Shown here piece after piece: positions 1-64,000 of a DNA stretch of 64,000 bases (the stretch's first letter is position 1; each line of letters begins with the position of its first letter). The position numbers and the translations under genes were made by a program. Below the pieces are notes generated by a model. The model ran no database searches. It was given only the letters and a program-made list of their open reading frames with translations, and was not told the origin of the DNA. The DNA is from a virus. Location of the stretch: IMG/VR virus record IMGVR_UViG_3300033508_000321, one strand, 5' to 3'.

Positions 1-699
1 GACCGAGTTTCGTACACTGCCAATATCTACGAATGTATACAAAATAGCACTGGAAATTTACCTACGGTTGTTACTCATTGGGTTTTGGTATGTGAGGATA
101 AAGCACTGTTTTATGCGAATCGTGATACTACCGGAAATTTACCTACCGCCGCTTTTTCTGTTACCGTGGATAACGTTATCTTAGAATTAGAAGGTTGGAG
201 ACCTGCACAAACTTTGTACTTCAAGCGTGAGGATGATAGGCTTAGAATTTACCTGAGCAGCGCAGACCGTACCGGTGGTACTGATTACGTATGTGAAATT
301 GAGTACGATGAAAGGCCACTGGCCATACCCTCTCGCCGCCTTGTTTTTCCCGGCATAAATGCTGAAATTGAATTTACTGGTTATGTAACCATTACAAAAG
401 CAATCGCAGATTTAGCGGAATTTGACGCTACCAGTACCGGGTATTTCACAAAAGGTGATAACAGAAATCCACTTGTAAAGCGGTTAATGGTTAAAATGTG
501 CGTATATGAATTGCACAAAGTGATTAACCCGAGAAACATACCGCAGATGCGTGTGGATGATTACAGCGAAGCCTTAGACCTGCTAAAAAGTTTCGCAAAA
601 GGTGATACCACTATAGATCTACCTTCATACGAGAAACAAGAAGCAAAAGGGCAAAGAATACACTGGGGCATTAGCCCTAAAAGCAAATACAACTGGTAA
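1..699 (+). CDS. Virion protein with DUF1320 / Mu gp36-like C-terminal region (5' end runs off the window)
   Basis: Frame 1 has no stop from nt 1 to TAA 697-699, and the only in-window start is TTG 85. The C-terminus 'VKMCVYELHKVINPRNIPQMRVDDYSEALDLLKSFAKGDTTIDLP' fits my recollection of the DUF1320 connector pattern. 'TGNLPT' is duplicated near the N-terminus. Confidence 0.45.
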   Translation, partial: DRVSYTANIYECIQNSTGNLPTVVTHWVLVCEDKALFYANRDTTGNLPTAAFSVTVDNVILELEGWRPAQTLYFKREDDRLRIYLSSADRTGGTDYVCEIEYDERPLAIPSRRLVFPGINAEIEFTGYVTITKAIADLAEFDATSTGYFTKGDNRNPLVKRLMVKMCVYELHKVINPRNIPQMRVDDYSEALDLLKSFAKGDTTIDLPSYEKQEAKGQRIHWGISPKSKYNW

Positions 700-700
700 T

Positions 701-2116
701 ATGAGTTTACTAAGCAGAATAAAAAGTGTGTTCGTGGTTGAACCCGCAGCACCGGAAAAAAAGCCAAAGCGTAGAATTGGTGATAACGTTGTAAGTTTAC
801 CATTGTCTAGGTTGCGTCAAGATATAGCATCATGGCGTAATGGTGTGGATATGGCCGAGAACAAAACCGGGTATGATAGGTTTGATTTATACGAATTGTA
901 CAAGGAAATAAAAGATGATGGTCAGGTAATTGCTACCACAGGTTCTCGTACTGATAACATCACTTTGAGCGATTTTTCTATCTACGTCGGTGACGAACAA
1001 AACGATGGGGCGCAAAATTTGTTTGAGCAACGTTGGTTTTTTGACTTTCTGAAATACAGTGTAGAATCATTTTTCTGGGGCGCAAAAATCGTTCAAATTG
1101 ATAGCATAAACCCTTTGAAAATTTCATGCGTACCGGATGAAAACGTGGCAGTGGAATACGATGCCGTAAAGAAACTAGCAACCGGGGGCGTGAGTTCTGG
1201 AAACTTAGTGACATACGTAGGTAACGAGTACGAACCTCTGACGATACCGGTATATAATTCTCAGCATGACTTAGGTATTTTCAACGCTGTAGCACCGTAT
1301 TACTTATGGAAAAAAGTGTTGGGTGCATGGTCTGAATATGCTGATAGATTTGGTATGCCACTTCGTGCAATACATACCGATATAGATGACCCTGAGAGAG
1401 TAAAACACGCACAAGATATGCTCGAAAATATGATAGGTAGTACCTATGCTATTTTTCACATGGATGACAGGTTTGAAATAAACCAACTACCCGGACGTGA
1501 GGGTTTTCAAGTGTATGCAAAACTTATTGATTATTGCGATAGTCAGATAGCAAAAATAATGCTTCGTCAGACCGGTACTACAGATGAGAAAGCATACAGT
1601 GGATCATCACTGGTACACGCTGATGTGCTAGGTTCCCTTGCGAAAAGCGATAAAAAGTACATTCAATACCTGATAAACGATACACTTATTCCTAAACTCG
1701 TTGGTTTGGGAATCGTGCCGATGGGTACACGTTTCTACTGGGATTCATCCGACAACGTGTCTACTCTTGAGAAGGTAAACATCATCCAAATATTGACTAA
1801 TTCCGGGTATAAAATACCTGCCGAATATGTAGAAAAATGGACTGGGGTAGAAGTTGAACACGTTGAAGAAGTTGAACTGACTGAAATCGAAGAACCGGAA
1901 GAAACTACCGCTATCATGGATGTAGAAGATTATATGCCGGGGACGATGCGTAAAAAAAGCCTTGGGATGGGTATTAGTATGTTAACGGTAATGAAAGACG
2001 GTGTAGCAACGCCTAGAGCCTACAAGTTTGACCCGAAAATTTTTAAACCTGCTGATGTGGAAAATTATTTACGTACACATGGCATAAAAGCAACAGATGT
2101 ATGGCACGCACAATAG
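701..2116 (+). CDS. Portal protein (Mu gp29 / DUF935-like)
   Basis: 471 aa. 'YYLWKKVLGAWSEYADRFGMPLRAIHTD' and the overall size recall DUF935 portals. It sits in a Mu-like head gene set (F, G, protease-scaffold and capsid downstream). Confidence 0.75.
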   Translation: MSLLSRIKSVFVVEPAAPEKKPKRRIGDNVVSLPLSRLRQDIASWRNGVDMAENKTGYDRFDLYELYKEIKDDGQVIATTGSRTDNITLSDFSIYVGDEQNDGAQNLFEQRWFFDFLKYSVESFFWGAKIVQIDSINPLKISCVPDENVAVEYDAVKKLATGGVSSGNLVTYVGNEYEPLTIPVYNSQHDLGIFNAVAPYYLWKKVLGAWSEYADRFGMPLRAIHTDIDDPERVKHAQDMLENMIGSTYAIFHMDDRFEINQLPGREGFQVYAKLIDYCDSQIAKIMLRQTGTTDEKAYSGSSLVHADVLGSLAKSDKKYIQYLINDTLIPKLVGLGIVPMGTRFYWDSSDNVSTLEKVNIIQILTNSGYKIPAEYVEKWTGVEVEHVEEVELTEIEEPEETTAIMDVEDYMPGTMRKKSLGMGISMLTVMKDGVATPRAYKFDPKIFKPADVENYLRTHGIKATDVWHAQ

Positions 2117-2967
2117 CAGTTATTTACAACGCACTTATTTCCGAGAAGGAAACCTTCAGTACACTTAGCGGTTTAGCACCAGTTGGTGATACGTATACCA
2201 CTTTTTTGCGAGATTTAAACACCACTAGCAAGGCTGCCGTGTGGCGTATGCTTTTGTACGTTGTTGCCGTTGGTATACACATTCAAGAAGTGTATTATGG
2301 TCTTTTCATTGAAGAACTTGAAGCCCTTAGACCTACCCTAATTGCGGGAACAGACCAGTGGTATATAGATCAGGCGAAAGAATTTCAACTTGGTGACGCT
2401 CTCACGTGGAACGGCTCTCAATTCGTATACGCTACGGATGATGCCACCAAGAAAATAGTAACTTTTTCCGCCGCCGAAACCGTTGGAAATGTGCTGAATC
2501 TTAAAGTGGCAAAAGGTACAACACCAACAAAACTTTCAGCAGGTGAGTTATCAGCATTTACGGCATACGCAAATGAAATCGGATTTGCCGGCACGGAAAT
2601 AAACGTGATAAGTACCGATGGTGACCAGCTGTGGTTAGAGGCGAATTGTTATGTAAATCCTCTGTTAATAAATTTGGATGGTACTAGCGTTGCTGATGCT
2701 TCACTGGTGGTAGAAGATGCTTTGAACAGCTACTTAGCAAACTTGAATTTTAACGGTGTTTTCTCACTGTTTGAGCTATACAATTACATGAATAGTATAT
2801 CAGGTGTGACTAACTTTGTGGTGACCGTAGGTAACGTAAAAGCAGCTACTTCGCTTGCGTATACAGATTTGCTTATTACCTCGAGTCGGAGTTATGTACC
2901 TTATGCCGGTTATTTAATCGAAGACCCTGTAAACCCTTATAATATAACGTATTATGCGAGTGTATGA
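2101..2967 (+). CDS. Hypothetical virion protein (possibly baseplate-J-like, weak)
   Basis: 288 aa. Its ATG overlaps the portal 3' end by 16 nt. No firm motif. Placed by position in the morphogenesis block. Confidence 0.5.
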   Translation: MARTIAVIYNALISEKETFSTLSGLAPVGDTYTTFLRDLNTTSKAAVWRMLLYVVAVGIHIQEVYYGLFIEELEALRPTLIAGTDQWYIDQAKEFQLGDALTWNGSQFVYATDDATKKIVTFSAAETVGNVLNLKVAKGTTPTKLSAGELSAFTAYANEIGFAGTEINVISTDGDQLWLEANCYVNPLLINLDGTSVADASLVVEDALNSYLANLNFNGVFSLFELYNYMNSISGVTNFVVTVGNVKAATSLAYTDLLITSSRSYVPYAGYLIEDPVNPYNITYYASV

Positions 2968-3433
2968 TATAGATTACGCAAAACTTTTTGCCGGACTTTG
3001 GCCGTGGTTTATTCGTGGTGCAACATGGGTAGATTTCATGCTATCGTGGATTAACCCGATTTCGTATGTTAACTCACTTTTTACTTCGCAAGTGGATGAG
3101 GTTCGTGATACTTTGCTTTATGATAGTAGGGTAATTTACTTGCAAAAAAGGTTGTGGACGTTGTACGATAATTCAGAGGCTACGTATGTAGAAAAGCACA
3201 TCATTGACCGTAACCCGGTACTTAGTCAGATAAGCGAACAGCGAACGTCTTTTACGTATCAGATTAGTGAATCTTTACACGCTTACTTCTACCAACAAAA
3301 CGATGTGCTGAACCAAATAAATTACACAGTACATTTACCCGCCGCTTTATCTACTCTCGAAGATCGTATCCGAGCAACGGTGGTGCAATATAGGCAATCA
3401 GGAACGCAGTTCGACTTGGCTTTTGACTTATAA
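2954..3433 (+). CDS. Hypothetical virion protein
   Basis: 159 aa. Its ATG overlaps the upstream gene by 14 nt. Same-strand operon context. Confidence 0.5.
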   Translation: MRVYDIDYAKLFAGLWPWFIRGATWVDFMLSWINPISYVNSLFTSQVDEVRDTLLYDSRVIYLQKRLWTLYDNSEATYVEKHIIDRNPVLSQISEQRTSFTYQISESLHAYFYQQNDVLNQINYTVHLPAALSTLEDRIRATVVQYRQSGTQFDLAFDL

Positions 3434-3445
3434 AATAAAGGAATT

Positions 3446-4255
3446 ATGAATAAATTTATCAATACTTTTACCGGTGGTCTGGACTTATTTCACGATGATA
3501 TACGTTGGAATGACTATGCGTACCGTGGTGCTTTGAACAATCTACTGAATAGCTTCGCTATTGATACCAACACGAACTTTGTGATCAGCGGTTGTGTACC
3601 TACCTATACACCCGGTGTTTCATTGGCTGTTACCGATGGGTATATTTACTTGAATGGTGAGGTTTTACAAGTTGAAGCACAAACGTTTTTAAACGACGGT
3701 GCTGATTTCAAGTATACCAAGGTAACTACGTTCGATACTACAGGAAACCGTGTTACGAAAGCGGGTGCATCTGTACAAACTTATCAAAAAAACCGTGGTG
3801 TGGTGAGTGCCGGTGCTGCCGGAACTACTGAGTTGAATGCTCGTATAGTAACTACGCTAATAGACAAAATAAAACTGGCATTAGAACTGACTTACGATAC
3901 GTGGGTACAACCTACGTTTGAATCAGGTTTTGCGCATTCTACCGGCGAAGCAGATTTTGGTGTTTGGTACAAAAAAACCAAAGAAGGGAACTTGTTTATT
4001 CAAGGTGCTATGGTACTTTTAGCGGATAAAACGGGTGACGATCTTTTATTCACTTTACCTGCCGGTTATCGTCCTAGCGATGTTAACACACTACCAGCGA
4101 GTACTGTTTACAGATTCCCGTTTATTGGTGATACTGGCGGTGGCGTAAGTACAAACATTTTGGCCATAGATGAAACAGGCGCAGTTAAACTGGAAAACCC
4201 AGCGTTAACTGGGTACAAGTATTTCTTTAATCACATTATACCTTTGGATGTATGA
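3446..4255 (+). CDS. Hypothetical virion protein (fibre-like?)
   Basis: 269 aa. A purine-rich AAAGGAA lies just upstream of the ATG. The G/T/V-rich composition is typical of fibre or baseplate proteins. Confidence 0.55.
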   Translation: MNKFINTFTGGLDLFHDDIRWNDYAYRGALNNLLNSFAIDTNTNFVISGCVPTYTPGVSLAVTDGYIYLNGEVLQVEAQTFLNDGADFKYTKVTTFDTTGNRVTKAGASVQTYQKNRGVVSAGAAGTTELNARIVTTLIDKIKLALELTYDTWVQPTFESGFAHSTGEADFGVWYKKTKEGNLFIQGAMVLLADKTGDDLLFTLPAGYRPSDVNTLPASTVYRFPFIGDTGGGVSTNILAIDETGAVKLENPALTGYKYFFNHIIPLDV

Positions 4256-4575
4256 TAGTAGTTTTCCCATCAATAATTCCGAACGGGTACAAGGCTATGG
4301 CTTTGTATCCTTTTATTTTCGTATCTGAGCCAAAAGGTACGTACGTATTTAAACTTTTGAGCAAAGGTCTGGAATACTCAAAAGCGGTAGGACGGTGGGA
4401 AAGAATGATTGCGCATGAAAGAGTACACCACAAACAACAAAAAGAATTGCTTTTCATTGGCTTTTTACTTGTATATTTGTACTTTCACTTGCGTTATGGA
4501 TATAGACACAACCCAATGGAAAAAGAAGCCGTACACGGTAGAAAAAAACGCTTTGGCTGGACTGAGTACATATGA
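4252..4575 (+). CDS. Small HExxH metallopeptidase-like protein with a hydrophobic segment
   Basis: 107 aa. It has 'AHERVHHKQQ' (HExxH), a later 'NPMEKEA', and a hydrophobic stretch 'LLFIGFLLVYLYF'. ATGA overlaps on both sides. Confidence 0.5.
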   Translation: MIVVFPSIIPNGYKAMALYPFIFVSEPKGTYVFKLLSKGLEYSKAVGRWERMIAHERVHHKQQKELLFIGFLLVYLYFHLRYGYRHNPMEKEAVHGRKKRFGWTEYI

Positions 4576-5999
4576 TAACAGATAAGGAAATAGAGGAACT
4601 GGTAACAGGTTTGTATAATGGTACGGTGAGCATCTTGCGCTTGCCGCAAAATCTTTTTGCCGCCACTTATCTCGAGTTAATGGGTGGTGTGACTAAAGGT
4701 TTTGGAATACCCGAATTTGAAACACCGGCACACGATGTACTCACTAAGCTAGGCAATAATATCAGCTCTTTTTCCGGCTGTAAGACGTTCAAAGAAACTT
4801 ATGATATGCAGCAACTTCTTTTCGATTCACAGGGCTATAAAAAGCCTTTTAATGTGTTCAAGAATGAAGTAATGACCGTTTACACGAATTACAACGAACG
4901 TTATTTACAAGCTGAGTACAACACCGCTATAAATTCCGCTTTTTCTGCTGCTGACTGGGTAGAATACGAAGCGGATAAAGACATATTCCCACTTCTTCAG
5001 TACAAAACAGTACATGATGGTAGGGTACGGGAAGACCATGCAAAACTGCATAACATAGTGAAGCCGGTAGATGATCCTTTTTGGGATACTTTCATGCCGT
5101 GCAACGGTTGGAATTGTAGATGCAGGGTAATAAAATTAACAGAATTTGAAGCCGAAGAAACACCACTTTCAGAGGATAAGCTAAAAGAACTTACTGAAGG
5201 TATTCCTGATATATTTCAATTTAATCCGGGCAAACGAGGTGAGATATTTTCGCAAAGTCATGATTATTTTAATGCCAATACACTACCGCCAAAGGTACGT
5301 ACGTATTTCACCGAAGAACGCAAAACCAATTTCGGGTTCGTTACACCACCAATACAGGGTGTAACCTCACCGATTCCGCAAAAAATCGTTACTGACTATA
5401 CCCATGCTGTAGAAGAAGTTAACGACTGGTATCTTACTTTGGGTGAAGTTGACCGTAAAATACTACGGCAGTACACAACCTATGGGGATGTTATTATGAG
5501 TAATTACCTACGGGGCACATTAAAAAATAGCGGTGACGTTCGAACTATCATAGATGTTAACGGTGTTCCGGTTCTTGTTGGTGGTGGTAAACCGCCAAAG
5601 AAAACACTGGAAATGATCGCAAAAGATTTAGCCAATAAAACTACCGATTTGTACAAGAAAGCACCTAAATTTGTAGGTACTTCCTACCGTGGGTTGGAGT
5701 TTAATAAACGTAACGATTTATTGGCTAAGTTTGAATCGCTAAAACCCGGAGATGTATTTGTCGAACCCGGCTTTATGAGTACTACACAAACTATAAAGGT
5801 TGGTTTAGACTTCTCAGGTGCTGCGGAAGGTGCTTTGATTGAAATAAAAAATGCTGAAGGCTACGCCATAAAAAGTTTTTCGCGGTTCAAAGGGGAGGAA
5901 GAAATACTACTGATGCCCGATACAGTATTAAGATTTGTAGAAAAAGAACGCATAACAGTAAACAGAGATAAATACATATTTGAGTATGTCAAACAATGA
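4572..5999 (+). CDS. Head morphogenesis protein (Mu F / SPP1 gp7 family) fused to a C-terminal ADP-ribosyltransferase domain
   Basis: MuF signature: 'VHDGRVREDHAKLH...FMPCNGWNCRCRV' (aa 147-186). ART R-S-E triad: 'SYRGL' (R373, nt 5688-5690), 'FMSTTQT' (nt 5778-5786), 'GEEEILL' (nt 5895-5903), plus 'YTTYGDVIMSNYLRG'. Confidence 0.85.
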   Translation: MITDKEIEELVTGLYNGTVSILRLPQNLFAATYLELMGGVTKGFGIPEFETPAHDVLTKLGNNISSFSGCKTFKETYDMQQLLFDSQGYKKPFNVFKNEVMTVYTNYNERYLQAEYNTAINSAFSAADWVEYEADKDIFPLLQYKTVHDGRVREDHAKLHNIVKPVDDPFWDTFMPCNGWNCRCRVIKLTEFEAEETPLSEDKLKELTEGIPDIFQFNPGKRGEIFSQSHDYFNANTLPPKVRTYFTEERKTNFGFVTPPIQGVTSPIPQKIVTDYTHAVEEVNDWYLTLGEVDRKILRQYTTYGDVIMSNYLRGTLKNSGDVRTIIDVNGVPVLVGGGKPPKKTLEMIAKDLANKTTDLYKKAPKFVGTSYRGLEFNKRNDLLAKFESLKPGDVFVEPGFMSTTQTIKVGLDFSGAAEGALIEIKNAEGYAIKSFSRFKGEEEILLMPDTVLRFVEKERITVNRDKYIFEYVKQ

Positions 6000-6192
6000 T
6001 TCACCATTAAGCAAAGATTTTGAGCCGGTTTTTACGCAGTGCAACACGTGTAAACATTTCTATAGGGAAAATGCTGATATTTCGTGTAAAGCATTTGAGA
6101 AAATTCCTATGAGTATTCTCACCAATAAAATAAAACACGATAAACCAATAGAGGGTCAAGAAAACAAAGTAGTGCATGAAAAAGCTAGGTAA
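5986..6192 (+). CDS. Hypothetical small protein
   Basis: 68 aa from ATG 5986 (the track start at 5980 is TTG). Contains 'CNTC'. Overlaps both neighbours. Confidence 0.4.
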   Translation: MSNNDSPLSKDFEPVFTQCNTCKHFYRENADISCKAFEKIPMSILTNKIKHDKPIEGQENKVVHEKAR

Positions 6193-6679
6193 TTTCGGTT
6201 TTCTCGAGGGTAATGCTAAAGGATTTCACGCAACAAAACTTCGTCTTGCGAAAATTCTACCCAATACCGCTTTAAATCACTTTTTAGAAGGGTTTGAACT
6301 GGGTGGGTATAAAACCGATGCATCCGAAAGTGGGTGGCCTAAAAGAAAAAAGAATTACCAAATGAAGAAACGTGGTACACGTGTACCGGGTCAAGTTCGT
6401 AGCGTAAATCGTGACCGTGCTTTGCTTGTTAAATCGGGTGCTTTACGTCGCTCGTTAAAAGTTACAGATTCAAGTCCAAATCTTATGCGTATAGCATCAC
6501 GTGGTATCAGATATGCAGCTATTCATAACTTCGGTCTGATGGGAAAAGCATTCGGGAAATGGCCTTTTAAGATGCCTAAACGTGAGTTCGTGGGTAAAAG
6601 CAGAGAACTAGACTTGAAACTGAATAAAATCATCATAGCCGCTTTTAAACGCTACATGAGTAGCTTAAAAAATCCTTAA
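6176..6679 (+). CDS. Virion morphogenesis protein (Mu gpG-like)
   Basis: 167 aa. 'LLVKSGALRRSLKV', 'YAAIHNFG' and 'PKREFVG' fit the Mu G / virion morphogenesis family pattern as I recall it. Confidence 0.6.
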   Translation: MKKLGNFGFLEGNAKGFHATKLRLAKILPNTALNHFLEGFELGGYKTDASESGWPKRKKNYQMKKRGTRVPGQVRSVNRDRALLVKSGALRRSLKVTDSSPNLMRIASRGIRYAAIHNFGLMGKAFGKWPFKMPKREFVGKSRELDLKLNKIIIAAFKRYMSSLKNP

Positions 6680-6707
6680 AAATTAGGCTTTTAAAACAGT
6701 CTAGGTT

Positions 6708-6715
6708 TATATTTG
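6708..6715 (+). promoter_or_regulatory. TAnnTTTG box
   Basis: TATATTTG, 25 nt before ATG 6741, in a 61-bp AT-rich gap. Confidence 0.4.
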
Positions 6716-6740
6716 CATTAAAATTAAAATTAAAATCTCT

Positions 6741-7292
6741 ATGGTTGTTTTCGATATATACCGAGCCATACGTACAGCATTAGAAGCATCTACCATCATT
6801 GAGCACATTGGCTGGTATAATGACCAGATCAATAATGAAGAGCTTGAAACAGCCTACAATCATCCCGCCGTTTTTATCGAATTTCCTGACAATGCTTGGG
6901 AACAGCAAATGCATAGCACGTTCGGTAATACCGGTGCTCAGGCAAATGGTTACATTCAAATAAACGTACACGTGGAATTTACCCTGCTAAATGATATTAG
7001 TGATGAGGTTGATTACATGGAAAGCATCGTAGAAGAGGTTTATTACCGTTTGGTAGGTCTTTCCGGAACTAATTTTACCACATTCAAACGTTTTGCCGAT
7101 GGTGGCACACCAACAGCATCACGTGTGTACGAATGGGTACTAAAATTTTCAACAACCGGCATAGAAGAAGGTAAAGACTTAGGTGCTATAGATGTAACAG
7201 AGGGCGATACAAACCCAATAGACTTAGTGCTGAACACCGATTTAGATATTGATAACCAGATAATACGTACAGGCGATGGCAATTACATTTGA
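6741..7292 (+). CDS. Hypothetical head-tail joining / tail completion-like protein
   Basis: 183 aa. A TATATTTG box at 6708-6715 lies 26 nt upstream. The N-terminus loosely resembles DUF3168-type proteins (weak). Confidence 0.5.
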   Translation: MVVFDIYRAIRTALEASTIIEHIGWYNDQINNEELETAYNHPAVFIEFPDNAWEQQMHSTFGNTGAQANGYIQINVHVEFTLLNDISDEVDYMESIVEEVYYRLVGLSGTNFTTFKRFADGGTPTASRVYEWVLKFSTTGIEEGKDLGAIDVTEGDTNPIDLVLNTDLDIDNQIIRTGDGNYI

Positions 7293-7542
7293 GCGGCTAA
7301 CTGATAGCCGAAAAATTACCGTAAAGCGAGATGGTATTGTACAAAGAACGTTCGATGTGCAAGACAACGTAAGCATTTTGAGCACTAAAGAGGCGGGGGT
7401 AGAAAACCCAAACATGGTGCGCATGCTGAATAACTTAGAAGTGTACGAGTTTGACTGGAGAGAAGTGACCATAACACCTACCCCCGGTAGTAGAAATGAA
7501 CTGGTACAAACTTTGATCTTGAATTTTTTTTTTTTGACGTAG
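7276..7542 (+). CDS. Hypothetical virion protein, probably the 5' part of a frameshifted gene
   Basis: 88 aa. It ends 7 nt after a T12 run (7524-7535). The -1 frame is open from 7500 through the run into the next ORF. Confidence 0.5.
   Translation: MAITFERLTDSRKITVKRDGIVQRTFDVQDNVSILSTKEAGVENPNMVRMLNNLEVYEFDWREVTITPTPGSRNELVQTLILNFFFLT
7524..7535 (+). promoter_or_regulatory. T12 homopolymer: candidate -1 frameshift or transcriptional slippage site
   Basis: 'GAATTTTTTTTTTTTGAC'. A one-base back-slip (or a T13 transcript) fuses 7276-7535 in frame to 7536-8861. Confidence 0.5.
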
Positions 7543-7667
7543 GTCTTATTGGTAACACCCCTTTAAAAGTAGCTTATTATGAAGCAATTACAACAACTAG
7601 CGGACAAATCACGAAACCGACTGGATCAACAATCCTCCTCGACCAATGGTCTAACGGGGTTGATGCG

Positions 7668-8861
7668 TTGGTTTGTAAAATCGTTGGTGGAAAACCAGAT
7701 TTTGAGGATTCCGGTGTGGACGTTCTCACTTTTGACGTTGATGGTAATTATACAATTAGTGCAGCTTTACCTTCTAATCCGGCAGCATTAATATTTTACT
7801 TATCCGTACCGCTCAAGTTCATGGGTAATTTAGACATAAATTACACCATTCAGTACGTTGAGTTATCTTACACAGGGTTAGACCATAGCACGCTAATAAA
7901 TCGTGACGTTGCGGGAAATCATACACTGGTAAAACCGCTAGCAGATTCAACTACCGCATTTATGATGCAAAAAGCGGATGGTACACCTATATTTATTTTC
8001 GATAGTACGAGTGAAAGTATAAGTATAGCAGGGTTACTTGACGTACTAAAGCAAATTAGTCTTGGTGGAACGGATCTTGTAATATCGGACAATGGTAATA
8101 TAAATGCATACGGCAGCCGTATGATGAGCTTTGCCGATGGTACGCTGTATGACATGCAGGCAACTAACAGGGTAAGTATTGACTTCGTAAATCGTATACT
8201 TCAACGTATGTGGACAATCACCGGAACGAGTAATGACGGTAGCACACGTATTTTACAAGGAAATAATTCGGATAATACCACTGTATTTGCGGTAGACACC
8301 AATGGATTTGAGCTCGATCAGTATGACGACCTATTGCCATCTGCCCAGTGGCTAGCCACCAGCGGAGCACCGAGCCCAGACTTAGTGACTGCAACCATTG
8401 GTGGGGTAGTATTCAGCCTGTGGGCATTCGATGGGGGAAATACAGCAGAAAGTATGACTTCGTACTTCGAAGTTATACATGGGATTGATATTGACATTCT
8501 AAATGCCGATACACTACTTGCAGAAATTCATACACATGGGATGCCCAGTACTAACGCTGCCGGTGTGGTGAAGGTATTTTTCTCGATAGTGTACCTTCCG
8601 GTAGGTGGTGTCCCTCAGTTATTGGGTACTTTCAGCACGCTTATTACCATCGCGCTAAATCAGCAGTATTTCCACAAGCTGGGTGGCGTAGAAATACCTA
8701 AACCTACCTCCGGTTACGGTATTGGTGACCAAATACTGGTGAAGTATGAGCGAAAGCCTAACGATGCTCAAGATACATACGGTGCAGACTGGCTATTCTT
8801 GCAGTGTGCGTTGCATATGCCATTCAATTCCAGAGGTAGCCGCCAAAGATATGTGAAGTAA
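7668..8861 (+). CDS. Hypothetical virion protein, probably the 3' part of a frameshifted gene (frame open from 7500)
   Basis: The first start in this frame is TTG 7668. The frame has no ATG, GTG or TTG between the stop at 7497-7499 and 7668, although that stretch reads like protein ('DVGLIGNTPLKVAYYEAITTTSGQITKPTG'). Confidence 0.6.
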   Translation: MVCKIVGGKPDFEDSGVDVLTFDVDGNYTISAALPSNPAALIFYLSVPLKFMGNLDINYTIQYVELSYTGLDHSTLINRDVAGNHTLVKPLADSTTAFMMQKADGTPIFIFDSTSESISIAGLLDVLKQISLGGTDLVISDNGNINAYGSRMMSFADGTLYDMQATNRVSIDFVNRILQRMWTITGTSNDGSTRILQGNNSDNTTVFAVDTNGFELDQYDDLLPSAQWLATSGAPSPDLVTATIGGVVFSLWAFDGGNTAESMTSYFEVIHGIDIDILNADTLLAEIHTHGMPSTNAAGVVKVFFSIVYLPVGGVPQLLGTFSTLITIALNQQYFHKLGGVEIPKPTSGYGIGDQILVKYERKPNDAQDTYGADWLFLQCALHMPFNSRGSRQRYVK

Positions 8862-8898
8862 AAACACTTAAAAATTCTGATATTTCCCCCGCCACCGT

Positions 8899-8906
8899 TA
8901 GCTTTG
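8899..8906 (+). promoter_or_regulatory. TAnnTTTG box
   Basis: TAGCTTTG, 19 nt before ATG 8926. Confidence 0.4.
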
Positions 8907-8925
8907 AACCATAAAAATTAAAATC

Positions 8926-9633
8926 ATGGATATTCTATCTTTTTTCAAGTGGACTAACGAATTTTTGGCATTAATCGTTGCCATTGGTGGTAGTGGCGCT
9001 ACACTTTTTGGCCTTATATACAGTCACTTGAAACGTCAAAAAGCGGAGGAAAGCATCGCTGAGAAACTCAGTAGTATTGACTTACAACAAAATGAGAAAT
9101 TACAACAGATGGACGCAAGCGTACAAGAATTGGCTGTTATCGTTACCAACACGCAAGAGATTTTAAATATATTGCAAAAGGAAAAGCTAGATAAGGCTTT
9201 TTTGGATAACCTCAAAGTAAAAATTTCTGATTTGGGTGATACGATTATGAAGGTACATCACCTAGATAATGCTTTCGAAAGTCTGATAGTAGAAGCAACC
9301 GAAAAAGCGGGTAGTGTGTTCAAGGATATTTGGCGCACAGGTTACGTGAATTGGGATACTGAGGTACTAGCACGAAAAATTACATCTGCTATGCGTAGCC
9401 TACGTACTTATTACACTGGACACGTGGTTACACCGCCAGAGGTTATCGAAGAAATTCAACGTAGGGTTGCACAACCAGCCATAAAAAGGTTGCTTACCAG
9501 TTTGGAAATGTTCAAATCAGGTCAGTACAATGGTTCTACATCAAAAAAGTACGAGGAAGTAGTACTGAATTTTTGCCGGGAAATGATTGAAGGCGGTATA
9601 GAAATAAATCATTCTATTCAAAAGCGGACTTAA
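8926..9633 (+). CDS. Membrane-anchored helical protein, function unknown
   Basis: 235 aa. An N-terminal TM helix 'FLALIVAIGGSGATLFGLIY' is followed by a heptad-rich helical region. It has its own TAGCTTTG box at 8899-8906. Confidence 0.6.
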   Translation: MDILSFFKWTNEFLALIVAIGGSGATLFGLIYSHLKRQKAEESIAEKLSSIDLQQNEKLQQMDASVQELAVIVTNTQEILNILQKEKLDKAFLDNLKVKISDLGDTIMKVHHLDNAFESLIVEATEKAGSVFKDIWRTGYVNWDTEVLARKITSAMRSLRTYYTGHVVTPPEVIEEIQRRVAQPAIKRLLTSLEMFKSGQYNGSTSKKYEEVVLNFCREMIEGGIEINHSIQKRT

Positions 9634-10129
9634 GGTCAGTTAACACTTTTTGAGTGAGCGTATCTGGTAAGAATTTGCCGGATATTTTTATTTCCGTTTT
9701 TTCGATGCCGTTTGCTATGAATGTACCTACTTCGATTTTATCAAGATTCTTAGTGTATTGGATTACCTCGTCAAGTAGTTCATCATTTAAACAGCGTACC
9801 TCTGGCTGTAGCCAATCGTAATGATAGTGGTAAGCCTTCAAAACACCGTCAATAAACTTATAGGTTGATTTTACGATTTTAGGAATTTTCACATCCTTCG
9901 AATAAAAATAAAGTCTGGCGGTGGTAGGTGTGATGCTGTACATATCGGCAACCTCTTTCAAGTGATCCGGGTAGCGAAATGGTTTTTTATCTATGCTGTG
10001 CTGAATAGCTCGATCCCGCATTTCCATTTTTATTGCGTAGATAAGCATACTACGATCTGATACTAAACCGCATTCAATCCCATCCCGGATAGTTGGTACT
10101 GTATCGAAAACAAGCCTATGGTATTTCAT
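9614..10129 (-). CDS. Putative HTH DNA-binding regulator (only convincing minus-strand gene)
   Basis: 171 aa with an ATG start. HTH-like 'LKEVADMYSITPTTARLYF'. Convergent 20-nt overlap with 8926-9633. Divergent from 10233 across a 103-bp AT-rich gap that carries a 12-bp inverted repeat. Confidence 0.6.
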   Translation of the reverse strand: MKYHRLVFDTVPTIRDGIECGLVSDRSMLIYAIKMEMRDRAIQHSIDKKPFRYPDHLKEVADMYSITPTTARLYFYSKDVKIPKIVKSTYKFIDGVLKAYHYHYDWLQPEVRCLNDELLDEVIQYTKNLDKIEVGTFIANGIEKTEIKISGKFLPDTLTQKVLTDLKSAFE

Positions 10130-10157
10130 GAAAAATATTTTTTTGTAAAATTAAGTG

Positions 10158-10221
10158 AATTTTAACAAAAATGTATAAAAATTTTGTATCGGGCACGCTA
10201 AGAATTTACTTTGTTAAAATT
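10158..10221. repeat. 12-bp perfect inverted repeat AATTTTAACAAA / TTTGTTAAAATT in the divergent control region
   Basis: Arms at 10158-10169 and 10210-10221 with a 40-bp spacer. Each arm contains the TTAACAA half-site. Confidence 0.8.
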
Positions 10222-10232
10222 TTGTTATTGAT

Positions 10233-11417
10233 ATGATACAAAACGCAAAAAATGCTACTCTAAAGAACGGCGTGTACAGCATTAACATCTTTGGCGAAAT
10301 CAGAGATTCAAGTTGGTTAGCTGAGGTTATTGATATGTGTCAACGTGAAACTGACATAAGCACTATAGAGCTGCGCATTAATTCTACGGGTGGTTACGTG
10401 GTGGATGGTTTTTCCGTTGTTTCTGCTATGCTAAATTCAAGTAAGCCAATACGTACCGTGAATGAAGGTGTGGCCGCTTCTATTGCCGCTGTTATTTTCT
10501 TAGCCGGAAACGAACGTTGGATGCGTGATTATGCAAAAGTAATGATTCACGATCCCAGTATGTGGGGCGAAGAAATCGAAAAAATGCCCGATGGTAAAAA
10601 CAAAACCGGGTTAATAAATCTTCGTGAAATGATAGCGCAGTTTATCACGTCACAAAGTGGAATGAACCTACCTACCGTACGTAAGAAAATGAATGATGAA
10701 ACTTGGTTCACCGCACCTGAGTGCAAAGAACTGGGTATGGTAGAAAAGATACTCACTACCAAACGGAAAGTAGCACTGCCCGAAAATTCAATGGATGCTC
10801 TCTTAATGGCAACTAATATACTTAATTTTAACAATTTGAATATGATTCGTGAATTTTTTAACCTGCCAGAGGACGCTTCGGAAGAAATGATCCTCGATGC
10901 GGCTAAAAACTTGCAAAACGAAGCAGCAGAGGCAAAAGGCAAAGTTTCAGAAATGGAAAACAGCCTAAAAGACTTGAATGCTTCAATAGAGAGTTTGAAT
11001 GCCAATGTGACAAACAAAAATTCGGAAATCGAAAATTTGAAAGCCGAAAACGCTTCAAAACTCGAGGCAGTTACAAACGAACTTACCAGCGCAAAAAACG
11101 AACTGGAACAGTTGAACGGTGTTGTAGCTGAGCAAGAGGTAGAGGCCGCAATAAAAGCCGGAAAATTCACCGAAGCCGATAAAGAAACGCTGCTCGTATC
11201 TGCCAAAAACAACTTGGATACTTTCCGCAAAATCGCTGCCAGTGTACGCACTAACGTACCAAAGATTACTGACGTGATTAACAAACCTGCGGTTACTGAA
11301 TCCAAAAATGATTGGGGCTACAGCGAATGGTCTAAAAAAGACCCAGAGGGTTTGAAAAAACTGCAAGCAGAGAACCCTGCAAAATTCAAAAATTTACTTG
11401 ACAAATACCTAAACTAA
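10233..11417 (+). CDS. Prohead protease (ClpP / S14 family) fused to a coiled-coil scaffold domain
   Basis: 'INSTGGYVVDGFSV', 'GVAASIAAVIFLAG' (Ser) and 'KVMIHDPS' (His) are ClpP-type motifs. The C-terminal 190 aa are heptad-rich (E/K/N/L). Confidence 0.8.
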   Translation: MIQNAKNATLKNGVYSINIFGEIRDSSWLAEVIDMCQRETDISTIELRINSTGGYVVDGFSVVSAMLNSSKPIRTVNEGVAASIAAVIFLAGNERWMRDYAKVMIHDPSMWGEEIEKMPDGKNKTGLINLREMIAQFITSQSGMNLPTVRKKMNDETWFTAPECKELGMVEKILTTKRKVALPENSMDALLMATNILNFNNLNMIREFFNLPEDASEEMILDAAKNLQNEAAEAKGKVSEMENSLKDLNASIESLNANVTNKNSEIENLKAENASKLEAVTNELTSAKNELEQLNGVVAEQEVEAAIKAGKFTEADKETLLVSAKNNLDTFRKIAASVRTNVPKITDVINKPAVTESKNDWGYSEWSKKDPEGLKKLQAENPAKFKNLLDKYLN

Positions 11418-11424
11418 ACAAGCA

Positions 11425-11781
11425 ATGAGCGCAGATGCTAATTCTCATTTTGTAAGTTTTCCCTTCGGAGGTTTCGAAGAGGTAGACTTGACCGCTACGG
11501 GTGCACAAGCTATCGCCGTTGGTGGTAGTAACCTCTTAATAGATGGTGTATCGACCGTAGCTACTGGAAATAGAACCCTAAACCTGACCGTTGGTAGCAA
11601 CGTGACCGTGGGTACTGCTATTTTCCTGAAATCGAAAACCACTGGCACAGAAACTACCGTATTTGGCACAGGTTTCACAGCCCCTACTATTACCGGTGTA
11701 GCTGGTAAAACTTTCTCATGTATGTACGTTTACGATGGTGCGGCTTTCCGCCCTGTTGGGACAGCAGTTCAAAACGACTAA
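11425..11781 (+). CDS. Hypothetical head protein (decoration or auxiliary, by position)
   Basis: 118 aa, G/T/V-rich. Lies between the protease-scaffold and capsid genes. Confidence 0.45.
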   Translation: MSADANSHFVSFPFGGFEEVDLTATGAQAIAVGGSNLLIDGVSTVATGNRTLNLTVGSNVTVGTAIFLKSKTTGTETTVFGTGFTAPTITGVAGKTFSCMYVYDGAAFRPVGTAVQND

Positions 11782-11794
11782 TATTTAATCGAAT

Positions 11795-12712
11795 ATGGCA
11801 ACAGAAGTATTAAAAAGGTTGTTTAGCCGTGAAATCGCATCAAACCTTTTTCCCGACAACCAATTTTACAAGTATTCAAAGCTCGTTGGTGGTGTAAACC
11901 CTGACGTGGCCGTGGTAGAAATACCAAACGCAGGTGCAGTTCCTACTGTAGTAGTTAACCCTACCGTTTACCCTTTGCAGATTGTAGAGCGTAAAGACGA
12001 CCGCCAAACTTTCAACGTGGATTTGTTTGCAACAAAACCTACCCTTTTGACTGACGAAAATCAGTTGGTTGTAAGTTACGACAAACGTGCCGATGTGTTG
12101 AAAGACCATACAAGTACTTTGAATAGCGAAATCGCTTTTCGTATAGCTCACGCATGGGCAAGTGGTATACCCGCAGGTGGACTTTTCCCAACAACCGGTA
12201 CAACTACCCGTAGTGCTTCACTACCCTCAGCAACCGGTACACGTAAACGTGCAATCGCTGCCGACATACAAAAAATTCAGGAATACATGGACAAACAAGA
12301 CGTGCCAATGGATGGCCGTTACGCTGTTCTACCTGCTGAATTGTATGGTGACCTTGCATTGGTTGACGAGTTTATCTCGTACGACAGACGTGGTTTGGTT
12401 GACATGGTGAAAATGGGTCTGATTGGTGAGATTTACGGTTTCCGTATCTTCAAACGTAGCTCAGTGGTTCTTGCAAACGCTTCTAGTGGTGCATTGAAAG
12501 CCATAGGTGCTGCTGCCGCAACTACCGATTCATACGCTGGTCTTTTCTGGCATGAATCTTTTGCTTGGAGAGCAGAAGGAAACGCAAAAATCTACATTAA
12601 CCCTGATCAAGCCGAGTACCTTGGTACTGTTATGAACGCCGCAGTTCGTGCCGGTGGTGCTACTTCTTACCTTGACGGTAAAGGTGTTGCAATGCTTTAT
12701 CAAGCAAGCTAA
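11795..12712 (+). CDS. Major capsid protein (Mu gpT-like size and position)
   Basis: 305 aa, immediately after the protease-scaffold in a Mu-like head module. No search was run, so the call rests on position, size and composition. Confidence 0.65.
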   Translation: MATEVLKRLFSREIASNLFPDNQFYKYSKLVGGVNPDVAVVEIPNAGAVPTVVVNPTVYPLQIVERKDDRQTFNVDLFATKPTLLTDENQLVVSYDKRADVLKDHTSTLNSEIAFRIAHAWASGIPAGGLFPTTGTTTRSASLPSATGTRKRAIAADIQKIQEYMDKQDVPMDGRYAVLPAELYGDLALVDEFISYDRRGLVDMVKMGLIGEIYGFRIFKRSSVVLANASSGALKAIGAAAATTDSYAGLFWHESFAWRAEGNAKIYINPDQAEYLGTVMNAAVRAGGATSYLDGKGVAMLYQAS

Positions 12713-12930
12713 TGACCGAATTAACAAAACTATCCGGGGCGTATTTTGAAAAAGATACGTCTCTGGAGGTTATGTTTGCAACCTCTGATGGAAATTTCTT
12801 TTACCAAGAAACATATGCTACTGAGCATTCGAGGAAAAAAGGGATTGAAAAAATCAAAATAACCCGGGAAGACTGGGAAAAAAGTAAAAACATACCCAAA
12901 ATAAACAAAAATGGCATTAACAATAAATAA
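12712..12930 (+). CDS. Hypothetical protein
   Basis: 72 aa. TAATG overlap with the capsid gene stop. Confidence 0.45.
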   Translation: MTELTKLSGAYFEKDTSLEVMFATSDGNFFYQETYATEHSRKKGIEKIKITREDWEKSKNIPKINKNGINNK

Positions 12931-14524
12931 GAGTGCTAACGGTTTGGGAAGGCTACTGCCCGGTACTTCTCATGTATCGGGTTTGCTTTTTTACAGCAAT
13001 ACCTTACCGTCAGGCTTTTCATCTGGTAGCCGTATCAAAAAACTGTATTCATTACAGGATGCGGTGAATCTGGGTATAACTGGCAATAGCTCCGATGAAA
13101 CGAAAGCCGCAACCGGTGGAACAGTCTTGATGACTGCCGTAGGTTCAAGTGGTGACGTTTCTAGTATCACTGTTAACGGTGGTGTATTGGGTTCGTATAC
13201 GCATGGTGCTAGTGAAACTACCACTACCCTAGCTACCGCCCTTGCCGCCGCAATTAACACCAACACGTTTAAACATGGGTGGACTGCTTCATCTGCAACC
13301 GCTACCGTGACCGTTGTACCGCCTACCGGCTTAGGTGCTTTCTCTCTTACTTTGGCTCTGGCTACAAGTGGTACAGCAGCAGCTACCGTTACTCAATTAA
13401 GTGGTGGTGCGAGTTCAAAACTTGATCCGTTGTATTATCACATTTCCGAATTTTTCCGCTTAAATTCTCAGGGTATTCTTTACGTTGGTATTTATGCTGA
13501 GGGTTCGTACACTGGTGCTGAAATAAAAACGCTGCAAGATTACTCAGGTGGTGAGATAAACCAAATAGCTGTATACGTACCCGCCGTTACTTTTGCTTCG
13601 AGCCTTGTAACTGCTTCACAAACTTACGTAGATACCGTATACAACGAAGGTAAACCTTTGATGGTTACTTTAGCCGCCGATTTTACCTCACTTGCTATAG
13701 CTACATTGCCGAACATTACTACTTTGGACAGTGAAGGTGTACACGTGAATATTGGTGTAGATGGTTACTGGACTAGCCCCGTTTGGGCAGCAGCCGAAAC
13801 ATACGTTACCGGAACTCTGGTTAACTTCTGCGGTAAGATTTACAGCGCAAAGAGTAACGCAACCGGTGCTCCACAAAGCCCGTTGAATACTCAGTATTGG
13901 GCTGAAATCAGCAAAAACTATCAGGCTATCTTTGGAAAATCCGTACCCGCTCTAGGTACTGTACTCGGTGCAATGTCATTGGCGAAAGTTAGTGAAAATA
14001 TCGGATGGGTACAGAAATTTGACCTCTCAGGTACAAACGTATTTCAAAGTGGCGGTCTGGTATTTGGTACTGCTTATCGTGATTTAACAGAAAATCAGAA
14101 AACCGATATTACCAATAAGCACTATACGTTTATTGAAACTCACTACGGTATTTCGGGTAGTTATTTCACCGATTCGTGGACTGCTACACTTCGTACTAGC
14201 GATTATGCAACGATTGAAAACAATCGTACAATTAACAGTCTGATACGTAGTGTACGCCCAGAGGTTTTGCCCTTGCTCAAATCACCTTTGTTTGTTACAA
14301 GTGCGGGTAAACTTACCAATGGCACAGTGGCAATCTTCGAAAATTCCGTGAAACGTGGTGCAGATGTGCTCACAACTTCGCAGGATATAAGTGCTTACAG
14401 TGTACTCATTAACCCGGATCAAGATGTGTTAACTACTTCGCAAGTTGTGGTGACGCTTCGTGTTGTACCGGTTGGTGTTGCACGTGAGATAGTTGTTAAC
14501 ATTGGATTTACAACCGCATTATGA
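12911..14524 (+). CDS. Tail sheath protein (by position)
   Basis: 537 aa, followed by a tube-sized gene, a frameshifting chaperone pair, the tape measure and spike/wedge genes. This is the canonical contractile-tail order. Confidence 0.55.
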   Translation: MALTINKSANGLGRLLPGTSHVSGLLFYSNTLPSGFSSGSRIKKLYSLQDAVNLGITGNSSDETKAATGGTVLMTAVGSSGDVSSITVNGGVLGSYTHGASETTTTLATALAAAINTNTFKHGWTASSATATVTVVPPTGLGAFSLTLALATSGTAAATVTQLSGGASSKLDPLYYHISEFFRLNSQGILYVGIYAEGSYTGAEIKTLQDYSGGEINQIAVYVPAVTFASSLVTASQTYVDTVYNEGKPLMVTLAADFTSLAIATLPNITTLDSEGVHVNIGVDGYWTSPVWAAAETYVTGTLVNFCGKIYSAKSNATGAPQSPLNTQYWAEISKNYQAIFGKSVPALGTVLGAMSLAKVSENIGWVQKFDLSGTNVFQSGGLVFGTAYRDLTENQKTDITNKHYTFIETHYGISGSYFTDSWTATLRTSDYATIENNRTINSLIRSVRPEVLPLLKSPLFVTSAGKLTNGTVAIFENSVKRGADVLTTSQDISAYSVLINPDQDVLTTSQVVVTLRVVPVGVAREIVVNIGFTTAL

Positions 14525-14958
14525 ATACAGTACCCTTAATTAATGGCCGTGCGTACGACTATGCATCCATTGAGTTGATTTTAGCAGGTTCGCCGCTAGT
14601 TTCCGTTTCTTCTATCTCATACGTAGAATCACAGGAAAAAATGAATAACTACGGTTTGGGTACATTACCAACAAGCCGTGGCCGTGGTACGAAAGAAGTG
14701 AGCGTATCTATGGACATTTCAATGAATGAGGTTGAAAACCTACGTACTGCCGTGTTTGCTTTGGATTCACTCAGCAAAGGTTCTTTGCTTTCTTTACCCG
14801 CTTTCGATATTTTGGTTTCGTTCTTCAATGGTCAAAGTGTAGTGGTTCACACAGTGAAAAATTGTGAATTTACTGACGATGGTGTTGAAGGTTCAACCGG
14901 TGATGGTGAGCTGAAACGTTCTTTCAATTTGATTGCTTCACACGTGGAATACCGATGA
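14521..14958 (+). CDS. Tail tube protein (by position)
   Basis: 145 aa. ATGA overlap with the sheath gene. Directly upstream of the chaperone and tape measure genes. Confidence 0.55.
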   Translation: MNTVPLINGRAYDYASIELILAGSPLVSVSSISYVESQEKMNNYGLGTLPTSRGRGTKEVSVSMDISMNEVENLRTAVFALDSLSKGSLLSLPAFDILVSFFNGQSVVVHTVKNCEFTDDGVEGSTGDGELKRSFNLIASHVEYR

Positions 14959-15263
14959 AAAAAACAAAAGTAATTCGCAAAGAGGCTTTGCCGGTACAAG
15001 CGTTTGAAATCGTGGTGAGCGGTGTAGCATACGAATATGTTATACAGCAACCTACCTTTGAACAGCTATCACTAGCTACCTCGCAGATGATAAAATCAGG
15101 TGGTACTATGGATGTAGTTTCGCCCGGAAAAATCATTTTCGATACGTGTTGTGTAGAGCATACCGAAGGTATGGAATTAGAACCCTCAGTACTCATAAAA
15201 ATCTGTATAGGTTTAACGACCGAATATGTACAGGGTTTTGATTACGAGATTAAAAAAAAATAG
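14955..15263 (+). CDS. Tail assembly chaperone (G-like, short product)
   Basis: 102 aa. It ends '...EIKKK*' on the A9 run at 15252-15260, just upstream of the tape measure gene. Confidence 0.7.
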   Translation: MKKTKVIRKEALPVQAFEIVVSGVAYEYVIQQPTFEQLSLATSQMIKSGGTMDVVSPGKIIFDTCCVEHTEGMELEPSVLIKICIGLTTEYVQGFDYEIKKK

Positions 15264-15430
15264 ATGTTGAAACGCTGCCGGAGGCTGTTAGTTTCCGGCA
15301 CGTTTTCGCTCTTATCCGCTTTTACTATCACGTTAATCCCGAAGATTTGGACATGGAAACATACGTAAAATTACTTTCAGAATTGACTTGGTTAAGCAAA
15401 GTGGGTGTTCTTGGTGTAAAACTTTCATAA
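14955..15430 (+). CDS. Tail assembly chaperone, -1 frameshift product (GT-like)
   Basis: A -1 slip on the A9 run gives '...KKKIDVETLPEAVSFRHVFALIRFYYHVNPEDLDMETYVKLLSELTWLSKVGVLGVKLS*', ending at TAA 15428-15430 (I translated this by hand). Confidence 0.6.
15252..15260 (+). promoter_or_regulatory. A9 slippery run for the chaperone -1 programmed frameshift
   Basis: 'ATTAAAAAAAAATAG'. The -1 frame stays open for 56 further codons. Confidence 0.6.
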
Positions 15431-15456
15431 TGTTACTCTTACCAGTAACATTTTTA
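15431..15456 (+). terminator. Weak hairpin plus T-run between the chaperone and tape measure genes
   Basis: TGTTACT-cttacc-AGTAACA followed by TTTTTAATTT. The stem is AT-rich, so this could be an attenuator or nothing. Confidence 0.25.
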
Positions 15457-15466
15457 ATTTAAAGCT

Positions 15467-17170
15467 ATGGCCAATATAGTAGAATACATCATAAAATTAA
15501 ATGACCGCTTCGCACCGGTGCTCGATAAAACGCATTCGAAGTTAAAAACCTTTGAGAGCAGTTTATTTTCGGTAAATAGCACAGTACTTTCGCTCGGTGC
15601 TGCTATTGCCGGTATTGGTGTAGGTAGTAAAATCATTTCTGCTACATCCGATTTCGAGCGTTTTAACGCCGTTTTAACGAACGCATTTGGTGACGCTACA
15701 AAAGCAGCATCCAGTATGCAAATGATAACGGACATAGCAAGTAAAACGCCTTTCGAGATAGATAAATTAACCGAGAGCTACGTAAAACTTGTTAACCGTG
15801 GTTTTGTACCCACACGTGAGGAAATTATAAACCTAGGTGACTTAGCTAGTTCGCAAGGCAAAGAATTTGACCAGTTAACCGAGGCACTTTTGGACGCAGA
15901 AACAATGGAATTTGAGCGCCTAAAAGAATTTGGGATAAAAGCATCGAAAGAGGGTAATAAAGTAAAAATGACTTTCAGAGGTGTAACCACTACAATGGAT
16001 GCGACTGGTGAAAGTGTGCGTAACTATGTACTAGGTTTAGGGCAAGTAAAAGGAATTTCCGGATCGATGGCTGCTATCTCTGGTACGTTGGGTGGTAGGC
16101 TTAGCAATTTACAAGATTCATTAACACAATTGGCATTAAAAGTAGGTCTGGCACTCTCGAAAGAACTAAAAGGGTTTATTGACTGGTCAATAGAATTGAT
16201 CTCTAAGTACACACCGGCTATAGTTGCGGGTGTTGGTGCTATGATTGCAAAGTTCAAAGTTTTCGTAGGGTGGATTCAAGAAAATAAAGATATGCTGATG
16301 GGATTAATCACCGGTTTTGCCGCTTTTATTGCCATATATAAGACTCTAGGCATGGTTAGTCAGTCTATCACGTTGTTTCAATCTATAATGGCGTTTGCTG
16401 CCGCAAATCCTATTGTATTGATAGTAGCAGCCGTTGCCGGATTAATTGCATACATGGTACATCTGTACAAAACAAGTGAATCATTTCGTAAAGTTGTGGA
16501 TGACCTTTGGTCTTCAATAAAAGGGTTAGCTACTCAATTAAGCAAAGCATTTGCCCCTGCATTGTCTAAAATATGGGATATGTTCAAAAAACTTTGGGCA
16601 ATTTTAAAGCCTATTGTAGACAGAGCACTTACCGGGTTGCTTGGATACATTAACATGATAATAACGGCATTCGGTAAATTGGTTTCTTTTTTTACCGAAA
16701 CAAAAATAGGTACATTCATAGTTGACGTGCTGCTAGCACCATTAAAGCTAAGTATTATGTACGTAGAAAAGCTATTTTCGCTCGTAGAGTGGGGCATGGA
16801 AAAACTCGGTTTGATGCAAAAAGAACAAGCAAGTGGTATAACTACTGATGAGGACATGAATTTGATCGATCCGAACAGAAAGTACCGTATGGCAGGCCTA
16901 CATAATGGTGGAAATACTCTTGCAGGAAATTTAAACGCTGCAACCAATACAACAGCAAATGGTGGTGTGAATGCTATAACGAAAAATGCAAGTGGTGTGA
17001 GTGAAATTACCAATGCAGCACCAAAAGTGTTTAACGTGAACATAGAAAAGCTAATTGAGAATTTCGATATCAATACCACTAACATAAAAGAAAGCGGCGC
17101 ACAGCTAAAGGAAATGATTAAAAAAACGATTTTAGAGGCGGTAACAGATGTTTCACTTCAAATGAATTAA
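15467..17170 (+). CDS. Tail tape measure protein (TP901-type core)
   Basis: 567 aa. 'SDFERFNAVLTNAFGDATKAASSMQMITDIASKTPFEIDKLTESYVKLVNRGF' fits the TP901-family tape measure core. Central hydrophobic segments are present. Confidence 0.8.
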   Translation: MANIVEYIIKLNDRFAPVLDKTHSKLKTFESSLFSVNSTVLSLGAAIAGIGVGSKIISATSDFERFNAVLTNAFGDATKAASSMQMITDIASKTPFEIDKLTESYVKLVNRGFVPTREEIINLGDLASSQGKEFDQLTEALLDAETMEFERLKEFGIKASKEGNKVKMTFRGVTTTMDATGESVRNYVLGLGQVKGISGSMAAISGTLGGRLSNLQDSLTQLALKVGLALSKELKGFIDWSIELISKYTPAIVAGVGAMIAKFKVFVGWIQENKDMLMGLITGFAAFIAIYKTLGMVSQSITLFQSIMAFAAANPIVLIVAAVAGLIAYMVHLYKTSESFRKVVDDLWSSIKGLATQLSKAFAPALSKIWDMFKKLWAILKPIVDRALTGLLGYINMIITAFGKLVSFFTETKIGTFIVDVLLAPLKLSIMYVEKLFSLVEWGMEKLGLMQKEQASGITTDEDMNLIDPNRKYRMAGLHNGGNTLAGNLNAATNTTANGGVNAITKNASGVSEITNAAPKVFNVNIEKLIENFDINTTNIKESGAQLKEMIKKTILEAVTDVSLQMN

Positions 17171-17176
17171 CAAAGT

Positions 17177-17770
17177 ATGGCAGTATTCAAGCAACTAACC
17201 GCAAACGCAGTAGAACTCAGCATACGTGCTAAAGGAATTATCACATCATTAGTACAGCCTTTGCTTTTCAACGTACAGGCTTTGCAACGTGATACACCAG
17301 ATCGTTTTTCCGATTTTTTTGGTACACCGGTGCTCGGTTCTATGCTTTTCCCACAGGGTGCGTATGTTGATTTGACGGGAAATACCATAGCGTACCCGGA
17401 CTTGAATTTCAACGAGGCAATAGTAGAAGTAAGTAAAACGAATAACATAGAAAGCACCCCACTACCGGGTAGAGATGGTACGATAAAAGAGTACATTTCT
17501 GCATCCGATTACCAAATAACCGTAAATGCTTTGCTAGTTGGTGAGGGTGAGCAGTCACCGTATGATTTGGTTACCACTTGTAACTCCGTTTTTTCCGCTA
17601 CTCAGGCTATTGAAGTGTATAACGATTTACTCATAGCTTTGGATGTTACGACCGTGGTTATTCAATCGGTTACGTACCGCCAAAATCAGGCATTTTCAAA
17701 CGTTTTGGGTGTTACTATCACAATGACCTCGGATAAAAACGTTAACTTAGAAGAAAATGCTACGACCTAG
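17177..17770 (+). CDS. Hypothetical tail or baseplate protein
   Basis: 197 aa, directly after the tape measure gene. Confidence 0.5.
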   Translation: MAVFKQLTANAVELSIRAKGIITSLVQPLLFNVQALQRDTPDRFSDFFGTPVLGSMLFPQGAYVDLTGNTIAYPDLNFNEAIVEVSKTNNIESTPLPGRDGTIKEYISASDYQITVNALLVGEGEQSPYDLVTTCNSVFSATQAIEVYNDLLIALDVTTVVIQSVTYRQNQAFSNVLGVTITMTSDKNVNLEENATT

Positions 17771-18728
17771 TATAAAAATACAAATCGGGCAAACGGTTTT
17801 TACTTCGGTAGAATCGGTCACAATTACCCAAACATGGGAAGAGATGACCGATACCGCCATGTTTCGCCTACCTTCTACACTCTGGAAACGTGGCATTAAT
17901 CTGAAAACGCTGTTTCCATATGGAACTGCCGTTACTATTTGGATGGGTGTGGATAGAAATTTAGTCGAAATTTTTACTGGTTACGTTACTGCAATAAAGC
18001 AGGATTCAATCAGTGAGTTTGCGTGTCAAGATGCTATGTACCTGCTGAAAAAAAGCACCGTAAAAAGCTATTTTAAATCGAACGTTAGCTTAAAACAGTT
18101 GCTTTTAGATCTTGAAATACCCGCAACGGCGAATGTTGAAGTACCAAATCTAGGTACAGTGAAGTTTCAAAACGTAAACAAAGCTCAAATACTTGACAAA
18201 CTCAAAGAATACGGACTTTATACGTTCAATCGTAACGGCTTGCAAGTTGGCTTTCCTTACCTGTTAACGGGTAGCGAGTACAAGTTTTACTTCAATGGCG
18301 CAAAAGCAAGCATAATTGATAATAGTTTGAACTACGAAGAAGTAGAAGTAAATCAGATTTACCTGAAAAGCACATCGTTTTTGGCAGATGGTAGCAATAT
18401 TGTGCTTTATTCCTACTACCTGAATGGAAACATCGTGAGCAGTACTGAAAAGCCAGATGATGGTGATTCACGAAATGCTTTTTTCTACGGTTTATCATAC
18501 TCAGAATTAAAGCAGGTGAGCGAAGAACGTTTGCGCAAAATAAACTATGATGGTTATAGTGGTACTTTTAGCACTTTTATTTTGCCGAAAATTTATTTTG
18601 GTGATAAAGTAACGCTAGTAGATAACCGTTATGCTGAGCGTGAGGGTACGTACCTTGTAAAAGGTGTAGAACGTACGTATAGTACAGGTGGTGCACGTCA
18701 AACAATAATGTTAGATGCGAAAGTATGA
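17757..18728 (+). CDS. Baseplate hub-like protein (P2 gpD / Mu gpP-like, tentative)
   Basis: 323 aa. The N-terminus 'PSIKIQIGQTVFTSVESVTITQTWEEMTDTAMFRLP' resembles late-control-D-type tail proteins. Position is before the spike gene. Confidence 0.45.
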   Translation: MLRPSIKIQIGQTVFTSVESVTITQTWEEMTDTAMFRLPSTLWKRGINLKTLFPYGTAVTIWMGVDRNLVEIFTGYVTAIKQDSISEFACQDAMYLLKKSTVKSYFKSNVSLKQLLLDLEIPATANVEVPNLGTVKFQNVNKAQILDKLKEYGLYTFNRNGLQVGFPYLLTGSEYKFYFNGAKASIIDNSLNYEEVEVNQIYLKSTSFLADGSNIVLYSYYLNGNIVSSTEKPDDGDSRNAFFYGLSYSELKQVSEERLRKINYDGYSGTFSTFILPKIYFGDKVTLVDNRYAEREGTYLVKGVERTYSTGGARQTIMLDAKV

Positions 18729-19264
18729 GAGAAATAATAAAGCAACTTTTTGCCGATTTTTTTAATCAGCATGAAATTTACTCACGTTATGGTGTGGTTA
18801 CTCAGGTTAATTCTGATAACACGTGTAGCGTAAGTTTTGAGGGTTTTGCGTCTATGGAAAACATACCCTTTGCCGGAATTTCTGGCAATGATGGCATAGT
18901 AATAAAACCGAAATTGAATACTAAAGTACTGGTGACGTTTACCAGTTTTCAGACCGCTTTTATTTCTTACGTTGTAGAACCTGATACCATACAATTTAAA
19001 AATGAAAGTGTTAAAATTCTGTTATCTGATAAAGTCATTTTTAATGCTGGTGAGAACGATGGTACAGTGCTAATAAATCCATTATTGGAAAAAATAAACC
19101 GCTTAGAAGGTCAGATAAATGACCTTAAAACGCTTTTTTCATCATGGGTAGTAGCACCCGGTGATGGTGGTTTAGCGTTGAAAACCATACTTGCAACGTG
19201 GTACGCTGCTCAGATAAGCGAAACAACAAAAGACGAAATAGAAAATAAAACTATACTGCAATGA
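18725..19264 (+). CDS. Baseplate spike protein (gpV-like, tentative)
   Basis: 179 aa. 'YGVVTQVNSDNTCSVSFEG...IPFAGISGNDGIVIKPKLNTKVLVTF' fits the OB-fold gpV pattern. Confidence 0.5.
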   Translation: MREIIKQLFADFFNQHEIYSRYGVVTQVNSDNTCSVSFEGFASMENIPFAGISGNDGIVIKPKLNTKVLVTFTSFQTAFISYVVEPDTIQFKNESVKILLSDKVIFNAGENDGTVLINPLLEKINRLEGQINDLKTLFSSWVVAPGDGGLALKTILATWYAAQISETTKDEIENKTILQ

Positions 19265-19563
19265 ATGATATAATTTTTGATAATGGGGACGTGCAAATAA
19301 GCAACGGCGATTTCGTGGTTAGTGACAGCACGGCGCAGGAAACTGAGTTAATCATGTACGCTAACCTCGGTCAGTTACCTCTTAATCCTTTGCTCGGTGT
19401 TAACATTCAGAGCATGATCAACGGCTCAGCTAATCGTATGGCATTAACTGCCATAGTTAGAAAAAATATGAAAAACGATGACTTAGAAGTAGAAAATCTT
19501 AATATTGCACTCACTACCAACGGTACGCTTAGTGTGGATGTTAACACAAAACGGAAAAAATGA
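19261..19563 (+). CDS. Baseplate wedge protein (GPW / gp25-like, tentative)
   Basis: 100 aa. 'LGQLPLNPLLGVNIQSMINGS' fits the gp25-like motif. ATGA overlaps on both sides. Confidence 0.45.
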   Translation: MNDIIFDNGDVQISNGDFVVSDSTAQETELIMYANLGQLPLNPLLGVNIQSMINGSANRMALTAIVRKNMKNDDLEVENLNIALTTNGTLSVDVNTKRKK

Positions 19564-19868
19564 CTCGTGCTTTACCCGGACAAACGCTTTTAGATGTTGT
19601 ACTTCAAAACGCTGGTACGTTGGAGGCTATAGGTGATTTTTTGCGGGAAAATCCCTTATTTGACTTATCAGCAAACATACAAGAGGGTACAGCGTACCAG
19701 TATTCAGGCGCTACGGTTGATCGTGATGTGCTGGACACATTTATTCGTACAAATCACAAACCGGTGGCAATACAAAGTACGATTGAATTTGGTGAGGGTG
19801 GTGATTACATCTCTACCGATGGAATTTATTACAAATCTACTGATGGGATTTACTATTTAATAGCATAA
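19560..19868 (+). CDS. Hypothetical tail protein
   Basis: 102 aa. ATGA overlap. The N-terminus is weakly LysM-like ('QTLLDVVLQNAGTLEAIGDFLRENPL'). Confidence 0.45.
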   Translation: MTRALPGQTLLDVVLQNAGTLEAIGDFLRENPLFDLSANIQEGTAYQYSGATVDRDVLDTFIRTNHKPVAIQSTIEFGEGGDYISTDGIYYKSTDGIYYLIA

Positions 19869-19873
19869 AGAAA

Positions 19874-21052
19874 ATGGCAGGGGAAAAATTTAATTTTTGG
19901 AGTAAAAAACCCGGTGGAATAACCGGTACGGAAATATGGCCGATACAAGGTGCAAGTGGCGCACCCGGTGATAACTGGTCTTTGGATGGTAATGATATGG
20001 CTGCTTTTACAAAAGAGTATCTAAACGGTATATTACCCACAACAATCGGCACGGGTGGCGACTATACCAATGTTGCTGCTGCTATAGCAGCAGGGCTTAC
20101 AGATTCACAAAAAAGGAATATTGTTTTTGTGAGTGATGTGACTGAAAATACAAGTTTTATTTTAGGTGGCTCTATTACTGCACCTATTGGGATAGATATG
20201 AATACGTATAGATGGAATCTTGGCGCAACAACATGTACAATTGATACCGTTGTAATACAAAATGGAACAATAACTGGAACAGGCATAATGTTTTCTTTCG
20301 CATCTCAATATAGAAATGCCAGATTTTCAAGAGTTTCATTCAATACTAATTCATCTGGAGGTGCAATTTCAATACCTACTCGTATATTTGGGGGCTCTTC
20401 AAACTCGTATCTACACATGCAATATTGCAATATAAAATTAGGTAATAACTCTACAGGCTTTTGCGATGGTGCTTTTGAGGACATTAATATTGATTTCTGT
20501 GATTTTTATGGTGGTGGTAGTAGCTCCTCCGCTATATTAAGAGCTACATCAATAGCTTCAATCACAAATTGTATTTTTTACAATGCCTTCGACATTATAT
20601 ACATCAATGGATTATTCGCGAATAATCAGAATTCTGGTAATGACCAGGCCTTTTCTGCGAATAGAATAGAGACTGTATCCAATGCAGTTGCAACACCGAA
20701 TATCGCAAATTGTAAATTTCCAAGTACAGCTTTATACATCAACACTGGCACAGATACAACCGCAGCAAGAGTAAGTAATAGTAGATTTCTTGGTTACTTA
20801 TCTACTAGCCCAAAAAAAGATTGCTATTTAAGCAATGTTGTTTTCCACGATACTAATAGCATTACTATGGGTGGTAACACATCTAACTGTACATTTATGG
20901 GCCCGATTGTACTAAGTAATAATTCTCGCTCATCAACTTGTACGTATAATAGCACCCTAACAATTAATACTGGCACAACTGGGGTTAAGATATATGGAAG
21001 GATATCTGTAGGAGCTTATACTGACAGCGGAACGGGTACAGTAGACCTTTAA
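19874..21052 (+). CDS. Tail fibre / spike with a right-handed beta-helix-like repeat region (putative receptor-binding protein)
   Basis: 392 aa, N/S/T/G-rich. 'NC-x-F' type rungs recur (YCNI, FCDF, TNCIF, ANCKF, SNCTF). It looks more AT-rich than its neighbours from about 20100. Confidence 0.55.
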   Translation: MAGEKFNFWSKKPGGITGTEIWPIQGASGAPGDNWSLDGNDMAAFTKEYLNGILPTTIGTGGDYTNVAAAIAAGLTDSQKRNIVFVSDVTENTSFILGGSITAPIGIDMNTYRWNLGATTCTIDTVVIQNGTITGTGIMFSFASQYRNARFSRVSFNTNSSGGAISIPTRIFGGSSNSYLHMQYCNIKLGNNSTGFCDGAFEDINIDFCDFYGGGSSSSAILRATSIASITNCIFYNAFDIIYINGLFANNQNSGNDQAFSANRIETVSNAVATPNIANCKFPSTALYINTGTDTTAARVSNSRFLGYLSTSPKKDCYLSNVVFHDTNSITMGGNTSNCTFMGPIVLSNNSRSSTCTYNSTLTINTGTTGVKIYGRISVGAYTDSGTGTVDL

Positions 21053-21064
21053 AAATATAGAACT

Positions 21065-21571
21065 ATGAAATACATATACAGAGGACATACAGCAAGTTCA
21101 ATCACTTTTCGTGCGATAAGCGATAATGGCAATATTACAGATTACGGGGTTTTTGACTTTGAAGAACCTTTGCGCCCTTATTTTTCTCAGCTATTTGCGA
21201 AATTCGTAGGCACTGGGAAATTCGTAGATGACGGTACTTTTAATAAAGCGTGCGCCGATTACCTATTATTGTTAACCTGGCAATTTGATGATCGTTCTTT
21301 GCGAGTTAGTATACCGAATGACCTGATCACAAAAGCACAGGTAGCAGCAGCAGCCGGAACGGGTGATATGTTGGACTGGTTAGGGCAGATAATCGAACAA
21401 GTTTACCCTTTGCACTCGAATAGAATTGTGGTTACGGATGTTTATGCGGTTATTTACTTGAATTACATTCTACCCGAGCACGAACCTATTTTGCGCCATT
21501 TTTCCGAAATTTCAATAGAGTACAAACCCGAAGTAGCAACTATACCCGAGGGTGAAATAAATATCGTATGA
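21065..21571 (+). CDS. Hypothetical protein (fibre-associated by position)
   Basis: 168 aa, directly after the fibre gene. Confidence 0.5.
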   Translation: MKYIYRGHTASSITFRAISDNGNITDYGVFDFEEPLRPYFSQLFAKFVGTGKFVDDGTFNKACADYLLLLTWQFDDRSLRVSIPNDLITKAQVAAAAGTGDMLDWLGQIIEQVYPLHSNRIVVTDVYAVIYLNYILPEHEPILRHFSEISIEYKPEVATIPEGEINIV

Positions 21572-21834
21572 AACTGAATTTTCGCAAAAATTTAAAAGGT
21601 AACTTAGAAGCAGACCTACCGGTAGAGGAATTATGCTCAGATAAGGCGTTTTTAGACGCTCTGAGCAAAGTTCTACCAAAAGATGATACTTATATCATGC
21701 TTGAAAAGATAATCGCTAGAATCGAAAGAAAAACCAATGAGAGGATCGCATACGTTTACTTTGTCCTCGGTACATGGATTTTCTCTATGATTTTAGTAGG
21801 TGGATTCTTTGAGATGCTCAGGAATATTCATTGA
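21568..21834 (+). CDS. Small membrane protein (holin candidate, weak)
   Basis: 88 aa. C-terminal TM helix 'IAYVYFVLGTWIFSMILVGGFF'. It is the last gene of the late block, before the terminator at 21857. Confidence 0.45.
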   Translation: MKLNFRKNLKGNLEADLPVEELCSDKAFLDALSKVLPKDDTYIMLEKIIARIERKTNERIAYVYFVLGTWIFSMILVGGFFEMLRNIH

Positions 21835-21856
21835 CGTTTCGAAGATTCCACAACAA

Positions 21857-21884
21857 AAAAGCCCGTTTTACCGGGCTTTTTCTA
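21857..21884 (+). terminator. Rho-independent terminator ending the morphogenesis block
   Basis: AAAAGCCCG-ttttac-CGGGCTTTT followed by a T-run. Confidence 0.7.
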
Positions 21885-22066
21885 TTTAAAACTAACCAAA
21901 ACGAGTAAAAATATTATATAAACCAGTGAAAAAATATGAGAAGCGCACCAACCTAAAAGTGCTTGGGTTAACTAACCCGATACAAAGGTAAAATTTTTGC
22001 GCAAAGGTTTACGTCATTAACAAAATTTTAACATGATGGACTATTGACAAATACAAAAATCGGGTT

Positions 22067-22074
22067 TATCTTTG
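22067..22074 (+). promoter_or_regulatory. TAnnTTTG (-7-type) box for the tRNA, with TTGACA 17 nt upstream
   Basis: TATCTTTG lies 10 nt before the tRNA 5' end. TTGACA is at 22044-22049. Confidence 0.5.
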
Positions 22075-22083
22075 TAACATCAT

Positions 22084-22154
22084 TGCGGGATAGTGTAATG
22101 GTAAAACGCTGGTCTCATAAGCCAAAGCTGGTAGTTCGATTCTATCTCCCGCAA
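22084..22154 (+). tRNA. tRNA with anticodon CAU (Met, or Ile2 if lysidine-modified)
   Basis: Hand fold: acceptor TGCGGGA/TCCCGCA, D-loop with GG, anticodon loop CUCAUAA, T-arm GGTAG-TTCGATT-CTATC, discriminator A. 71 nt, no encoded CCA. Confidence 0.75.
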
Positions 22155-22194
22155 CTTAGATTCATCCTAAGTTTGTTTTTCTGTTAGGTTTTAG

Positions 22195-22227
22195 CCCCCG
22201 TGATAAAAAAATTTTGCGGGGGTTTTT
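22195..22227 (+). terminator. Hairpin terminator after the tRNA
   Basis: CCCCCG-(16 nt loop)-CGGGGG followed by TTTTT. Confidence 0.55.
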
Positions 22228-22258
22228 AAAAAACTTAGAATGATGTAAAAAATATTTA

Positions 22259-22266
22259 TATATTTG
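22259..22266 (+). promoter_or_regulatory. TAnnTTTG box at the head of the early/replication block
   Basis: TATATTTG, the first box after the tRNA terminator. About 176 nt of leader precede ATG 22443. Confidence 0.4.
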
Positions 22267-22442
22267 TACTGCAAGATTCCGACTATTGTAGTTCTAAAAA
22301 AGTGTAAGATGTTTGAAAATTTTGGTAATTATAATCTCAGCCCAAATAGGGTAGGTAAAGAAGAAAACGGATTTGACACTGTTTGCCGTTTTTCTTGCTG
22401 TCGGAAGCACCTACTCTATTTGGGTTTTACTTTTTATACGCT

Positions 22443-23528
22443 ATGGAAGAATTTGCTGTAGATGATTTACAGATCGTAAACTTGAAACGTGTTTACGCTT
22501 GTGGGATTAAACCCGGTGATTTGAGCATCCCTGCATTGGTAATATTTTTTTACTTTGGTAAGGTTGCTGCCGTTAGTCATAGACTCGAAGATCGTGAGTA
22601 CTTTTGGGTAGCACATGGTAAGGTTATAAAAGATAACCCGTACCATGAGTTCACAAAAACAATCATTCAAAACAACGTAACGAAGTTGATAAAATTTGGG
22701 TTGTTGGAAAGGCACTCAAACGTACGAGAGCTAAATAGGAGCTACTACAGATTGACTAATTTAGGTAAAACCGTTATTTTAGGTGATAGTGCTGATGATA
22801 ACACGTTTTTTAAAAGCAAGAAAAAATACGGCGCAGTTAAAAAAGTGGCAAAAAAACCTAAGATAACCGAAACAAGTAAAACCTATCATAAAAATATGAC
22901 AGGTAACGAAAAACCTATCATAAAAAAACGACACGAATATAATAATATAAATAATAAAGAATATATTAATAAGATTATAGAAGAAGAAAAAGAAAAGGCT
23001 TTTTTCCGAAAAAATCTTATTACACATTTTCCAAAAGATCAGAGAGAGAATATCGATGTAAATGATTTGGAAACTGCTAAAGATGATCCATACCTACAGG
23101 ACTTACTTACTGATGAGCTAACTTTTCAAATTAAGTACGATATAAAAGCAGATGAAAAAACATTACAATACAGAATGTATAACGAAGATGCTGTACATGA
23201 ATTTTGTGGTTTACTCGTATTGTTTAACCCCGATTATATGCGTAACTATGACATTTGGGATGCTTACCAGTTGTACATTCGTAGGCGAATTTTTGATGAC
23301 CTAGACACCATACGAGCTGTTATTTATTCTACGATGCAATCTCATTTGATTGAAGAAAAACCCTATTTGTTTACCCCGATTTTTTGCCTAAGGCGTAGCG
23401 TATTTTTAGCAAATAAAGCATCCGCAGGTGAAGAGAAAATAACCCACTACAGAAATGTAGATATTAACGATTTTATGAAATCCTACCCAACAGAAAACAC
23501 TTATCCGAATGGCTACGAATTACCATGA
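22443..23528 (+). CDS. Winged-helix-like DNA-binding protein with a Lys-rich linker (replication initiator or regulator candidate)
   Basis: First ATG is at 22443 (the track start 22383 is non-ATG). 'TKLIKFGLLERHSNVRELNRSYYRLTNLGK' resembles a MarR-type wing. The K/N-rich low-complexity stretch spans nt 22800-23010. Confidence 0.5.
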   Translation: MEEFAVDDLQIVNLKRVYACGIKPGDLSIPALVIFFYFGKVAAVSHRLEDREYFWVAHGKVIKDNPYHEFTKTIIQNNVTKLIKFGLLERHSNVRELNRSYYRLTNLGKTVILGDSADDNTFFKSKKKYGAVKKVAKKPKITETSKTYHKNMTGNEKPIIKKRHEYNNINNKEYINKIIEEEKEKAFFRKNLITHFPKDQRENIDVNDLETAKDDPYLQDLLTDELTFQIKYDIKADEKTLQYRMYNEDAVHEFCGLLVLFNPDYMRNYDIWDAYQLYIRRRIFDDLDTIRAVIYSTMQSHLIEEKPYLFTPIFCLRRSVFLANKASAGEEKITHYRNVDINDFMKSYPTENTYPNGYELP

Positions 23529-24042
23529 TTTATTAATTAAATTGGGTATGTTACCCAGACACGCTAGGACTGAATTTACAGACCTAGAAAAAACAAAACT
23601 TACTGATTTTGTACTAAATTACCCGATTGAGTCACCACATAGCTTTATAGTGCAAGGTTCTGACGGTATAGGCAAAAATACTGCACTTAGTATGCTTGTA
23701 AAGCGTGCTATTGAGTACAACAAATTGAATGAGTGTATAAATTTTGGCGGCGAAAAAATACTGGTTCGCAGAATGCCGAAATTTATCTATTCATGGGTAG
23801 GTGTAAAACCAGAGGATTTAATGAGCGGTGATATGCTTGTAATACCTAACTTCGAACAATGCCCGTTTGTAAATGATTTACCCGGAATACTGGCGAAAAG
23901 GTCTGCTAATCCGTTATTTTTTGCGTTAATGAGTTGTGGTTTACGTACGAACCCTAAATTGGTAGAATCATTCTCGCAAGTATGTACAATTTACACCACT
24001 AAGGACGTAAAAGCATTCACCAGAACAAGCAAAGAATTATGA
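23509..24042 (+). CDS. Putative P-loop protein with a deviant Walker A
   Basis: 177 aa. 'GSDGIGKNTAL' has GxxGxGK followed by N rather than S/T. Lies between the wHTH gene and the helicase gene. Confidence 0.4.
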   Translation: MATNYHDLLIKLGMLPRHARTEFTDLEKTKLTDFVLNYPIESPHSFIVQGSDGIGKNTALSMLVKRAIEYNKLNECINFGGEKILVRRMPKFIYSWVGVKPEDLMSGDMLVIPNFEQCPFVNDLPGILAKRSANPLFFALMSCGLRTNPKLVESFSQVCTIYTTKDVKAFTRTSKEL

Positions 24043-25517
24043 TAATAAGAAACTCAATGCTTCGCATACCAAACGGTATAGTGAGCGAAGAACAATTGGT
24101 TGACGATCTAAGCATTGACAATCCGAAATACGCAAGCGCAAAAAGGTTTTCACGTTACCCTGTTAGTATTCCAAAACGTTTGTACTTTTTTGCGAAATAT
24201 CCCGATGGTAGCTACTTAGTACCCAGAAACTACCCGATACATAGACCGATGGTGCAACAGGTGAGTTTGGGTGTACCCATCACTGGTGAAATAAATTTCA
24301 CGGCTCGAGAAGGTCAAACTGAAATCTTCAAAGAAATAGAGGAAAAATTGGCGGAAAATGTAACTGATTTTCTTCTTCATGTAGACACCGGCAAAGGTAA
24401 AACGATGCTCGCATTGTGGATGATTAACCGTTACAAACTACGTACACTGGTGGTAGTACCTACACGTGCACTAGGCTTACAATTCGTTGATAGGGTAAAG
24501 CAGTTTTCAAACTACTCAGCAGGTTTTTTCGCACCCGGAAAACCTTTGTACGATGTGACTATAGTTACATATCATTTGCTTGGTGGTGCGAAAGAAAGGG
24601 CGGCAAAAGACCCGGATTTTTACACGAAATTTGGACACGTGATATTTGACGAGTACCACAACGCAGGTGCTACGCAGTTTCACAAAGTAAACGAACTAGC
24701 AGCGTGTAAATACCGAACTATGTTAACAGCTACTTTTCGTAGGAAAGACGGCATGGACAAGGTATTGAAATACCATTTCGAGCACACAATCACGTGGAAA
24801 GACTCAGACCGCAATTTTGTAGATGTTTACCCGGTTATGATAACCGATATTGATCTGAATAAAGATTTTAACGGTTATGGCACACGTGCAACGGCACTAC
24901 GAATGCTTAGAAGAAATGACATCGTAAAGGTTAACGGTATGGTGGGGCGTATAGATGGGCTAAGACCTTACATTTTTGATTCGCCTAACGGTACTTTCGA
25001 GCTAGATTTAACGGATAAAGTATATCTGAGCAATGGGTTCTCGCACGTGATGTTTGAAACTAACTTGAGCAATGATGAAAAATTGCGGGAAAAAGCCCGG
25101 AAATTTATTGATGGTTTACCGAGTAAAAATATACTTGTATTGAGCAGTAGATTGAAACAACTAGAGGATCTGGACTCACTGCTCAAGAAAAAAAGCGGGG
25201 TGTTAAAAGGTAAGATAAAGGACAAAGAATATATAAAATATTTGCGGGATGATGCCGATGTAGTTTTGGGTATAGATAAACTAGCCAAAGAGGGTATGGA
25301 CTTACCACGAATGGACACGCTGGTGTTTTTAACCTCTTACCGTGATATAGAACAGGCTTTAGGTAGGGTAACACGTGAGTACAAAGGCAAGACCCGGGTA
25401 AGTGTTTACTTTTTCATTTATGATAGCCCGTACAGCAAGCTATTCTATGGAAGAAACGGGGCGCAAAAAATGTTCGAAAAGTTAGGTTGTACCATGATGC
25501 CAATGTTTGAAATCTGA
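24039..25517 (+). CDS. Superfamily 2 DNA helicase (DEAH-like)
   Basis: Motif I 'DTGKGKTMLAL', II 'FDEYHNAG', III 'TATFRR', VI 'QALGRVTR'. Confidence 0.8.
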   Translation: MIIRNSMLRIPNGIVSEEQLVDDLSIDNPKYASAKRFSRYPVSIPKRLYFFAKYPDGSYLVPRNYPIHRPMVQQVSLGVPITGEINFTAREGQTEIFKEIEEKLAENVTDFLLHVDTGKGKTMLALWMINRYKLRTLVVVPTRALGLQFVDRVKQFSNYSAGFFAPGKPLYDVTIVTYHLLGGAKERAAKDPDFYTKFGHVIFDEYHNAGATQFHKVNELAACKYRTMLTATFRRKDGMDKVLKYHFEHTITWKDSDRNFVDVYPVMITDIDLNKDFNGYGTRATALRMLRRNDIVKVNGMVGRIDGLRPYIFDSPNGTFELDLTDKVYLSNGFSHVMFETNLSNDEKLREKARKFIDGLPSKNILVLSSRLKQLEDLDSLLKKKSGVLKGKIKDKEYIKYLRDDADVVLGIDKLAKEGMDLPRMDTLVFLTSYRDIEQALGRVTREYKGKTRVSVYFFIYDSPYSKLFYGRNGAQKMFEKLGCTMMPMFEI

Positions 25518-25750
25518 TGTTTTGGAATCGCAAGCCTTTGAAGTATTTAGAATATAACAAGGCGCTGGACGTGTTTAGAATCGTGGATAAACCGACTGAG
25601 GAACTGAATTACATGGTAATTTTGAGACGAAAAAATCGGGCAAAACTAGAGGAATTTATCCGTGAAATTGAATACATAGCCCCACATATCCACCCGAAAA
25701 AGAAATTTGAATTAATACTTAAACGATCACTACTAAAAGAGAACAAATGA
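25517..25750 (+). CDS. Hypothetical protein
   Basis: 77 aa. Its start abuts the helicase stop (TGATG). Confidence 0.45.
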   Translation: MFWNRKPLKYLEYNKALDVFRIVDKPTEELNYMVILRRKNRAKLEEFIREIEYIAPHIHPKKKFELILKRSLLKENK

Positions 25751-26169
25751 ATAGAGAAATTAAATTTAGAGCGTGGGATTTAACAAGAAAAACCATGCTG
25801 GCAGATGTACAAGAGTATAAGCAGATTATTTTTACCATGCATAGCAATGTTCCAGATTGCATCACTTTTGGTAATATTTGCAATAGTAAAACTGAGGTGG
25901 TTATGCAAGCATCCGGACTGGTGGATAAAAACGGGTGGGAAATTTTCGAAGGTGATATACTACAAAGTACACACCAGTACGATAGAGTACGTTTTTACAA
26001 AGTTTTTCATAAACCGGGTGGATTGTGCGTAAATGACTTTCAAGACGATTTTAAAAGATCTCCGGATGAGATTGCTTTCTACGGGGCACTCGCAGACCCT
26101 CAAAATGCTAGTTTTTTATCTTCGTGTGAAATCATAGGAAACGTATTTGAAAACCCGGAATTGATATGA
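25747..26169 (+). CDS. YopX family protein
   Basis: 'MNREIKFRAWD', 'GWEIFEGDIL' and 'IIGNVFENPELI' are the characteristic YopX N-terminal, middle and C-terminal motifs. Confidence 0.8.
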   Translation: MNREIKFRAWDLTRKTMLADVQEYKQIIFTMHSNVPDCITFGNICNSKTEVVMQASGLVDKNGWEIFEGDILQSTHQYDRVRFYKVFHKPGGLCVNDFQDDFKRSPDEIAFYGALADPQNASFLSSCEIIGNVFENPELI

Positions 26170-26375
26170 TATTAAGATACGAAGAAATAATAAATCACGA
26201 TGTGCATTCACACATATACGAGGTTACTTTTATGATTCGTGACGGTGAAATTTGGCGGGAAAAACTAGAGGTTTATTCCGGCGAAGAAAAACACCAATAC
26301 GATGCAGTACTAAGAAGGTGGGAAAAGGACTACCGAAGTCACAAAGTACGCTTAGTTGCTGTGACTGATATTTGA
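26166..26375 (+). CDS. Hypothetical protein
   Basis: 69 aa. ATGA overlap with the YopX gene. Confidence 0.45.
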   Translation: MILRYEEIINHDVHSHIYEVTFMIRDGEIWREKLEVYSGEEKHQYDAVLRRWEKDYRSHKVRLVAVTDI

Positions 26376-26499
26376 AAAAAATGTAAAAATTTTGTGCATT
26401 TTTTACACATATTAAAAATATGTGTTCTATGTGGGCAAAATCTATATTTTTAACAAATCAATAACAAAGTAGTTAACAACCCTTTAACAATTGATGATT

Positions 26500-26507
26500 T
26501 AAATTTG
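26500..26507 (+). promoter_or_regulatory. TAnnTTTG box upstream of dut, preceded by a phased TTAACAA pair
   Basis: TAAATTTG. TTAACAA sits at 26473 and 26484, and the pair ends 9 nt before the box, the same spacing as in the three cassettes. Confidence 0.5.
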
Positions 26508-26525
26508 TATCAAACAAAAGCAACA

Positions 26526-26933
26526 ATGATAAAAGTAAACAAAGATTTAAATTACGCAACACCGGGTGCAAGCGGCTTCGATATAGAGGCCGCAGAAAAA
26601 GTGATAATTAACGCAGGTAGGACAGTAAGGGTAAAAACCGGCTTGCGAGTTTCTTTGCCCTACGTAGTAGAATTACAAGTAAGACCAAGAAGCGGTTTAT
26701 CTTCGCAAGGTATATTCGTTGTATTGGGCACAGTGGATAGCGATTATCGTGGCGAAATTTCAGTGATAATTCACAATTCAACTGATGAGTTCTTTTTAGT
26801 AGAACCCGGAATGCGTATAGCACAGGGTGTTTTTTCCTATGTAGAACGTGAATTTACTGTTGTACCTGAGCAAGAAATTTTGGCGGAAAAAACCGAGCGA
26901 GGCGAAAATGGTTTTGGCAGTACCGGAATTTAA
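26526..26933 (+). CDS. dut: dUTP diphosphatase
   Basis: 'GASGFDI', 'RPRSGL', 'GTVDSDYRGEI' and 'RGENGFGSTG' are dUTPase motifs. I prefer ATG 26526 because the TTG start at 26505 lies inside the promoter box. Confidence 0.9.
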   Translation: MIKVNKDLNYATPGASGFDIEAAEKVIINAGRTVRVKTGLRVSLPYVVELQVRPRSGLSSQGIFVVLGTVDSDYRGEISVIIHNSTDEFFLVEPGMRIAQGVFSYVEREFTVVPEQEILAEKTERGENGFGSTGI

Positions 26934-26994
26934 AAAAATGGTATTAACAAACAGTTAACAACAACCAAAGAAAAACATAGATAATTTTACACCT

Positions 26995-27906
26995 ATGAAA
27001 AAAGCAGAAACACTTAGGCTCGATAAAACCACATTAGGGTTGCTCAAGAAGATGCGACCGGAAAGTGGGTTTTTTGTATGCAATGGCAGTTACATCATTG
27101 CGGAAAAAATATATGACGGACAATTGTGCCTTATAGGCTTAGCTTATGAAAGTGATAAAATGACCATACCCTACGCACTGGTAGAAATGGCTAAAAAGTC
27201 ACTCGTGCTGTTCTACGGCAGTAATGCGCTGGTGGATGATTTCGCAGTAAACTGGGATGCATGGGAACCATACGTTGAACCAGATTTCAAACCCAAAGGC
27301 GATGTGTGGATAGACGATGAAGTGGTAACAAACCTACAGCTATTGAAAGCGAGCACCGGTAGTAAAATGGAAGCTGTACGTGTCTTTGCTGATTTAGCCG
27401 GAAACGTTATCTTTGATAACGGCCTTGCATACGTTTCCAGTGGTCATTACGTCCATGTACAACACACACCGGTAGAAGAAAAATTTGCAATGCGGTTAGG
27501 TGCTATTCAGCACATACCAAACACCGGGTGCTTTTATGGTAAAACCGAAAAAGCTACGTATTTCTACAACGAAAATATAGCGGTAAAAATTTCGGATATG
27601 CCTAACTTGAAACTACCTGAGTACACAGTAGTAAAAGGGTTTTTCGAAAAGGAATACGAGAAACTGCTAACCATAGATAAACAAACGGTGGTTAATCATT
27701 GTAAAGTAGCTTTGGCGAAAGAACCTGAAAAAAGGCAGCATAATAGCCTTGTGATAGAATTAACACTTGAGGATATAACTATAAAAGTACGCCCAAAACA
27801 GATTTTGAACCTCTTAGCAGGTGTTTTGGATGACGTGCTTACTCTCGAACATACGACAAATTTCTTTTTAATAAACAGTAATATTTTAGTAGCTAAAATC
27901 AATTAA
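26995..27906 (+). CDS. Hypothetical protein
   Basis: 303 aa. A TTAACAA pair at 26944 and 26955 lies upstream. No motif recognised. Confidence 0.6.
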   Translation: MKKAETLRLDKTTLGLLKKMRPESGFFVCNGSYIIAEKIYDGQLCLIGLAYESDKMTIPYALVEMAKKSLVLFYGSNALVDDFAVNWDAWEPYVEPDFKPKGDVWIDDEVVTNLQLLKASTGSKMEAVRVFADLAGNVIFDNGLAYVSSGHYVHVQHTPVEEKFAMRLGAIQHIPNTGCFYGKTEKATYFYNENIAVKISDMPNLKLPEYTVVKGFFEKEYEKLLTIDKQTVVNHCKVALAKEPEKRQHNSLVIELTLEDITIKVRPKQILNLLAGVLDDVLTLEHTTNFFLINSNILVAKIN

Positions 27907-27910
27907 ACAA

Positions 27911-28399
27911 ATGGCAACACAATTCATTTTAACAGACCCAGAAATTCGAGTAATTGACAGCAAGGTATACGCATACTTGCATGACCTACCAAAAACAGAA
28001 ACGGTAGAGGTAGTGGATGATACACAACCGAAAGCCGAGGTGGTAAAACCTGAAGTAAAACCAGAGCCTAAAGTTGAACCAAAGGTTGAACCAAAGGTTG
28101 AACCGAAAGTAACGGAAACACGAAGCAAGAAAGCAATCGAAAAGACGGTGGAAAAATCTGAATCAAACACCGTATGGGACTGGTCAACTATCGGACGTGG
28201 TGAAATGTTCACACTCGAGCACGCAGATGGCAATTGCGAAGTGGTAGCCGAAAGCGTAAAAACATTGGCGGGCGAAACTACAGTTTTCGTAGAAGTACTA
28301 AAAAGTGAAAACGAAAACCTAACGGTAGGTAAAAAATACGAACTATCTACCATTGACGATTTCGGTGATTTCATCTTTAAAACAGGTAACGTATTATGA
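27911..28399 (+). CDS. Hypothetical protein with a (P-K-V-E)n repeat linker
   Basis: 162 aa. 'KPEVKPEPKVEPKVEPKVEPKV' is encoded by the 12-nt tandem repeats at 28046-28111. Confidence 0.6.
   Translation: MATQFILTDPEIRVIDSKVYAYLHDLPKTETVEVVDDTQPKAEVVKPEVKPEPKVEPKVEPKVEPKVTETRSKKAIEKTVEKSESNTVWDWSTIGRGEMFTLEHADGNCEVVAESVKTLAGETTVFVEVLKSENENLTVGKKYELSTIDDFGDFIFKTGNVL
28046..28111 (+). repeat. In-frame 12-nt tandem repeat (CCAAAGGTTGAA-like units)
   Basis: 'cctaaagttgaaccaaaggttgaaccaaaggttgaaccgaaagta', read directly. Confidence 0.8.
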
Positions 28400-28839
28400 A
28401 AAAAGTAGGCGAAGAGTTCGACAAAGCAACGGTAGTAACCACTATCAATGCCGCAGCTAACAATCTGGAATTGGCACGAAAAAAAGCTAAGGAGATCAAA
28501 GAAATTGAGGATGACTCGAAAAACATTCTTAGCGAGTTTTTCAATCCAAAGTACTCAGTTTTTCATGATAAAAAAGCTAAAAACGCAACGATTGACACCG
28601 GCGAATGGCAAGTGATAAACGAAAAGCGTGAATCATTGAAACAGAAAGCCGATGCACTGGCAAGCCTTGAGCAGATGATTGACAAAAAAGATTTGGCACG
28701 GTACACGGTAACTCAGGTAGTACTACCTGATGATGCGCTGGTAAACATGGTGCGGGGTGGCGTACTTACCGAAGAACAAGCAAACAGTTTGCTCGAGAGC
28801 AAAGTATCTTACGCACTCAAAGTAAAACGCTTAGCATGA
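28396..28839 (+). CDS. Hypothetical protein (helical)
   Basis: 147 aa. ATGA overlap. Confidence 0.55.
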   Translation: MKKVGEEFDKATVVTTINAAANNLELARKKAKEIKEIEDDSKNILSEFFNPKYSVFHDKKAKNATIDTGEWQVINEKRESLKQKADALASLEQMIDKKDLARYTVTQVVLPDDALVNMVRGGVLTEEQANSLLESKVSYALKVKRLA

Positions 28840-29243
28840 AAGCAGTAGAACCGCAAACAGAAAAAATAACGCCTCTCTCTTACGAGAGGCTTATTACCCT
28901 CCCGCTTGTCAGTATCAATAGCATTAACAATATTTTCGGTCTGAAAGAAACCTCAGACATTAACGAAAAGTTGCAGAATATTATTGAAGCATCCAAAAAA
29001 GGTACGCCAAAGAACGTAGAAGCAATCATTAATGCTTATTCACAACGACGGGCTTATGTTACGATTGACTACACCAGAACCATCTCACCACAGAAATTTG
29101 AACCTATAAAACTGGGTGGTGGTGTTAGTATTCCGGTGGATTACACACCTGAGGAATTAAACCAAGCGATGAAAATTTGGCGGGAAACATTCCTAGAAAT
29201 GAAAGAACTGGTAGACAAAGAAGCAAAGAGTATGCTATCATGA
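28836..29243 (+). CDS. Hypothetical protein
   Basis: 135 aa. ATGA overlap. Confidence 0.55.
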   Translation: MKAVEPQTEKITPLSYERLITLPLVSINSINNIFGLKETSDINEKLQNIIEASKKGTPKNVEAIINAYSQRRAYVTIDYTRTISPQKFEPIKLGGGVSIPVDYTPEELNQAMKIWRETFLEMKELVDKEAKSMLS

Positions 29244-29806
29244 GAAAAACAAACTTAGATGAGTTAAATGATGATCAACTGTACGGCTATATGTTAGCCG
29301 TACATGGTGACCGTGGCCGGGTACACTTAGCAAACTCAGATTCGAAGTACATGAAACGCTTGTACGAAAGCGGGTATGTGACGAAAGATGGTAATTTTTA
29401 CTTGTTTGTTGCTACGCTCATTGATCAACCTGTGAGGTATGATTTCCCGGAAAGTTACAAGAATTTTTTAGAGGAATTTCGCAGCAATGCAACAACTTAC
29501 GGAAAGGGTACGGTACAGCATAACAACTTGAGTAACCTCATCCTTAGTCGGGTGAATACCGGAATAATGAGTGATGTAGATTTATGCAAATTTGCTTCTT
29601 TGTTGGTTGCTATTCGTGACGAAAATCTTACTTTTAACCCATCTTACACGCCCATAGCAAGCGAAAAAGCGGTGGCAAAGGGTATTTTATCTATGGCGGG
29701 GTTAAAAACGATTATAGACAACATGGTAGAATATTATTTATTTGACTCGAAAAAGCCCTCATCGTTAATTCAATACTATTACAATTTCAAAGCAGTATGC
29801 AGTTAA
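29240..29806 (+). CDS. Hypothetical protein (helicase-associated by position)
   Basis: 188 aa from ATG 29240 (ATGA overlap). The track start at 29177 would overlap the upstream gene by 67 nt. Confidence 0.5.
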   Translation: MRKTNLDELNDDQLYGYMLAVHGDRGRVHLANSDSKYMKRLYESGYVTKDGNFYLFVATLIDQPVRYDFPESYKNFLEEFRSNATTYGKGTVQHNNLSNLILSRVNTGIMSDVDLCKFASLLVAIRDENLTFNPSYTPIASEKAVAKGILSMAGLKTIIDNMVEYYLFDSKKPSSLIQYYYNFKAVCS

Positions 29807-30990
29807 ATTTACTATACGCAGTAATCCATAAATCGGATACCAAGATTTTAGCCAGTATCAAAGAAGAATTTTTTGATGATGATCACAAAGAAATTTTGCG
29901 TTTCGTTCGATTACATCATGCGAAGTATGGTAAATTTCCTGATGCAGAAACTGTAGAGCAGGAATTTGAAATTGAGTTTGAAAGAACCTCTGATCCCGCA
30001 CAATTTTGGTACGATAAATTACTGGTGAAATACCGTGAACGTTTGGTAGAGGAAGCGGTAAAAGAGGCGGTGAGGAAAAAAACCATCGAACCGTTCGCAG
30101 AAGCAATACAAAAATGGCATAAAGCCGATGGTAATGGCGAGGTAATAAACTACGGCGATAATACAGACGAACGCTTGCAGGTGTATACCGACCGACTGGG
30201 TACAAGTGGTATAGCTTACCTTAGTACCGGCGTACCTGAATTGGATGATCTCACTTTCGGAATCGGGAAGACTGACTATTGGTTAATCGGGGGGCAAGAG
30301 GGTGTTGGTAAAACATGGTGGCTGCTTCGCTTAGCGTACGGTATGAGTAACTCAGTACGTAGGTTGAAAGAAACACGTGGTAGACCGATATTTTTCATCA
30401 ACAATGAAATGGACGTTACTGAATTGATTGAACGCGTAGATGCGATGCAAGCACGAATAAGCTATACAAGGCTTACCACGGGCAAACTAAATGTGCAAGA
30501 ACAGGAAACACTTAGAGACTATTTGAGCACGGTAAAAGCGAGGAAAAATAGCGGAAAAGAGATATTCCGAGTGGTGAATGATATTAACCGAGTATCGGAA
30601 ATAGAACAGCTAATAAATCTATACAATCCGGCAATGATTATAGTGGATGGTATACACTTAGTAAGTAAGTCTTTCGATTGGCAGGACATGATGACTGCTA
30701 ACCGTGACCTGAAAGCACTCACACGCAGGTATAACGTACCAATTATTTCAGCGGCGCACCTGAAAGCAAAAGCGGGTGTAAAAGAAGATGAGGTAAACAC
30801 CGATTCTTTTGCATACTTCAAAGGTGCTAGAGATGCTGATGTAAGTTTTGTCTTTTTTCAAGATGACCAAATGGCCAATGATGATGAAATCGGGCTAAAA
30901 ATGGTAAAAGGGCGCAAAGGGCAAAAAGGTGCGATACTGTATAGGAATCACAGAGAAACAACCGAACAAACAATAATAAGAGTAGTATGA
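29797..30990 (+). CDS. Replicative DNA helicase (DnaB-like)
   Basis: 'STGVPELDDLTFGIGKTDYWLIGGQEGVGKTWWLL' is the DnaB C-domain Walker A context. Walker B-like 'AMIIVDGIHL'. Confidence 0.8.
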   Translation: MQLNLLYAVIHKSDTKILASIKEEFFDDDHKEILRFVRLHHAKYGKFPDAETVEQEFEIEFERTSDPAQFWYDKLLVKYRERLVEEAVKEAVRKKTIEPFAEAIQKWHKADGNGEVINYGDNTDERLQVYTDRLGTSGIAYLSTGVPELDDLTFGIGKTDYWLIGGQEGVGKTWWLLRLAYGMSNSVRRLKETRGRPIFFINNEMDVTELIERVDAMQARISYTRLTTGKLNVQEQETLRDYLSTVKARKNSGKEIFRVVNDINRVSEIEQLINLYNPAMIIVDGIHLVSKSFDWQDMMTANRDLKALTRRYNVPIISAAHLKAKAGVKEDEVNTDSFAYFKGARDADVSFVFFQDDQMANDDEIGLKMVKGRKGQKGAILYRNHRETTEQTIIRVV

Positions 30991-31256
30991 CAGTACCACA
31001 ATATTACAAAGGGAAAATCTTGTACGAGCAAATAAAACGGCAGGGAAGCATGATGGATTTCTTCTTCGATAAAGAAGCAGGTATAAAAGCAACCGAGGAA
31101 ACTGCCATAGGTACGCTGGTACAGTTTCTTACCGGCGCAAAAAATATCGGTGACGATGCCACTAAAAAACGTTTAGCTTTACAGGCAGTTTATGAGATAG
31201 CTACAATACTGAAAGAAGAACATACTGAGATGCTGAAAGAATTTGAAAACTTGTAG
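30987..31256 (+). CDS. Hypothetical protein
   Basis: 89 aa. ATGA overlap. Confidence 0.5.
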   Translation: MTVPQYYKGKILYEQIKRQGSMMDFFFDKEAGIKATEETAIGTLVQFLTGAKNIGDDATKKRLALQAVYEIATILKEEHTEMLKEFENL

Positions 31257-31259
31257 AAT

Positions 31260-32138
31260 ATGATATTAGATCAATATATGCTACAGCTACAAGGCGCAAG
31301 AAAAACACCACACGGGTATAATAGCTACTGCCCGCACCCAGACCATGTACATAAGAATAGTAAGTCATTTCATGTGAATTTACAGAAAGGGTACACAAAA
31401 TGTTTTTCGTGCGGAAAATTCATGCCGTTATTCGATTTTCTTATTGAAAGAAAAGTACCGTTTGACATAGCAGTAGATTACTTATTTGCAACGAAATTCG
31501 AGGACTTAGGGCTGCAAGAATTTACAAAGCCACAGCTAGGTACTAAGATACCGAAAAGCATGATAGACCGTGGTTTTTTAGTTGATACGCTTCTTCATTT
31601 TGAGGTTGGTTATGACGATGTAGAACAACGCACAACGATACCGCTCAGAATGAATAACACGCTTTTCGGCATTGTTTTTCGTGAGTACCCGAAGAAGTTT
31701 TACACTAGTGAGGGTTTTTCCCGCCAAAATTTTCTGTACAACTACGAAAAAACGCAAAAAAGATACTACGTAGAAGGTTTTACTGACTGCTGGAAACTAT
31801 GGCAACATGGTACACGAAATGTATCTGCAACACTGGGGACAAAGCCGGCAGAAGGACAGTTAAAACTGATGCGAAAGCATGACTTAGTGGTGATAGTACC
31901 TGATTACGATGTGCAGATGAAAAACGATGTTTTAGAATCGCCCGGAATATCGAATGCATACTACATCTACGAGCATCTAAAATACGATACCGAAGTACAC
32001 GTGGCTGTTTATGGTGCTACCGGCGACAAAATAGACCCGGGTGAAACAACACCCGAAAATTGGAAAAATCGGCGGGAAATACATTTTATGGAATTTGACT
32101 TAGAAATACAAAAAAACTTACCAAAATTAAGGCTATGA
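31260..32138 (+). CDS. DNA primase (DnaG-like: CHC2 zinc finger plus TOPRIM)
   Basis: 'CPHPDHVHKNSKSFHVNLQKGYTKCFSCGK' (CHC2 finger). 'YVEGFTDCWKLWQHG' and 'VPDYD' (TOPRIM). Confidence 0.8.
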   Translation: MILDQYMLQLQGARKTPHGYNSYCPHPDHVHKNSKSFHVNLQKGYTKCFSCGKFMPLFDFLIERKVPFDIAVDYLFATKFEDLGLQEFTKPQLGTKIPKSMIDRGFLVDTLLHFEVGYDDVEQRTTIPLRMNNTLFGIVFREYPKKFYTSEGFSRQNFLYNYEKTQKRYYVEGFTDCWKLWQHGTRNVSATLGTKPAEGQLKLMRKHDLVVIVPDYDVQMKNDVLESPGISNAYYIYEHLKYDTEVHVAVYGATGDKIDPGETTPENWKNRREIHFMEFDLEIQKNLPKLRL

Positions 32139-32248
32139 GTACTACAGAAATCATTTTAACAATCATAACGTTAGCAGTTATGTCATTCACAACCGTAGGA
32201 CTTTTCATGCTTGCAGAAATGTGGGCAAAAAAGAGCCGCAAGAAGTAG
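32135..32248 (+). CDS. 37-aa single-pass membrane peptide (not in the ORF track)
   Basis: ATGA overlap with the primase stop. 'MSTTEIILTIITLAVMSFTTVGLFMLAEMWAKKSRKK', hand translated, stop TAG 32246-32248. Confidence 0.45.
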   Translation: MSTTEIILTIITLAVMSFTTVGLFMLAEMWAKKSRKK

Positions 32249-32289
32249 ATTATTAACAACCAGTTAACAAATCACTAGCTATAAATTTA

Positions 32290-32297
32290 TACTTTTG
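32290..32297 (+). promoter_or_regulatory. TAnnTTTG box upstream of the SSB-like gene
   Basis: TACTTTTG. A TTAACAA pair at 32253 and 32264 lies upstream. Confidence 0.45.
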
Positions 32298-32345
32298 TAA
32301 TGAAGGCACAACGCCGAATTTTTAACCATTTTAATAATAATTTTT

Positions 32346-33023
32346 ATGAAACCAGTACAAAAAAGTACACAAAACGAACAACCCACTTCATGGGATGATT
32401 TACGGAAAAAAGCAGAATCCACAGGCTTTAAAAAACGTGAGGACGAAAACGGATTCTCAAAAGAAACCACAAATTTCTACGTTAGTGCGGACGACGGTAA
32501 AGCCGAAATTGTATTACTTGACCCCGGCACGTTTCCGCTAACCGTTCGGGTACACAACGTGAAAATGAAAAGTAAAAACGGGAAGGAGTATTACCATACC
32601 GAAACCTGCCAGAAATCAGAGCAAGATCATTGCACGTTATGTGATGCAAAAAAAGCGGGAAATGGTGCGATTAGCGATGCATACGATGTATTCGCATTCA
32701 CAGTGCTCGACCTTCGTGGTAAACGTGCCGAAGACGGAAAATTTGATGGCGAACCAACACCCCTAATTTGGATGGCGACCAAAAAAATGCTGATGCAGCT
32801 AATCGAATTGAAAGAGCAATACGAAGACCTTAGTGGTTTGGTGCTCGAGGTAAAGCGCCTGAACAAAGACACCTATGTAACGGTGAAGATGGAGAAAGAT
32901 CCAAAAAACCCACGTGTTCAACGCATGGTACAGTGGGAAGAAGAACTACCGGTTGCGCTACCAAATCGTGATTTCCTTTGGGAAGCACAAAGTGATAAGG
33001 ATCTAGCTTGGTTACTAAAATAG
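32346..33023 (+). CDS. Putative ssDNA-binding protein (T4 gp32-like zinc site)
   Basis: 'AEIVLLDPGTFPLTVRVHNVKMKSKNGKEYYHTETCQKSEQDHCTLC' parallels T4 gp32 'AVIRFLPS...[29 protein letters not shown]' (from memory). It has its own promoter and terminator. Confidence 0.5.
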   Translation: MKPVQKSTQNEQPTSWDDLRKKAESTGFKKREDENGFSKETTNFYVSADDGKAEIVLLDPGTFPLTVRVHNVKMKSKNGKEYYHTETCQKSEQDHCTLCDAKKAGNGAISDAYDVFAFTVLDLRGKRAEDGKFDGEPTPLIWMATKKMLMQLIELKEQYEDLSGLVLEVKRLNKDTYVTVKMEKDPKNPRVQRMVQWEEELPVALPNRDFLWEAQSDKDLAWLLK

Positions 33024-33029
33024 TGAGGG

Positions 33030-33052
33030 GCGGGGCTTAACCCCGCTTTTTT
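33030..33052 (+). terminator. Rho-independent terminator
   Basis: GCGGGG-cttaa-CCCCGC followed by TTTTTT. Confidence 0.7.
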
Positions 33053-33055
33053 ATT

Positions 33056-33283
33056 ATGTTACATCTCACACCAAAAGCGTATATTCAATTCATGGACTGG
33101 CTATCATTGTATAGCAATGAGATTGAAGAAAAAACCGGCCTAAATGCGTATGATTACGTAGTACAGCCGGTAGGCACACCACTTGGACTTACAGTAGGTA
33201 AGTTTCCCGAACCTCTGGCAATGTATATCATTGCACACTGCACGCAGCAAGAACCAGTAACAAAATTAAAGAAGATATGGTAA
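33056..33283 (+). CDS. Hypothetical protein
   Basis: 75 aa. The ATG follows directly after the terminator T-run. Confidence 0.45.
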   Translation: MLHLTPKAYIQFMDWLSLYSNEIEEKTGLNAYDYVVQPVGTPLGLTVGKFPEPLAMYIIAHCTQQEPVTKLKKIW

Positions 33284-35292
33284 ATAAACTGATGCAGTGG
33301 TTTGAAGAAAACTATCGAATAATTAACACGTTGGATGATTTTTTGGCGTTTAATCTCGGAAAAGAATTTTCGTTTGATACCGAAACCACCGGGCTTAATC
33401 CTACAATAGCAAACCTGATTGGTGTTAGCTTTTGGGATCACAAAAATAGCCCGGTATTCGTACAGTTTAACTTTGAACATTTTTTCATTGGCCAAGTACC
33501 AGACCCAAAAAACGGGCGCAAAAAACTGAGTTTGAAAGTACCCTACAAAAAAGAGGATGCCATAAATTTAGCTGATGCACTGCCGCACCTGAGAGAGATA
33601 TTTACAGACGCAAAAATCGTTGGCGCAAATAGCAAGTTCGATGCCAAAATCATGATGCGATACGGCATTAAGTACGATATAATGGGTGATACCATGATAG
33701 CATCATTTTTAGCGGATAGCAGTACCGATAATGACCTGAAAAGTAATGCCCGAAGATACTTAGACCTTGACATGATAAGTTATGCAGAAACGGCGGGGGC
33801 GAAGAAAATCAAAGGTTTTCTAAATGTGGAATGGCCTAGCGTAGACTGGGAAAAATACGGGCGGTACGGTGCTTTAGATAGCTATTCTACGTACCTTTTG
33901 CATGATAAATTACTGGTTGAAATGGAAAATGCCGGAAAAAGTAAATTTGCAAGCATACCCGGCAGTGATGTTTTGAACTGTTACTATAACGTAGAACTAC
34001 CTTTGATACCGGTGGTTGCCGATATGGAATTTTCTGGTGTGAAAATAGATAAGCAATTGATACGAAACATTGCCAAAGATTTGGACAAGGAAATTGAAAA
34101 ATCGGAAAAGGCGATTTACGAAGCATCTGGGTGCAAGTTTAATATCGGAAGCAGTCAGCAATTAGGGGAAATCCTATTTACCCGAATGAAAATAAAACCA
34201 AAGAAACAAACGAAAGCGGGAAAAGACTCAGTAGATGAAGAAACGCTAAAAGAACTTGCTTTTGATGGTCACAAAATAGCAGATTACTTGCTCAGGTATA
34301 GAAAATTGTTAAAACTAAGTGGCACGTATACTGACTCACTTATTGAACAAGTTGATGCCGATGGTAGACTTCGGGCAGGTTTTAATCAAATTGGTGCTTT
34401 AACTGGCAGATTTTCAAGCAGTTCGCCAAATTTGCAGAATATACCGACGAACAAGAAATTTCGCATTCGTGATGCTTTTATTCCCGGCAATGGTAATGTT
34501 ATAGTAGGTGGTGACTTTAGTCAATTAGAGCTGCGTACAATGGCTCACATGAGCAAGGACAAAGCACTGATTGAAGCCTATCATAATAACGAGGATATAC
34601 ACCAAAAAACGGCAAACGGTATTAATAAAGCTAACGGTTTATCCATTACCAGATCAGAAGGTAAGACGTTGAATTTCAGTGTGTTGTATGGAATGTCAGC
34701 ACCTACGCTGATGTACACGATTAACATGAAATTGCGTGAAAATTTCCATGAGGGTTCTATCACGTTCGAGGAAATGAATAGTAAGTTAATCACAAAAGAA
34801 ACGGCGCAAAAGATGATCGACGGGTATTATTCTACCTACTCAGGATTCGAGAAAATGGGTGCACATGAAGTACAGAAAGCGAAAAAGCGAGGTTTTGCCA
34901 GTACGTTATCCGGTAGAGTAAGACACATACCAGAGTTGAAAGATAAAATGACTTTCGGTAGTGGTAAGCGTTACACGATTTCAACATGGATACAAGGCTC
35001 AGCAGCCGATATTGTGAAAATAGGCATGGTAAAGGCTTACTACGCATTAAAAGCGGAAGGAATACCATTTAAACCACTTTTACAGGTGCATGATGAATGG
35101 ATGCTCGAAGTACCGAGAAGTAAAGCAAAATTGGCGGAAGAAATCTTGAAACGTACAATCGAAAATTCAATGTCAGACTTCGCAGTACCTTTAATCTTCG
35201 ATACCGGAATTTATGAAACATGGGGTGAGGCAAAGTACGGAAAAAAGAAAAAAGACGATGTAGCAATGTTAAAAATACTGGGAATCATATGA
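33277..35292 (+). CDS. DNA polymerase, family A, with a 3'-5' exonuclease domain
   Basis: Exo I 'FSFDTETTGL'. Motif A 'DFSQLELRTMAH'. Motif B 'RSEGKTLNFSVLYGMS'. Motif C 'QVHDEWMLEV'. Also 'TGRFSSSSPNLQNIP'. Confidence 0.92.
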   Translation: MVNKLMQWFEENYRIINTLDDFLAFNLGKEFSFDTETTGLNPTIANLIGVSFWDHKNSPVFVQFNFEHFFIGQVPDPKNGRKKLSLKVPYKKEDAINLADALPHLREIFTDAKIVGANSKFDAKIMMRYGIKYDIMGDTMIASFLADSSTDNDLKSNARRYLDLDMISYAETAGAKKIKGFLNVEWPSVDWEKYGRYGALDSYSTYLLHDKLLVEMENAGKSKFASIPGSDVLNCYYNVELPLIPVVADMEFSGVKIDKQLIRNIAKDLDKEIEKSEKAIYEASGCKFNIGSSQQLGEILFTRMKIKPKKQTKAGKDSVDEETLKELAFDGHKIADYLLRYRKLLKLSGTYTDSLIEQVDADGRLRAGFNQIGALTGRFSSSSPNLQNIPTNKKFRIRDAFIPGNGNVIVGGDFSQLELRTMAHMSKDKALIEAYHNNEDIHQKTANGINKANGLSITRSEGKTLNFSVLYGMSAPTLMYTINMKLRENFHEGSITFEEMNSKLITKETAQKMIDGYYSTYSGFEKMGAHEVQKAKKRGFASTLSGRVRHIPELKDKMTFGSGKRYTISTWIQGSAADIVKIGMVKAYYALKAEGIPFKPLLQVHDEWMLEVPRSKAKLAEEILKRTIENSMSDFAVPLIFDTGIYETWGEAKYGKKKKDDVAMLKILGII

Positions 35293-35504
35293 GAGAATCA
35301 ATAAGACTTGAAACCGGACATAAACTAGATTACTACTTCGGTGATCTGGTTTACTTGAAATCAGACCCCGAACAAAGAATGCGGATAGTGGTAGGTGTAC
35401 TGCTTAGCCCTGACAAATGCGTGTGTTATCAGTTAGCCTGTGGTGAGGTGGTAAGTACACACTATTATGTAGAAATTTCAACCGATAAAAACGTGATGTT
35501 ATGA
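35289..35504 (+). CDS. Hypothetical protein
   Basis: 71 aa. ATGA overlaps on both sides. Confidence 0.5.
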   Translation: MRESIRLETGHKLDYYFGDLVYLKSDPEQRMRIVVGVLLSPDKCVCYQLACGEVVSTHYYVEISTDKNVML

Positions 35505-36724
35505 GTTTACAAGATCAGATTAAGAAGATAAACGAAATGTACGGTAAAAACGTAATAAAACAGGGTAGTGAGCTACAAGCGGTGCTTAAAGTACCGATGC
35601 GTGAGCCTATACTTGACTACGTTTTGGGTGGTGGATTACCGACCGGCAGAATAATAGAATTTCTTGGTGATGAGCATACCGGAAAAACTCGTGATAGTTA
35701 CGTAGCCTTGGAACGTTTTCAGCATTTTTGCTTTGCTTGTGGTGGTTCTGATACGTTGCAAGCAGAGTGGGAAAATAGCACCGGATTTCCAAAACTTGTA
35801 TCTGCAACGTGCTCGAATTGCGAAAACCCTAGAACGTGTATTCAGGTCATTATTGACTATGAAAATACAACGGATAAAGACTTCTTGATAAAGTATTTTG
35901 ACGTGGATTTAAACGGGGTTCTTTTCAACGTGAGTGATACACCGTCTATGCTGATTAATACCGTAGAAACGTTTCTACGTAGCCCGGAAATCGGTCTTAT
36001 CATTGTGGATTCAATGGGTAGCATTAGCAGCGATGCCGAAATAGATTCACGCATGGAAGATATAAAAATGAATAGTGGCGCAAGAAACACAAATACTGCT
36101 GTACGTAAATGGCAAGCCGCTTTGAACTTCAACAGCAATAGCGTAGCACACCAAATACCTACAACGTGCATAGTGATTAATCGAGAGTACGAGACCCTAA
36201 GCATTTACAGTGCAAAAGTACCGCAGGGTGGCCGTGGTTTACGCCATGCGAAAAGCATATCCATATCCCGAAAAATCAAAGAAAAGGTGCAAGTAAAAAC
36301 ACCGAACGGTGACGTGGTAGTAGGTATTCACCGGTTGATTGAATCAAAGAAAAATAAGGCGGGAATGCCTTATCGAAAAGGTGAGGATTATCTGAATTTG
36401 GACATTAACAACCCTATTGGTTATGTTCGTGTAGATAGAGCAAGTCAGATTGTGGACATAGCTCTTCAGGAACGCATGGTAAAAAGTAGCGGCGGGTGGT
36501 TCCAGATTGGTGATGATAAATTTCACGGACGGGCGGAACTGATGAAAGAAATAGATAATACCGAATTACCAAACAAAATAGATTTATTAGTATATGGAAA
36601 ATCATTGGCTACAAGCGCAGGAAAAACCAAGCCGGAAACAAAGCCAGAAGCAGGAATTGAAACTGGCAAAAAGACTACAGGGAAAAGTAACAGCAAACTC
36701 GGGGGCGGCAAAAAACCAAAATGA
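35501..36724 (+). CDS. RecA-family recombinase with an inserted four-Cys zinc ribbon and a Lys-rich tail
   Basis: 'LDYVLGGGLPTGRIIEFLGDEHTGKT' (Walker A). 'LIIVDSMGS' (Walker B). Insert 'CFACGG...CSNCENPRTC'. Confidence 0.75.
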   Translation: MSLQDQIKKINEMYGKNVIKQGSELQAVLKVPMREPILDYVLGGGLPTGRIIEFLGDEHTGKTRDSYVALERFQHFCFACGGSDTLQAEWENSTGFPKLVSATCSNCENPRTCIQVIIDYENTTDKDFLIKYFDVDLNGVLFNVSDTPSMLINTVETFLRSPEIGLIIVDSMGSISSDAEIDSRMEDIKMNSGARNTNTAVRKWQAALNFNSNSVAHQIPTTCIVINREYETLSIYSAKVPQGGRGLRHAKSISISRKIKEKVQVKTPNGDVVVGIHRLIESKKNKAGMPYRKGEDYLNLDINNPIGYVRVDRASQIVDIALQERMVKSSGGWFQIGDDKFHGRAELMKEIDNTELPNKIDLLVYGKSLATSAGKTKPETKPEAGIETGKKTTGKSNSKLGGGKKPK

Positions 36725-36923
36725 TGTAGTGAGTAAAGATCACGAATTTGAGATTAAGTACACCGATGCTGCCAGTTATAAGTTGAACATCTCAGACCTT
36801 GAGAAACTAGAGCGCAAATGTAGTATGAACCGTGAGCCGGTCTTTTTGGTGGAATTCCGTCAAATTGGTAAGACCTATGCCATAGTAGAATTAGGATATT
36901 TAGAAACTCTGGTTAAGTTTTAA
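36594..36923 (+). CDS. Small PD-(D/E)xK nuclease, Holliday-junction-resolvase-like (start uncertain)
   Basis: It has the E...SG...D...ExK arrangement: 'ELKLAKRLQG', 'NSGA', 'NDVV', 'FEIKY'. ATG 36594 overlaps the recombinase gene by 131 nt. An alternative start is TTG 36657. Confidence 0.5.
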   Translation: MENHWLQAQEKPSRKQSQKQELKLAKRLQGKVTANSGAAKNQNDVVSKDHEFEIKYTDAASYKLNISDLEKLERKCSMNREPVFLVEFRQIGKTYAIVELGYLETLVKF

Positions 36924-37068
36924 CAACTTATTTACAATTTTAGGAAACTTTGTTAAAAACTTGTTAATTTCTTATAGATTTTAACAAATCATTAACAAAG
37001 TTTCCTTTTATAATTTATTGGTGTTTAACAACTTATTAACAAATGCTGCTTTATCTTTGTTGTATAAA
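36920..37068 (+). repeat. 149-bp intergenic cassette, copy A
   Basis: Direct repeat at 36920-36937 and 37025-37042. Inverted arms AGGAAACTTTGTTAA 36942-36956 and TTAACAAAGTTTCCT 36992-37006. TATCTTTG at 37052-37059. Confidence 0.9.
37052..37059 (+). promoter_or_regulatory. TAnnTTTG box of cassette A
   Basis: TATCTTTG at cassette offset 132. Confidence 0.5.
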
Positions 37069-37102
37069 TTTTTAAACAGAAAACAACTAAAATTTTAAAA
37101 TC

Positions 37103-38263
37103 ATGACAACAATCAATTTCAACCCAAAACGAACCACTCAGGTTAAAGACGATTTTCGTTTTTACAAAGTAATAGAATCAGCCTTTGAAATTAAGGCAGA
37201 GGAGGTAGCAATACCTTACGAAACGGTGTATTCGAGTCGTACGGGTATGACCATGGCAATCAGAGCACGCATCCCCGCCGATGTACGTATAGTAGATTGT
37301 GAAACCCAGCGTACGAAATTCAACGACAAAATTTCACTGTCACAAATAGGACGCAAAGGCACACCAATGATTATCCTACATGAATGGAAAGATAGTCAAA
37401 CCGTAACCTTTGCAATCAGCGAAGCAAAGTACGGTATATGGAAACAAGCAGAAACTGAACTCAATGTTTTCTGTATATACAAGTCCGACAACACAAAGGA
37501 TCATACATATCAACTTAATGTTCACACTTGTAAGAGGGATAACCTCCGTGAGCTGCATCGCATAATAAGCCCTATGGCTGGGTTTGACCAGCCAAAAATA
37601 GGTGAGGAGTCAATAAGTATATTCAAAAACTTGGTAGTTGACCGCTTCGATGATTATTTCATCACATCGAAGGGGTGTGCGTACTACAAGTTTGGCAGGT
37701 ACAATCCGCTGGTGGAGTTCGATATGCTAATTCCCGGAAATGATTATTGGGAAGTTGCGAACGAGACAGGAATGGATGAGCGTACGTACAACGTATTGAA
37801 GCGCATGCGTACTGAGTTTACGGTGGTTACATATGGTATGCTATATGCCGAAATAACCATGACCCACCTTGAAATAGGTGAGGATTTTGCTGTATTTACA
37901 AATGGTAAAAAACAGCTATATATCTACGAAGGCAGTACACAGTACTATGAGTACGAGGATGAAAAAGGCGAATGCACAGCATCTGAAATGCGTTACAGCT
38001 GCCGCAAAAAAGAAATTTTTTACTTGCGTAGCCAGAATGACGCCGCAAGAATTTTAGAAAAAATAAATAGTATATCAGACGATACCGTTTTTACGGTAAC
38101 TGATTCGTATCTTGCTGGTAACTGCGCGGTTGGTACCAGCAATTTTATGAAAAAATATAATTTAAAAAGCCCCATCAGTATTGGTGACCTAAGGCAGCAC
38201 CCTCAGTATGTCGAGTTGCTAAGTAACGCTAGATTTCTAGCGGTGCTAGTTGGGAAAGAGTAG
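37103..38263 (+). CDS. Hypothetical protein (cargo of cassette A)
   Basis: 386 aa. No motif recognised. Bracketed by cassette A and the GGGGCGAAAGCCCC hairpin. Confidence 0.7.
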   Translation: MTTINFNPKRTTQVKDDFRFYKVIESAFEIKAEEVAIPYETVYSSRTGMTMAIRARIPADVRIVDCETQRTKFNDKISLSQIGRKGTPMIILHEWKDSQTVTFAISEAKYGIWKQAETELNVFCIYKSDNTKDHTYQLNVHTCKRDNLRELHRIISPMAGFDQPKIGEESISIFKNLVVDRFDDYFITSKGCAYYKFGRYNPLVEFDMLIPGNDYWEVANETGMDERTYNVLKRMRTEFTVVTYGMLYAEITMTHLEIGEDFAVFTNGKKQLYIYEGSTQYYEYEDEKGECTASEMRYSCRKKEIFYLRSQNDAARILEKINSISDDTVFTVTDSYLAGNCAVGTSNFMKKYNLKSPISIGDLRQHPQYVELLSNARFLAVLVGKE

Positions 38264-38271
38264 TAAAAAAC

Positions 38272-38288
38272 GGGGCGAAAGCCCCTTT
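38272..38288 (+). terminator. GNRA-loop hairpin terminator GGGGC-GAAA-GCCCC (copy 1 of 3)
   Basis: Identical 14-mer at 38272, 54228 and 58956, here followed by TTT. Confidence 0.6.
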
Positions 38289-38382
38289 AAAACCTAGATA
38301 ATTATGTTTTAATATGAATTTTTTAGATATAGAAGTTTCGGAGAAACTTATACTCTGTAAGTAATTAATAAGCTAAAGTAAC

Positions 38383-38616
38383 ATGATACACGATTTGGAC
38401 AACGTTTTATTAAGCCCTCGTATAGAGGCAACATGGCTGACAATGCTAACTACTATGAGTAGTGAGCTTATGGAGAAATACCCTGATTTAACACTGGGTG
38501 AAGTACCCGACGAACAGTTACGGGTACTACCAAGTGGTAATGCCGAGTTATTCATCCAAGTTCGTGAAAGCGAACTGAAACTAGCAGTACCAAGGGACGA
38601 ATACGCAATAGTTTAA
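38383..38616 (+). CDS. Hypothetical protein
   Basis: 77 aa with an ATG start. Confidence 0.45.
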   Translation: MIHDLDNVLLSPRIEATWLTMLTTMSSELMEKYPDLTLGEVPDEQLRVLPSGNAELFIQVRESELKLAVPRDEYAIV

Positions 38617-38624
38617 ATAGTGTA

Positions 38625-39776
38625 ATGGAAAAACTAGTTTACGTAAAAAAAAGGGAGGGGAACTGGTATGTAGAACCAAATACCCTAATAAGTCAGCCTA
38701 GCGTTAGCAACATAAACCAATGGTATGACTTCGATATTTCAGGAAAGAGAATGATCCTCAGACCGCAGCATCCCGGTTACAATGATGGTGACATAATCGG
38801 CTTTAAATCCGCCGCTTTTTTTCCTGATGATGACTACGTAGGTGCAGGTGCAGAATGGACAGAGGTATGTATTTCCGGTGTATGGAAACACGAACCATAC
38901 TTCGAGAAATATCCATCGGCAAAACCAAAAATTCGTGAGTTGGATATCTTGAAAAAGAACATCGAACCGATGACAATAGAAGCAAGTGGATTTGCTATTG
39001 ATACCGATTTGTGGTACTACCTGCTACTACTGATGAAACAAGGTAAGCAGGTGCTACTAAGCGGTGCGAGCGGTAGCGGAAAAACGGAGCTACCGATGTA
39101 CTTAGTTAAACATTTGAACGGATTGAAAAACGTTAGCGCACGAAAACTTGATATCTTTGATATGGCAGTGAGTAACCCGGAGGCGAATTTCAAAGGTCAG
39201 ATGCATATGGTTAACGGTACAACCGAATTTGTATATAGCAGATTCGCAAAAAGGATTCAAGAACCTCACCAAGTGATAGTACTGGACGAGGTAAACCGTG
39301 GTGACTTGGACGTGCAAAATATGCTGATGCCGTTGTTCGATGGACGTAGAACTCTATTTGTAGAGCGTGGACATACCGAAGAGATAAAAGCACACCCCAC
39401 TACCGTTTTTTGGGCGACTGCCAATGTAGGTAACGAATTTGCGGGTACAAACATGATTGACTTAGCATTCCTGCAACGTTTTCATGTGGTAGAAGTGCCA
39501 TTTCCAAAACCAGAGGACGAAGTAAAAGTACTCGAGATGCGTACTAGGGTTGAACATGATTCGGCTGTAAAACTGGTAAAATTGGCGGGAAAAGTTCGTG
39601 AAAACCCTAGTATAAAACCAATATCCACACGCCAGTTAATTTTTACATCTGAGCTAGTCGTGGCAGGTTATCCAATAGTGAAAGCAATAGAACTTTCAAT
39701 CCTTACTCAGTACCCTACTGATGGGTTTTCAGGCGGTGACCGTGGAATAGTAAAAGCAGAAATTTTGAAGCTATGA
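38625..39776 (+). CDS. AAA+ ATPase (MoxR / CobS / NorQ-like, AAA_5 type)
   Basis: Walker A 'LLSGASGSGKTE'. Walker B 'VIVLDEVNRGDLDVQNMLMPLFDGRR'. Paired by an ATGA overlap with a vWA protein. Confidence 0.8.
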   Translation: MEKLVYVKKREGNWYVEPNTLISQPSVSNINQWYDFDISGKRMILRPQHPGYNDGDIIGFKSAAFFPDDDYVGAGAEWTEVCISGVWKHEPYFEKYPSAKPKIRELDILKKNIEPMTIEASGFAIDTDLWYYLLLLMKQGKQVLLSGASGSGKTELPMYLVKHLNGLKNVSARKLDIFDMAVSNPEANFKGQMHMVNGTTEFVYSRFAKRIQEPHQVIVLDEVNRGDLDVQNMLMPLFDGRRTLFVERGHTEEIKAHPTTVFWATANVGNEFAGTNMIDLAFLQRFHVVEVPFPKPEDEVKVLEMRTRVEHDSAVKLVKLAGKVRENPSIKPISTRQLIFTSELVVAGYPIVKAIELSILTQYPTDGFSGGDRGIVKAEILKL

Positions 39777-41446
39777 GAGTATTCGATGCATTAAAAACTG
39801 ACTGGCTTGGACGTGGTGAAAACTATGTGAAACGTGCAGAATTAACTTTTGATTTGTTAACGCTTGAACCTTATTCTACTTTCATGTACAAAATACCGGC
39901 GGGTGCAGTTAGTTTCGTACAACCGCTCACCACTAAATTTGTCAGCACGATAAAACCGGTGACGATAAAGTATAGCGATAAAGGTAGCAGCACTGATGGT
40001 AAGCAAATTATAATCAGCACCGAGCCAGAGGCTACTTTAGAACCACAGAAAGCGTTGGACGTGATGATCGGTCTGGGATGCCGTGAAGTAGCGCACATCA
40101 TGTATACAACATTTGAGGTGGAGAAAAATGAGGTTTTGCGAGCGATTATAAACATTGTAGAGGATGAACGTATAGAGGATCGAATGGTAACAGATTTGCC
40201 CGGCGTTTTTCCATTCTTACAGCGTGCAAAAGCGTTCTTTTTTGACAGAATACCCGATGCGCCTAAAAACGAATTACAAGAGATATTTTTGGCCTTTTTA
40301 CGCTTAGTACGTTACCCTGCTACACTACCCGAGGAATTAGCTGATAAGTATAATGATGTGCTGGAACAGATACTTGAAATCTTGACACCGTACCCGAGCA
40401 CGTTCGAAGAGGTAAAAATTGCATCGAAAAAAATATACGAACTGTTTCTACAATTCATGGACGAGCAAGAAGAACAGCAACAACGGAATGAGCAAGGCGA
40501 AAGTGAGGATGTGGAAGAGGGCGAAGGGCAAAGCAGTGGTGAGGAATCTACTGAGGAAAAAATGCTACGTATGCTGAAAAGTTTGGCGCAAGCATTAGAA
40601 CCAGAGGTAGAAGGTGAAAAGCCAGAGGATACTCGAATACTACCAACCGAGGGCACGTGTGATGTATTTTCGGTAAGGTGGCAAAAACCCGGCGGAATGA
40701 TAAAAGGTAAACCTGACTTAAGTAGCGTAGCAGCTATCCGCCGTGAATTTCTACCGATTGACTATACCAAGAAACACGTGCTACACAATAAAAATAGCGG
40801 TAGCTTAGATGATACTGAACTGGTACGAGGCTTTGCCGGTAGTAAGAACATCTACGAGGTAACATCATACGGAAAAGCCGATATTTTGAATCTTGTTCTT
40901 TTGGTGGATCAATCTGGTAGCATGGATGGTAGCCGAATAGAAATGGCAAGAAACGTAGCTATAATCGTGAGGGAAGCAACACGTGGATTTTCATTTATTC
41001 GCTTTTTTGCTTATGGTCATTCTACTGAGGATAGTGGTAGACCTACACCTACGGACTTAGATATTTTTTGCGAAAAGGGCGTGGATAAATTGGATTCGAT
41101 ACAAGCGAAAAATGCTTGCAATCGTGATGGTAGCGCAATCATGGAGGTTACTGCTCGAGTACAAGCATTAAGCCCCTACAAAACTGTTATTCTGATGATC
41201 AGCGATGGCCAACCGAATGCCTTAGTACCACACGGGTTTACGGATGAAAGTTTTATACGTCACGCAGTAAAATTTGCGGAAAAACGGAAAACCAAAATAG
41301 CACACATAAGCATGGTAGGTTTATCGTGGAAAAACGTATACGCATACGAGATGGATGCAAGCAGTAATTTTACCATGAAAATGGTACTGATGCTTAGACA
41401 GGTATTGAAAGATAATTTTGCTCAAAATGTGTTAACAAAACTTTAA
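39773..41446 (+). CDS. vWA-domain protein (CobT / NorD-like partner of the AAA+ ATPase)
   Basis: MIDAS 'LVLLVDQSGSMDG', with a later 'MISDGQPN'. An acidic low-complexity stretch 'EEQQQRNEQGESEDVEEGEGQSSGEESTEE' lies mid-protein. Confidence 0.75.
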   Translation: MRVFDALKTDWLGRGENYVKRAELTFDLLTLEPYSTFMYKIPAGAVSFVQPLTTKFVSTIKPVTIKYSDKGSSTDGKQIIISTEPEATLEPQKALDVMIGLGCREVAHIMYTTFEVEKNEVLRAIINIVEDERIEDRMVTDLPGVFPFLQRAKAFFFDRIPDAPKNELQEIFLAFLRLVRYPATLPEELADKYNDVLEQILEILTPYPSTFEEVKIASKKIYELFLQFMDEQEEQQQRNEQGESEDVEEGEGQSSGEESTEEKMLRMLKSLAQALEPEVEGEKPEDTRILPTEGTCDVFSVRWQKPGGMIKGKPDLSSVAAIRREFLPIDYTKKHVLHNKNSGSLDDTELVRGFAGSKNIYEVTSYGKADILNLVLLVDQSGSMDGSRIEMARNVAIIVREATRGFSFIRFFAYGHSTEDSGRPTPTDLDIFCEKGVDKLDSIQAKNACNRDGSAIMEVTARVQALSPYKTVILMISDGQPNALVPHGFTDESFIRHAVKFAEKRKTKIAHISMVGLSWKNVYAYEMDASSNFTMKMVLMLRQVLKDNFAQNVLTKL

Positions 41447-41504
41447 CAAGCGTACGGGTAAGTAACTAAGTGAAATACAACTATATTTACAAGAAATAAA
41501 CAAC

Positions 41505-42323
41505 ATGGCAAATCCATTGAAGGAAATAAAGAAAATGATAGATGACCCGATGCAAGCGGTTGTGTATGATTTGCCCTCAGGTACGAGGGATGAGTATAAA
41601 GACCGTTTGCGAGATTTTAAGGGTATGATTGACCAGTATTTAGATGGTCAGATACGTAGTAAACACATTGCTTTGGCCGCTTTTGAACTGGCATTCTGGC
41701 AATTTAAACGTAGCTACGGTGGTGGTTTTCACCCGAGTGAAGTAAGTAAAGGCGATTACTGCAAAAGAAAATTGTACTTCGAATACGTAGGTACAGAACC
41801 TGAAAAAAGTCGGAGTTTCAGTCAGCAAACTATGCGTATCTTTAATCTCGGTACTATGGTGCATTTGTATATGCAGTATGTACTGTTGAAAGAAAAAGTA
41901 ATTACCGATTTCGAAGTGCCGGTGGTGAGCAAAACCCTAGGAATAAACGGTAGTGCTGATGGTGAAAACACGGCGGAAGAGATAACGTTTGAAATAAAAA
42001 CGATGTCTTCATTCATCTTCGCAAAACTGGTTGAACCGGTAAAGGAACACGTCAGACAGGCAACAATGTACGCTTATCCTAGAGGTATGAAACGTATAAG
42101 ACTAATTTATGTGAATAAAGATTCGCTCGAGTTAAAAACGTTTTTAGTGCCCTTAGATATGGATTTCCTGAATCAATTTGCCGAGGTAGTATTCGAGTTA
42201 AAAACGCTGAAGAAAGAAAACGAAAAAAGCGGGGTGGAAACCCTACCTGAAAAACGCTGTAAAAATCGCATGGATAACCGAGCACTCGAATGTCCGTTTG
42301 CCAATAAATGTTTTGAAGCATGA
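41505..42323 (+). CDS. Cas4 / RecB-like PD-(D/E)xK exonuclease with Cys cluster
   Basis: 'GSADG', 'FEIKT' (ExK), 'QATMYAY' (QxxxY). One N-terminal Cys ('DYCKRK') and C-terminal 'CKNRMDNRALECPFANKC'. Confidence 0.7.
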   Translation: MANPLKEIKKMIDDPMQAVVYDLPSGTRDEYKDRLRDFKGMIDQYLDGQIRSKHIALAAFELAFWQFKRSYGGGFHPSEVSKGDYCKRKLYFEYVGTEPEKSRSFSQQTMRIFNLGTMVHLYMQYVLLKEKVITDFEVPVVSKTLGINGSADGENTAEEITFEIKTMSSFIFAKLVEPVKEHVRQATMYAYPRGMKRIRLIYVNKDSLELKTFLVPLDMDFLNQFAEVVFELKTLKKENEKSGVETLPEKRCKNRMDNRALECPFANKCFEA

Positions 42324-42823
42324 AAAAAGCGGTAAAATATCCATTTTTAGACGATATACCCGAGGATCTGGTATTAAAGATAGAACGCCTGTATAAAATA
42401 TATGCTAAGCTAGGTTTACAAGAGCAAAGCGATGTACCGGACACGCTAATGAATTACCCGAGCACGATTTCTTCACTCAGTACGTATGATGTTGCGGATT
42501 TACACGCAAATTATACAGCATGGTCAGGTTTTACAAGCGATAAATTCAAATACTTAATGGCTGCTACTTTGGTGTTAAAATCGGAACTCGAAAGCAAGAT
42601 AAACCAGAAAATAGCCATTACCACATACCCAAAAGGTGTGACCGCATTAGAGAAAAAAGCAAGGGCGGCAAATGGTACAAACGTTATTCAGTTAAAGGAA
42701 AAACTAGAGGAATTAGAAGCACTAGGCGAAATGATAAAAATTGAACGTGAAAGACTTGATATGCAGGTTATGGCATTACGTAGTGAACTAAGAAGAAGGG
42801 AAGCAGAATATGGGAACGCATAA
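42320..42823 (+). CDS. Hypothetical coiled-coil protein
   Basis: 167 aa. ATGA overlap. The C-terminal half is heptad-rich. Confidence 0.55.
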   Translation: MKKAVKYPFLDDIPEDLVLKIERLYKIYAKLGLQEQSDVPDTLMNYPSTISSLSTYDVADLHANYTAWSGFTSDKFKYLMAATLVLKSELESKINQKIAITTYPKGVTALEKKARAANGTNVIQLKEKLEELEALGEMIKIERERLDMQVMALRSELRRREAEYGNA

Positions 42824-43253
42824 AGGAACTTGGAAACATTTTGAACGTGAAGTAGCCGCTTACTTCGGATCTCACCGTGTACCGTTATCCGGGATGAGTA
42901 ATTACATTCAAAAAGGTGATGTATTGCATGAGTTTCTTCATGTAGAATGCAAGTACAGGGCACAGTGGCCGAAGTACGTACCCTTGGAATTTGCCGGGCG
43001 ACTTATCATAAATGGTGAGTATGTGATGTGGTGCAAACCGGTAGGTAAGAACGGTAAAAAAGGCGAAGAAATAGTAGCTGAAGCAATCTTGAGGGAGGGT
43101 ACATCACTGGAGGTATTATTTGCTTACACAGAAAAAGAAGCGGCGGAAAAAATTCCGGTGGTAGCGCTAAAGAAAAAAGGGCACGTAGGATTTGTGCTGA
43201 TGTGCAGAAAAGAACATTACGAAAAAGTAAAAAGTTATGTGGTACAAAATTAA
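42810..43253 (+). CDS. Small PD-(D/E)xK nuclease, Holliday-junction-resolvase-like
   Basis: 'FEREVAAYFG', 'PLSG', 'KGDVL' and 'VECKY' show the same E-SG-D-ExK layout as 36594-36923. Confidence 0.55.
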   Translation: MGTHKGTWKHFEREVAAYFGSHRVPLSGMSNYIQKGDVLHEFLHVECKYRAQWPKYVPLEFAGRLIINGEYVMWCKPVGKNGKKGEEIVAEAILREGTSLEVLFAYTEKEAAEKIPVVALKKKGHVGFVLMCRKEHYEKVKSYVVQN

Positions 43254-43626
43254 CAAAGAGAATTTAGAACCTACCATGCAGGTAGCACACCGACCAAAAA
43301 TAACACCGCTAGAGGTGTTCAGAAAATTGGCGGCAGAGGTAACAGACGATGCACTTATAACGTATTTAGAAGTGCTTAGGAAACGTTTCTACGTAGAAGA
43401 AAGAATACTTGTACACAATGTCGGTTTGCTCACACACATGGAAAAAAACAACGTGCTGAGCGAAGTTGTAAACCGTATTCAGCATCTAGGATTGAAGGGC
43501 GAAATAAAGCGGGAAAATGTGCTGGCGTTTCTTGCTTTGCTCAAATATCACTACTCAATAAACGTAGAAAATTTGGGTGGAAAAGATCGTTTAACAGTGT
43601 TAAATTACTTTTATGAGCGTAGCTAG
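43237..43626 (+). CDS. Hypothetical protein
   Basis: 129 aa. Overlaps both neighbours. Confidence 0.5.
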   Translation: MWYKINKENLEPTMQVAHRPKITPLEVFRKLAAEVTDDALITYLEVLRKRFYVEERILVHNVGLLTHMEKNNVLSEVVNRIQHLGLKGEIKRENVLAFLALLKYHYSINVENLGGKDRLTVLNYFYERS

Positions 43627-43912
43627 GGTAGAAAGCATAAAGCTATCAGAGGTAACACATGAGCGTGATTTCGTACTCAAAACGCTGGGTTTTGCTAATC
43701 GTCAGTGGGAAAGTAGTAGGCTGCAGCTTACTTTTGGCGAGGCACTGGGTGTTTTTCGGGCAGTTACTGAGCTAGGGTCGTTTGTTGGTATGTCAGCGCA
43801 CACGCCTCAGATGTTTATTTTTGTTGACGTGAACATAAAGAGTCACGCAGCAATGGACATGGTAGCCAATTTAGAGTACAGATGTAAAGTAAAAACGGCA
43901 AAAGATTTTTAA
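43613..43912 (+). CDS. Small paralogue family member 1 (C-terminal 'LEYRCKVK' motif)
   Basis: 99 aa. It has the shared C-terminal motif plus a 5-aa tail. Confidence 0.55.
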   Translation: MSVARVESIKLSEVTHERDFVLKTLGFANRQWESSRLQLTFGEALGVFRAVTELGSFVGMSAHTPQMFIFVDVNIKSHAAMDMVANLEYRCKVKTAKDF

Positions 43913-43916
43913 TGTT

Positions 43917-44213
43917 ATGAGTTTCCAAACCTACGCAGGTAAACAAGCAATGAAAGACATAGTTTTTTCTTTCGAGGACTTAGCTCGGAAGGTTACATGG
44001 GTAAAAGGGCAAGCACCAACAAATGCAGAATACGAAAAACGGGCGAAAATAAACGGGAAACTGACCATGTATAGAGATTGGGTAAAAGCACCTACAACAA
44101 TAGGTACGGTAGACTATATAAGTGATACCGGATGGCATTTCACAAACTCAGGTTTGGACGTAATTAGTTGGGATAAACTTGTAAACCTTGAGTACCTATG
44201 TCGAGTGAAGTAG
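43917..44213 (+). CDS. Small paralogue family member 2 ('LEYLCRVK*')
   Basis: 98 aa. It shares 'VFSFEDLARKVTW' with member 3. Confidence 0.55.
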   Translation: MSFQTYAGKQAMKDIVFSFEDLARKVTWVKGQAPTNAEYEKRAKINGKLTMYRDWVKAPTTIGTVDYISDTGWHFTNSGLDVISWDKLVNLEYLCRVK

Positions 44214-44470
44214 ATTGGATGTTAACATCAGCTAAAATGGTTTTTTCGGTGGATGATCTATACAAGAAAGTAAGCTATGCTGTAATGGTGAAAGGTACAG
44301 ATTTTAGAGAGATAATGAAAGAGGGTATAGCTGATAATTTCTGGCTGCTCAGAGGCGTTTTAAGCTGTGGTGTAGTTACGAAATTTAAAGTCGGTGAAAT
44401 ACATTACCCAAATACAGTTGTGAAGTTTGCCCAACTTAAATACATAGAATACCAATGCGAGATAAAATAA
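44198..44470 (+). CDS. Small paralogue family member 3 ('IEYQCEIK*')
   Basis: 90 aa. Its ATG is nested in the C-terminal motif codons of member 2. Confidence 0.55.
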   Translation: MSSEVDWMLTSAKMVFSVDDLYKKVSYAVMVKGTDFREIMKEGIADNFWLLRGVLSCGVVTKFKVGEIHYPNTVVKFAQLKYIEYQCEIK

Positions 44471-44688
44471 TATACGATGCCGATTCAGTTTACAGAATTT
44501 CCGGGAAAACGGTTCTTGACTTAGAAGATGGAAAAAGTAAACGGCGGGTGGGAAAACCTTATTTCTTGCAAGATTTAAGAATGTTCAAAACCATAAACAA
44601 AGAGATAAACATAAAAATGCCGGGAAGCGAGTATTTCGTGAAAAGAAAAGCGGCGGAAATAATGGAATTTATATGCGAAGTGAAATAA
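44455..44688 (+). CDS. Small paralogue family member 4 ('MEFICEVK*')
   Basis: 77 aa. Its ATG is nested in the C-terminal motif codons of member 3. Confidence 0.55.
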   Translation: MRDKIIYDADSVYRISGKTVLDLEDGKSKRRVGKPYFLQDLRMFKTINKEINIKMPGSEYFVKRKAAEIMEFICEVK

Positions 44689-45041
44689 CACTTGACCCAA
44701 ATAGTACTCTCAGCGATTACTATTCAATGTTTTGTGCTGACGCACAAATTACAAATAAGAAAAACACCATGAAAACAATGACTCGGACAGAAAAAAGAAA
44801 TACTTTATTACTTGCTAAAGTAACAGTAAGCCCACTAACGGTGGAATCAGAGAAAGCCTTTTTTAAAAGCCGGGTTAAAGAGCAGCATTTAGCTCTTATT
44901 GTGACTGATGATAACCTTTGGAAAGGATACCAGAGTTACAACGCTCTGATGAAAGAATCGGGTGATACCGATTACAAACACCTAACTTCTAAAGAAGTAT
45001 TAGTACTGAGGGAGGAAATAAAAAAGGAATTTAACTTATGA
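44673..45041 (+). CDS. Hypothetical protein
   Basis: 122 aa. Its ATG is nested in the C-terminal motif of member 4. Confidence 0.5.
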   Translation: MRSEITLDPNSTLSDYYSMFCADAQITNKKNTMKTMTRTEKRNTLLLAKVTVSPLTVESEKAFFKSRVKEQHLALIVTDDNLWKGYQSYNALMKESGDTDYKHLTSKEVLVLREEIKKEFNL

Positions 45042-45421
45042 TTGTTACCCTATTCCATGATTACGAAGTAGTAAAAAAGCTACGTACCTCAACACTTGTG
45101 CGCATCTTTTTTGACCGCAAAGGTAAGAATACTGATGTATTTTACCTATCCGCTAAACAACTGGATAAGCTGCATGCATCATACAGCAAAGTACAAAATT
45201 CAAGGGTAAAAGATACCCACGGGTTGGTTGTTATTGATGATGATAGATTTGTATGGTCTGGTGTTGAATTTCCTGATTATTCAGACCGTGAAAACCTTTG
45301 TAAGCATTTTTCTGGCGGTTTTTCATCTATTTACGAGAAAGTAGAAGTTACAAAGGAAACGCACACCCCCGAAGAAGTAAAACCCGTAGAAACAAAACCG
45401 AATGATGATCTTGTTAGATGA
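45038..45421 (+). CDS. Hypothetical protein
   Basis: 127 aa. ATGA overlap. Confidence 0.5.
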   Translation: MIVTLFHDYEVVKKLRTSTLVRIFFDRKGKNTDVFYLSAKQLDKLHASYSKVQNSRVKDTHGLVVIDDDRFVWSGVEFPDYSDRENLCKHFSGGFSSIYEKVEVTKETHTPEEVKPVETKPNDDLVR

Positions 45422-46598
45422 CCAGGCAAAAGCATTTGAAAAGCTAAAAACCCTTAAAGTAGGTGCACTTTTCATGTCACCGGGTGCGGGTAAAACCCTA
45501 ACAGCCTTTGAGCTTATTCATAGTGTAGAAGGTATTAACTACGTGTTATGGTTAACACCCTTTCAGACGAAAGAAAATTTGCGCAAAGAATTAACAGAGT
45601 ATGGTGGTTTTGACTTTGCCCATGATGTAGTGGGTATAGAAACACTTTCATCATCTGATGCTGTTTATCTGAAATTAAGTAAGAAGATACAAGAGCATAA
45701 CACATTTATAGTGTGTGATGAAAGCCTGAAAATAAAAAATTTGGCGGCAAAGCGTACCCAAAGAATCCTAGAACTGAGCAAATTTTGTGAGTACAAACTC
45801 ATATTGAATGGTACACCGCTAAGCAAGAATGTAATGGATTTATGGGCACAGTTACAATTCCTTAGCCCTAAAATACTAAATATGCCTTTGGCTCAGTACA
45901 AGAGTGTATTCGTGAAATACACCACCATCACGAAGAAAATAAACGGCTATAAAGTAACAAGGGAGTTTATCGATGGCTACGCCAATATTGATTACCTGTA
46001 CTCACTTATTAAACCCTACGTGTACGAGTGTGACCTTACAGTAAATGTAGAAAAACATTATGTAGAGTACATTTATGAGGTAGGTGAAGAAGCAAAAGAA
46101 GAGTATAACAGGTTAAAAAAGTTCATGTCTGAGCATGAATATTTGCTTTTCAGGAATAACAACGTATTCTTGGAACTGATACAAAACTTACAAATGGCTT
46201 ACTGTACAGTACCTGAAAAATTCGAACTCCTGGGGTGGGTGCTTACTCAGGTAGAACCAAAGAAAACCATTGTTTTTTGTAAATTTATACGTAGTGTTGA
46301 ATCCATTAGTAAGAAATTTCCATACCTTAAAGTACTGACCTACGGTAAACACGCATACGGGTTAAATTTGCAGGAATATAATACGGTTGTATTTTGGGAT
46401 AAAACCTTTGATTATGCGTTACGATTACAAGCCGAAAGGCGTATCTTTAGAACCGGGCAAACTGATATTTGTACGTATTATGACCTAACAGCTAGTACGG
46501 GTTTGGATAACATGATAAACGGAAATATAGAGCGGAAAGAATCCATGCTCAGTTACTTTAAGAAAATAGCATTTAAAACTTTTATTGAAAACTTATGA
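45402..46598 (+). CDS. SNF2-family helicase / ATPase
   Basis: Walker A 'SPGAGKTLTAFE'. 'VCDESLKIKN'. 'LNGTPLSKNVMDLWAQLQFLSP' (SNF2_N). Motif VI 'LQAERRIFRTGQT'. Confidence 0.8.
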   Translation: MMILLDDQAKAFEKLKTLKVGALFMSPGAGKTLTAFELIHSVEGINYVLWLTPFQTKENLRKELTEYGGFDFAHDVVGIETLSSSDAVYLKLSKKIQEHNTFIVCDESLKIKNLAAKRTQRILELSKFCEYKLILNGTPLSKNVMDLWAQLQFLSPKILNMPLAQYKSVFVKYTTITKKINGYKVTREFIDGYANIDYLYSLIKPYVYECDLTVNVEKHYVEYIYEVGEEAKEEYNRLKKFMSEHEYLLFRNNNVFLELIQNLQMAYCTVPEKFELLGWVLTQVEPKKTIVFCKFIRSVESISKKFPYLKVLTYGKHAYGLNLQEYNTVVFWDKTFDYALRLQAERRIFRTGQTDICTYYDLTASTGLDNMINGNIERKESMLSYFKKIAFKTFIENL

Positions 46599-47143
46599 AA
46601 AAAGCAGCGTTTAAAAGCCCTGTGTACAGTGTTGTAGCTGTACCGATTTATAAAATTGAGGCAAATAACTACAATCCAAACCACGTTGCAAAGCGTGAAA
46701 TGGACTTACTCTACCAAAGCATAAAATGTGATGGGTACACTATGCCTATTGTATGTTTCTATGATGATGAAAGGGATAAATACATTATCGTGGATGGTTT
46801 TCACCGTTATACGATTATGCTCAAATACAAAGATATTTTTGAGCGAGAAAATGGTATGTTACCGGTATCAGTTATTCACAAAGATCTAAGTGACCGAATG
46901 GCTTCAACAATTCGTCATAACAGGGCACGAGGTAAACATGAAGTGGAACTGCAAGCATCTTTAGTCGGGATGTTAAAATCTGGGTGGGATGAGCTAAAAA
47001 TAATGAAAGAGCTGGGCATGACCTTAGAAGAAGTACAACGTTTGATAGGTTTACGTGGTATAGCAAGTGAGATAAAAGGTGTACCTTATTCAATCGAACG
47101 CCAAATAATAGAAGCAGGGGAGGACGTTACTGATGAAGATTAA
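46595..47143 (+). CDS. ParB-like nuclease-domain protein (IbrB-like)
   Basis: 'NNYNPNHV', 'IIVDGFHRYTIM' and 'TIRHNRARGKH' fit the ParB/Srx-fold IbrB-type pattern as I recall it. Confidence 0.7.
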   Translation: MKKAAFKSPVYSVVAVPIYKIEANNYNPNHVAKREMDLLYQSIKCDGYTMPIVCFYDDERDKYIIVDGFHRYTIMLKYKDIFERENGMLPVSVIHKDLSDRMASTIRHNRARGKHEVELQASLVGMLKSGWDELKIMKELGMTLEEVQRLIGLRGIASEIKGVPYSIERQIIEAGEDVTDED

Positions 47144-47714
47144 ATTTATAGTAATGACCAGCGAGGATCCTAAAAGGATTGAAAATGTACAAAAAATGGA
47201 AATTCCGGACTTAGTAATTTACAGGGGTGATAACGATGACGTATTTCAAAAGTATCTTAATTGTTTTATCCTAGAATCTGAGTATGATGGCGTGCTAGTA
47301 CTTGAGGATGATGTACAACTTTGCTGGGATTTTTATACTAAAGTGTTAGGTATAATTCAAAAATATGCCAGTGATGTGATTAGCTTTTTTGAAAAGCCTA
47401 ATTCTAGACAGGTACTTGAAAAAGGTTTTAGGCCGGGGCGTGACTTTATGTTCAACCAGTGTAATTATTACCCTAAAGCTACATGTGAGTTATTTTTAGG
47501 TTCGGAAAACGTAGCTGAGTTTAAAAACTCATATTTCACTAAATACAAAGTTTGGGTAGCCCCGATCGATATTTACATAGCACACGTGCTAAGTAAATAC
47601 AAGTTAGAGTACCTTATGTACTTACCTTTTTTGGTGCAGCATTTACCCTTTAAATCTATTTTGGGTAACAGGTCTACCAAACGTCAAACCAAATTTTTTA
47701 TAGATGACCTATGA
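47133..47714 (+). CDS. Glycosyltransferase-like protein (GT25-like, tentative)
   Basis: 193 aa. 'IKFIVMTSEDPKRIENVQKM' and 'VLVLEDDVQLCWDF' resemble the GT25 N-terminus and EDD motif. Confidence 0.4.
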   Translation: MKIKFIVMTSEDPKRIENVQKMEIPDLVIYRGDNDDVFQKYLNCFILESEYDGVLVLEDDVQLCWDFYTKVLGIIQKYASDVISFFEKPNSRQVLEKGFRPGRDFMFNQCNYYPKATCELFLGSENVAEFKNSYFTKYKVWVAPIDIYIAHVLSKYKLEYLMYLPFLVQHLPFKSILGNRSTKRQTKFFIDDL

Positions 47715-48868
47715 AAAGAACTACAACGCTGGGCACGGAAAACGTGTTGGAATCTACACTAAAACGTATTGCTTACCTGTTTGATCACTATGATAATATT
47801 TCCTTATCATTCTCTGGTGGTAAAGATAGCACTGCTTTGTTTCATTTGGTGAATAACGAGGCTGTGAAACGTGATAGGAAATTTATTCTATACTTTCAAG
47901 ATCAGGAAGCAGAGTATCAGGGTACTATTGACCTAATGGAATGGGCTATGACTAGGCCAAACGTAATACCACTTTGGTATCAAGTACCGATTTTTATGAC
48001 CAATGCAGCTAGTCACCAACAACTATTTTTGTGGGCGTGGGGTGAGGGTGAAAAATGGGTGCGAGAAAAGCATCCGATGGCCATACAATCTATTGATGGA
48101 AAATATCCTAAGCGGTTTTATAAGTTTAACTTGTGGGTAGGTCAGCAACTAAGAAAATTGCCCGGAAATCATGTATCAATAATCGGATTAAGAGCCGAAG
48201 AAAGCCCTGATAGACGTTTTGTGATGTTTGGCGAAGACAGTGATTTGTTTTGGTTACGTAGAAAAACAGAGCCACATAAAGCATATCCTATTATTGATTG
48301 GGCATATACCGATGTGTGGAAGTACCTTATTGAAGGTAGTTACAGGTACAATAACGTGTATGATAAGATGTATATGCTAGGTGGTAATTTACGCCAATTC
48401 AGGGTTTCAAATTTGGTGCATGAAAAGGCATTCCGGTGTTTAACTGATTTGCAGGAATTAGAACCTGAAACGTATGATAAGTTAGAAGAACGTTTGCAGG
48501 GTGTACATACGGCAGCTATCTATGGCAAAGAAGCCTTGATTTATTCGATAAAAACCTTACCGGAAAGTTTTAAAACATGGAAAGAGTACAAGGATTTTCT
48601 ACTAAGTAGTATACACCCAGACCTGAGCAAATTGTTTCGTTATCAATGGTCACGTTTTGGTGATACGGACGATGTACGAGCTTGTAAATACATGGTAAAA
48701 CGTATTCTATTATGCGACTGGGAGGGTAACATCAAAGAACAGGATTGGATGAAATACTACCCTGAGTGGACTGTTAATAAATTCAACTACACCAAGGAAC
48801 AGATACTAGAAAAAAATAGGCAGAAACGTGAAGATCCAGTAATAAATAAATGGATGGCCAAGCTGTGA
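47711..48868 (+). CDS. PAPS reductase-family PP-loop protein (IbrA / DndC-like)
   Basis: PP-loop 'LSFSGGKDSTALFHL'. 'IIGLRAEESPDRR'. A long C-terminal extension follows. Confidence 0.75.
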   Translation: MKRTTTLGTENVLESTLKRIAYLFDHYDNISLSFSGGKDSTALFHLVNNEAVKRDRKFILYFQDQEAEYQGTIDLMEWAMTRPNVIPLWYQVPIFMTNAASHQQLFLWAWGEGEKWVREKHPMAIQSIDGKYPKRFYKFNLWVGQQLRKLPGNHVSIIGLRAEESPDRRFVMFGEDSDLFWLRRKTEPHKAYPIIDWAYTDVWKYLIEGSYRYNNVYDKMYMLGGNLRQFRVSNLVHEKAFRCLTDLQELEPETYDKLEERLQGVHTAAIYGKEALIYSIKTLPESFKTWKEYKDFLLSSIHPDLSKLFRYQWSRFGDTDDVRACKYMVKRILLCDWEGNIKEQDWMKYYPEWTVNKFNYTKEQILEKNRQKREDPVINKWMAKL

Positions 48869-48874
48869 AATGTT

Positions 48875-48906
48875 AAAACGCTGCTTAATTGCAGCGTTTT
48901 TTATTA
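48875..48906 (+). terminator. Rho-independent terminator
   Basis: AAAACGCTGC-ttaatt-GCAGCGTTTT followed by a T-rich run. Confidence 0.7.
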
Positions 48907-48926
48907 TTTTTGTTAAAATAAATGCA

Positions 48927-48934
48927 TAGATTTG
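48927..48934 (+). promoter_or_regulatory. TAnnTTTG box
   Basis: TAGATTTG, 17 nt upstream of ATG 48952. It lies inside the longer track ORF that starts at 48922. Confidence 0.45.
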
Positions 48935-48951
48935 TAAAAATTTTACATTTT

Positions 48952-49827
48952 ATGGACATAAACGAATTAAAAGAACTCATAAAACCCGCTTTTGCAAGCG
49001 TCGGTAAACTACCAAAAGAAGAGGCGAAGAACTACGGTAATTACAAATTGATGCCGGTAGAGATATTGGTGAAAGCGGGTTGGAATTACAAGCAAGAAAA
49101 CCCGTATACGAGTGATAAACTAAACGCTAATTTAAAGCGTAACGGGCAGGTAGAAAATATACAAGTACGATTACTTGATACAGGTTACTACGAGGTAGTA
49201 AATGGTAACCACCGCTTAGATGAAATCATAAAACTTGGGCGCAAAATGGTGGTGGTTTATGACCATGGAAAAGTAAGTTTAGCCGAGGCGAAGCGTATTG
49301 CCATTGAAACAAACGAAACGAAATTTAAAGCGGAAGAAACGCTTTTGGCGGAAGCAATCCGAGAACTCGAAGCAGAATTTGGCTTAGAAGACCTAGAGCA
49401 AACATTACCATTCTCGGATGAAGAAATGGAAAAAATGATGTCGGAAATGGATTCTGAGTTTGAGGAACCAACACAGGGTAATTATACACGCAAGATTGAA
49501 TCGCCTACCTATGAGCCAAAGAATGAAAAACCGCACACCATAGACTTGTACGACAAAAGCAAGTATGAGCAACTTTTAGAGGGTATAGAGGGTAGCTCAG
49601 CAGATCCAGAGGTTAAGATGTTTCTAAAAATTGCGGCGGCAAGGCACATAGTTTTTGACTATTCTAAGATAGCCGATTTTTATGCGCACAGCGATGCACA
49701 GGTACAACGTTTGATGGAGGATTCAGCACTCGTAATTATAGACTTTAATAGAGCTATTGAGCTAGGTTTTGTGCAGTTATCGGAGAATATAGCAAAACAA
49801 TACACAGAGGATTATGGAAAAGCCTAA
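48952..49827 (+). CDS. ParB-like nuclease-domain protein (second copy) with acidic linker and C-terminal domain
   Basis: 'YYEVVNGNHRLDEI' (DGxHR-type motif). I prefer ATG 48952 because the box at 48927 sits inside the alternative start at 48922. Confidence 0.65.
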   Translation: MDINELKELIKPAFASVGKLPKEEAKNYGNYKLMPVEILVKAGWNYKQENPYTSDKLNANLKRNGQVENIQVRLLDTGYYEVVNGNHRLDEIIKLGRKMVVVYDHGKVSLAEAKRIAIETNETKFKAEETLLAEAIRELEAEFGLEDLEQTLPFSDEEMEKMMSEMDSEFEEPTQGNYTRKIESPTYEPKNEKPHTIDLYDKSKYEQLLEGIEGSSADPEVKMFLKIAAARHIVFDYSKIADFYAHSDAQVQRLMEDSALVIIDFNRAIELGFVQLSENIAKQYTEDYGKA

Positions 49828-50677
49828 AGATTTTTGCATTTTTATTATCTCACATGGTAGGCCTGATAAGGTAATGACGTGGAATACTTTGAAAAAAGTT
49901 GGTAATACATCACCAGTTTACATTGTTATAGATGATACGGATAAAACATCGGAAAAATACTACACTAATTTCGGTAAAGAAACAGTAGTGATGTTCGATA
50001 AAGAAGCGATAGCCAAAACTACGGATCATGGAGATAATTTTTGGAACCTACGCACAACTACTCACGCACGAAATGCTTGCTTCGACATAGCTAAAAAATT
50101 AGGGTACACGTACTTTTTAGTGCTAGACGATGATTATACCTACTTTGCGTACACGGCAGACGATGCCTTTAACTACAATAGTAAGGGCACACCAGTAAAA
50201 GATATAAATAAAACTTTTTGTTTGTTTATCGATTTTTACAAGAGTATTCCAGCACTTAGTGTATGTTTTGCTCAAGGGGGCGACTTTGTGGGCGGCGAAA
50301 ATTCTGCTGTATTTAAAAAAGAACTATCAAGAAAGGCTATGAACTCGTGGTTTTGTTCTGTAGATCGCCCCTTTAAATTCATAAGTAGGTTGAATGAGGA
50401 TGTTAACACTTACTTGTGTCTGGGTGCCACAGGCGGTTTATTCTTTACAGTTACGTGGATAAGACTTGAGCAGATACAAACGCAGCTAAATTCAGGTGGA
50501 ATGACGGAGGCATACCTAGAAGGTGGTACATACGTAAAATCATTCTACACAGTGATGTACTGTCCATCTTTTGCTAAGGTAGGATTAATGGGTAACACCA
50601 ATAAAAGGTTGCACCATAGAATATCATGGAATAATGCAGTACCTAAGATTGTAAATGAAAATATTAGAAAAATATGA
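49814..50677 (+). CDS. GT-A-like glycosyltransferase candidate (DxD motif)
   Basis: 287 aa. 'FIISHGRPDKVMTWNTLKK', 'YIVIDDTD' and 'FLVLDDDYTYF'. The assignment is tentative. Confidence 0.4.
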   Translation: MEKPKDFCIFIISHGRPDKVMTWNTLKKVGNTSPVYIVIDDTDKTSEKYYTNFGKETVVMFDKEAIAKTTDHGDNFWNLRTTTHARNACFDIAKKLGYTYFLVLDDDYTYFAYTADDAFNYNSKGTPVKDINKTFCLFIDFYKSIPALSVCFAQGGDFVGGENSAVFKKELSRKAMNSWFCSVDRPFKFISRLNEDVNTYLCLGATGGLFFTVTWIRLEQIQTQLNSGGMTEAYLEGGTYVKSFYTVMYCPSFAKVGLMGNTNKRLHHRISWNNAVPKIVNENIRKI

Positions 50678-51168
50678 AAAAGAAAGAAAAAATTTGGGCG
50701 GAGGTTCAACCAAAAATATACGATGAAAAATACCACGATATAAAGATGGAAGAATTGGTGATGGAAGGGTTAACGTTGCAAGAAATTGCAGAAAAATTGG
50801 CGGTAGAATATCGAACATTAACAAAATGGTTAGTACGTTACCCATCACTGGCAGAAGCATTCAATCGTGGACGTATACCGAGAGATTTGGCGGTGGAAAA
50901 TGCCCTTTACAAGAGAGCTATTGGATATACGTATGAAGAAAAAATAGCTGAGTCAACTGGTACGATGGAGGAGGCGGAGGGGAAAAAAAGGGCGGGAAAA
51001 TTCCGAAGAGTAACAAAACATATGCCACCAGATGTAGAAGCAATAAAGATGTGGTTAAGTAATAAAAAACCACACCTGTGGTCAAACACTCAAAAGATAG
51101 ATGTAACATCGAAAGGACAACAAATGCCGATTGTAATGATAGGTGCACCACCGGAAGAGGAAAAATAG
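50674..51168 (+). CDS. Terminase small subunit-like HTH protein (gp3-type), or a regulator
   Basis: HTH 'LTLQEIAEKLAVEYRTLTKWL'. 'ALYKRAIGYTYEE' and 'PPDVEAIKMWLSNKKPHLW' fit small-terminase patterns. It lies 12.4 kb upstream of the terL start in this window. Confidence 0.45.
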   Translation: MKKKEKIWAEVQPKIYDEKYHDIKMEELVMEGLTLQEIAEKLAVEYRTLTKWLVRYPSLAEAFNRGRIPRDLAVENALYKRAIGYTYEEKIAESTGTMEEAEGKKRAGKFRRVTKHMPPDVEAIKMWLSNKKPHLWSNTQKIDVTSKGQQMPIVMIGAPPEEEK

Positions 51169-51301
51169 GCGTATATACTCGCCGACCAATTTCGGAACTC
51201 ATTCTTATAACTGATTGAAAATGTTATCGTGTAAGTGTTATTTCAGATATTTATTAACAAAGTGCGTACCCCGTTAACAATAGTTTTTGTATACTTGTCA
51301 G

Positions 51302-51336
51302 CCTGTTAGAGTGTTACAAACTTTAACAGGTTTTTT
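51302..51336 (+). terminator. Hairpin plus T-run in the 260-bp non-coding gap
   Basis: CCTGTTA-(15 nt)-TAACAGG followed by TTTTTTAATTTT. Confidence 0.4.
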
Positions 51337-51427
51337 AATTTTGTATGCTGATAATTAACAAGCTATTAACAATAAGTAAAAAGTTAATTAACTATTTTTA
51401 CATGGTCACTAAATATGTTAAAAACCG

Positions 51428-51715
51428 ATGGCAAAACTACAAAAACATGACACAGTGCACGTTATGCAATGCACTGATTTACAATCAGGTAAGACCGTAG
51501 GAAAACACTACGGATGCATAGAAGAAAGCAAGGGTCTGGTCGGATACATCGTTAAGTTATTCACACACAGGCACAAAGGAAATACACCGGCAGACAAATG
51601 CAAATGTCATGGCCGTTTGAAAGGACTGATAGACGAAAACACGTTTATCACAGAACCGAAGTTCTACGCAAGTAAGCACAATATCACTAAAATCAAAGGT
51701 TATTATGAAGAGTAA
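51428..51715 (+). CDS. Hypothetical protein
   Basis: 95 aa with an ATG start. First gene after the AT-rich gap. Confidence 0.5.
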   Translation: MAKLQKHDTVHVMQCTDLQSGKTVGKHYGCIEESKGLVGYIVKLFTHRHKGNTPADKCKCHGRLKGLIDENTFITEPKFYASKHNITKIKGYYEE

Positions 51716-51971
51716 TTTTTTACGAAAAATTTTAGCTGTAATTTTTGCACCCAAAAAATGCAAAACGTTAGTGTACAGTATGGTTAACCCGGCGGAAATT
51801 CTCATCGAAGATGAGGAAATCCTAGACGAATATTTAGATTATTTTCACATTGGAAGTAAGGTTTATCTGTATAAATTTAATTTATGGGTAGCCAATTCCG
51901 ATGCGTACATGGTACAGCTGGGTGAAGTATACCCGGCAGTGATAAAAAATGGTAAAATTTACAAGAAATGA
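51705..51971 (+). CDS. Hypothetical protein
   Basis: 88 aa. Overlaps the upstream gene by 11 nt. Confidence 0.5.
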   Translation: MKSNFLRKILAVIFAPKKCKTLVYSMVNPAEILIEDEEILDEYLDYFHIGSKVYLYKFNLWVANSDAYMVQLGEVYPAVIKNGKIYKK

Positions 51972-52225
51972 AACAACAGTTTAAAGATTGGCGAGCCGTG
52001 AAAAACGCAATAGAAAGCGGTAAATTATGCATGAAACCCACAGCACTCGAAAGGTATTTCACAGAAAGAAACATTTACTTACCTAGCATCATGCATCTAC
52101 TAGCACCAAAAGGTATAGCAGCTAGGGGCAAATCTGCCGATGCGCTTTTTTCCGCCGTTTCCTTTAACGATCCTGCTTATTTGGATGCAATTATCCAAGA
52201 TAAATACGAACGCTTAAACACATAA
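51968..52225 (+). CDS. Hypothetical protein
   Basis: 85 aa. ATGA overlap. Confidence 0.5.
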   Translation: MKQQFKDWRAVKNAIESGKLCMKPTALERYFTERNIYLPSIMHLLAPKGIAARGKSADALFSAVSFNDPAYLDAIIQDKYERLNT

Positions 52226-52313
52226 ACCGTGAATTGCGTAGATCCATTTTTGGGCACAAATGAAACATTAAGCCCAAAGCAAATAGAAAAAATCGAACAA
52301 AAAGCAAACGAAA

Positions 52314-52898
52314 ATGAAAGAATTGAAAGAAGCACTAACGAACCTAGCCCGGTACTGGGCAACACAACTGAGTAAAGCAGGCGTAAGCCCTGTTTTCCCG
52401 GAACCAAAAACAGCTACAGAAGTTAGCATCATGCAAGGACATTTGCAGTGTCCACCGGATGGTGTAGTACTTTTTAGCATAAATCCCGATACCTATGATG
52501 TAACGGTGAAAAACGATAAAGGCGAAATGCATTTTCCCGCCGGTGAAATTTACGACGTAATAAAAAGATGCGGCCAAAGTTTGGGTAAACACAAGTTCGG
52601 TAACATCGACAAACCCGGATTGAACATGCAAAAATTCTTTGTCCAGATGCTCAGACAAAAGCGTGAATACGTAGTACAGTACTTAGATTTTTGTGAAGAG
52701 TACGAAAGACTGCATAATGAGTTTTACTCAAAGCAGCCCAAAGATAATAATGCATTTCGTTGGACAGCCGATTATAATGCTCATAGGGATATAGATGCTT
52801 CACTTTTGGCACGTCACCCATACTATGAAGAGTTTAAACGTGCATACCAGTATCGTGATTTAATCAAAGCAAATTTACGGATGTGGCGGGAATCTTAG
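52314..52898 (+). CDS. Hypothetical protein
   Basis: 194 aa with an ATG start. Confidence 0.55.
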   Translation: MKELKEALTNLARYWATQLSKAGVSPVFPEPKTATEVSIMQGHLQCPPDGVVLFSINPDTYDVTVKNDKGEMHFPAGEIYDVIKRCGQSLGKHKFGNIDKPGLNMQKFFVQMLRQKREYVVQYLDFCEEYERLHNEFYSKQPKDNNAFRWTADYNAHRDIDASLLARHPYYEEFKRAYQYRDLIKANLRMWRES

Positions 52899-53146
52899 AG
52901 AAGAAAAAATCGGCAAAAGATAGGGTACTCAAAATGGCGTACCCTGTAGCCGATAAAAGGGTAAGCGGAAAAGACCTTTTAGAGCAGGGTTTAATCTTGC
53001 GAAAATTTAAACGCAAAATGCTATGTTTTGCAGAACTCACAACCGGCGAAACGCTGGTAATACCTGAAGCATTTTTTAACATGATAAACCTGCATAAAAA
53101 TGACCGAAAACGAAAAGAATCTGCTCAATCAAATAGCAGGCCTTAA
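52883..53146 (+). CDS. Hypothetical protein (start uncertain: GTG 52883 or ATG 52934)
   Basis: 87 or 70 aa. Basic C-terminus. Confidence 0.4.
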   Translation: MAGILEKKKSAKDRVLKMAYPVADKRVSGKDLLEQGLILRKFKRKMLCFAELTTGETLVIPEAFFNMINLHKNDRKRKESAQSNSRP

Positions 53147-53357
53147 AGATGAAATTACCATGCTCGAGTATGAGCTGGCAAGGCTAAAAGTGGAAAAAAT
53201 GAGCTTTAATACTATGCTGCAATCCGAGTTAAAAAAGCAAAGATTCCTGATAGCAGAAAAAGCGGACGTGAAACAAGAAGTATTACCTGATGAAACCGTA
53301 GTATGGGTAGTAGACAAAGATTCAATTTATAATAACCCTTTAATACTGATGAAATGA
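53100..53357 (+). CDS. Hypothetical coiled-coil protein
   Basis: 85 aa with an ATG start. Confidence 0.45.
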   Translation: MTENEKNLLNQIAGLKDEITMLEYELARLKVEKMSFNTMLQSELKKQRFLIAEKADVKQEVLPDETVVWVVDKDSIYNNPLILMK

Positions 53358-53734
53358 GCACACGTGCCTACATAGCAAGAAAAATAGATGATGGTTTTGA
53401 GTACATCTACTGCCACAATTCCGGTGAAGAAGACATAGCAGTATTGATAGACGATTACGGTACTGATGAAAAGGTAAAAGAACTAATATCCCTTGGTGAC
53501 ATTTCATCTTTGGGCTCGAAAGTAATCCCAAACCCAGGAAGACGTCACACATTCGAACATCCACAAAAAGACGTAACCGTAGCCTATTACCGAGACCGCA
53601 ACGAAGGCTGGTTACGAGTGAAACCGGGCAGAGTACCAGCGTTACACGAGCTGTTAGGTATAGCAGAAAGAGGAGGAATAGACTTTGTGTTTACATTTGA
53701 CAATGGTGTATGGGCTAGTTATGAGATAGTTTAA
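53354..53734 (+). CDS. Hypothetical protein
   Basis: 126 aa. ATGA overlap. Its stop lies inside the first direct repeat of cassette B. Confidence 0.55.
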   Translation: MSTRAYIARKIDDGFEYIYCHNSGEEDIAVLIDDYGTDEKVKELISLGDISSLGSKVIPNPGRRHTFEHPQKDVTVAYYRDRNEGWLRVKPGRVPALHELLGIAERGGIDFVFTFDNGVWASYEIV

Positions 53735-53879
53735 CAACTTATTTACAAATTGAGGAAACTTTGTTAAAAACTTGTTAATTTCTTATAGATTTTAACAAAT
53801 CATTAACAAAGTTTCCTTTTACAATTTTCTGGGTGTTAACAACTTATTAACAAATGTTACTTTATCTTTGTTGTATAAA
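53731..53879 (+). repeat. 149-bp intergenic cassette, copy B
   Basis: Same offsets as copy A: arms at 53753-53767 and 53803-53817, TATCTTTG at 53863-53870. The identical leader CAAATAAGAAAAACAC is shared with copy C. Confidence 0.9.
53863..53870 (+). promoter_or_regulatory. TAnnTTTG box of cassette B
   Basis: TATCTTTG, 26 nt before ATG 53897. Confidence 0.5.
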
Positions 53880-53896
53880 CAAATAAGAAAAACACA

Positions 53897-54220
53897 ATGG
53901 AAACTCAATTAGCAATCAGAACCAGACAACAAGAAATAGCTCAAACTATACTGGAACAACTAGGTGGATTAAATCGTTTAAATGCGATGTTAGGCTTAAA
54001 AGACTTGATGGTAAACGGTTATGGCCTCAGTTTCAAAATCAGCGTAAAAGCAGCCGCAAACTATGTAAACATCACATTAACCAGTGATGGTCTGTACTAC
54101 GTAGAATTGGGTAAAATTCGTGGCAAATCTTACAACATAGTAGCTAACTTTCAAGGCGTGTATGCTGACCAATTGAAAAGCATAATCGAAGATACAGCAA
54201 AAGTAAGACTATCATTATAA
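53897..54220 (+). CDS. Hypothetical protein (cargo of cassette B)
   Basis: 107 aa. Bracketed by cassette B and the GGGGCGAAAGCCCC hairpin. Confidence 0.65.
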   Translation: METQLAIRTRQQEIAQTILEQLGGLNRLNAMLGLKDLMVNGYGLSFKISVKAAANYVNITLTSDGLYYVELGKIRGKSYNIVANFQGVYADQLKSIIEDTAKVRLSL

Positions 54221-54227
54221 AAACAAA

Positions 54228-54241
54228 GGGGCGAAAGCCCC
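54228..54241 (+). terminator. GNRA-loop hairpin GGGGC-GAAA-GCCCC (copy 2 of 3)
   Basis: Identical 14-mer. The T-tract after this copy is weak. Confidence 0.45.
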
Positions 54242-54270
54242 TACTTAAAACAACAGAAAAACACCAGAGC

Positions 54271-54432
54271 ATGAAAACTTTTGAAATCGAATTTACTACC
54301 TTAGGTGGTAACACGCAATCAGTATTGGTAGACGCTTACTCGCAGCTACAAGCAATTCGCACATTTGAGAAAAACTATGCGGTGGATGAGATACTGAACA
54401 TTGAAGAAATAGAAATCCCAGAAATAGACTAA
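54271..54432 (+). CDS. Hypothetical 53-aa protein (not in the ORF track)
   Basis: ATG 54271 to TAA 54430-54432. 'MKTFEIEFTTLGGNTQSVLVDAYSQLQAIRTFEKNYAVDEILNIEEIEIPEID', hand translated. It fills the gap before the methyltransferase gene. Confidence 0.45.
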   Translation: MKTFEIEFTTLGGNTQSVLVDAYSQLQAIRTFEKNYAVDEILNIEEIEIPEID

Positions 54433-54433
54433 T

Positions 54434-55939
54434 ATGTGGAATCAAGATTTTTTCCCCACGCCGGCAGAGGTAGTATCACAGATGCTACTCGGTGAGGATT
54501 TAATCGGCAAAATAATTTTAGAGCCTTCAGCAGGTAAAGGTAACATAGTGGACATATTGGTAGAACGTGGTGCAAAAGAAGTGTTAGCGTGTGAGCAAGA
54601 ACCACAACTACGTAGAATACTCAAAGGCTGCAAAATCTTAGCCGCTGATTTTCTCACTCTTACCAGTGAGGCTGTTAGCCACATTGACTACATCATAGCA
54701 AACCCACCGTTTTCAGAGCAAGAAAAGCACATACAGCACATGATCGATATAGCACCCGATGGTTGCATCATTGTAACGTTGTGCAACTCGAATTTAACAA
54801 ACGCAAATACTACCTCACGCCATAGAATAATGAGCTACGCAAGTCAGTATGGCTATTCGCAGGATTTGGGTAGCGTTTTTAGTGATGCTGAGCGCACAAC
54901 GGATGTAAGCGTTTCAATGCTCAAAATTTTTAAACCGAAAACGGCGGAAAATGAGTTTGATGGGTATTTCGAATTAGACGATACACCAGAGGAGGATGGC
55001 GAAGGCATTATGAGCTATTCAATCATTCGGGAGTTCGTTAACCGATACGTAGGTGCGATAAAAGATTTTGACTCAGTATACGAAGCCCAAAAGCGGATGA
55101 ATAACCTAATACAGCCATTCAATAGCAGTATCGTTTTTTCCGCTCACGATGACAAAACACCACTAACACGTGAAGCATTCAAAAAGCAATTACAAAAAGC
55201 GGCGTGGAAAATGATTTTTTCGAAAATGGATATGCATAAGTACACTACCGAAAAGCTAATGACGCAGTTAAATAAATTCGTAGAACGTCAGCAACACGTG
55301 CCCTTTACCGTTAAAAATGTGTGGAAAATGATCGACATGATTGTCGGTACACATGATTCCCGGATGCAGTCTTTAATCGTAGAAATCTTTGATAAAATCA
55401 CAGCACACACACCCGATAATAAACTGGTGCAAGAAGGGTGGAAAACCAACAGCGAGTATATTGTTAACAAGCGATTTATTCTACCTTCGCACGATGTTCG
55501 AATGGGTTACAACGGTAAACCGGATTGGAACTGGAACCGAAATAATTATTTCTTAGATGACCTCACAAAAGCACTTAGGCTTGTAATGGGCAACGAGTTG
55601 GGAAAAGCAGCGAGAGCGGAATTTATTAAGTTAGAAGGTATACGTCCGGTGCAATGGTATGCCGTTGGTAGCTGCAAATGTATGCTTGAAAATGATGGTA
55701 CAATTCGTGAAGAACCCTTGGGATTCTCAGAGGTAATAAAATCGGCGGAATGGGGTGAGTGGTGTAGTTTCGGATACATAAAATTCAGATGCTACAAGAA
55801 GGGTACAGTACACGTGGAATTTCAAACAGAAGAAGTTTGGGCAAAATTTAACAACGTAGCAGCAAAAGCAAAAGGATTTCAGTTAGCAAGCAATTTCAAA
55901 CCAAATACTAAAAAGAATGGAAATAAGTTTAATTCCTAA
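54434..55939 (+). CDS. N6-adenine DNA methyltransferase with a roughly 300-aa C-terminal extension
   Basis: Motif I 'ILEPSAGKGN'. Motif IV 'IIANPPFSEQ'. Confidence 0.75.
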   Translation: MWNQDFFPTPAEVVSQMLLGEDLIGKIILEPSAGKGNIVDILVERGAKEVLACEQEPQLRRILKGCKILAADFLTLTSEAVSHIDYIIANPPFSEQEKHIQHMIDIAPDGCIIVTLCNSNLTNANTTSRHRIMSYASQYGYSQDLGSVFSDAERTTDVSVSMLKIFKPKTAENEFDGYFELDDTPEEDGEGIMSYSIIREFVNRYVGAIKDFDSVYEAQKRMNNLIQPFNSSIVFSAHDDKTPLTREAFKKQLQKAAWKMIFSKMDMHKYTTEKLMTQLNKFVERQQHVPFTVKNVWKMIDMIVGTHDSRMQSLIVEIFDKITAHTPDNKLVQEGWKTNSEYIVNKRFILPSHDVRMGYNGKPDWNWNRNNYFLDDLTKALRLVMGNELGKAARAEFIKLEGIRPVQWYAVGSCKCMLENDGTIREEPLGFSEVIKSAEWGEWCSFGYIKFRCYKKGTVHVEFQTEEVWAKFNNVAAKAKGFQLASNFKPNTKKNGNKFNS

Positions 55940-56132
55940 AAGTGGGTACGAGCACATGATAAAATTTGCGGTGCAACGTGGTGAGGTAGAAAATACAATC
56001 TACTATACCGATGGCACAATAGGCATAGAGGTAGAACCTGACGAGGCGGATGCTCAGGTAGCGTACATAAAAACGGTGCTGCTTAAGTACGATGTTTCGG
56101 AAAACGATTACACTTTGAGATATGAGCCTTAG
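55917..56132 (+). CDS. Hypothetical protein
   Basis: 71 aa. Overlaps the upstream gene by 23 nt. Confidence 0.4.
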   Translation: MEISLIPKSGYEHMIKFAVQRGEVENTIYYTDGTIGIEVEPDEADAQVAYIKTVLLKYDVSENDYTLRYEP

Positions 56133-56697
56133 TAAGAAAATCATAAAAGAATACGGCATTGACGTGAATAGCGGGGAAACTGTAGAGGTTTTCCCCCCCA
56201 CGATTGACGATATACTTATTGAGTATGCCATACGTTTACGCCGCCGTGAGCGTTTTTTCTTTCACCGGACGTATAAACGTAATCTTTCGATGCGTGGAAT
56301 GTACTTAGCGCAGATAAAACGCCTTAAAGCGGAAAATGTGAAGTTAAAGTATGATATGTTCGCATTGCAAGTTGAAACCGATAAAAAGATAGTGCAAACG
56401 TTGAAGCACCCGATACCCAAACCACCGGTAAAACGGGCGGTAAAAAATTCTGGTGAAATACCGAAAACCGTTAAAAGCATATTGACTGGCTATACAATGG
56501 TAGAGGGTGACGTGATAACTACCTTCATAAAACGCTGGGATGCATACTCGCATGAAATAAAAATGGTAAAAGTAAAGGGTGCTTACTTGTTTAACTTTTG
56601 TTTGTACGAAGGTGAAAAAATAAAAACCCGCAGCAAACTAACTACCGCTTCAACCGCAGTTATTACTAACGAATTAAAGCAAAGAATGTACGTATGA
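56122..56697 (+). CDS. Hypothetical protein
   Basis: 191 aa with an ATG start. Confidence 0.55.
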   Translation: MSLSKKIIKEYGIDVNSGETVEVFPPTIDDILIEYAIRLRRRERFFFHRTYKRNLSMRGMYLAQIKRLKAENVKLKYDMFALQVETDKKIVQTLKHPIPKPPVKRAVKNSGEIPKTVKSILTGYTMVEGDVITTFIKRWDAYSHEIKMVKVKGAYLFNFCLYEGEKIKTRSKLTTASTAVITNELKQRMYV

Positions 56698-56969
56698 TAA
56701 ACCAGAAAATTAAAGATGCTATTGAGAATGGCTATTTAGATGATAGCGTATGCGTTAACCCCGATGGTTATTTTGTAACCGTAGAAGTTAAGTTACGCAT
56801 ACCGAAGAGTTTTATGCACCAAGTTCATACAAGGCAGATAGAGAAAGGATTGAAGAAGTACGGTAAAACCATTGACGATTGCGAACCGGATGAGCATCCG
56901 TGGGAACTGATGGCGATTGAAGAAATGATCGATTTATTGGCATATTACTTTAAAAACAAGCAACAATGA
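56694..56969 (+). CDS. Hypothetical protein
   Basis: 91 aa. ATGA overlaps on both sides. Confidence 0.5.
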   Translation: MINQKIKDAIENGYLDDSVCVNPDGYFVTVEVKLRIPKSFMHQVHTRQIEKGLKKYGKTIDDCEPDEHPWELMAIEEMIDLLAYYFKNKQQ

Positions 56970-57625
56970 AAGTAGAAAGATCATTGCGTGTACTAATAAC
57001 GCATGAAGAAAGTCAAACAGTAATGGAGGCGTTTTTGAATGCCGGACATGATGCGTATAGCTGCGACTTATTGCCAGCAAGTGGTAAATACCCTGAAAGG
57101 CACTTGCAGATGGATTGCTTTGAGGCCATAAAATTTATTAAACCGGATTTTTTAGGGATGCACCCGGAGTGTACTCGATTAACAGTTGCGGCAAATAAAT
57201 ATTACAAGCCCGAATATGCTGAAAGGTTTCCAGATATACACACGCAGCGAGCCGAGGCGGTTGACCATTTTTTGAAATGCGCCGAAGCACTAGAGCACGT
57301 TGGTACGGGTTACATTGAAAACCCAATAGGCATAATGAGCAGGTTGCATAAAAAGCCAACTCAAATAGTACAACCTTATCAATTCGGACATTCTGAACGT
57401 AAAAGCACTTGTTTATGGCTTGCCGGATTGCCTACGTTGTACGCCACTAAAGTAGTTGAGCCTGATATAATCGTGCATAAAAGTGGTAGAACTGACAGCC
57501 GCTTGCACTACGAAACTCTTAAACTGCCAAGAGAGGAAAGAAGAAAAGCACGGTCAAAAACATTTCCGGGTATCGCTCAGGCAATGGCCGAACAATGGAC
57601 TAATTATTTACTTAATAAATTATAA
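56966..57625 (+). CDS. C5-cytosine-methyltransferase-like protein with a non-canonical motif I
   Basis: 'GMHPECTRL' (PC-like), 'YIENPIG' (ENV-like), 'FGHSERKSTCLW', 'RSKTFPGIAQAMAEQW'. The N-terminus is 'VLITHEESQTV' instead of a Gly-rich SAM loop. Confidence 0.5.
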   Translation: MKVERSLRVLITHEESQTVMEAFLNAGHDAYSCDLLPASGKYPERHLQMDCFEAIKFIKPDFLGMHPECTRLTVAANKYYKPEYAERFPDIHTQRAEAVDHFLKCAEALEHVGTGYIENPIGIMSRLHKKPTQIVQPYQFGHSERKSTCLWLAGLPTLYATKVVEPDIIVHKSGRTDSRLHYETLKLPREERRKARSKTFPGIAQAMAEQWTNYLLNKL

Positions 57626-57627
57626 CA

Positions 57628-58446
57628 ATGAAAGTAGAAATTTTAGCAGATTCACTGCACCGAGGCCACCGCCTCACCACTTTCCGACTCACGTTTCCTC
57701 AAATCATAGTAAAGGAAATGCTTCGGCATAGAATGTTTTCTTTCGCAAGTCTGAGTATGCGGGCTATTGGCTTAGATAGAAACATAGAAAAAATAAAGGC
57801 GGATATGTGGCGACCTTTGAGCTGGTTACCTGAGCACAAAGGTATGTGTACTGATGAGGTAATTGAAAACCGGGAAGAACTGGACGAGCTACATAATGAG
57901 CTATTCCAAATCACTATGCGATACGTAAGACAGTTGCAGCAAAGAAACGTATCCCACCAAATCGTTAACCGGTACATAGAACATTTCGGGCAAGTGCAGA
58001 TGATTGTATCAGCAACCGAATGGGAAAACTTCTACAAGTTACGCAGGGGTAAACGTGCTGAGCAGCACATAAAACTTTTGGCGGAAACGATGTACGATGC
58101 TCAAAATACGAGTACACCATACACGTCCGATGACCGCTTCTGGCATATGCCATTCGTTGGTGGTATAGAAGAAAACGTGGCGAAAGTAGCACGTGTTTCG
58201 TTTAGTCAAGATAAGGTATTCACACCAGAGGAAAATAAAAACTTGTACAAGAAACTTTTAGCAAGCGGTGAAATGTCACCATTTGAACACGTGGCCGTGG
58301 CAATGGGTAGCCGTTACTATGATTATTCACGAACCGTTACCGGTGGTTTAGAGCATGGATGGGATAAAAATTTCCGTGGTTTTATTTCTCTTCGCACGCT
58401 GGTGGAAAACCCTTTGAACGTAGACTACGTGGAAATGGCAGTGTAG
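57628..58446 (+). CDS. thyX: Flavin-dependent thymidylate synthase
   Basis: Exact ThyX signature RHRxxSxxxxSxR in 'LRHRMFSFASLSMRA'. 272 aa. Confidence 0.85.
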   Translation: MKVEILADSLHRGHRLTTFRLTFPQIIVKEMLRHRMFSFASLSMRAIGLDRNIEKIKADMWRPLSWLPEHKGMCTDEVIENREELDELHNELFQITMRYVRQLQQRNVSHQIVNRYIEHFGQVQMIVSATEWENFYKLRRGKRAEQHIKLLAETMYDAQNTSTPYTSDDRFWHMPFVGGIEENVAKVARVSFSQDKVFTPEENKNLYKKLLASGEMSPFEHVAVAMGSRYYDYSRTVTGGLEHGWDKNFRGFISLRTLVENPLNVDYVEMAV

Positions 58447-58448
58447 TT

Positions 58449-58597
58449 TTAACAACTTATTTACAATTAAAGGAAACTTTGTTAAAAACTTGTTAATTTC
58501 TAATAGATTTTAACAAATCATTAACAAAGTTTCCTTTTATAATTTATTGGTGTTTAACAACTTATTAACAAATGATGCTTTATCTTTGTTGTATAAA
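58449..58597 (+). repeat. 149-bp intergenic cassette, copy C
   Basis: Same offsets as the other copies: arms at 58471-58485 and 58521-58535, TATCTTTG at 58581-58588. Confidence 0.9.
58581..58588 (+). promoter_or_regulatory. TAnnTTTG box of cassette C
   Basis: TATCTTTG, 26 nt before ATG 58615. Confidence 0.5.
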
Positions 58598-58614
58598 CAA
58601 ATAAGAAAAACACC

Positions 58615-58941
58615 ATGAGAACTTTAACAAGCAGTTTCACAAGATTAGAGGAAAACACACTTTTTTCCGCTGAATTTCAACAAGCATTAACAGAAGTGCA
58701 AAATATGGTACTGGGATTAAGCCCAATGAAAGCCGAACAGGGAAAGTTATACGCAGCGGAAGCAGCCGGGGAACTTTCCGAGTACGAGGTTGACAAGCTG
58801 GTAGAAACTACCATAGTTGAGCACAAGAAATTCACGGCAAAGTTCTACAAATTGGAACTTAACGATGATGACCAAGGGCAGTATTCAGCTACCGAGGGTG
58901 CGTTTTTTGCCTCCGGTGTAGCCACACTAACAATATACTAG
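58615..58941 (+). CDS. Hypothetical protein (cargo of cassette C)
   Basis: 108 aa. Bracketed by cassette C and the GGGGCGAAAGCCCC hairpin. Confidence 0.65.
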   Translation: MRTLTSSFTRLEENTLFSAEFQQALTEVQNMVLGLSPMKAEQGKLYAAEAAGELSEYEVDKLVETTIVEHKKFTAKFYKLELNDDDQGQYSATEGAFFASGVATLTIY

Positions 58942-58955
58942 TAGTCACAAACAAC

Positions 58956-58972
58956 GGGGCGAAAGCCCCTTT
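58956..58972 (+). terminator. GNRA-loop hairpin GGGGC-GAAA-GCCCC (copy 3 of 3)
   Basis: Identical 14-mer followed by TTT. Confidence 0.6.
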
Positions 58973-58985
58973 AAAAAACTAAAAA

Positions 58986-59738
58986 ATGGAAAAATTAATT
59001 TTAAACCCAGTTTCAAGGGCGCACAGGAGAAACCGCCAAAGTAGAACAATTTTGGTTACCAAAACTAAAATTTATACTTTCAATGGTCAAAGTATTGACG
59101 GCGTTTGCGTTTCAGAATTAGTAGATGCAAATAAAAACGGCAAGTGGAGTACCAAAGATTATGCTGTTATTCTTGCAGAGGGTGTTTCTGTGATACACTT
59201 AAAGGAAGACTGGGAAACATGCGAATACATAAATGATGTATCGTCTGTTAAATCAATGGCTAAGGCATTAAACCTCGAAAATTCAGCACCGTCTATCGTT
59301 GCTGAGTACATAAAAAGTGAATTGCCTGACGCATGGGAACGACACCTCAGTTTCAAGAAACGGGTGGCAGCATTAGACGATGCGGGTATATCAGAAACTC
59401 TCGAGATAGAGTACAACTATGAGTTCAGGAATAATAGATGTGGGCATCTGCACTTGCTGCTTGATGAGAAAGTTTGGGATTTCAAAGAAATACCCGGAAA
59501 GCTAGTTATAAAAGAAGAAAACCATTATTCAGGACGTGGCGGAGGCGGATGCCATTACAAGTTAATAATTGATGCCAGTATCAAAGTAGAAGAACTGTAC
59601 GAAAGCGATTACGGCGATGATGCCCTTGATACTAGAGGCTGGAAAAAAGAGTATAATGGGGGGTGGGTAAAAGAAGTTGTTGCCGTAAACTCAAATTCTC
59701 CATTTGCGAATTTAGCACATATGCTCAATAAAAAATAA
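58986..59738 (+). CDS. Hypothetical protein
   Basis: 250 aa with an ATG start. No motif recognised. Confidence 0.6.
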   Translation: MEKLILNPVSRAHRRNRQSRTILVTKTKIYTFNGQSIDGVCVSELVDANKNGKWSTKDYAVILAEGVSVIHLKEDWETCEYINDVSSVKSMAKALNLENSAPSIVAEYIKSELPDAWERHLSFKKRVAALDDAGISETLEIEYNYEFRNNRCGHLHLLLDEKVWDFKEIPGKLVIKEENHYSGRGGGGCHYKLIIDASIKVEELYESDYGDDALDTRGWKKEYNGGWVKEVVAVNSNSPFANLAHMLNKK

Positions 59739-59761
59739 ATTAGCTTTTGAGGTTTAGTCAG

Positions 59762-59769
59762 TATCTTTG
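59762..59769 (+). promoter_or_regulatory. TAnnTTTG box upstream of the lysozyme gene
   Basis: TATCTTTG. It lies inside the longer track ORF (59747), which supports ATG 59816 as the start. Confidence 0.45.
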
Positions 59770-59815
59770 TGTTTTCTCTGGGATAAATACCCGGCTAAAC
59801 ACTAAATTTCAAAAT

Positions 59816-60292
59816 ATGAAACTAATTTTAACAATCATTTTTTCCGCCTTTTTTCTTTCAGCATACGCACCAAGTGAAAAGGTAAGCTACTCAATCATGA
59901 GTCACTACGAAAGCATAGTGCAGTACATAAAAGACCATGAAGGTTTCTCTAGTACAGTGTATAATGATAACGGTTATCAGGCCATAGGGTACGGTGTAAG
60001 GCTTTTAAACCTGAGCTACGTACCTGATACGGTGGACAAAAAAGCGGCGGAAAAAATGCTTAGAGCGGTGTTCGATAAAAACATACAGTACATAGAACAC
60101 CACTACCCTAGATTACCAGAAAATAAAAAATTGGCCTTAGCTCATCTCTCATATTGTGTGGGCATTGGTACAGTGATAAAGTATAATGGAATTTTGCCGG
60201 AAAAAACATTCGGCCAAAGTATAAACCTACGTAATTTTGAAAAACGTATATGGACACAATTAGTAAGGAAGAGTTTATTGAAGCGGTTTTAA
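59816..60292 (+). CDS. Endolysin, T4-type lysozyme (GH24-like) with an N-terminal signal peptide
   Basis: 'MKLILTIIFSAFFLSAYA|PS' looks like a signal peptide. 'HEGFSSTVYNDNGYQAIGYG' has the E-x8-D spacing and aligns with T4 lysozyme '[21 protein letters not shown]' (from memory). Confidence 0.65.
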   Translation: MKLILTIIFSAFFLSAYAPSEKVSYSIMSHYESIVQYIKDHEGFSSTVYNDNGYQAIGYGVRLLNLSYVPDTVDKKAAEKMLRAVFDKNIQYIEHHYPRLPENKKLALAHLSYCVGIGTVIKYNGILPEKTFGQSINLRNFEKRIWTQLVRKSLLKRF

Positions 60293-60423
60293 AAGGCATT
60301 ATACCGCACCTGAGCACGTATGATGCTACGCATCTGCTACAGCAAGTAGAAAGCCTGTATGGTCGGAAAACCATTGAAGAAGCCATCTTATTTTTACAAA
60401 TGACTTACACCGGCAGAGTATGA
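60250..60423 (+). CDS. Hypothetical 57-aa protein (not in the ORF track)
   Basis: ATG 60250 to TGA 60421-60423. The stop overlaps the next ATG (ATGAATG). 'MDTISKEEFIEAVLKGIIPHLSTYDATHLLQQVESLYGRKTIEEAILFLQMTYTGRV'. Confidence 0.4.
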   Translation: MDTISKEEFIEAVLKGIIPHLSTYDATHLLQQVESLYGRKTIEEAILFLQMTYTGRV

Positions 60424-60848
60424 ATGATGCAATGTTTAGCAGTAAGAGGCATGACTACGAAACACCGTTGGATTTTTTCGCTTTGCTCAATGAGCAGTAC
60501 TTCTTCGATTTGGATGTGTGTGCAAGCAGTGCAAATACCAAGTGCTCGAATTTCTTTTCGGTAGATGATAACGGTCTGGAAAAAGAATGGTACGGAACGT
60601 GTTGGATGAATCCACCCTATGGTCGTGAAATCGGGAAATGGGTAGCAAAAGCGGCAAGCGAAGCCGAGAAAGGAATTACCATTGTAGCGTTGCTACCTGC
60701 CAGACCAGACACGAAATGGTTTCACCAACACATCTACGGTAAACACGAAATACAGTTTATCAAAGGGCGTCTAAAATTTGTTGGTGCCCCTAGCTCAGCC
60801 CCGTTTCCTTCAATGCTCGTAATATTTCGCAAAGAATGGAAGCAGTAA
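60420..60848 (+). CDS. Phage-type N6-adenine DNA methyltransferase (Dam-like small family)
   Basis: 'YETPLDFF', 'DVCAS', 'WMNPPYGREIGKWVAKA' (NPPY), 'LLPARPDTKWFH'. Confidence 0.8.
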   Translation: MNDAMFSSKRHDYETPLDFFALLNEQYFFDLDVCASSANTKCSNFFSVDDNGLEKEWYGTCWMNPPYGREIGKWVAKAASEAEKGITIVALLPARPDTKWFHQHIYGKHEIQFIKGRLKFVGAPSSAPFPSMLVIFRKEWKQ

Positions 60849-60925
60849 TAACCGCCTGTATACTGGGCACGATTTTTATAGTTTGTTTAATTGATTATAC
60901 GTTATTAGATGAAAAAGACGATTGA
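60836..60925 (+). CDS. 29-aa membrane peptide candidate (not in the ORF track)
   Basis: 'MEAVITACILGTIFIVCLIDYTLLDEKDD', hand translated. It overlaps both neighbours. Confidence 0.3.
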   Translation: MEAVITACILGTIFIVCLIDYTLLDEKDD

Positions 60926-61118
60926 ATCAGATTTGCCGGTACACGATAAAATACGCATAGCGCACGTGCATGGTATTCGAGAATTTAAACTCATAGCAAA
61001 AAACACGCAGGAAATTGCATCTGCAAAAAACATAGCAAGTCAGCTACGCTACAAAGTAAAAGAGAGCCGAAATTGGTTTACCGGCGTGGTTACATTAAAA
61101 TTCAAATGGACGTTATGA
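60909..61118 (+). CDS. Hypothetical protein
   Basis: 69 aa with an ATG start. Confidence 0.45.
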   Translation: MKKTIESDLPVHDKIRIAHVHGIREFKLIAKNTQEIASAKNIASQLRYKVKESRNWFTGVVTLKFKWTL

Positions 61119-61354
61119 GTGATCTGAATGCACTAAAAGAGGGTAAGCTATTACAAGTAATAAACAAAGTTTGGCGTTTCCCTGATTGTGAGGAATCCTA
61201 CAAGCAGCGTATTGAACGTGGTAAAATAGTGGATGTAGAAATAATTTCCGGTAAACATTGCGCTGTAGAAGATACAGGCGACCTATGGAAAATATCAAAG
61301 ACGATTTACGAGTACTTTAAAAACTTAAAGAATCACGTGGAAAATACTGAATAA
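61100..61354 (+). CDS. Hypothetical protein
   Basis: 84 aa from ATG 61100 (the track start at 61073 is non-ATG). Confidence 0.45.
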   Translation: MQMDVMSDLNALKEGKLLQVINKVWRFPDCEESYKQRIERGKIVDVEIISGKHCAVEDTGDLWKISKTIYEYFKNLKNHVENTE

Positions 61355-61400
61355 ATTATTCGACTGGGATTACGTAGCAGTAACAGGTATTTTCAAGGGT

Positions 61401-61667
61401 GTGTACCGGGTAAGAACCCTACCAAGTGGGGTAGTAGTATACGAAGGTAGTGCATACACACCAATAGAAAACTGGGCAGAAGTTCTTTGGCTTACTTGCA
61501 CACAGGAAAAGTATGGTTTTGTGAGATGCGGAATACCGGACATACAAAACCCGATAACGTCAGAGCACGCTGTATGCAAATACATACCCGGTACATCTTC
61601 AATCATGGATGTAGCGGTTGAATGGTTCGAGTCACGTTATCCCGGACAATTCAGAAAAACATCATGA
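61401..61667 (+). CDS. Hypothetical protein (start uncertain)
   Basis: GTG 61401 is the first canonical start, but the frame is open and protein-like from 61329. Confidence 0.45.
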   Translation: MYRVRTLPSGVVVYEGSAYTPIENWAEVLWLTCTQEKYGFVRCGIPDIQNPITSEHAVCKYIPGTSSIMDVAVEWFESRYPGQFRKTS

Positions 61668-61909
61668 AAATAATAGAGATTAAAGGCGGCAAAATAATAT
61701 CAGATGGGAGACTTTGGTCAAAAGTTAGGAGAAACTTTGACTTAGGTAACCAAATACTAGACGTGTTGTACTATACTAACAAGGCATTCGAGCCCGTCAG
61801 CATTATTGTAAGTGGTAAAGATGAAACTGAGCAATTTGTCTTTGAAGTACGCCAAAAGTACGAAAATACTAACCTGAGTTACTTACTCAATTACTGTGGT
61901 ATTAAATGA
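61664..61909 (+). CDS. Hypothetical protein
   Basis: 81 aa from ATG 61664 (ATGA overlap). The track start at 61622 is non-ATG. Confidence 0.45.
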   Translation: MKIIEIKGGKIISDGRLWSKVRRNFDLGNQILDVLYYTNKAFEPVSIIVSGKDETEQFVFEVRQKYENTNLSYLLNYCGIK

Positions 61910-62697
61910 AAACATTACACTACAAAAACTACACGATGGTAATAGGTGAGCCAGAATGGCCACACTGTTATGTGGATGTTATAAAAAGCGATGGCAGAGG
62001 TAACGTTCAAACTCGTAAGATAGATGAACCGATTTATCCGGTATCCTACCAACATAGAGAAAAGAACATTTCATCAGGTCTTACCGTTGCTATTCCAGTG
62101 AGCAAGTATGCTGAGAAAATACCTGTTTTATTTGCCGAATTTAAAGCCTTGGTAGAAACCAGAAGAACGGAAAGACTCGAAAGGGTTGTAGAAAAACGCA
62201 AAGAACTGGCAATCGGTAGAACATACCCTAGGTTAACACATTTCGAGTTTAAAAACGTAACGGTACACATCATAGAAGATTTTCGTGGTAAGATGTGGGA
62301 TGTAAAAGAACCTTATTTGGGTAAGTCCTACCAGCTATTTTTCAATAAGCGTAGATTGTACCCACACATTAACGAACCAGTAGAACACGAACTTTCCGCC
62401 GATTTTATCCTAGGTGCTTTGCACCCGGGTAGATTAGAAGATTACGGACACGTGTACCAAGATTTTTTGGGTGAGAGAAAACCTTACAGCGAAACAACAT
62501 ACAAAGAAGCTATAAACCTGCTACCCATGTACGAGTTTCTAGGGTATGAAGTAAAATTTCGTGGTGAGGTATTAAAAATACTGGACTTAAATTTTAAGTT
62601 CGGTGTGCGTGATTACCTCGAGTACGAGGTGTTAGGGGAACTAGATACCTGGGGTATGTTTACAGCATTACAAAACAAATTAAAATACTTATCATGA
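61906..62697 (+). CDS. Hypothetical protein
   Basis: 263 aa. ATGA overlap. Confidence 0.6.
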   Translation: MKTLHYKNYTMVIGEPEWPHCYVDVIKSDGRGNVQTRKIDEPIYPVSYQHREKNISSGLTVAIPVSKYAEKIPVLFAEFKALVETRRTERLERVVEKRKELAIGRTYPRLTHFEFKNVTVHIIEDFRGKMWDVKEPYLGKSYQLFFNKRRLYPHINEPVEHELSADFILGALHPGRLEDYGHVYQDFLGERKPYSETTYKEAINLLPMYEFLGYEVKFRGEVLKILDLNFKFGVRDYLEYEVLGELDTWGMFTALQNKLKYLS

Positions 62698-63023
62698 AGG
62701 AGTTTATTATTTGTGCCGCAAATTATTATAATGACGGCAAAGTTTACGAACAGCAGCCAAAAAATATAGAAATTGGTTTTGTTGTTTGTGGTAGAGGACA
62801 CCATAATTGTATTTTTGTTTTTGCGCAAATTGCCGGATTTCCCTACAACGAATTTTGGCAAAATGTAAGCAATAATGAAATTCAAGGTTTTATTACTAAT
62901 ACAAACCGGTTCGTAAACCGAAAAGAGGCGTATCATATTGCCTACAGTGCTGATCAAATTACCGGACCAACTAAAGGTTGTCCCACGAATAACATAGGAT
63001 TAACAAGTGAAGATTTATACTAA
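62694..63023 (+). CDS. Hypothetical protein
   Basis: 109 aa. ATGA overlap. Confidence 0.55.
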   Translation: MKEFIICAANYYNDGKVYEQQPKNIEIGFVVCGRGHHNCIFVFAQIAGFPYNEFWQNVSNNEIQGFITNTNRFVNRKEAYHIAYSADQITGPTKGCPTNNIGLTSEDLY

Positions 63024-63035
63024 AACGCATAAAAA

Positions 63036-63287
63036 ATGAAAGAAGAACAAACAGCAGATGCTTACGTACAACATGTATTTTCCGTAGCTGAGAAAATGCA
63101 CAACGCAATACTGAGTAACCAAGCGTATTTAGACCACATAGAAGGTGAAATTCGTAAACAGGTAAAAGACCCGGAAGCCCGCACAAAATTTTTCTACCAA
63201 ACGGTAGCAGAAGAAGCATGGCGACACGCAAATGCTTTCGTGGGTGTATCAAAAAACCTAAAAGAATTAGGACTATGGAAACCATAA
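63036..63287 (+). CDS. Hypothetical protein
   Basis: 83 aa with an ATG start. Confidence 0.5.
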   Translation: MKEEQTADAYVQHVFSVAEKMHNAILSNQAYLDHIEGEIRKQVKDPEARTKFFYQTVAEEAWRHANAFVGVSKNLKELGLWKP

Positions 63288-63493
63288 TAGTACCGGGTGG
63301 TACAATCACTTTAGGCAATAGCGATTTTAAATGCCCTAAATGCGATTTTTTGCATACTGAAAAGGATTACTACAAGCAACTAGACAAAAGCAAGTCTGGT
63401 GTAATAAAAAAGCTGTGTAAAAGTTGTAAAACGTGGTTAGGCATTACCGTGGATATGCAAAGCGATGTGCGAGTCTGGTTACACACGAAATGA
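63275..63493 (+). CDS. Small zinc-ribbon protein
   Basis: 72 aa from ATG 63275. 'CPKCDF' and 'CKSCKTW' form two CxxC pairs. Confidence 0.5.
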   Translation: METIIVPGGTITLGNSDFKCPKCDFLHTEKDYYKQLDKSKSGVIKKLCKSCKTWLGITVDMQSDVRVWLHTK

Positions 63494-63499
63494 AGTTTT

Positions 63500-63534
63500 A
63501 AAAGCTATTTAGTAAATGAGTAGCTTTTTTATTT
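63500..63534 (+). terminator. Hairpin terminator ending the early/middle block
   Basis: AAAAGCTA-(13 nt)-TAGCTTTT followed by a T-rich run. Confidence 0.55.
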
Positions 63535-63535
63535 C

Positions 63536-63543
63536 TATATTTG
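63536..63543 (+). promoter_or_regulatory. TAnnTTTG box upstream of the large terminase gene
   Basis: TATATTTG, 17 nt before ATG 63561. Confidence 0.45.
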
Positions 63544-63560
63544 CGGTAAATACCCGTTGT

Positions 63561-64000
63561 ATGCTCACTTCACCGCAATATTATTTCACCTCTACCGTAC
63601 GTCCGATTAACTTATTCATGGCAGGTTATGGCTCAGGAAAAACCCGAAGCATGGGTGATCTTAGTTTGTATTTCATTTCTAATTTTCCAGAAATTATTGG
63701 ACTCATTGCCGCAAATACTTTTTCGCAGTTAACACGTTCAACGTTATTCCGGGTTTATCAGGTATGGGAAGAAAATGGTGTTGGTGAGTACAGCGAAAAC
63801 AACCCAAAGGGTCAGTACGTAATGGGTAAGATTCCGCCCCGGCATTTTAAGCGTTCGAAATATCGCTTGGATGATTATTCGAATGTAATAAGTTTCATTA
63901 ACGGTGCTATAGTTTTCAAAGGTACACTGGAAAATTACAAGGCGTTGGATGGTATGGAGGTCGGGTGGGCTATGTTGGATGAAACGAAAGATACGAGAAG
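63561..64000 (+). CDS. terL: Terminase large subunit (N-terminal ATPase part; 3' end runs off the window)
   Basis: ATG 63561 with no stop before the window end. Walker A 'FMAGYGSGKTRS'. Walker B-like 'WAMLDETKD'. It is absent from the ORF track because it is open-ended. Confidence 0.8.
   Translation, partial: MLTSPQYYFTSTVRPINLFMAGYGSGKTRSMGDLSLYFISNFPEIIGLIAANTFSQLTRSTLFRVYQVWEENGVGEYSENNPKGQYVMGKIPPRHFKRSKYRLDDYSNVISFINGAIVFKGTLENYKALDGMEVGWAMLDETKDTR

Follow-up and report, generated by a model that had tools for sequence, protein, structure and literature searches.

The genome of a myovirus-like phage with a host in the Bacteroidetes contains a control region of roughly 150 bases in four near-identical copies, each of which stands in front of an unrelated gene. 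The best explanation for the arrangement as a whole, which we hold with slightly better than even confidence, is a composite regulatory cassette, in which a small cargo gene is framed by a hairpin and by a promoter of a class marked by the element TTAACAA-N4-TTAACAA and read by a specific factor.

The window analysed here is the whole stretch of 64,000 nt taken from IMG/VR record IMGVR_UViG_3300033508_000321, which leaves 2.2 kb of the roughly 66-kb genome uncovered, and cassette copy D sits in that part. The genes are on one strand throughout, with the exception of one candidate ORF, the portal is Mu-like rather than T4-like, and the largest ORF of the window (671 aa) encodes the DNA polymerase. 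A phage-encoded RNA polymerase was set aside, with no homologue among the ORFs scanned. No DNA similarity to positions 53000–56000, which include cassette B, its cargo and flanks, was present in GenBank phages, and searches of IMG/VR and a metagenome collection with exact and degenerate cassette patterns returned the same 11.1-kb contig alone. In the collections searched, the contigs that came up were near-identical ones only, with no diverged relative of the phage among them. The contigs derive from JGI sample 3300002026 (contig names with the prefix 'MIS'; also GenBank JFJP01) and from samples 3300033514 and 3300033516. The seven loci reached via the neighbouring methyltransferase share neither its other genes nor the TTAACAA units. 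The coordinates of the features are collected in Table 1.

Table 1. Cassettes, element-bearing promoters and the transcription unit of copy B (window positions, except for copy D)
Feature	Position	Strand or orientation	Description
Cassette copy A	36918-37068	+	151-nt core; longer, different leader; 386-aa ORFan cargo (37103-38263); hairpin 38272-38285
Cassette copy B	53729-53879	+	151-nt conserved core; 107-aa cargo
Cassette copy C	58447-58597	+	108-aa ORFan cargo (58615-58941); hairpin 58956-58969
Cassette copy D	L001 6975-7304, outside the window		Shortened; same GC hairpin after 51-aa ORF
Unit 1 (copy B)	53731-53749	+	TTAACAActtaTTTACAAa; heptamers 11 nt apart
AT-rich imperfect palindrome (copy B)	53753-53817	+	65 nt; contains units 2 and 3; T-rich tail TTTTACAATTTTC to about 53830
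Unit 2 (copy B)	53760-53778	reverse	Within palindrome
Unit 3 (copy B)	53792-53810	forward	Within palindrome
Unit 4 (copy B)	53836-53854	+	TTAACAActtaTTAACAAa; about -39 to -21 relative to the predicted start of transcription; found where the -33 element would be
-7 box (copy B)	53863-53870	+	TATCTTTG; perfect match to Bacteroidetes sigma-A TAnnTTTG / TAHHTTTG
A-rich leader 16-mer (copy B)	53880-53895	+	CAAATAAGAAAAACAC; no Shine-Dalgarno; A at -3, -6 and -12
CDS, 107 aa	53897-54220	+	phrog_9437 member; uncharacterised alpha/beta domain, also a polyvalent-protein module
GC hairpin (copy B)	54227-54242	+	AGGGGCGAAAGCCCCT, GAAA tetraloop; core 14-mer GGGGCGAAAGCCCC at 54228-54241, 7 nt past stop
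Downstream cistrons	54271-55939	+	53-aa ORF (54271-54432), then 501-aa N6-adenine methyltransferase with DUF4942
Simple promoter of the same class, without palindrome	26450-26507	+	Two tandem units, 8 nt, TAAATTTG; before dUTPase gene
Single-unit site	32253-32297	+	Unit 18 nt upstream of TACTTTTG; before ORF 32346-33023
Single-unit site	51355-51373	+	Intergenic region downstream of TerS; just 3′ of -7 box at 51336

Over the 151-nt core, copies A and B are identical at 140 positions (93%), copies A and C at 147, and copies B and C at 138 (91%), which agrees with the initial annotation in giving copy B the architecture of copy A, and the translation of the ORF behind copy B is likewise the 107-aa protein that had been quoted for it. 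The start of copy B overlaps the TAA stop codon (53732–53734) of the upstream ORF at 53354–53734. A MITE-like mobile element was rejected, as the ends are direct rather than inverted repeats and target-site duplications are absent, and so was a riboswitch or small RNA, for which an Rfam search of 53300–54700 gave only meaningless sub-threshold matches to miRNA hairpins.

Each cassette carries four 19-nt bipartite TTAACAA-N4-TTAACAA units. The window contains 15 occurrences of the bipartite element, where 0.08 would be expected, all of them in intergenic regions upstream of genes, and the C at position 5 of the element is invariant. About six of the approximately fourteen intergenic promoters in the genome bear it, all six being in or at the edge of the half devoted to replication and nucleotide metabolism, and the sites amount to the four cassettes and about four simple sites. 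The distance from an element of the unit 4 type to the TAHHTTTG box is 8 nt in all four cassettes and also at the simple promoter at 26473. The element is located downstream of the predicted start at 51336 and is shifted 10 nt upstream at 32253, so that its position is not fixed throughout the class. In 596 Gb of bacterial genomes the element had 22 matches, about the level expected by chance, and it is thus not a general feature of host promoters.

Downstream of unit 4, TATCTTTG matches TAHHTTTG in all cassette copies, and transcription from copy B is predicted to start at about 53875, with the -7 consensus and the promoter numbering being those described for Bacteroidetes (PMC6847099). A TTG/TTTG -33 element was not found 17–23 nt upstream of the box, as there is no TTG in 53834–53850, a region taken up by unit 4 (TTAACAACTTATTAACAAA). 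The cassettes have no TTG at -33, but the tRNA-Met promoter at 22067 does have one. The -33 element is weak in Flavobacterium, and in F. johnsoniae it is less pronounced than the AT-rich motifs at -18 and -28 (PMC6847099). The host is not a sigma-70 organism of the -35/-10 type, and a sigma-70 promoter scan gave nothing at the cassette.

The -7 boxes of copies B and C end at 53870 and 58588, with the ATG codons at 53897 and 58615, and the box-to-ATG distance is exactly 26 nt in both, as had been claimed. The 16-mer CAAATAAGAAAAACAC was also found at 58598–58613 in copy C and at 44752–44767, before the ATG at 44769 (three matches, all of them exact, versus 0.3 expected at up to 2 mismatches). 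Since the cassette and the -7 box are both absent at 44752, the 16-mer is better understood as a translation-initiation module than as part of the promoter. The leader reported as shared by copies B and C up to the start codon is indeed exact over these 16 nt, but it ends one base before the ATG, where copy B has an A and copy C has a C. The 22-nt leader of copy B is unstructured (leader plus start region fold at -0.4 kcal/mol), and adenines at -3, -6 and -12 favour initiation in F. johnsoniae (PMC6847099). Our inferences on the strength of the promoter, on timing and on termination come from consensus matches and folding, by which the perfect -7 box, the A-rich unstructured leader and the conserved hairpin would fit a strongly expressed first cistron, in line with the strong-looking promoter layout of the initial annotation.

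The arms of the palindrome in copy B are 31 nt long and 84% complementary, and folding of the corresponding RNA predicts a hairpin of -27 kcal/mol (z = -7.8) with a T-run after it. The palindrome is a candidate terminator or attenuator of upstream transcription and/or a candidate palindromic operator, and as the hairpin arms consist of the very bases of the operator units, the sequence does not separate these two functions.

The second hairpin, behind the cargo, has a core (GGGGCGAAAGCCCC) that is identical after all four cargos and of which the window contains 3 exact copies, where about 0.1 would be expected with up to 2 mismatches allowed. Its stem consists of 5–6 GC pairs with energies of -11.4 to -12.6 kcal/mol (-12.6 and z = -4.9 in copy B), and it is followed by CCCCTACTTAAAA in copy B, by CCCCTTACG in copy D and by only TTT in copies A and C. 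The U-run of an intrinsic terminator is missing, with no T-run on the + strand in copy B; a terminator scan called the hairpin on the minus strand only, and the other terminators of this genome have long T-runs. The next ORF starts 29 nt past the hairpin of copy B, and no -7 box was found between the hairpin and the next genes after copies B or C. Of the terminator that had been attributed to the 107-aa gene, the hairpin just behind the stop codon is thus present, but the absence of a U-tract and the promoter-less downstream genes make an attenuator or mRNA 3′ stabiliser the more probable function, and the 53-aa ORF and the methyltransferase gene are probably co-transcribed from cassette B.

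We propose that incoming transcription would be attenuated or terminated by the AT-rich palindrome and its T-run, acting as an RNA hairpin, after which a host sigma-A-type promoter would follow with TATCTTTG as -7 box and the bipartite element in place of the -33 region. Three more copies of the element are placed upstream of unit 4, two of which would build the palindrome. The element is a putative binding site for a sequence-specific factor that may coordinate this class of promoters, with the cassettes as its high-occupancy versions. Transcripts from about 53875 would have a 22-nt A-rich leader suited to Bacteroidetes ribosomes, for which a Shine-Dalgarno sequence is not needed, with the 107-aa gene as first cistron. 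The GC hairpin would most likely serve as partial terminator or 3′-end stabiliser, giving more cargo mRNA than read-through transcript with the 53-aa gene and the methyltransferase gene.

The presence of the same 5′ cassette and 3′ hairpin around four unrelated cargos suggests a way of working like that of the promoter-early stem-loop (PeSL) cassettes of T4-type phages, the closest known analogue (Arbiol et al. 2010, PMC2839356; Comeau et al. 2014, PMC4122927). Like PeSLs, the cassettes are repeated intergenic composites of a host-type promoter, predicted to be strong, and a stem-loop that may stop upstream transcription. Both abut the stop codon of one gene and extend to the start codon of the next, mostly before small genes of unknown function, and both have repeated ends that could serve recombination; PeSL repeats also supply homology for gene shuffling (PMC2839356). 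In contrast to the about 50 short and loosely conserved PeSLs, there are four long (about 150 nt), near-identical copies here, with a Bacteroidetes -7 promoter instead of a sigma-70 -35/-10 promoter, an AT-rich stem-loop made of heptamers that recur at other promoters, and a separate conserved GC hairpin that closes the cargo. The dozens of copies in hyperplastic regions of a T4-type genome are not seen here, and the genome carrying the cassettes (about 66 kb, with a Mu-like portal) is not of the T4 type.

The phasing of the heptamers has a bearing on what reads them. At 11-bp intervals, with units 3 and 4 placed 33 and 44 nt apart, they would share one face of the helix, as would suit constitutive, very strong early promoters with arrays that act as UP-element-like or curvature elements and are read directly by the host RNA polymerase. 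We think this possible though unlikely, and the AT-rich -18 and -28 motifs that outweigh the -33 element in F. johnsoniae speak in its favour (PMC6847099). One unit is inverted, however, the phase of units 1 and 2 does not match that of units 3 and 4, the invariant C makes the element sequence-specific and not merely AT-rich, and its chance-level frequency in bacterial genomes indicates that strong host promoters do not use the arrangement. Phased arrays of four heptamers before TAnnTTTG were also found in the unrelated phage-like contigs L122, L126 and L137, which in the available stretches share no detectable proteins with this phage, and recognition by the host polymerase therefore fits these promoters as well as a phage factor does. 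The search for a regulator also came up empty, which counts towards the host polymerase: the window yielded no DNA-binding regulator, and the other small ORFs nearby matched nothing at the thresholds applied. A single nearby protein (50674–51168) is clearly of the helix-turn-helix type, but it is the small terminase subunit and was rejected as a regulator.

In the middle promoters of T4, the -35 element gives way to a MotA box at -30. By analogy, the factor-read promoter class that we favour would keep the host-type downstream element and have the upstream element replaced by a phage-specific class sequence, and it likewise serves replication and nucleotide-metabolism genes. Unlike in T4, no MotA/AsiA homologue or other regulator was identified here, and the element, of which one promoter may have up to four units, consists of two heptamers in direct repeat; the two systems resemble each other in working principle only. 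A wider combination of these ideas, which we put forward as speculative and rather doubtful, is that TTAACAA-N4-TTAACAA marks a distinct promoter class of diverse phages with Flavobacteriia-like hosts, in which the -33 contact would be replaced by a box for a phage-encoded or appropriated host factor, as a Bacteroidetes counterpart of sigma appropriation of the T4 MotA/AsiA type. The four cassettes would then be both high-affinity versions of this class and PeSL-like recombination modules, and the cargos would be co-regulated factors of host conflict.

It is improbable that the cassette is mainly a recombination module, that is, a PeSL-like mobile promoter/terminator pair for gene swap or capture in which the TTAACAA repeats are incidental. 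This would account for four unrelated cargos, three of them ORFans, between a common 5′ cassette and 3′ hairpin (the cargos of copies A and C have no homologues in Pfam, PHROG, NCBIfam or GenBank phages), and for the 44-nt deletion in copy D, the single event of this kind observed, which falls exactly between the internal direct repeats of units 3 and 4, and it has a precedent in the PeSLs (PMC2839356). There are, however, only four copies against about 50 PeSLs per T4-type genome, and near-identical contigs from other samples have identical cargos, with no differences between them. Moreover, the TTAACAA element is also found alone at ordinary promoters, and is therefore not incidental. We consider it highly improbable that the arrays are non-transcriptional, as origin iterons or as sites for the small terminase, packaging or partition proteins: the clustered 19-nt direct and inverted repeats do look iteron-like, three heptamer sites are located just 3′ of the small terminase gene and the protein encoded at 46595–47143 has a weak ParB_N match, but origins and pac sites are normally single, whereas at least eight sites are spread across 40 kb here, with those of the four cassettes and 26473 at a fixed distance from the -7 box and each directly before a + strand gene.

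Phage morons are genes with their own promoter and terminator, and the cargo of copy B is similar in being a small accessory-type gene with a promoter before it and a hairpin behind it, set among others of the same strand. It differs in that the hairpin has no U-tract, and as the downstream genes need read-through, it would be the leading cistron in an operon and not an insert that functions on its own.

The 107-aa protein had been described as the product of an orphan gene, which proved incorrect, as it matches phrog_9437 and 1931 cluster representatives. Members of this family are found in KVP40-like vibriophages, pelagiphages and phages of Rhizobium, Rhodobacter and Pseudomonas, and a 62%-identical homologue is present on another Bacteroidetes phage contig, where it is framed by a terminator, a TATCTTTG promoter and a terminator. 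Neither the 107-aa protein nor 29 family members had a match in Pfam, including its named LPD models, and this large family has no solved structure either. Searches of the PDB with the 107-aa protein gave nothing better than E = 0.28 by sequence, and frataxin as best match by fold (E = 0.05, TM 0.39), while a fold search of BFVD gave uncharacterised proteins only. As the single-sequence AlphaFold model was unusable (pLDDT 46), a confident alignment-based model (pLDDT 90) was used. The remote-homology and structure searches proposed in the initial annotation have thus uncovered a large family, but no characterised counterpart, and we conclude that the protein is a non-enzymatic-looking alpha/beta domain of a very widespread phage family.

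Of the 150 best representatives, 82 reach a length of 300 aa or more, and 74 of these were scanned for partner domains, which were RadC (3), LPD11 (2), DUF5661 (2), ArdA (1), ART-PolyVal (1) and RelA_SpoT (1). One family member (P0060) has a modular layout with GG linkers. The domain is hence found both on its own in phages and as a module in multidomain proteins with hallmark domains of polyvalent proteins, resembling in this the large polyvalent protein-associated domains (LPDs) of phages and conjugative elements (Iyer et al. 2017, PMC5512222), as it may stand alone or beside LPD11, RadC-JAB, ArdA and ART-PolyVal, with GG-containing linkers between modules. It differs in matching no LPD model in Pfam, a comparison that covers the LPDs with a Pfam entry. 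For LPD10, an association with LPD11 has been reported.

The suggestion that the gene encodes a host-takeover or anti-defence factor is consistent with the polyvalent partners ArdA, RadC-JAB, ART-PolyVal and LPD11 and with its location in front of the DNA methyltransferase-DUF4942 gene, but no match to a characterised anti-defence protein was obtained by sequence or by fold, nor any match in the PADLOC library of defence-system proteins. A role in invasion or anti-defence is suggested through guilt by association, and the most likely function, going by domain co-occurrence, is one of binding or help in the early phase of infection, in the conflict with the host. Its occurrence on its own in phages and next to anti-restriction domains in polyvalent proteins makes the 107-aa protein a reasonable candidate for anti-defence screening.

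The cassette and its cargo represent a tidy and fairly ordinary form of phage gene regulation, which does not overturn current ideas. Very little is known about the timing of transcription in Bacteroidetes phages, for which a countable element and four near-identical units of promoter, first gene and hairpin provide an easy handle for reporters and for pull-down of a regulator, and the cassettes may also offer ready-made strong expression parts for Flavobacteriia.

The phage genome is ~66.2 kb, most of it covered by the window; L001, an IMG/VR contig of 11.1 kb (GenBank JFJP01044535) with 99% identity to the window, joins the end of the window to its start, and thus gives both the genome size and the 2.2 kb absent from the window. 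Portal, head, tail-sheath and tape-measure genes lie within the first 22 kb, and the remainder contains genes for helicases, DNA polymerase A, a UvsX-like recombinase, dUTPase, a ThyX-like protein and several DNA-modification genes. Intergenic regions contain TAnnTTTG boxes (Bacteroidetes promoter consensus from PMC6847099) and lack Shine-Dalgarno sequences, which on sequence grounds identifies the host as a member of the Bacteroidetes. All window genes are on the + strand, with the sole exception of a candidate ORF at 9614-10129, the only sizeable one on the minus strand (171 aa, no match in Pfam or PHROG). This ORF faces a region of ~100 nt (10130-10232) with -7-like boxes and one TTAACAA heptamer, and could encode a divergently transcribed regulator.

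The repeated cassette described in the initial annotation is real, with a 151-nt core at 36918 (copy A), 53729 (copy B) and 58447 (copy C), and pairwise identities per 151 nt of 140 (A-B), 147 (A-C) and 138 (B-C). The cassettes are built from 19-nt bipartite elements, TTAACAA-N4-TTAACAA(A), with a heptamer spacing of 11 nt. There are 15 such elements with ≤1 mismatch in the window versus 0.08 expected, four in each cassette and three beyond the cassettes (26450, 32253 and 51355), and visual inspection added further TTAACAA element copies at 26473, 26944, 51244 and 51264. A fourth cassette (copy D) lies outside the window, directly after the large terminase gene (L001 6975-7082), and has a 44-nt deletion that leaves units 3 and 4 fused; with its cargo, a 51-aa ORF with a GTG start (L001 7130-7285), and hairpin the locus spans L001 6975-7304, equivalent to ~65126-65455 of the genome.

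Features of cassette B, cassette cargos and selected neighbouring genes
Feature	Position	Remark
Unit 1	53731-53749	overlaps stop codon of upstream ORF
Unit 2 (inverted)	53760-53778	left arm of palindrome
Unit 3	53792-53810	right arm of palindrome
Palindrome	53753-53817	65 nt, AT-rich
Unit 4	53836-53854	within -33 region
-7 box TATCTTTG	53863-53870	8 nt 3′ of unit 4
Cargo A	37103-38263	386 aa
Cargo B	53897-54220	107 aa
Cargo C	58615-58941	108 aa
Weak ParB_N match	46595-47143	
PAPS-reductase+DUF3440	47711-48868	
TET-associated glycosyltransferase	49814-50677	
Small terminase subunit	50674-51168	phrog_309, E = 1e-33

As RNA, the palindrome of cassette B has a folding energy of -27 kcal/mol (z = -7.8), with UUUUACAAUUUUC after it, and the cassette would be a composite regulatory element, in which a stop for upstream transcription precedes a regulated, strong promoter. 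The predicted transcription start is at ~53875 (F. johnsoniae numbering, T-12 to G-5), which places the unit 4 heptamers at -39/-33 and -28/-22. None of the cassettes has a TTG at the -33 position, whereas the phage's own tRNA-Met gene (22084-22155, region 22067-22155) has a canonical Bacteroidetes promoter at 22067, with the -33 TTG, a 20-nt spacer and TATCTTTG.

A search of 596 Gb of bacterial and archaeal genomes for a unit followed by 9 nt and TAnnTTTG gave 22 places, which is near a rough chance estimate, so the pattern does not characterise host promoters in general. The same pattern was found on seven IMG/VR contigs besides L001. Four TTAACAA/TTAACAT heptamers in 11-nt phase, which the search pattern did not demand, lie directly 5′ of a TAnnTTTG box on the IMG/VR contigs L122 (~390-470) and L126 (~3340-3422), and on L137 (~4739-4800, minus strand), which is binned with a Flavobacterium MAG and has a proximal unit matching unit 4 over 20 nt. 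In the stretches examined, these contigs have no detectable proteins in common with the window, and as judged from sequence this promoter type is in use by several unrelated phages. On L145, a contig binned with a Methanimicrococcus MAG, tandem TTAACAAGAAT (~1030-1110, four exact copies and a fifth one base short) is located directly 5′ of a TAnnTTTG-like box; such a location is unexpected for a promoter of the Bacteroidetes style, and L145 may be a mis-binned phage contig.

The TTAACAA promoters would constitute one co-regulated class, presumably coordinated by a TTAACAA-binding factor. No regulator candidate was found in the window, where the helix-turn-helix protein considered for this role is the small terminase subunit. 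The reader may be a small factor, or alternatively the host polymerase may read the arrays directly. Less probably, the cassettes could have a mainly recombinational role, or the arrays could be origin or packaging sites. The large terminase gene (L001 5365-6981) is ~12 kb downstream of that for the small subunit, and the intergenic region 3′ of the latter contains a canonical terminator and three TTAACAA sites.

The 16-nt leader CAAATAAGAAAAACAC, said to run up to the start codon in copies B and C, is indeed exact in both but stops one base short of the ATG, and in both, 26 nt separate TATCTTTG from the ATG. The 22-nt leader of cassette B and the first codons are nearly unstructured (-0.4 kcal/mol), with A at -3, -6 and -12, where this base promotes initiation in F. 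johnsoniae (PMC6847099). The leader and start region of B and C (ACAAATAAGAAAAACACCATGAAAAC) recurs at 44751-44776, with 25/26 nt identical to copy C, and the match at 44752 takes in the 16-mer, the ATG and the next codons. Since this site has neither a cassette nor a -7 box, its sequence suggests that the 16-mer is a reusable translation-initiation module and not part of the promoter, and also that the gene there starts at the ATG at 44769 (91 aa) rather than at 44673.

The window contains three exact copies of the 14-mer GGGGCGAAAGCCCC, which forms a stem capped by a GAAA tetraloop, and L001 contains a fourth, each 7-14 nt past the stop codon of a cassette cargo (folding energy -11 to -13 kcal/mol). 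The terminator proposed for cargo B is thus present as a hairpin, but copy B, like D, lacks a T-run, with A and C having TTT, whereas other terminators of this genome have long T-runs. Gaps of 29 nt (B) and 16 nt (C), neither containing a -7 box, separate the hairpin from the start of the next gene. Because of the weak T-tract and the promoter-less next genes, the hairpin is probably not a canonical terminator, and we infer that it is an attenuator or 3′-end stabiliser, which would favour accumulation of the first cistron over that of the other operon genes. Cargo B would be such a highly expressed first cistron. Cargos A and C, without matches in Pfam, PHROGs, NCBIfam, PADLOC or GenBank phages, look like true ORFans by sequence and are probably highly expressed.

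The ORF and translation of the 107-aa protein were as initially annotated, but it is not an orphan: it matches phrog_9437 (E = 3e-20), tblastn matches were found in 50 GenBank phages (KVP40-like vibriophages, pelagiphages, and Rhizobium, Rhodobacter, Pseudomonas and Tunturiibacter phages), and an exhaustive HMMER search gave 1931 cluster representatives at E ≤ 0.001. It lies outside all Pfam and NCBIfam models, and a profile search returned nothing beyond "hypothetical protein". AlphaFold with a 29-sequence alignment gave a confident model (pLDDT 90) with two N-terminal helices, an antiparallel sheet of five strands and a further helix at the C-terminus. Foldseek matched this to no solved structure (top match frataxin, E = 0.05, TM 0.39) and in BFVD to uncharacterised phage proteins only, so that the remote-homology and structure searches called for initially yielded a large family and a confident fold, but no functional lead. 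The conserved positions (QLGG, AMxGA, an Asn, DxY and a C-terminal LSL) form a pattern not suggestive of catalysis.

Among the 1931 family matches, over half of the top 150 are longer proteins with the domain as one module, and Pfam partners in the 74 longer proteins scanned include RadC-JAB (3), LPD11 (2), DUF5661 (2), ArdA, ART-PolyVal, RelA_SpoT and others. Such multidomain homologues are polyvalent proteins as described by Iyer et al., who argue that polyvalent domains, also in solo form, aid the early invasion phase (PMC5512222). The 107-aa protein would thus be a widespread module tied to conflict with the host, possibly with an anti-defence role. In the multidomain homologues (the 1285-aa P0060; alignment A4), short linkers containing GG (KGG, DGG, EGG) lie between modules of ~90-150 aa, a layout that looks polyprotein-like and might undergo processing. 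In annotated phages the solo gene lies in non-structural regions amid small hypothetical genes. On another Bacteroidetes phage contig, a 62%-identical homologue is flanked by a terminator and TATCTTTG promoter upstream and a canonical terminator downstream, with no TTAACAA units around it.

In the window, the 107-aa gene is followed by a 53-aa ORF and an N6-adenine methyltransferase gene with DUF4942, the PHROG matches of which include giant multidomain proteins. DNA-modification genes are dense in the window (46595-50677, 54434-55939, 57628-58446 and 60420-60848), this methyltransferase, the ThyX-like protein and Dam also belonging to the set, and the phage DNA may be hypermodified. The ParB_N-match and PAPS-reductase/DUF3440 gene pair is reminiscent of IbrB/IbrA.

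The best reading combines the cassette as a regulatory element, a highly expressed first cistron, a single co-regulated promoter class and a host-conflict-associated module. The closest analogue is the PeSL (promoter/stem-loop) cassettes of T4-type phages, which are alike in working principle and position; however, the present cassettes differ from these in copy number, length, promoter type and the lineage of the phage, and any shuffling would be putative, which places them outside the PeSL family. T4 middle promoters, with a class-specific box in place of the upstream promoter element, resemble them in principle only, and the label moron suits the promoter-gene-hairpin unit loosely. The cassettes would thus represent a known kind of phage regulatory organisation in a new form, with copy B driving a gene from a large family of uncharacterised proteins.

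Follow-up and report, generated by a model that had tools for sequence, protein, structure and literature searches.

A candidate terminator–promoter module repeated in front of orphan genes in the genome of an uncultured microbial-mat phage

The stretch of DNA analyzed here (hereafter, the window) comprises 64,000 nucleotides of an uncultured viral genome (IMGVR_UViG_3300033508_000321), has a G+C content of 39.5% and carries almost all of its long ORFs on the plus strand; the phage possesses Mu-like portal and gp36-like head genes. Near the end of the window, a ThyX-like gene is followed by an intergenic module, a 108-aa ORF, a small hairpin and a 250-aa gene. The features of this locus, together with the two other copies of the module in the window, are as follows.

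57628–58446, plus strand: ThyX-like gene, the last gene of the B unit (Pfam Thy1, E 1.2e-15; stop codon 58444–58446)
58445–58614, plus strand: module C, the third of three copies within the window, abutting the ThyX-like stop codon
58449–58466, plus strand: pair 1, imperfect tandem half-sites TTAACAA-N4-TTTACAA, kept in all four copies
58469–58537, plus strand: long two-tier hairpin (17 + 7 bp), a predicted intrinsic terminator as judged from its fold and its inverted TTAACAA pairs
58538–58553, plus strand: hairpin tail (TTTT-ATAATTT) and spacer to the promoter, read from the sequence; copy B is unlike copies A and C here
58554–58571, plus strand: pair 4, perfect TTAACAA-N4-TTAACAA at the -35 position, a candidate OmpR/PhoB-type activator site
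58581–58588, plus strand: -7 box TATCTTTG, which fits TAnnTTTG, the sigma-A consensus of Bacteroidota (presumed host group)
58593–58614, plus strand: A-rich leader of ~22 nt with A at -3 and no Shine-Dalgarno sequence, near-identical to the copy B leader
58615–58941, plus strand: 108-aa ORFan (MRTLTSSF...; ORF call), belonging to no family and matched by its own variant only
58941–59761, plus strand: 821-nt segment (small hairpin and 250-aa gene), an indel between strains; contig L002 joins 58940 to 59762
58956–58969, plus strand: small hairpin GGGGCGAAAGCCCC, five G-C pairs (GGGGC with GCCCC) and a GNRA loop (GAAA)
58986–59738, plus strand: 250-aa gene of no known function, its own promoter absent (ORF call and gap map)
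36916–38285, plus strand: copy A, module with a 386-aa gene and the 14-nt hairpin (repeat and hairpin match)
53727–54241, plus strand: copy B, module with a 107-aa gene (phrog_9437) and the 14-nt hairpin (repeat, PHROG and hairpin match)

In an initial annotation, positions 58449–58972 were described as the third copy of a cassette that drives a 108-aa orphan gene, is inserted directly after thyX and ends in a hairpin identical among copies. The repeat structure of the window bears out the first of these claims: the whole 64 kb contains a single long direct-repeat family, of 183 nt, with copies at 36916, 53727 and 58445 (A, B and C, respectively). The direct orientation and the spacings of 16.8 kb (A to B) and 4.7 kb (B to C) given in that annotation also hold, the start-to-start distances being measured as 16811 and 4718 nt. 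Over the repeat, copies B and C are 85% and 91% identical to copy A, and over a 149-nt core the copies differ at 4 (A/C), 10 (A/B) and 12 (B/C) positions, that is, they share 92–97% identity. The cargo genes of 386, 107 and 108 aa are all different and without known function; similarity between the proteins encoded in copies B and C is undetectable (E 1.9). Every copy fits exactly between a stop and a start codon, and the orientation is uniform. The ORF of 108 aa at 58615–58941 is present as described, and so is the position directly after thyX, in that the upstream gene matches Pfam Thy1 and its stop codon touches the module. With respect to NCBIfam thyX, this gene scores 49 bits, under the cut-off of 87.9.

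The count of three copies is correct for the window and falls short for the genome. An IMG/VR contig of 11,107 nt (L001), with 99% identity to the window, links the window end to the window start and thereby yields a circular map of ~66.2 kb (the ThyX-like protein is also on record from a 66,454-nt contig), and this contig carries, outside the window, a fourth and truncated module (copy D, L001 6976–7090) with its own hairpin at 7291. Copy D is without exactly the 44 nt that separate the third and fourth TTAACAA pairs, so that the 3' arm of the long hairpin is gone, and its predicted fold amounts to -13.3 kcal/mol (z -1.7) versus about -26 kcal/mol in the other copies. Its cargo frame is open over 66 codons and has no ATG, and copy D looks like a decaying copy. 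Differences among the four modules fall within the apical loop, the linkers and the spacer after the U-run; half-sites and stems are spared, as is the -7 box. Duplication or recombination of the module probably gave rise to the four copies, and their similarity has probably been maintained mainly through selection on the functional parts.

Relatives of the locus are scarce. A distant-mode search of GenBank phages with 57600–59800 gave no match, and the IMG/VR relatives of the 250-aa, ThyX-like and RecA-like proteins were either the same phage or nothing; the best ThyX match outside this phage has 33% identity, and no more distant relative with a common gene order was found among GenBank phages, in IMG/VR or by protein searches. 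The module itself was found in no other phage or metagenome contig, as pattern searches of IMG/VR and JGI returned the same 11-kb contig only, the remaining matches consisting of the TTGTTAA pair alone or of the 19-mer around the -7 box alone.

The first half of module C is dominated by the long hairpin, whose arms are themselves inverted TTAACAA pairs (58479–58496 on the minus strand and 58510–58527 on the plus strand), extended by GGAAAC and GTTTCC. Its predicted folding energy is -27.5 kcal/mol (z -6.7), a value that none of 200 shuffled sequences equaled, and the same fold also forms within the whole of module C. Copies A, B and C fold alike (-25.7 to -27.5 kcal/mol, z -5.6 to -6.7), with UUUU following the hairpin in each. 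The structure is AU-rich, exceeds the size of a textbook terminator and was not flagged by a simple terminator scan. No Rfam family accounts for the module (best scores of 20–26 bits versus cut-offs of 39–249); one preQ1 match of 20 bits was rejected because only the A-rich tail of copy C produces it.

In the second half of the module, pair 4 lies 44 nt (4 × 11) downstream of pair 3, and the -7 box TATCTTTG follows this perfect pair at exactly 9 nt in copies A, B and C, the same layout being found at 26473. The 18-mer around the -7 box is confined, within the window, to the three modules. In Flavobacterium, the sigma-A box TAnnTTTG is located at -12 to -5 (PMC9723704), from which a transcription start near 58593 is predicted for module C. 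No -33 TTTG element is evident in module C, the TTAACAA pair taking that place. The mRNAs of Bacteroidota are described as being without Shine-Dalgarno sequences (PMC6847099), and the A-rich leader of the 108-aa ORF has none.

The exact pattern of a TTAACAA pair and -7 box was also sought in 185,579 species genomes, and was found at 80 loci or more, mostly in Bacteroidota among the matches listed. The first downstream genes, surveyed at 51 of these at least 80 loci, include those for PstS (Ignavibacteriaceae) and a VTC polyphosphate-domain protein (Sphingobacteriales), together with endonuclease I, a phosphodiesterase-type enzyme (Bacteroidales), a porin and TonB-dependent receptors; two encode OmpR/PhoB-type regulators and many others are unrelated to phosphate, the possible link to phosphate being drawn from a few gene names out of the 51. 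One of the regulators, from Rikenellaceae (L118), has its best score against PhoB models, yet remains below their cut-offs. When two DNA-binding domains of this protein were modeled on 58549–58580, they were placed in tandem on both half-sites with a score of 0.75, versus 0.51 for the best shuffled DNA, the modeling tool setting no pass/fail value for protein–DNA complexes. A protein of the OmpR/PhoB type is our best guess for the reader of the TTAACAA pairs. An OmpR/PhoB-type domain was absent from the ten phage proteins encoded near TTAACAA-pair promoters; a phage-encoded activator reading these pairs is possible.

The arrangement of the neighboring genes assigns the module to a predicted boundary between transcription units. 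In a simple gene map of 54241–58446, there is no intergenic -7 box and no gap of 40 nt or more except one of 50 nt that holds the small hairpin; likewise, from the C hairpin to the 250-aa gene there is neither such a gap nor a -7 box. Because gaps and -7 boxes are thus lacking from the B hairpin to module C, the genes from cargo B through thyX are regarded as one unit, whose members include cargo B, a 53-aa gene, a 501-aa methyltransferase-like gene, three small genes, a 219-aa methyltransferase gene and thyX. This predicted nine-gene unit would start at the module B promoter and end at the module C hairpin. Elsewhere in the window, canonical plus-strand terminators directly precede two other -7 boxes (48875–48900 before 48905, and 51300–51332 before 51336), which marks terminator-then-promoter as a general layout of this phage, and the four modules are a recurrent version of this terminator-then-promoter grammar of the genome. 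The claim of the initial annotation that the cassette drives the 108-aa ORF stands as far as the predicted promoter is concerned (TTAACAA pair, 9 nt, TATCTTTG), and is refined in that the module is a predicted operon boundary, composed of a terminator and a restart.

The product of the ORF is a small acidic protein (pI 4.5, net charge about -8) with no Pfam, PHROG or NCBIfam family. A word-based search of 5.8 billion clustered proteins returned one match, a variant of the protein itself with 94% identity, and HMMER, run in full over 1.84 billion representatives, returned the same variant and one weak repetitive match (E 9e-4), which was discounted as spurious; its designation as an orphan is thus upheld in both protein collections. 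The ESM Atlas gave an uninformative top score of 0.51. The protein is predicted to be all-helical, with five helices in a single-sequence AF2 model of low confidence (pLDDT 60, pTM 0.38). Comparison with the variant in contig L002 reveals that codons 1–60 are identical and that codons 61–108 differ by 9 synonymous and 7 non-synonymous changes, corresponding to a dN/dS of ~0.18 over codons 61–108 from small counts. By these substitutions, the ORF appears to be a translated gene under purifying selection.

Downstream of the ORF, the small hairpin was correctly reported as identical among the copies: the window contains GGGGCGAAAGCCCC at exactly three sites (38272, 54228 and 58956), each of them just past a cargo ORF, and no further site appears when up to two mismatches are allowed, whereas ~0.1 matches are expected by chance and none of 100 shuffled sequences gave three. 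It folds at -11.4 kcal/mol, and in the four copies its A-rich 5' side is conserved and the stem is followed by one to three T on the plus strand. In a terminator scan, it was terminator-like on the minus strand only, and on the plus strand it lacks the canonical U-run. Behind it, the 250-aa gene begins after 16 nt and the 53-aa gene after 30 nt, both without a -7 box, and the hairpin is therefore not a full plus-strand terminator. It may serve as a leaky terminator or as a stabilizer of mRNA 3' ends, either of which would lift the message of the first gene above the rest, and the 250-aa gene, judging from the map, is probably transcribed by read-through from the module C promoter. A role in stopping antisense transcription was considered and set aside, only one weak antisense promoter candidate being found behind copy C and none behind A or B. 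The minus-strand T-run of the small hairpin is left unexplained by a model of intergenic punctuation.

Putting these features together, we consider it probable (roughly 0.6) that module C represents intergenic punctuation of the type formed by the PeSL cassettes of T4-type phages, which are compared in detail below. In the predicted sequence of events, RNA polymerase starting from the module B promoter would transcribe cargo B, the 53-aa gene, the methyltransferase genes and thyX, and would halt at the long AU-rich hairpin and its U-run (58469–58545). About 50 nt further on, host sigma-A polymerase would restart near 58593 from TATCTTTG, probably with the help of an OmpR/PhoB-type winged-helix activator that sits in tandem on the TTAACAA pair occupying the -35 position. 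The acidic 108-aa ORFan would then be the first and most strongly expressed product, with the small GNRA hairpin ending or stabilizing some of the transcripts while the remainder may continue into the promoterless 250-aa gene. Termination, initiation, the identity of the activator and the role of the small hairpin are what we infer from the arrangement of the parts.

The cassettes may be viewed differently, as recombination joints at which RecA-helped exchange deletes, duplicates or circularizes segments and swaps cargo. The initial annotation had proposed such recombination between copies, referring to a recombinase at 35501; the gene at that position is indeed RecA-like (profile match, E 1.5e-22), and RecA-like and resolvase-like genes are located just upstream of copy A. 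Cores of 92–97% identity frame mutually dissimilar cargo genes and all four units end in one and the same 14-nt hairpin, as would suit such joints; the loss of 44 nt between pairs 3 and 4 in copy D is what is expected of internal-repeat exchange or slippage, and the modular shuffling and mini-circles known from PeSL provide a precedent (PMC2839356). On these grounds, recombination between cassette copies is plausible; the exchange itself was seen in none of the nine contigs that span a module. These contigs (L130 and L131 for copy A, L047, L048 and L049 for copy B, and L001/L003, L004 and L002 for copy C; 2, 3 and 4, respectively) come from four assemblies of four samples and show parental flanks throughout, with no recombinant gene order, although short-read contigs break at repeats longer than the assembly word size and rare recombinants are below their reach. 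Nor was a B–C joint found in the Logan contigs of four mat runs when compared with 52000–61000. Moreover, the bases that are specific to B or to C are invariant across contigs, those setting B apart from A and C being identical in all module-spanning contigs, and the constancy of these copy-specific bases gives no sign of ongoing homogenization.

Around copy C, the window and L002 are identical over the 819 nt of thyX, the 168 nt of the module and the initial 180 nt of the ORF, beyond which the divergence rises to about 7–12%; such an abrupt jump marks a recombination breakpoint within the 108-aa ORF. L002 also skips the 821-nt segment, fusing the stop codon of the ORF directly to the -7 box of a lysozyme-like gene, and the same skip occurs in a contig from run X2 (a 2020 microbial-mat sample). 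With microhomology of no more than 4 nt at its ends, this indel is the only structural variant near copy C, and its junctions lie at the ORF stop and the next promoter with no repeat involved. Structural variants with junctions in the cassettes, for which long reads had been suggested in the initial annotation, were looked for here in contigs, and both junctions of the one indel nearby fall outside the repeats. All strain-level variants carry module C and the 108-aa ORF. In runs X1 and X2, the cargo-B contig opens with 9–10 nt of A/C-type spacer, and loose contig ends at the module 3' edge carry two more leaders, one of a shorter A type and one new. These may be hybrid or variant cassettes of co-occurring strains, or assembler paths through the stretch of 36 nt common to copies B and C, by which the hybrid contig start can be explained as well. 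Taken as a whole, we regard the interpretation of the cassettes as recombination joints as unlikely.

A second alternative takes the unit for a moron, that is, for a foreign promoter–gene–terminator insertion placed recently between thyX and its former neighbor. In the morons of lambdoid phages described by Hendrix and colleagues, a single additional gene, equipped with a promoter and followed by a hairpin, lies between two members of a longer unit, and the present locus is similar in having a single gene with a predicted promoter and a 3' hairpin between two genes. The module begins at the thyX stop codon, cargo C is without homologues, and its codon adaptation (0.692, versus a mean of 0.744 with sd 0.025) is the lowest of ten genes compared, with a slightly higher GC content (0.431 versus 0.396). 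This codon signal, ~2 sd below the phage mean, is weak, however, as it derives from 108 codons, and the 5' control parts belong to the phage's own repeated element rather than being foreign. Unlike in morons, the 3' hairpin falls short of a full terminator, and no relative or strain variant was seen from which the unit is absent. An origin of the unit as a recent moron is accordingly quite improbable.

Improbable to a similar degree is the notion that the TTAACAA clusters are arrays for a phage protein (a CII-like activator, an iteron-binding initiator or a partition protein), with the hairpin as a by-product. Each module contains four pairs phased at 11 bp, pairs 3 and 4 being separated by the 44 nt mentioned above, and one would hardly expect a lytic phage to place many non-structural genes under phosphate-starvation control. 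Lambda CII binds direct repeats flanking the -35 region, and its binding mode offers a parallel. However, the stem stays complementary for 7 nt past the half-sites (GGAAAC.../...GTTTCC), a sign of selection on base pairing; pair 4 is fixed at 9 nt from the -7 box; the pair-plus-box layout precedes phosphate-related genes in bacterial chromosomes; and origins or centromeres at four scattered sites would be unusual. Finally, a selfish mobile element (MITE-like or homing) or a structured small RNA gene, for which a near-identical dispersed repeat with a strong fold might be mistaken, is highly improbable, since neither terminal inverted repeats nor target duplications are seen at the module ends, no cargo gene matches a transposase or endonuclease family (Pfam, PHROG, NCBIfam), no Rfam family matches, the module occurs in no other phage or metagenome contig searched, and all copies lie exactly between stop and start codon in one orientation.

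If module C acts as intergenic punctuation, it constitutes a compact candidate terminator–promoter part for genetics in Bacteroidota, and the modules would mark four genes, among them a true orphan, as accessory genes with strong and separate expression, which, going by their sequence context, are candidates for functions in host takeover or anti-defense. Should the activator be the host PhoB, the expression of phage accessory genes would be tied to phosphate supply. A bolder possibility, which we hold to be rather unlikely, is that modules and GNRA hairpins together form a working gene-shuffling system, that the palindrome is at once an RNA terminator and a PhoB-type DNA array, and that the ORFans are strongly expressed only under phosphate starvation; if the gene-shuffling reading were true, module exchange would swap, duplicate and excise accessory genes as mini-circles in a Bacteroidota phage.

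The promoter part of the module is worth comparing with the Pho boxes of E. coli PhoB and B. subtilis PhoP, in which, as here, two 7-nt direct repeats with a 4-nt spacer replace the -35 element and further pairs may be positioned upstream in phase with the helix; another likeness is to the Pho-box promoters of cyanophage genes. The half-site TTAACA resembles that of B. subtilis PhoP. In some genomes of the FCB group, pstS and further genes related to phosphate are preceded by this layout as well. Unlike Pho-box promoters, however, those of the modules precede phage genes rather than genes for phosphate uptake, and their TTAACAA pairs are candidate binding sites. A Pho-box sequence of Bacteroidota was not found in the literature searched, where one paper names the Pho-box element only and gives no sequence (PMC3547664).

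The closest counterparts of the module as a whole are the PeSL cassettes of the T4-type phages RB49 and phi1, which run from a stop codon through a stem-loop terminator and a strong host-type promoter to a start codon (Arbiol et al. 2010, PMC2839356) and are repeated, in ~50 copies, before ORFans in plastic regions (PMC2839356). In this sense, the design of a terminator–promoter cassette is already known from T4-type phages and is a fairly ordinary one for a phage. The present module resembles PeSL in being intergenic, in extending from the upstream stop to the downstream start codon, in combining a stem-loop, here a predicted terminator or attenuator, with a predicted promoter of presumed host type, and in being repeated within the genome in front of ORFans; a segment variable between near-identical phages also adjoins it, here in the form of the 821-nt indel behind cargo C. 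In contrast to the about 50 copies in RB49 and phi1, there are four copies here, and these are near-identical over ~150 nt, whereas PeSL have only motifs in common. The predicted promoter belongs to the Bacteroidota type, consisting of a -7 box and a tandem activator site, instead of the sigma-70 type of PeSL; the hairpin is itself built from inverted candidate activator sites; and each first gene is closed by a separate and identical GNRA hairpin. Exchange between copies, known for PeSL, was not observed in the nine contigs, and the phage is not T4-like, as seen from its Mu-like portal and head genes. Given these portal and head genes and the Bacteroidota promoter grammar, the module is better regarded as an analogue of PeSL than as a member of the same element lineage. 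On this understanding, the design of the T4-type coliphage cassettes would also be present in an unrelated, uncultured phage of microbial mats, rebuilt there from Bacteroidota promoter parts and candidate activator sites.

The ThyX-like gene (57628-58446), the module copy C behind it and codons 1-60 of the 108-aa ORFan (58615-58941) show no differences between the window and L002, the contig of a strain variant (window 57628-58941 versus L002 344-1657), whereas from codon 61 on the ORFan diverges by about 11%, a jump marking a recombination breakpoint within this gene. Directly behind the ORFan, the two strain lineages differ by an 821-nt indel (window 58941-59761; L002 1650-1670), which spans the small hairpin and the 250-aa gene; in the short form, also found in one contig of the microbial-mat sequencing run X2, the lysozyme-like gene's -7 box directly abuts the ORFan stop codon. 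A preQ1 riboswitch match at 58935-58988, sub-threshold at 20 bits against a cut-off of 39, is produced by the hairpin and its AAAAAACTAA tail in copy C only, and was put down to chance.

Loose ends in contigs of the mat runs X1, X2 and X4 concern the cassettes. A contig carrying cargo B, the 107-aa gene behind module copy B, has 9-10 nt of A/C-type spacer at its start (window 53836), and two additional module-to-leader junctions (58596-58597) are absent from the window; these may represent cassettes that are hybrids or variants, or else paths taken by the assembler. Another contig, from run X2, matches the window until 9 nt inside thyX (57636) and then continues into unlike sequence, suggesting a strain in which other sequence would replace thyX. 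The ThyX-like protein itself is very isolated, its best match outside the phage being 33% identical, and it reaches 49 of the 87.9 bits that the NCBIfam thyX cut-off demands; its gene is separated by a 2-nt gap from the preceding methyltransferase-like gene.

The fourth module copy, in an 11,107-nt IMG/VR contig 99% identical to the window, lacks 44 nt between TTAACAA pairs three and four, a deletion that destroys the predicted terminator hairpin, and its cargo frame is without an ATG. Terminators abutting -7 boxes form non-repeated terminator-promoter junctions elsewhere in the phage.

L001 6976-7304, fourth module copy and cargo frame
Window 48875-48912, canonical hairpin-plus-T-run terminator directly 5' of a -7 box
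Window 51300-51343, canonical hairpin-plus-T-run terminator directly 5' of a -7 box

Among the bacterial-genome matches listed, seven Pedobacter/Sphingobacteriaceae loci have in common a perfect TTAACAA pair together with TATCTTTG; directly behind these, non-coding DNA is conserved over 215 nt or more.

L050 470-720, Pedobacter/Sphingobacteriaceae locus
L060 6826-7076, likewise
L068 3644-3894, likewise
L081 2616-2866, likewise
L099 2697-2947, likewise
L104 213-463, likewise
L115 3959-4209, likewise

Neither an ORF nor an Rfam match was found in this conserved DNA, and the genes beyond it differ among the seven loci. The conserved stretch may be a repeated element or specify a small RNA, in either case driven by the TTAACAA-pair promoter type.
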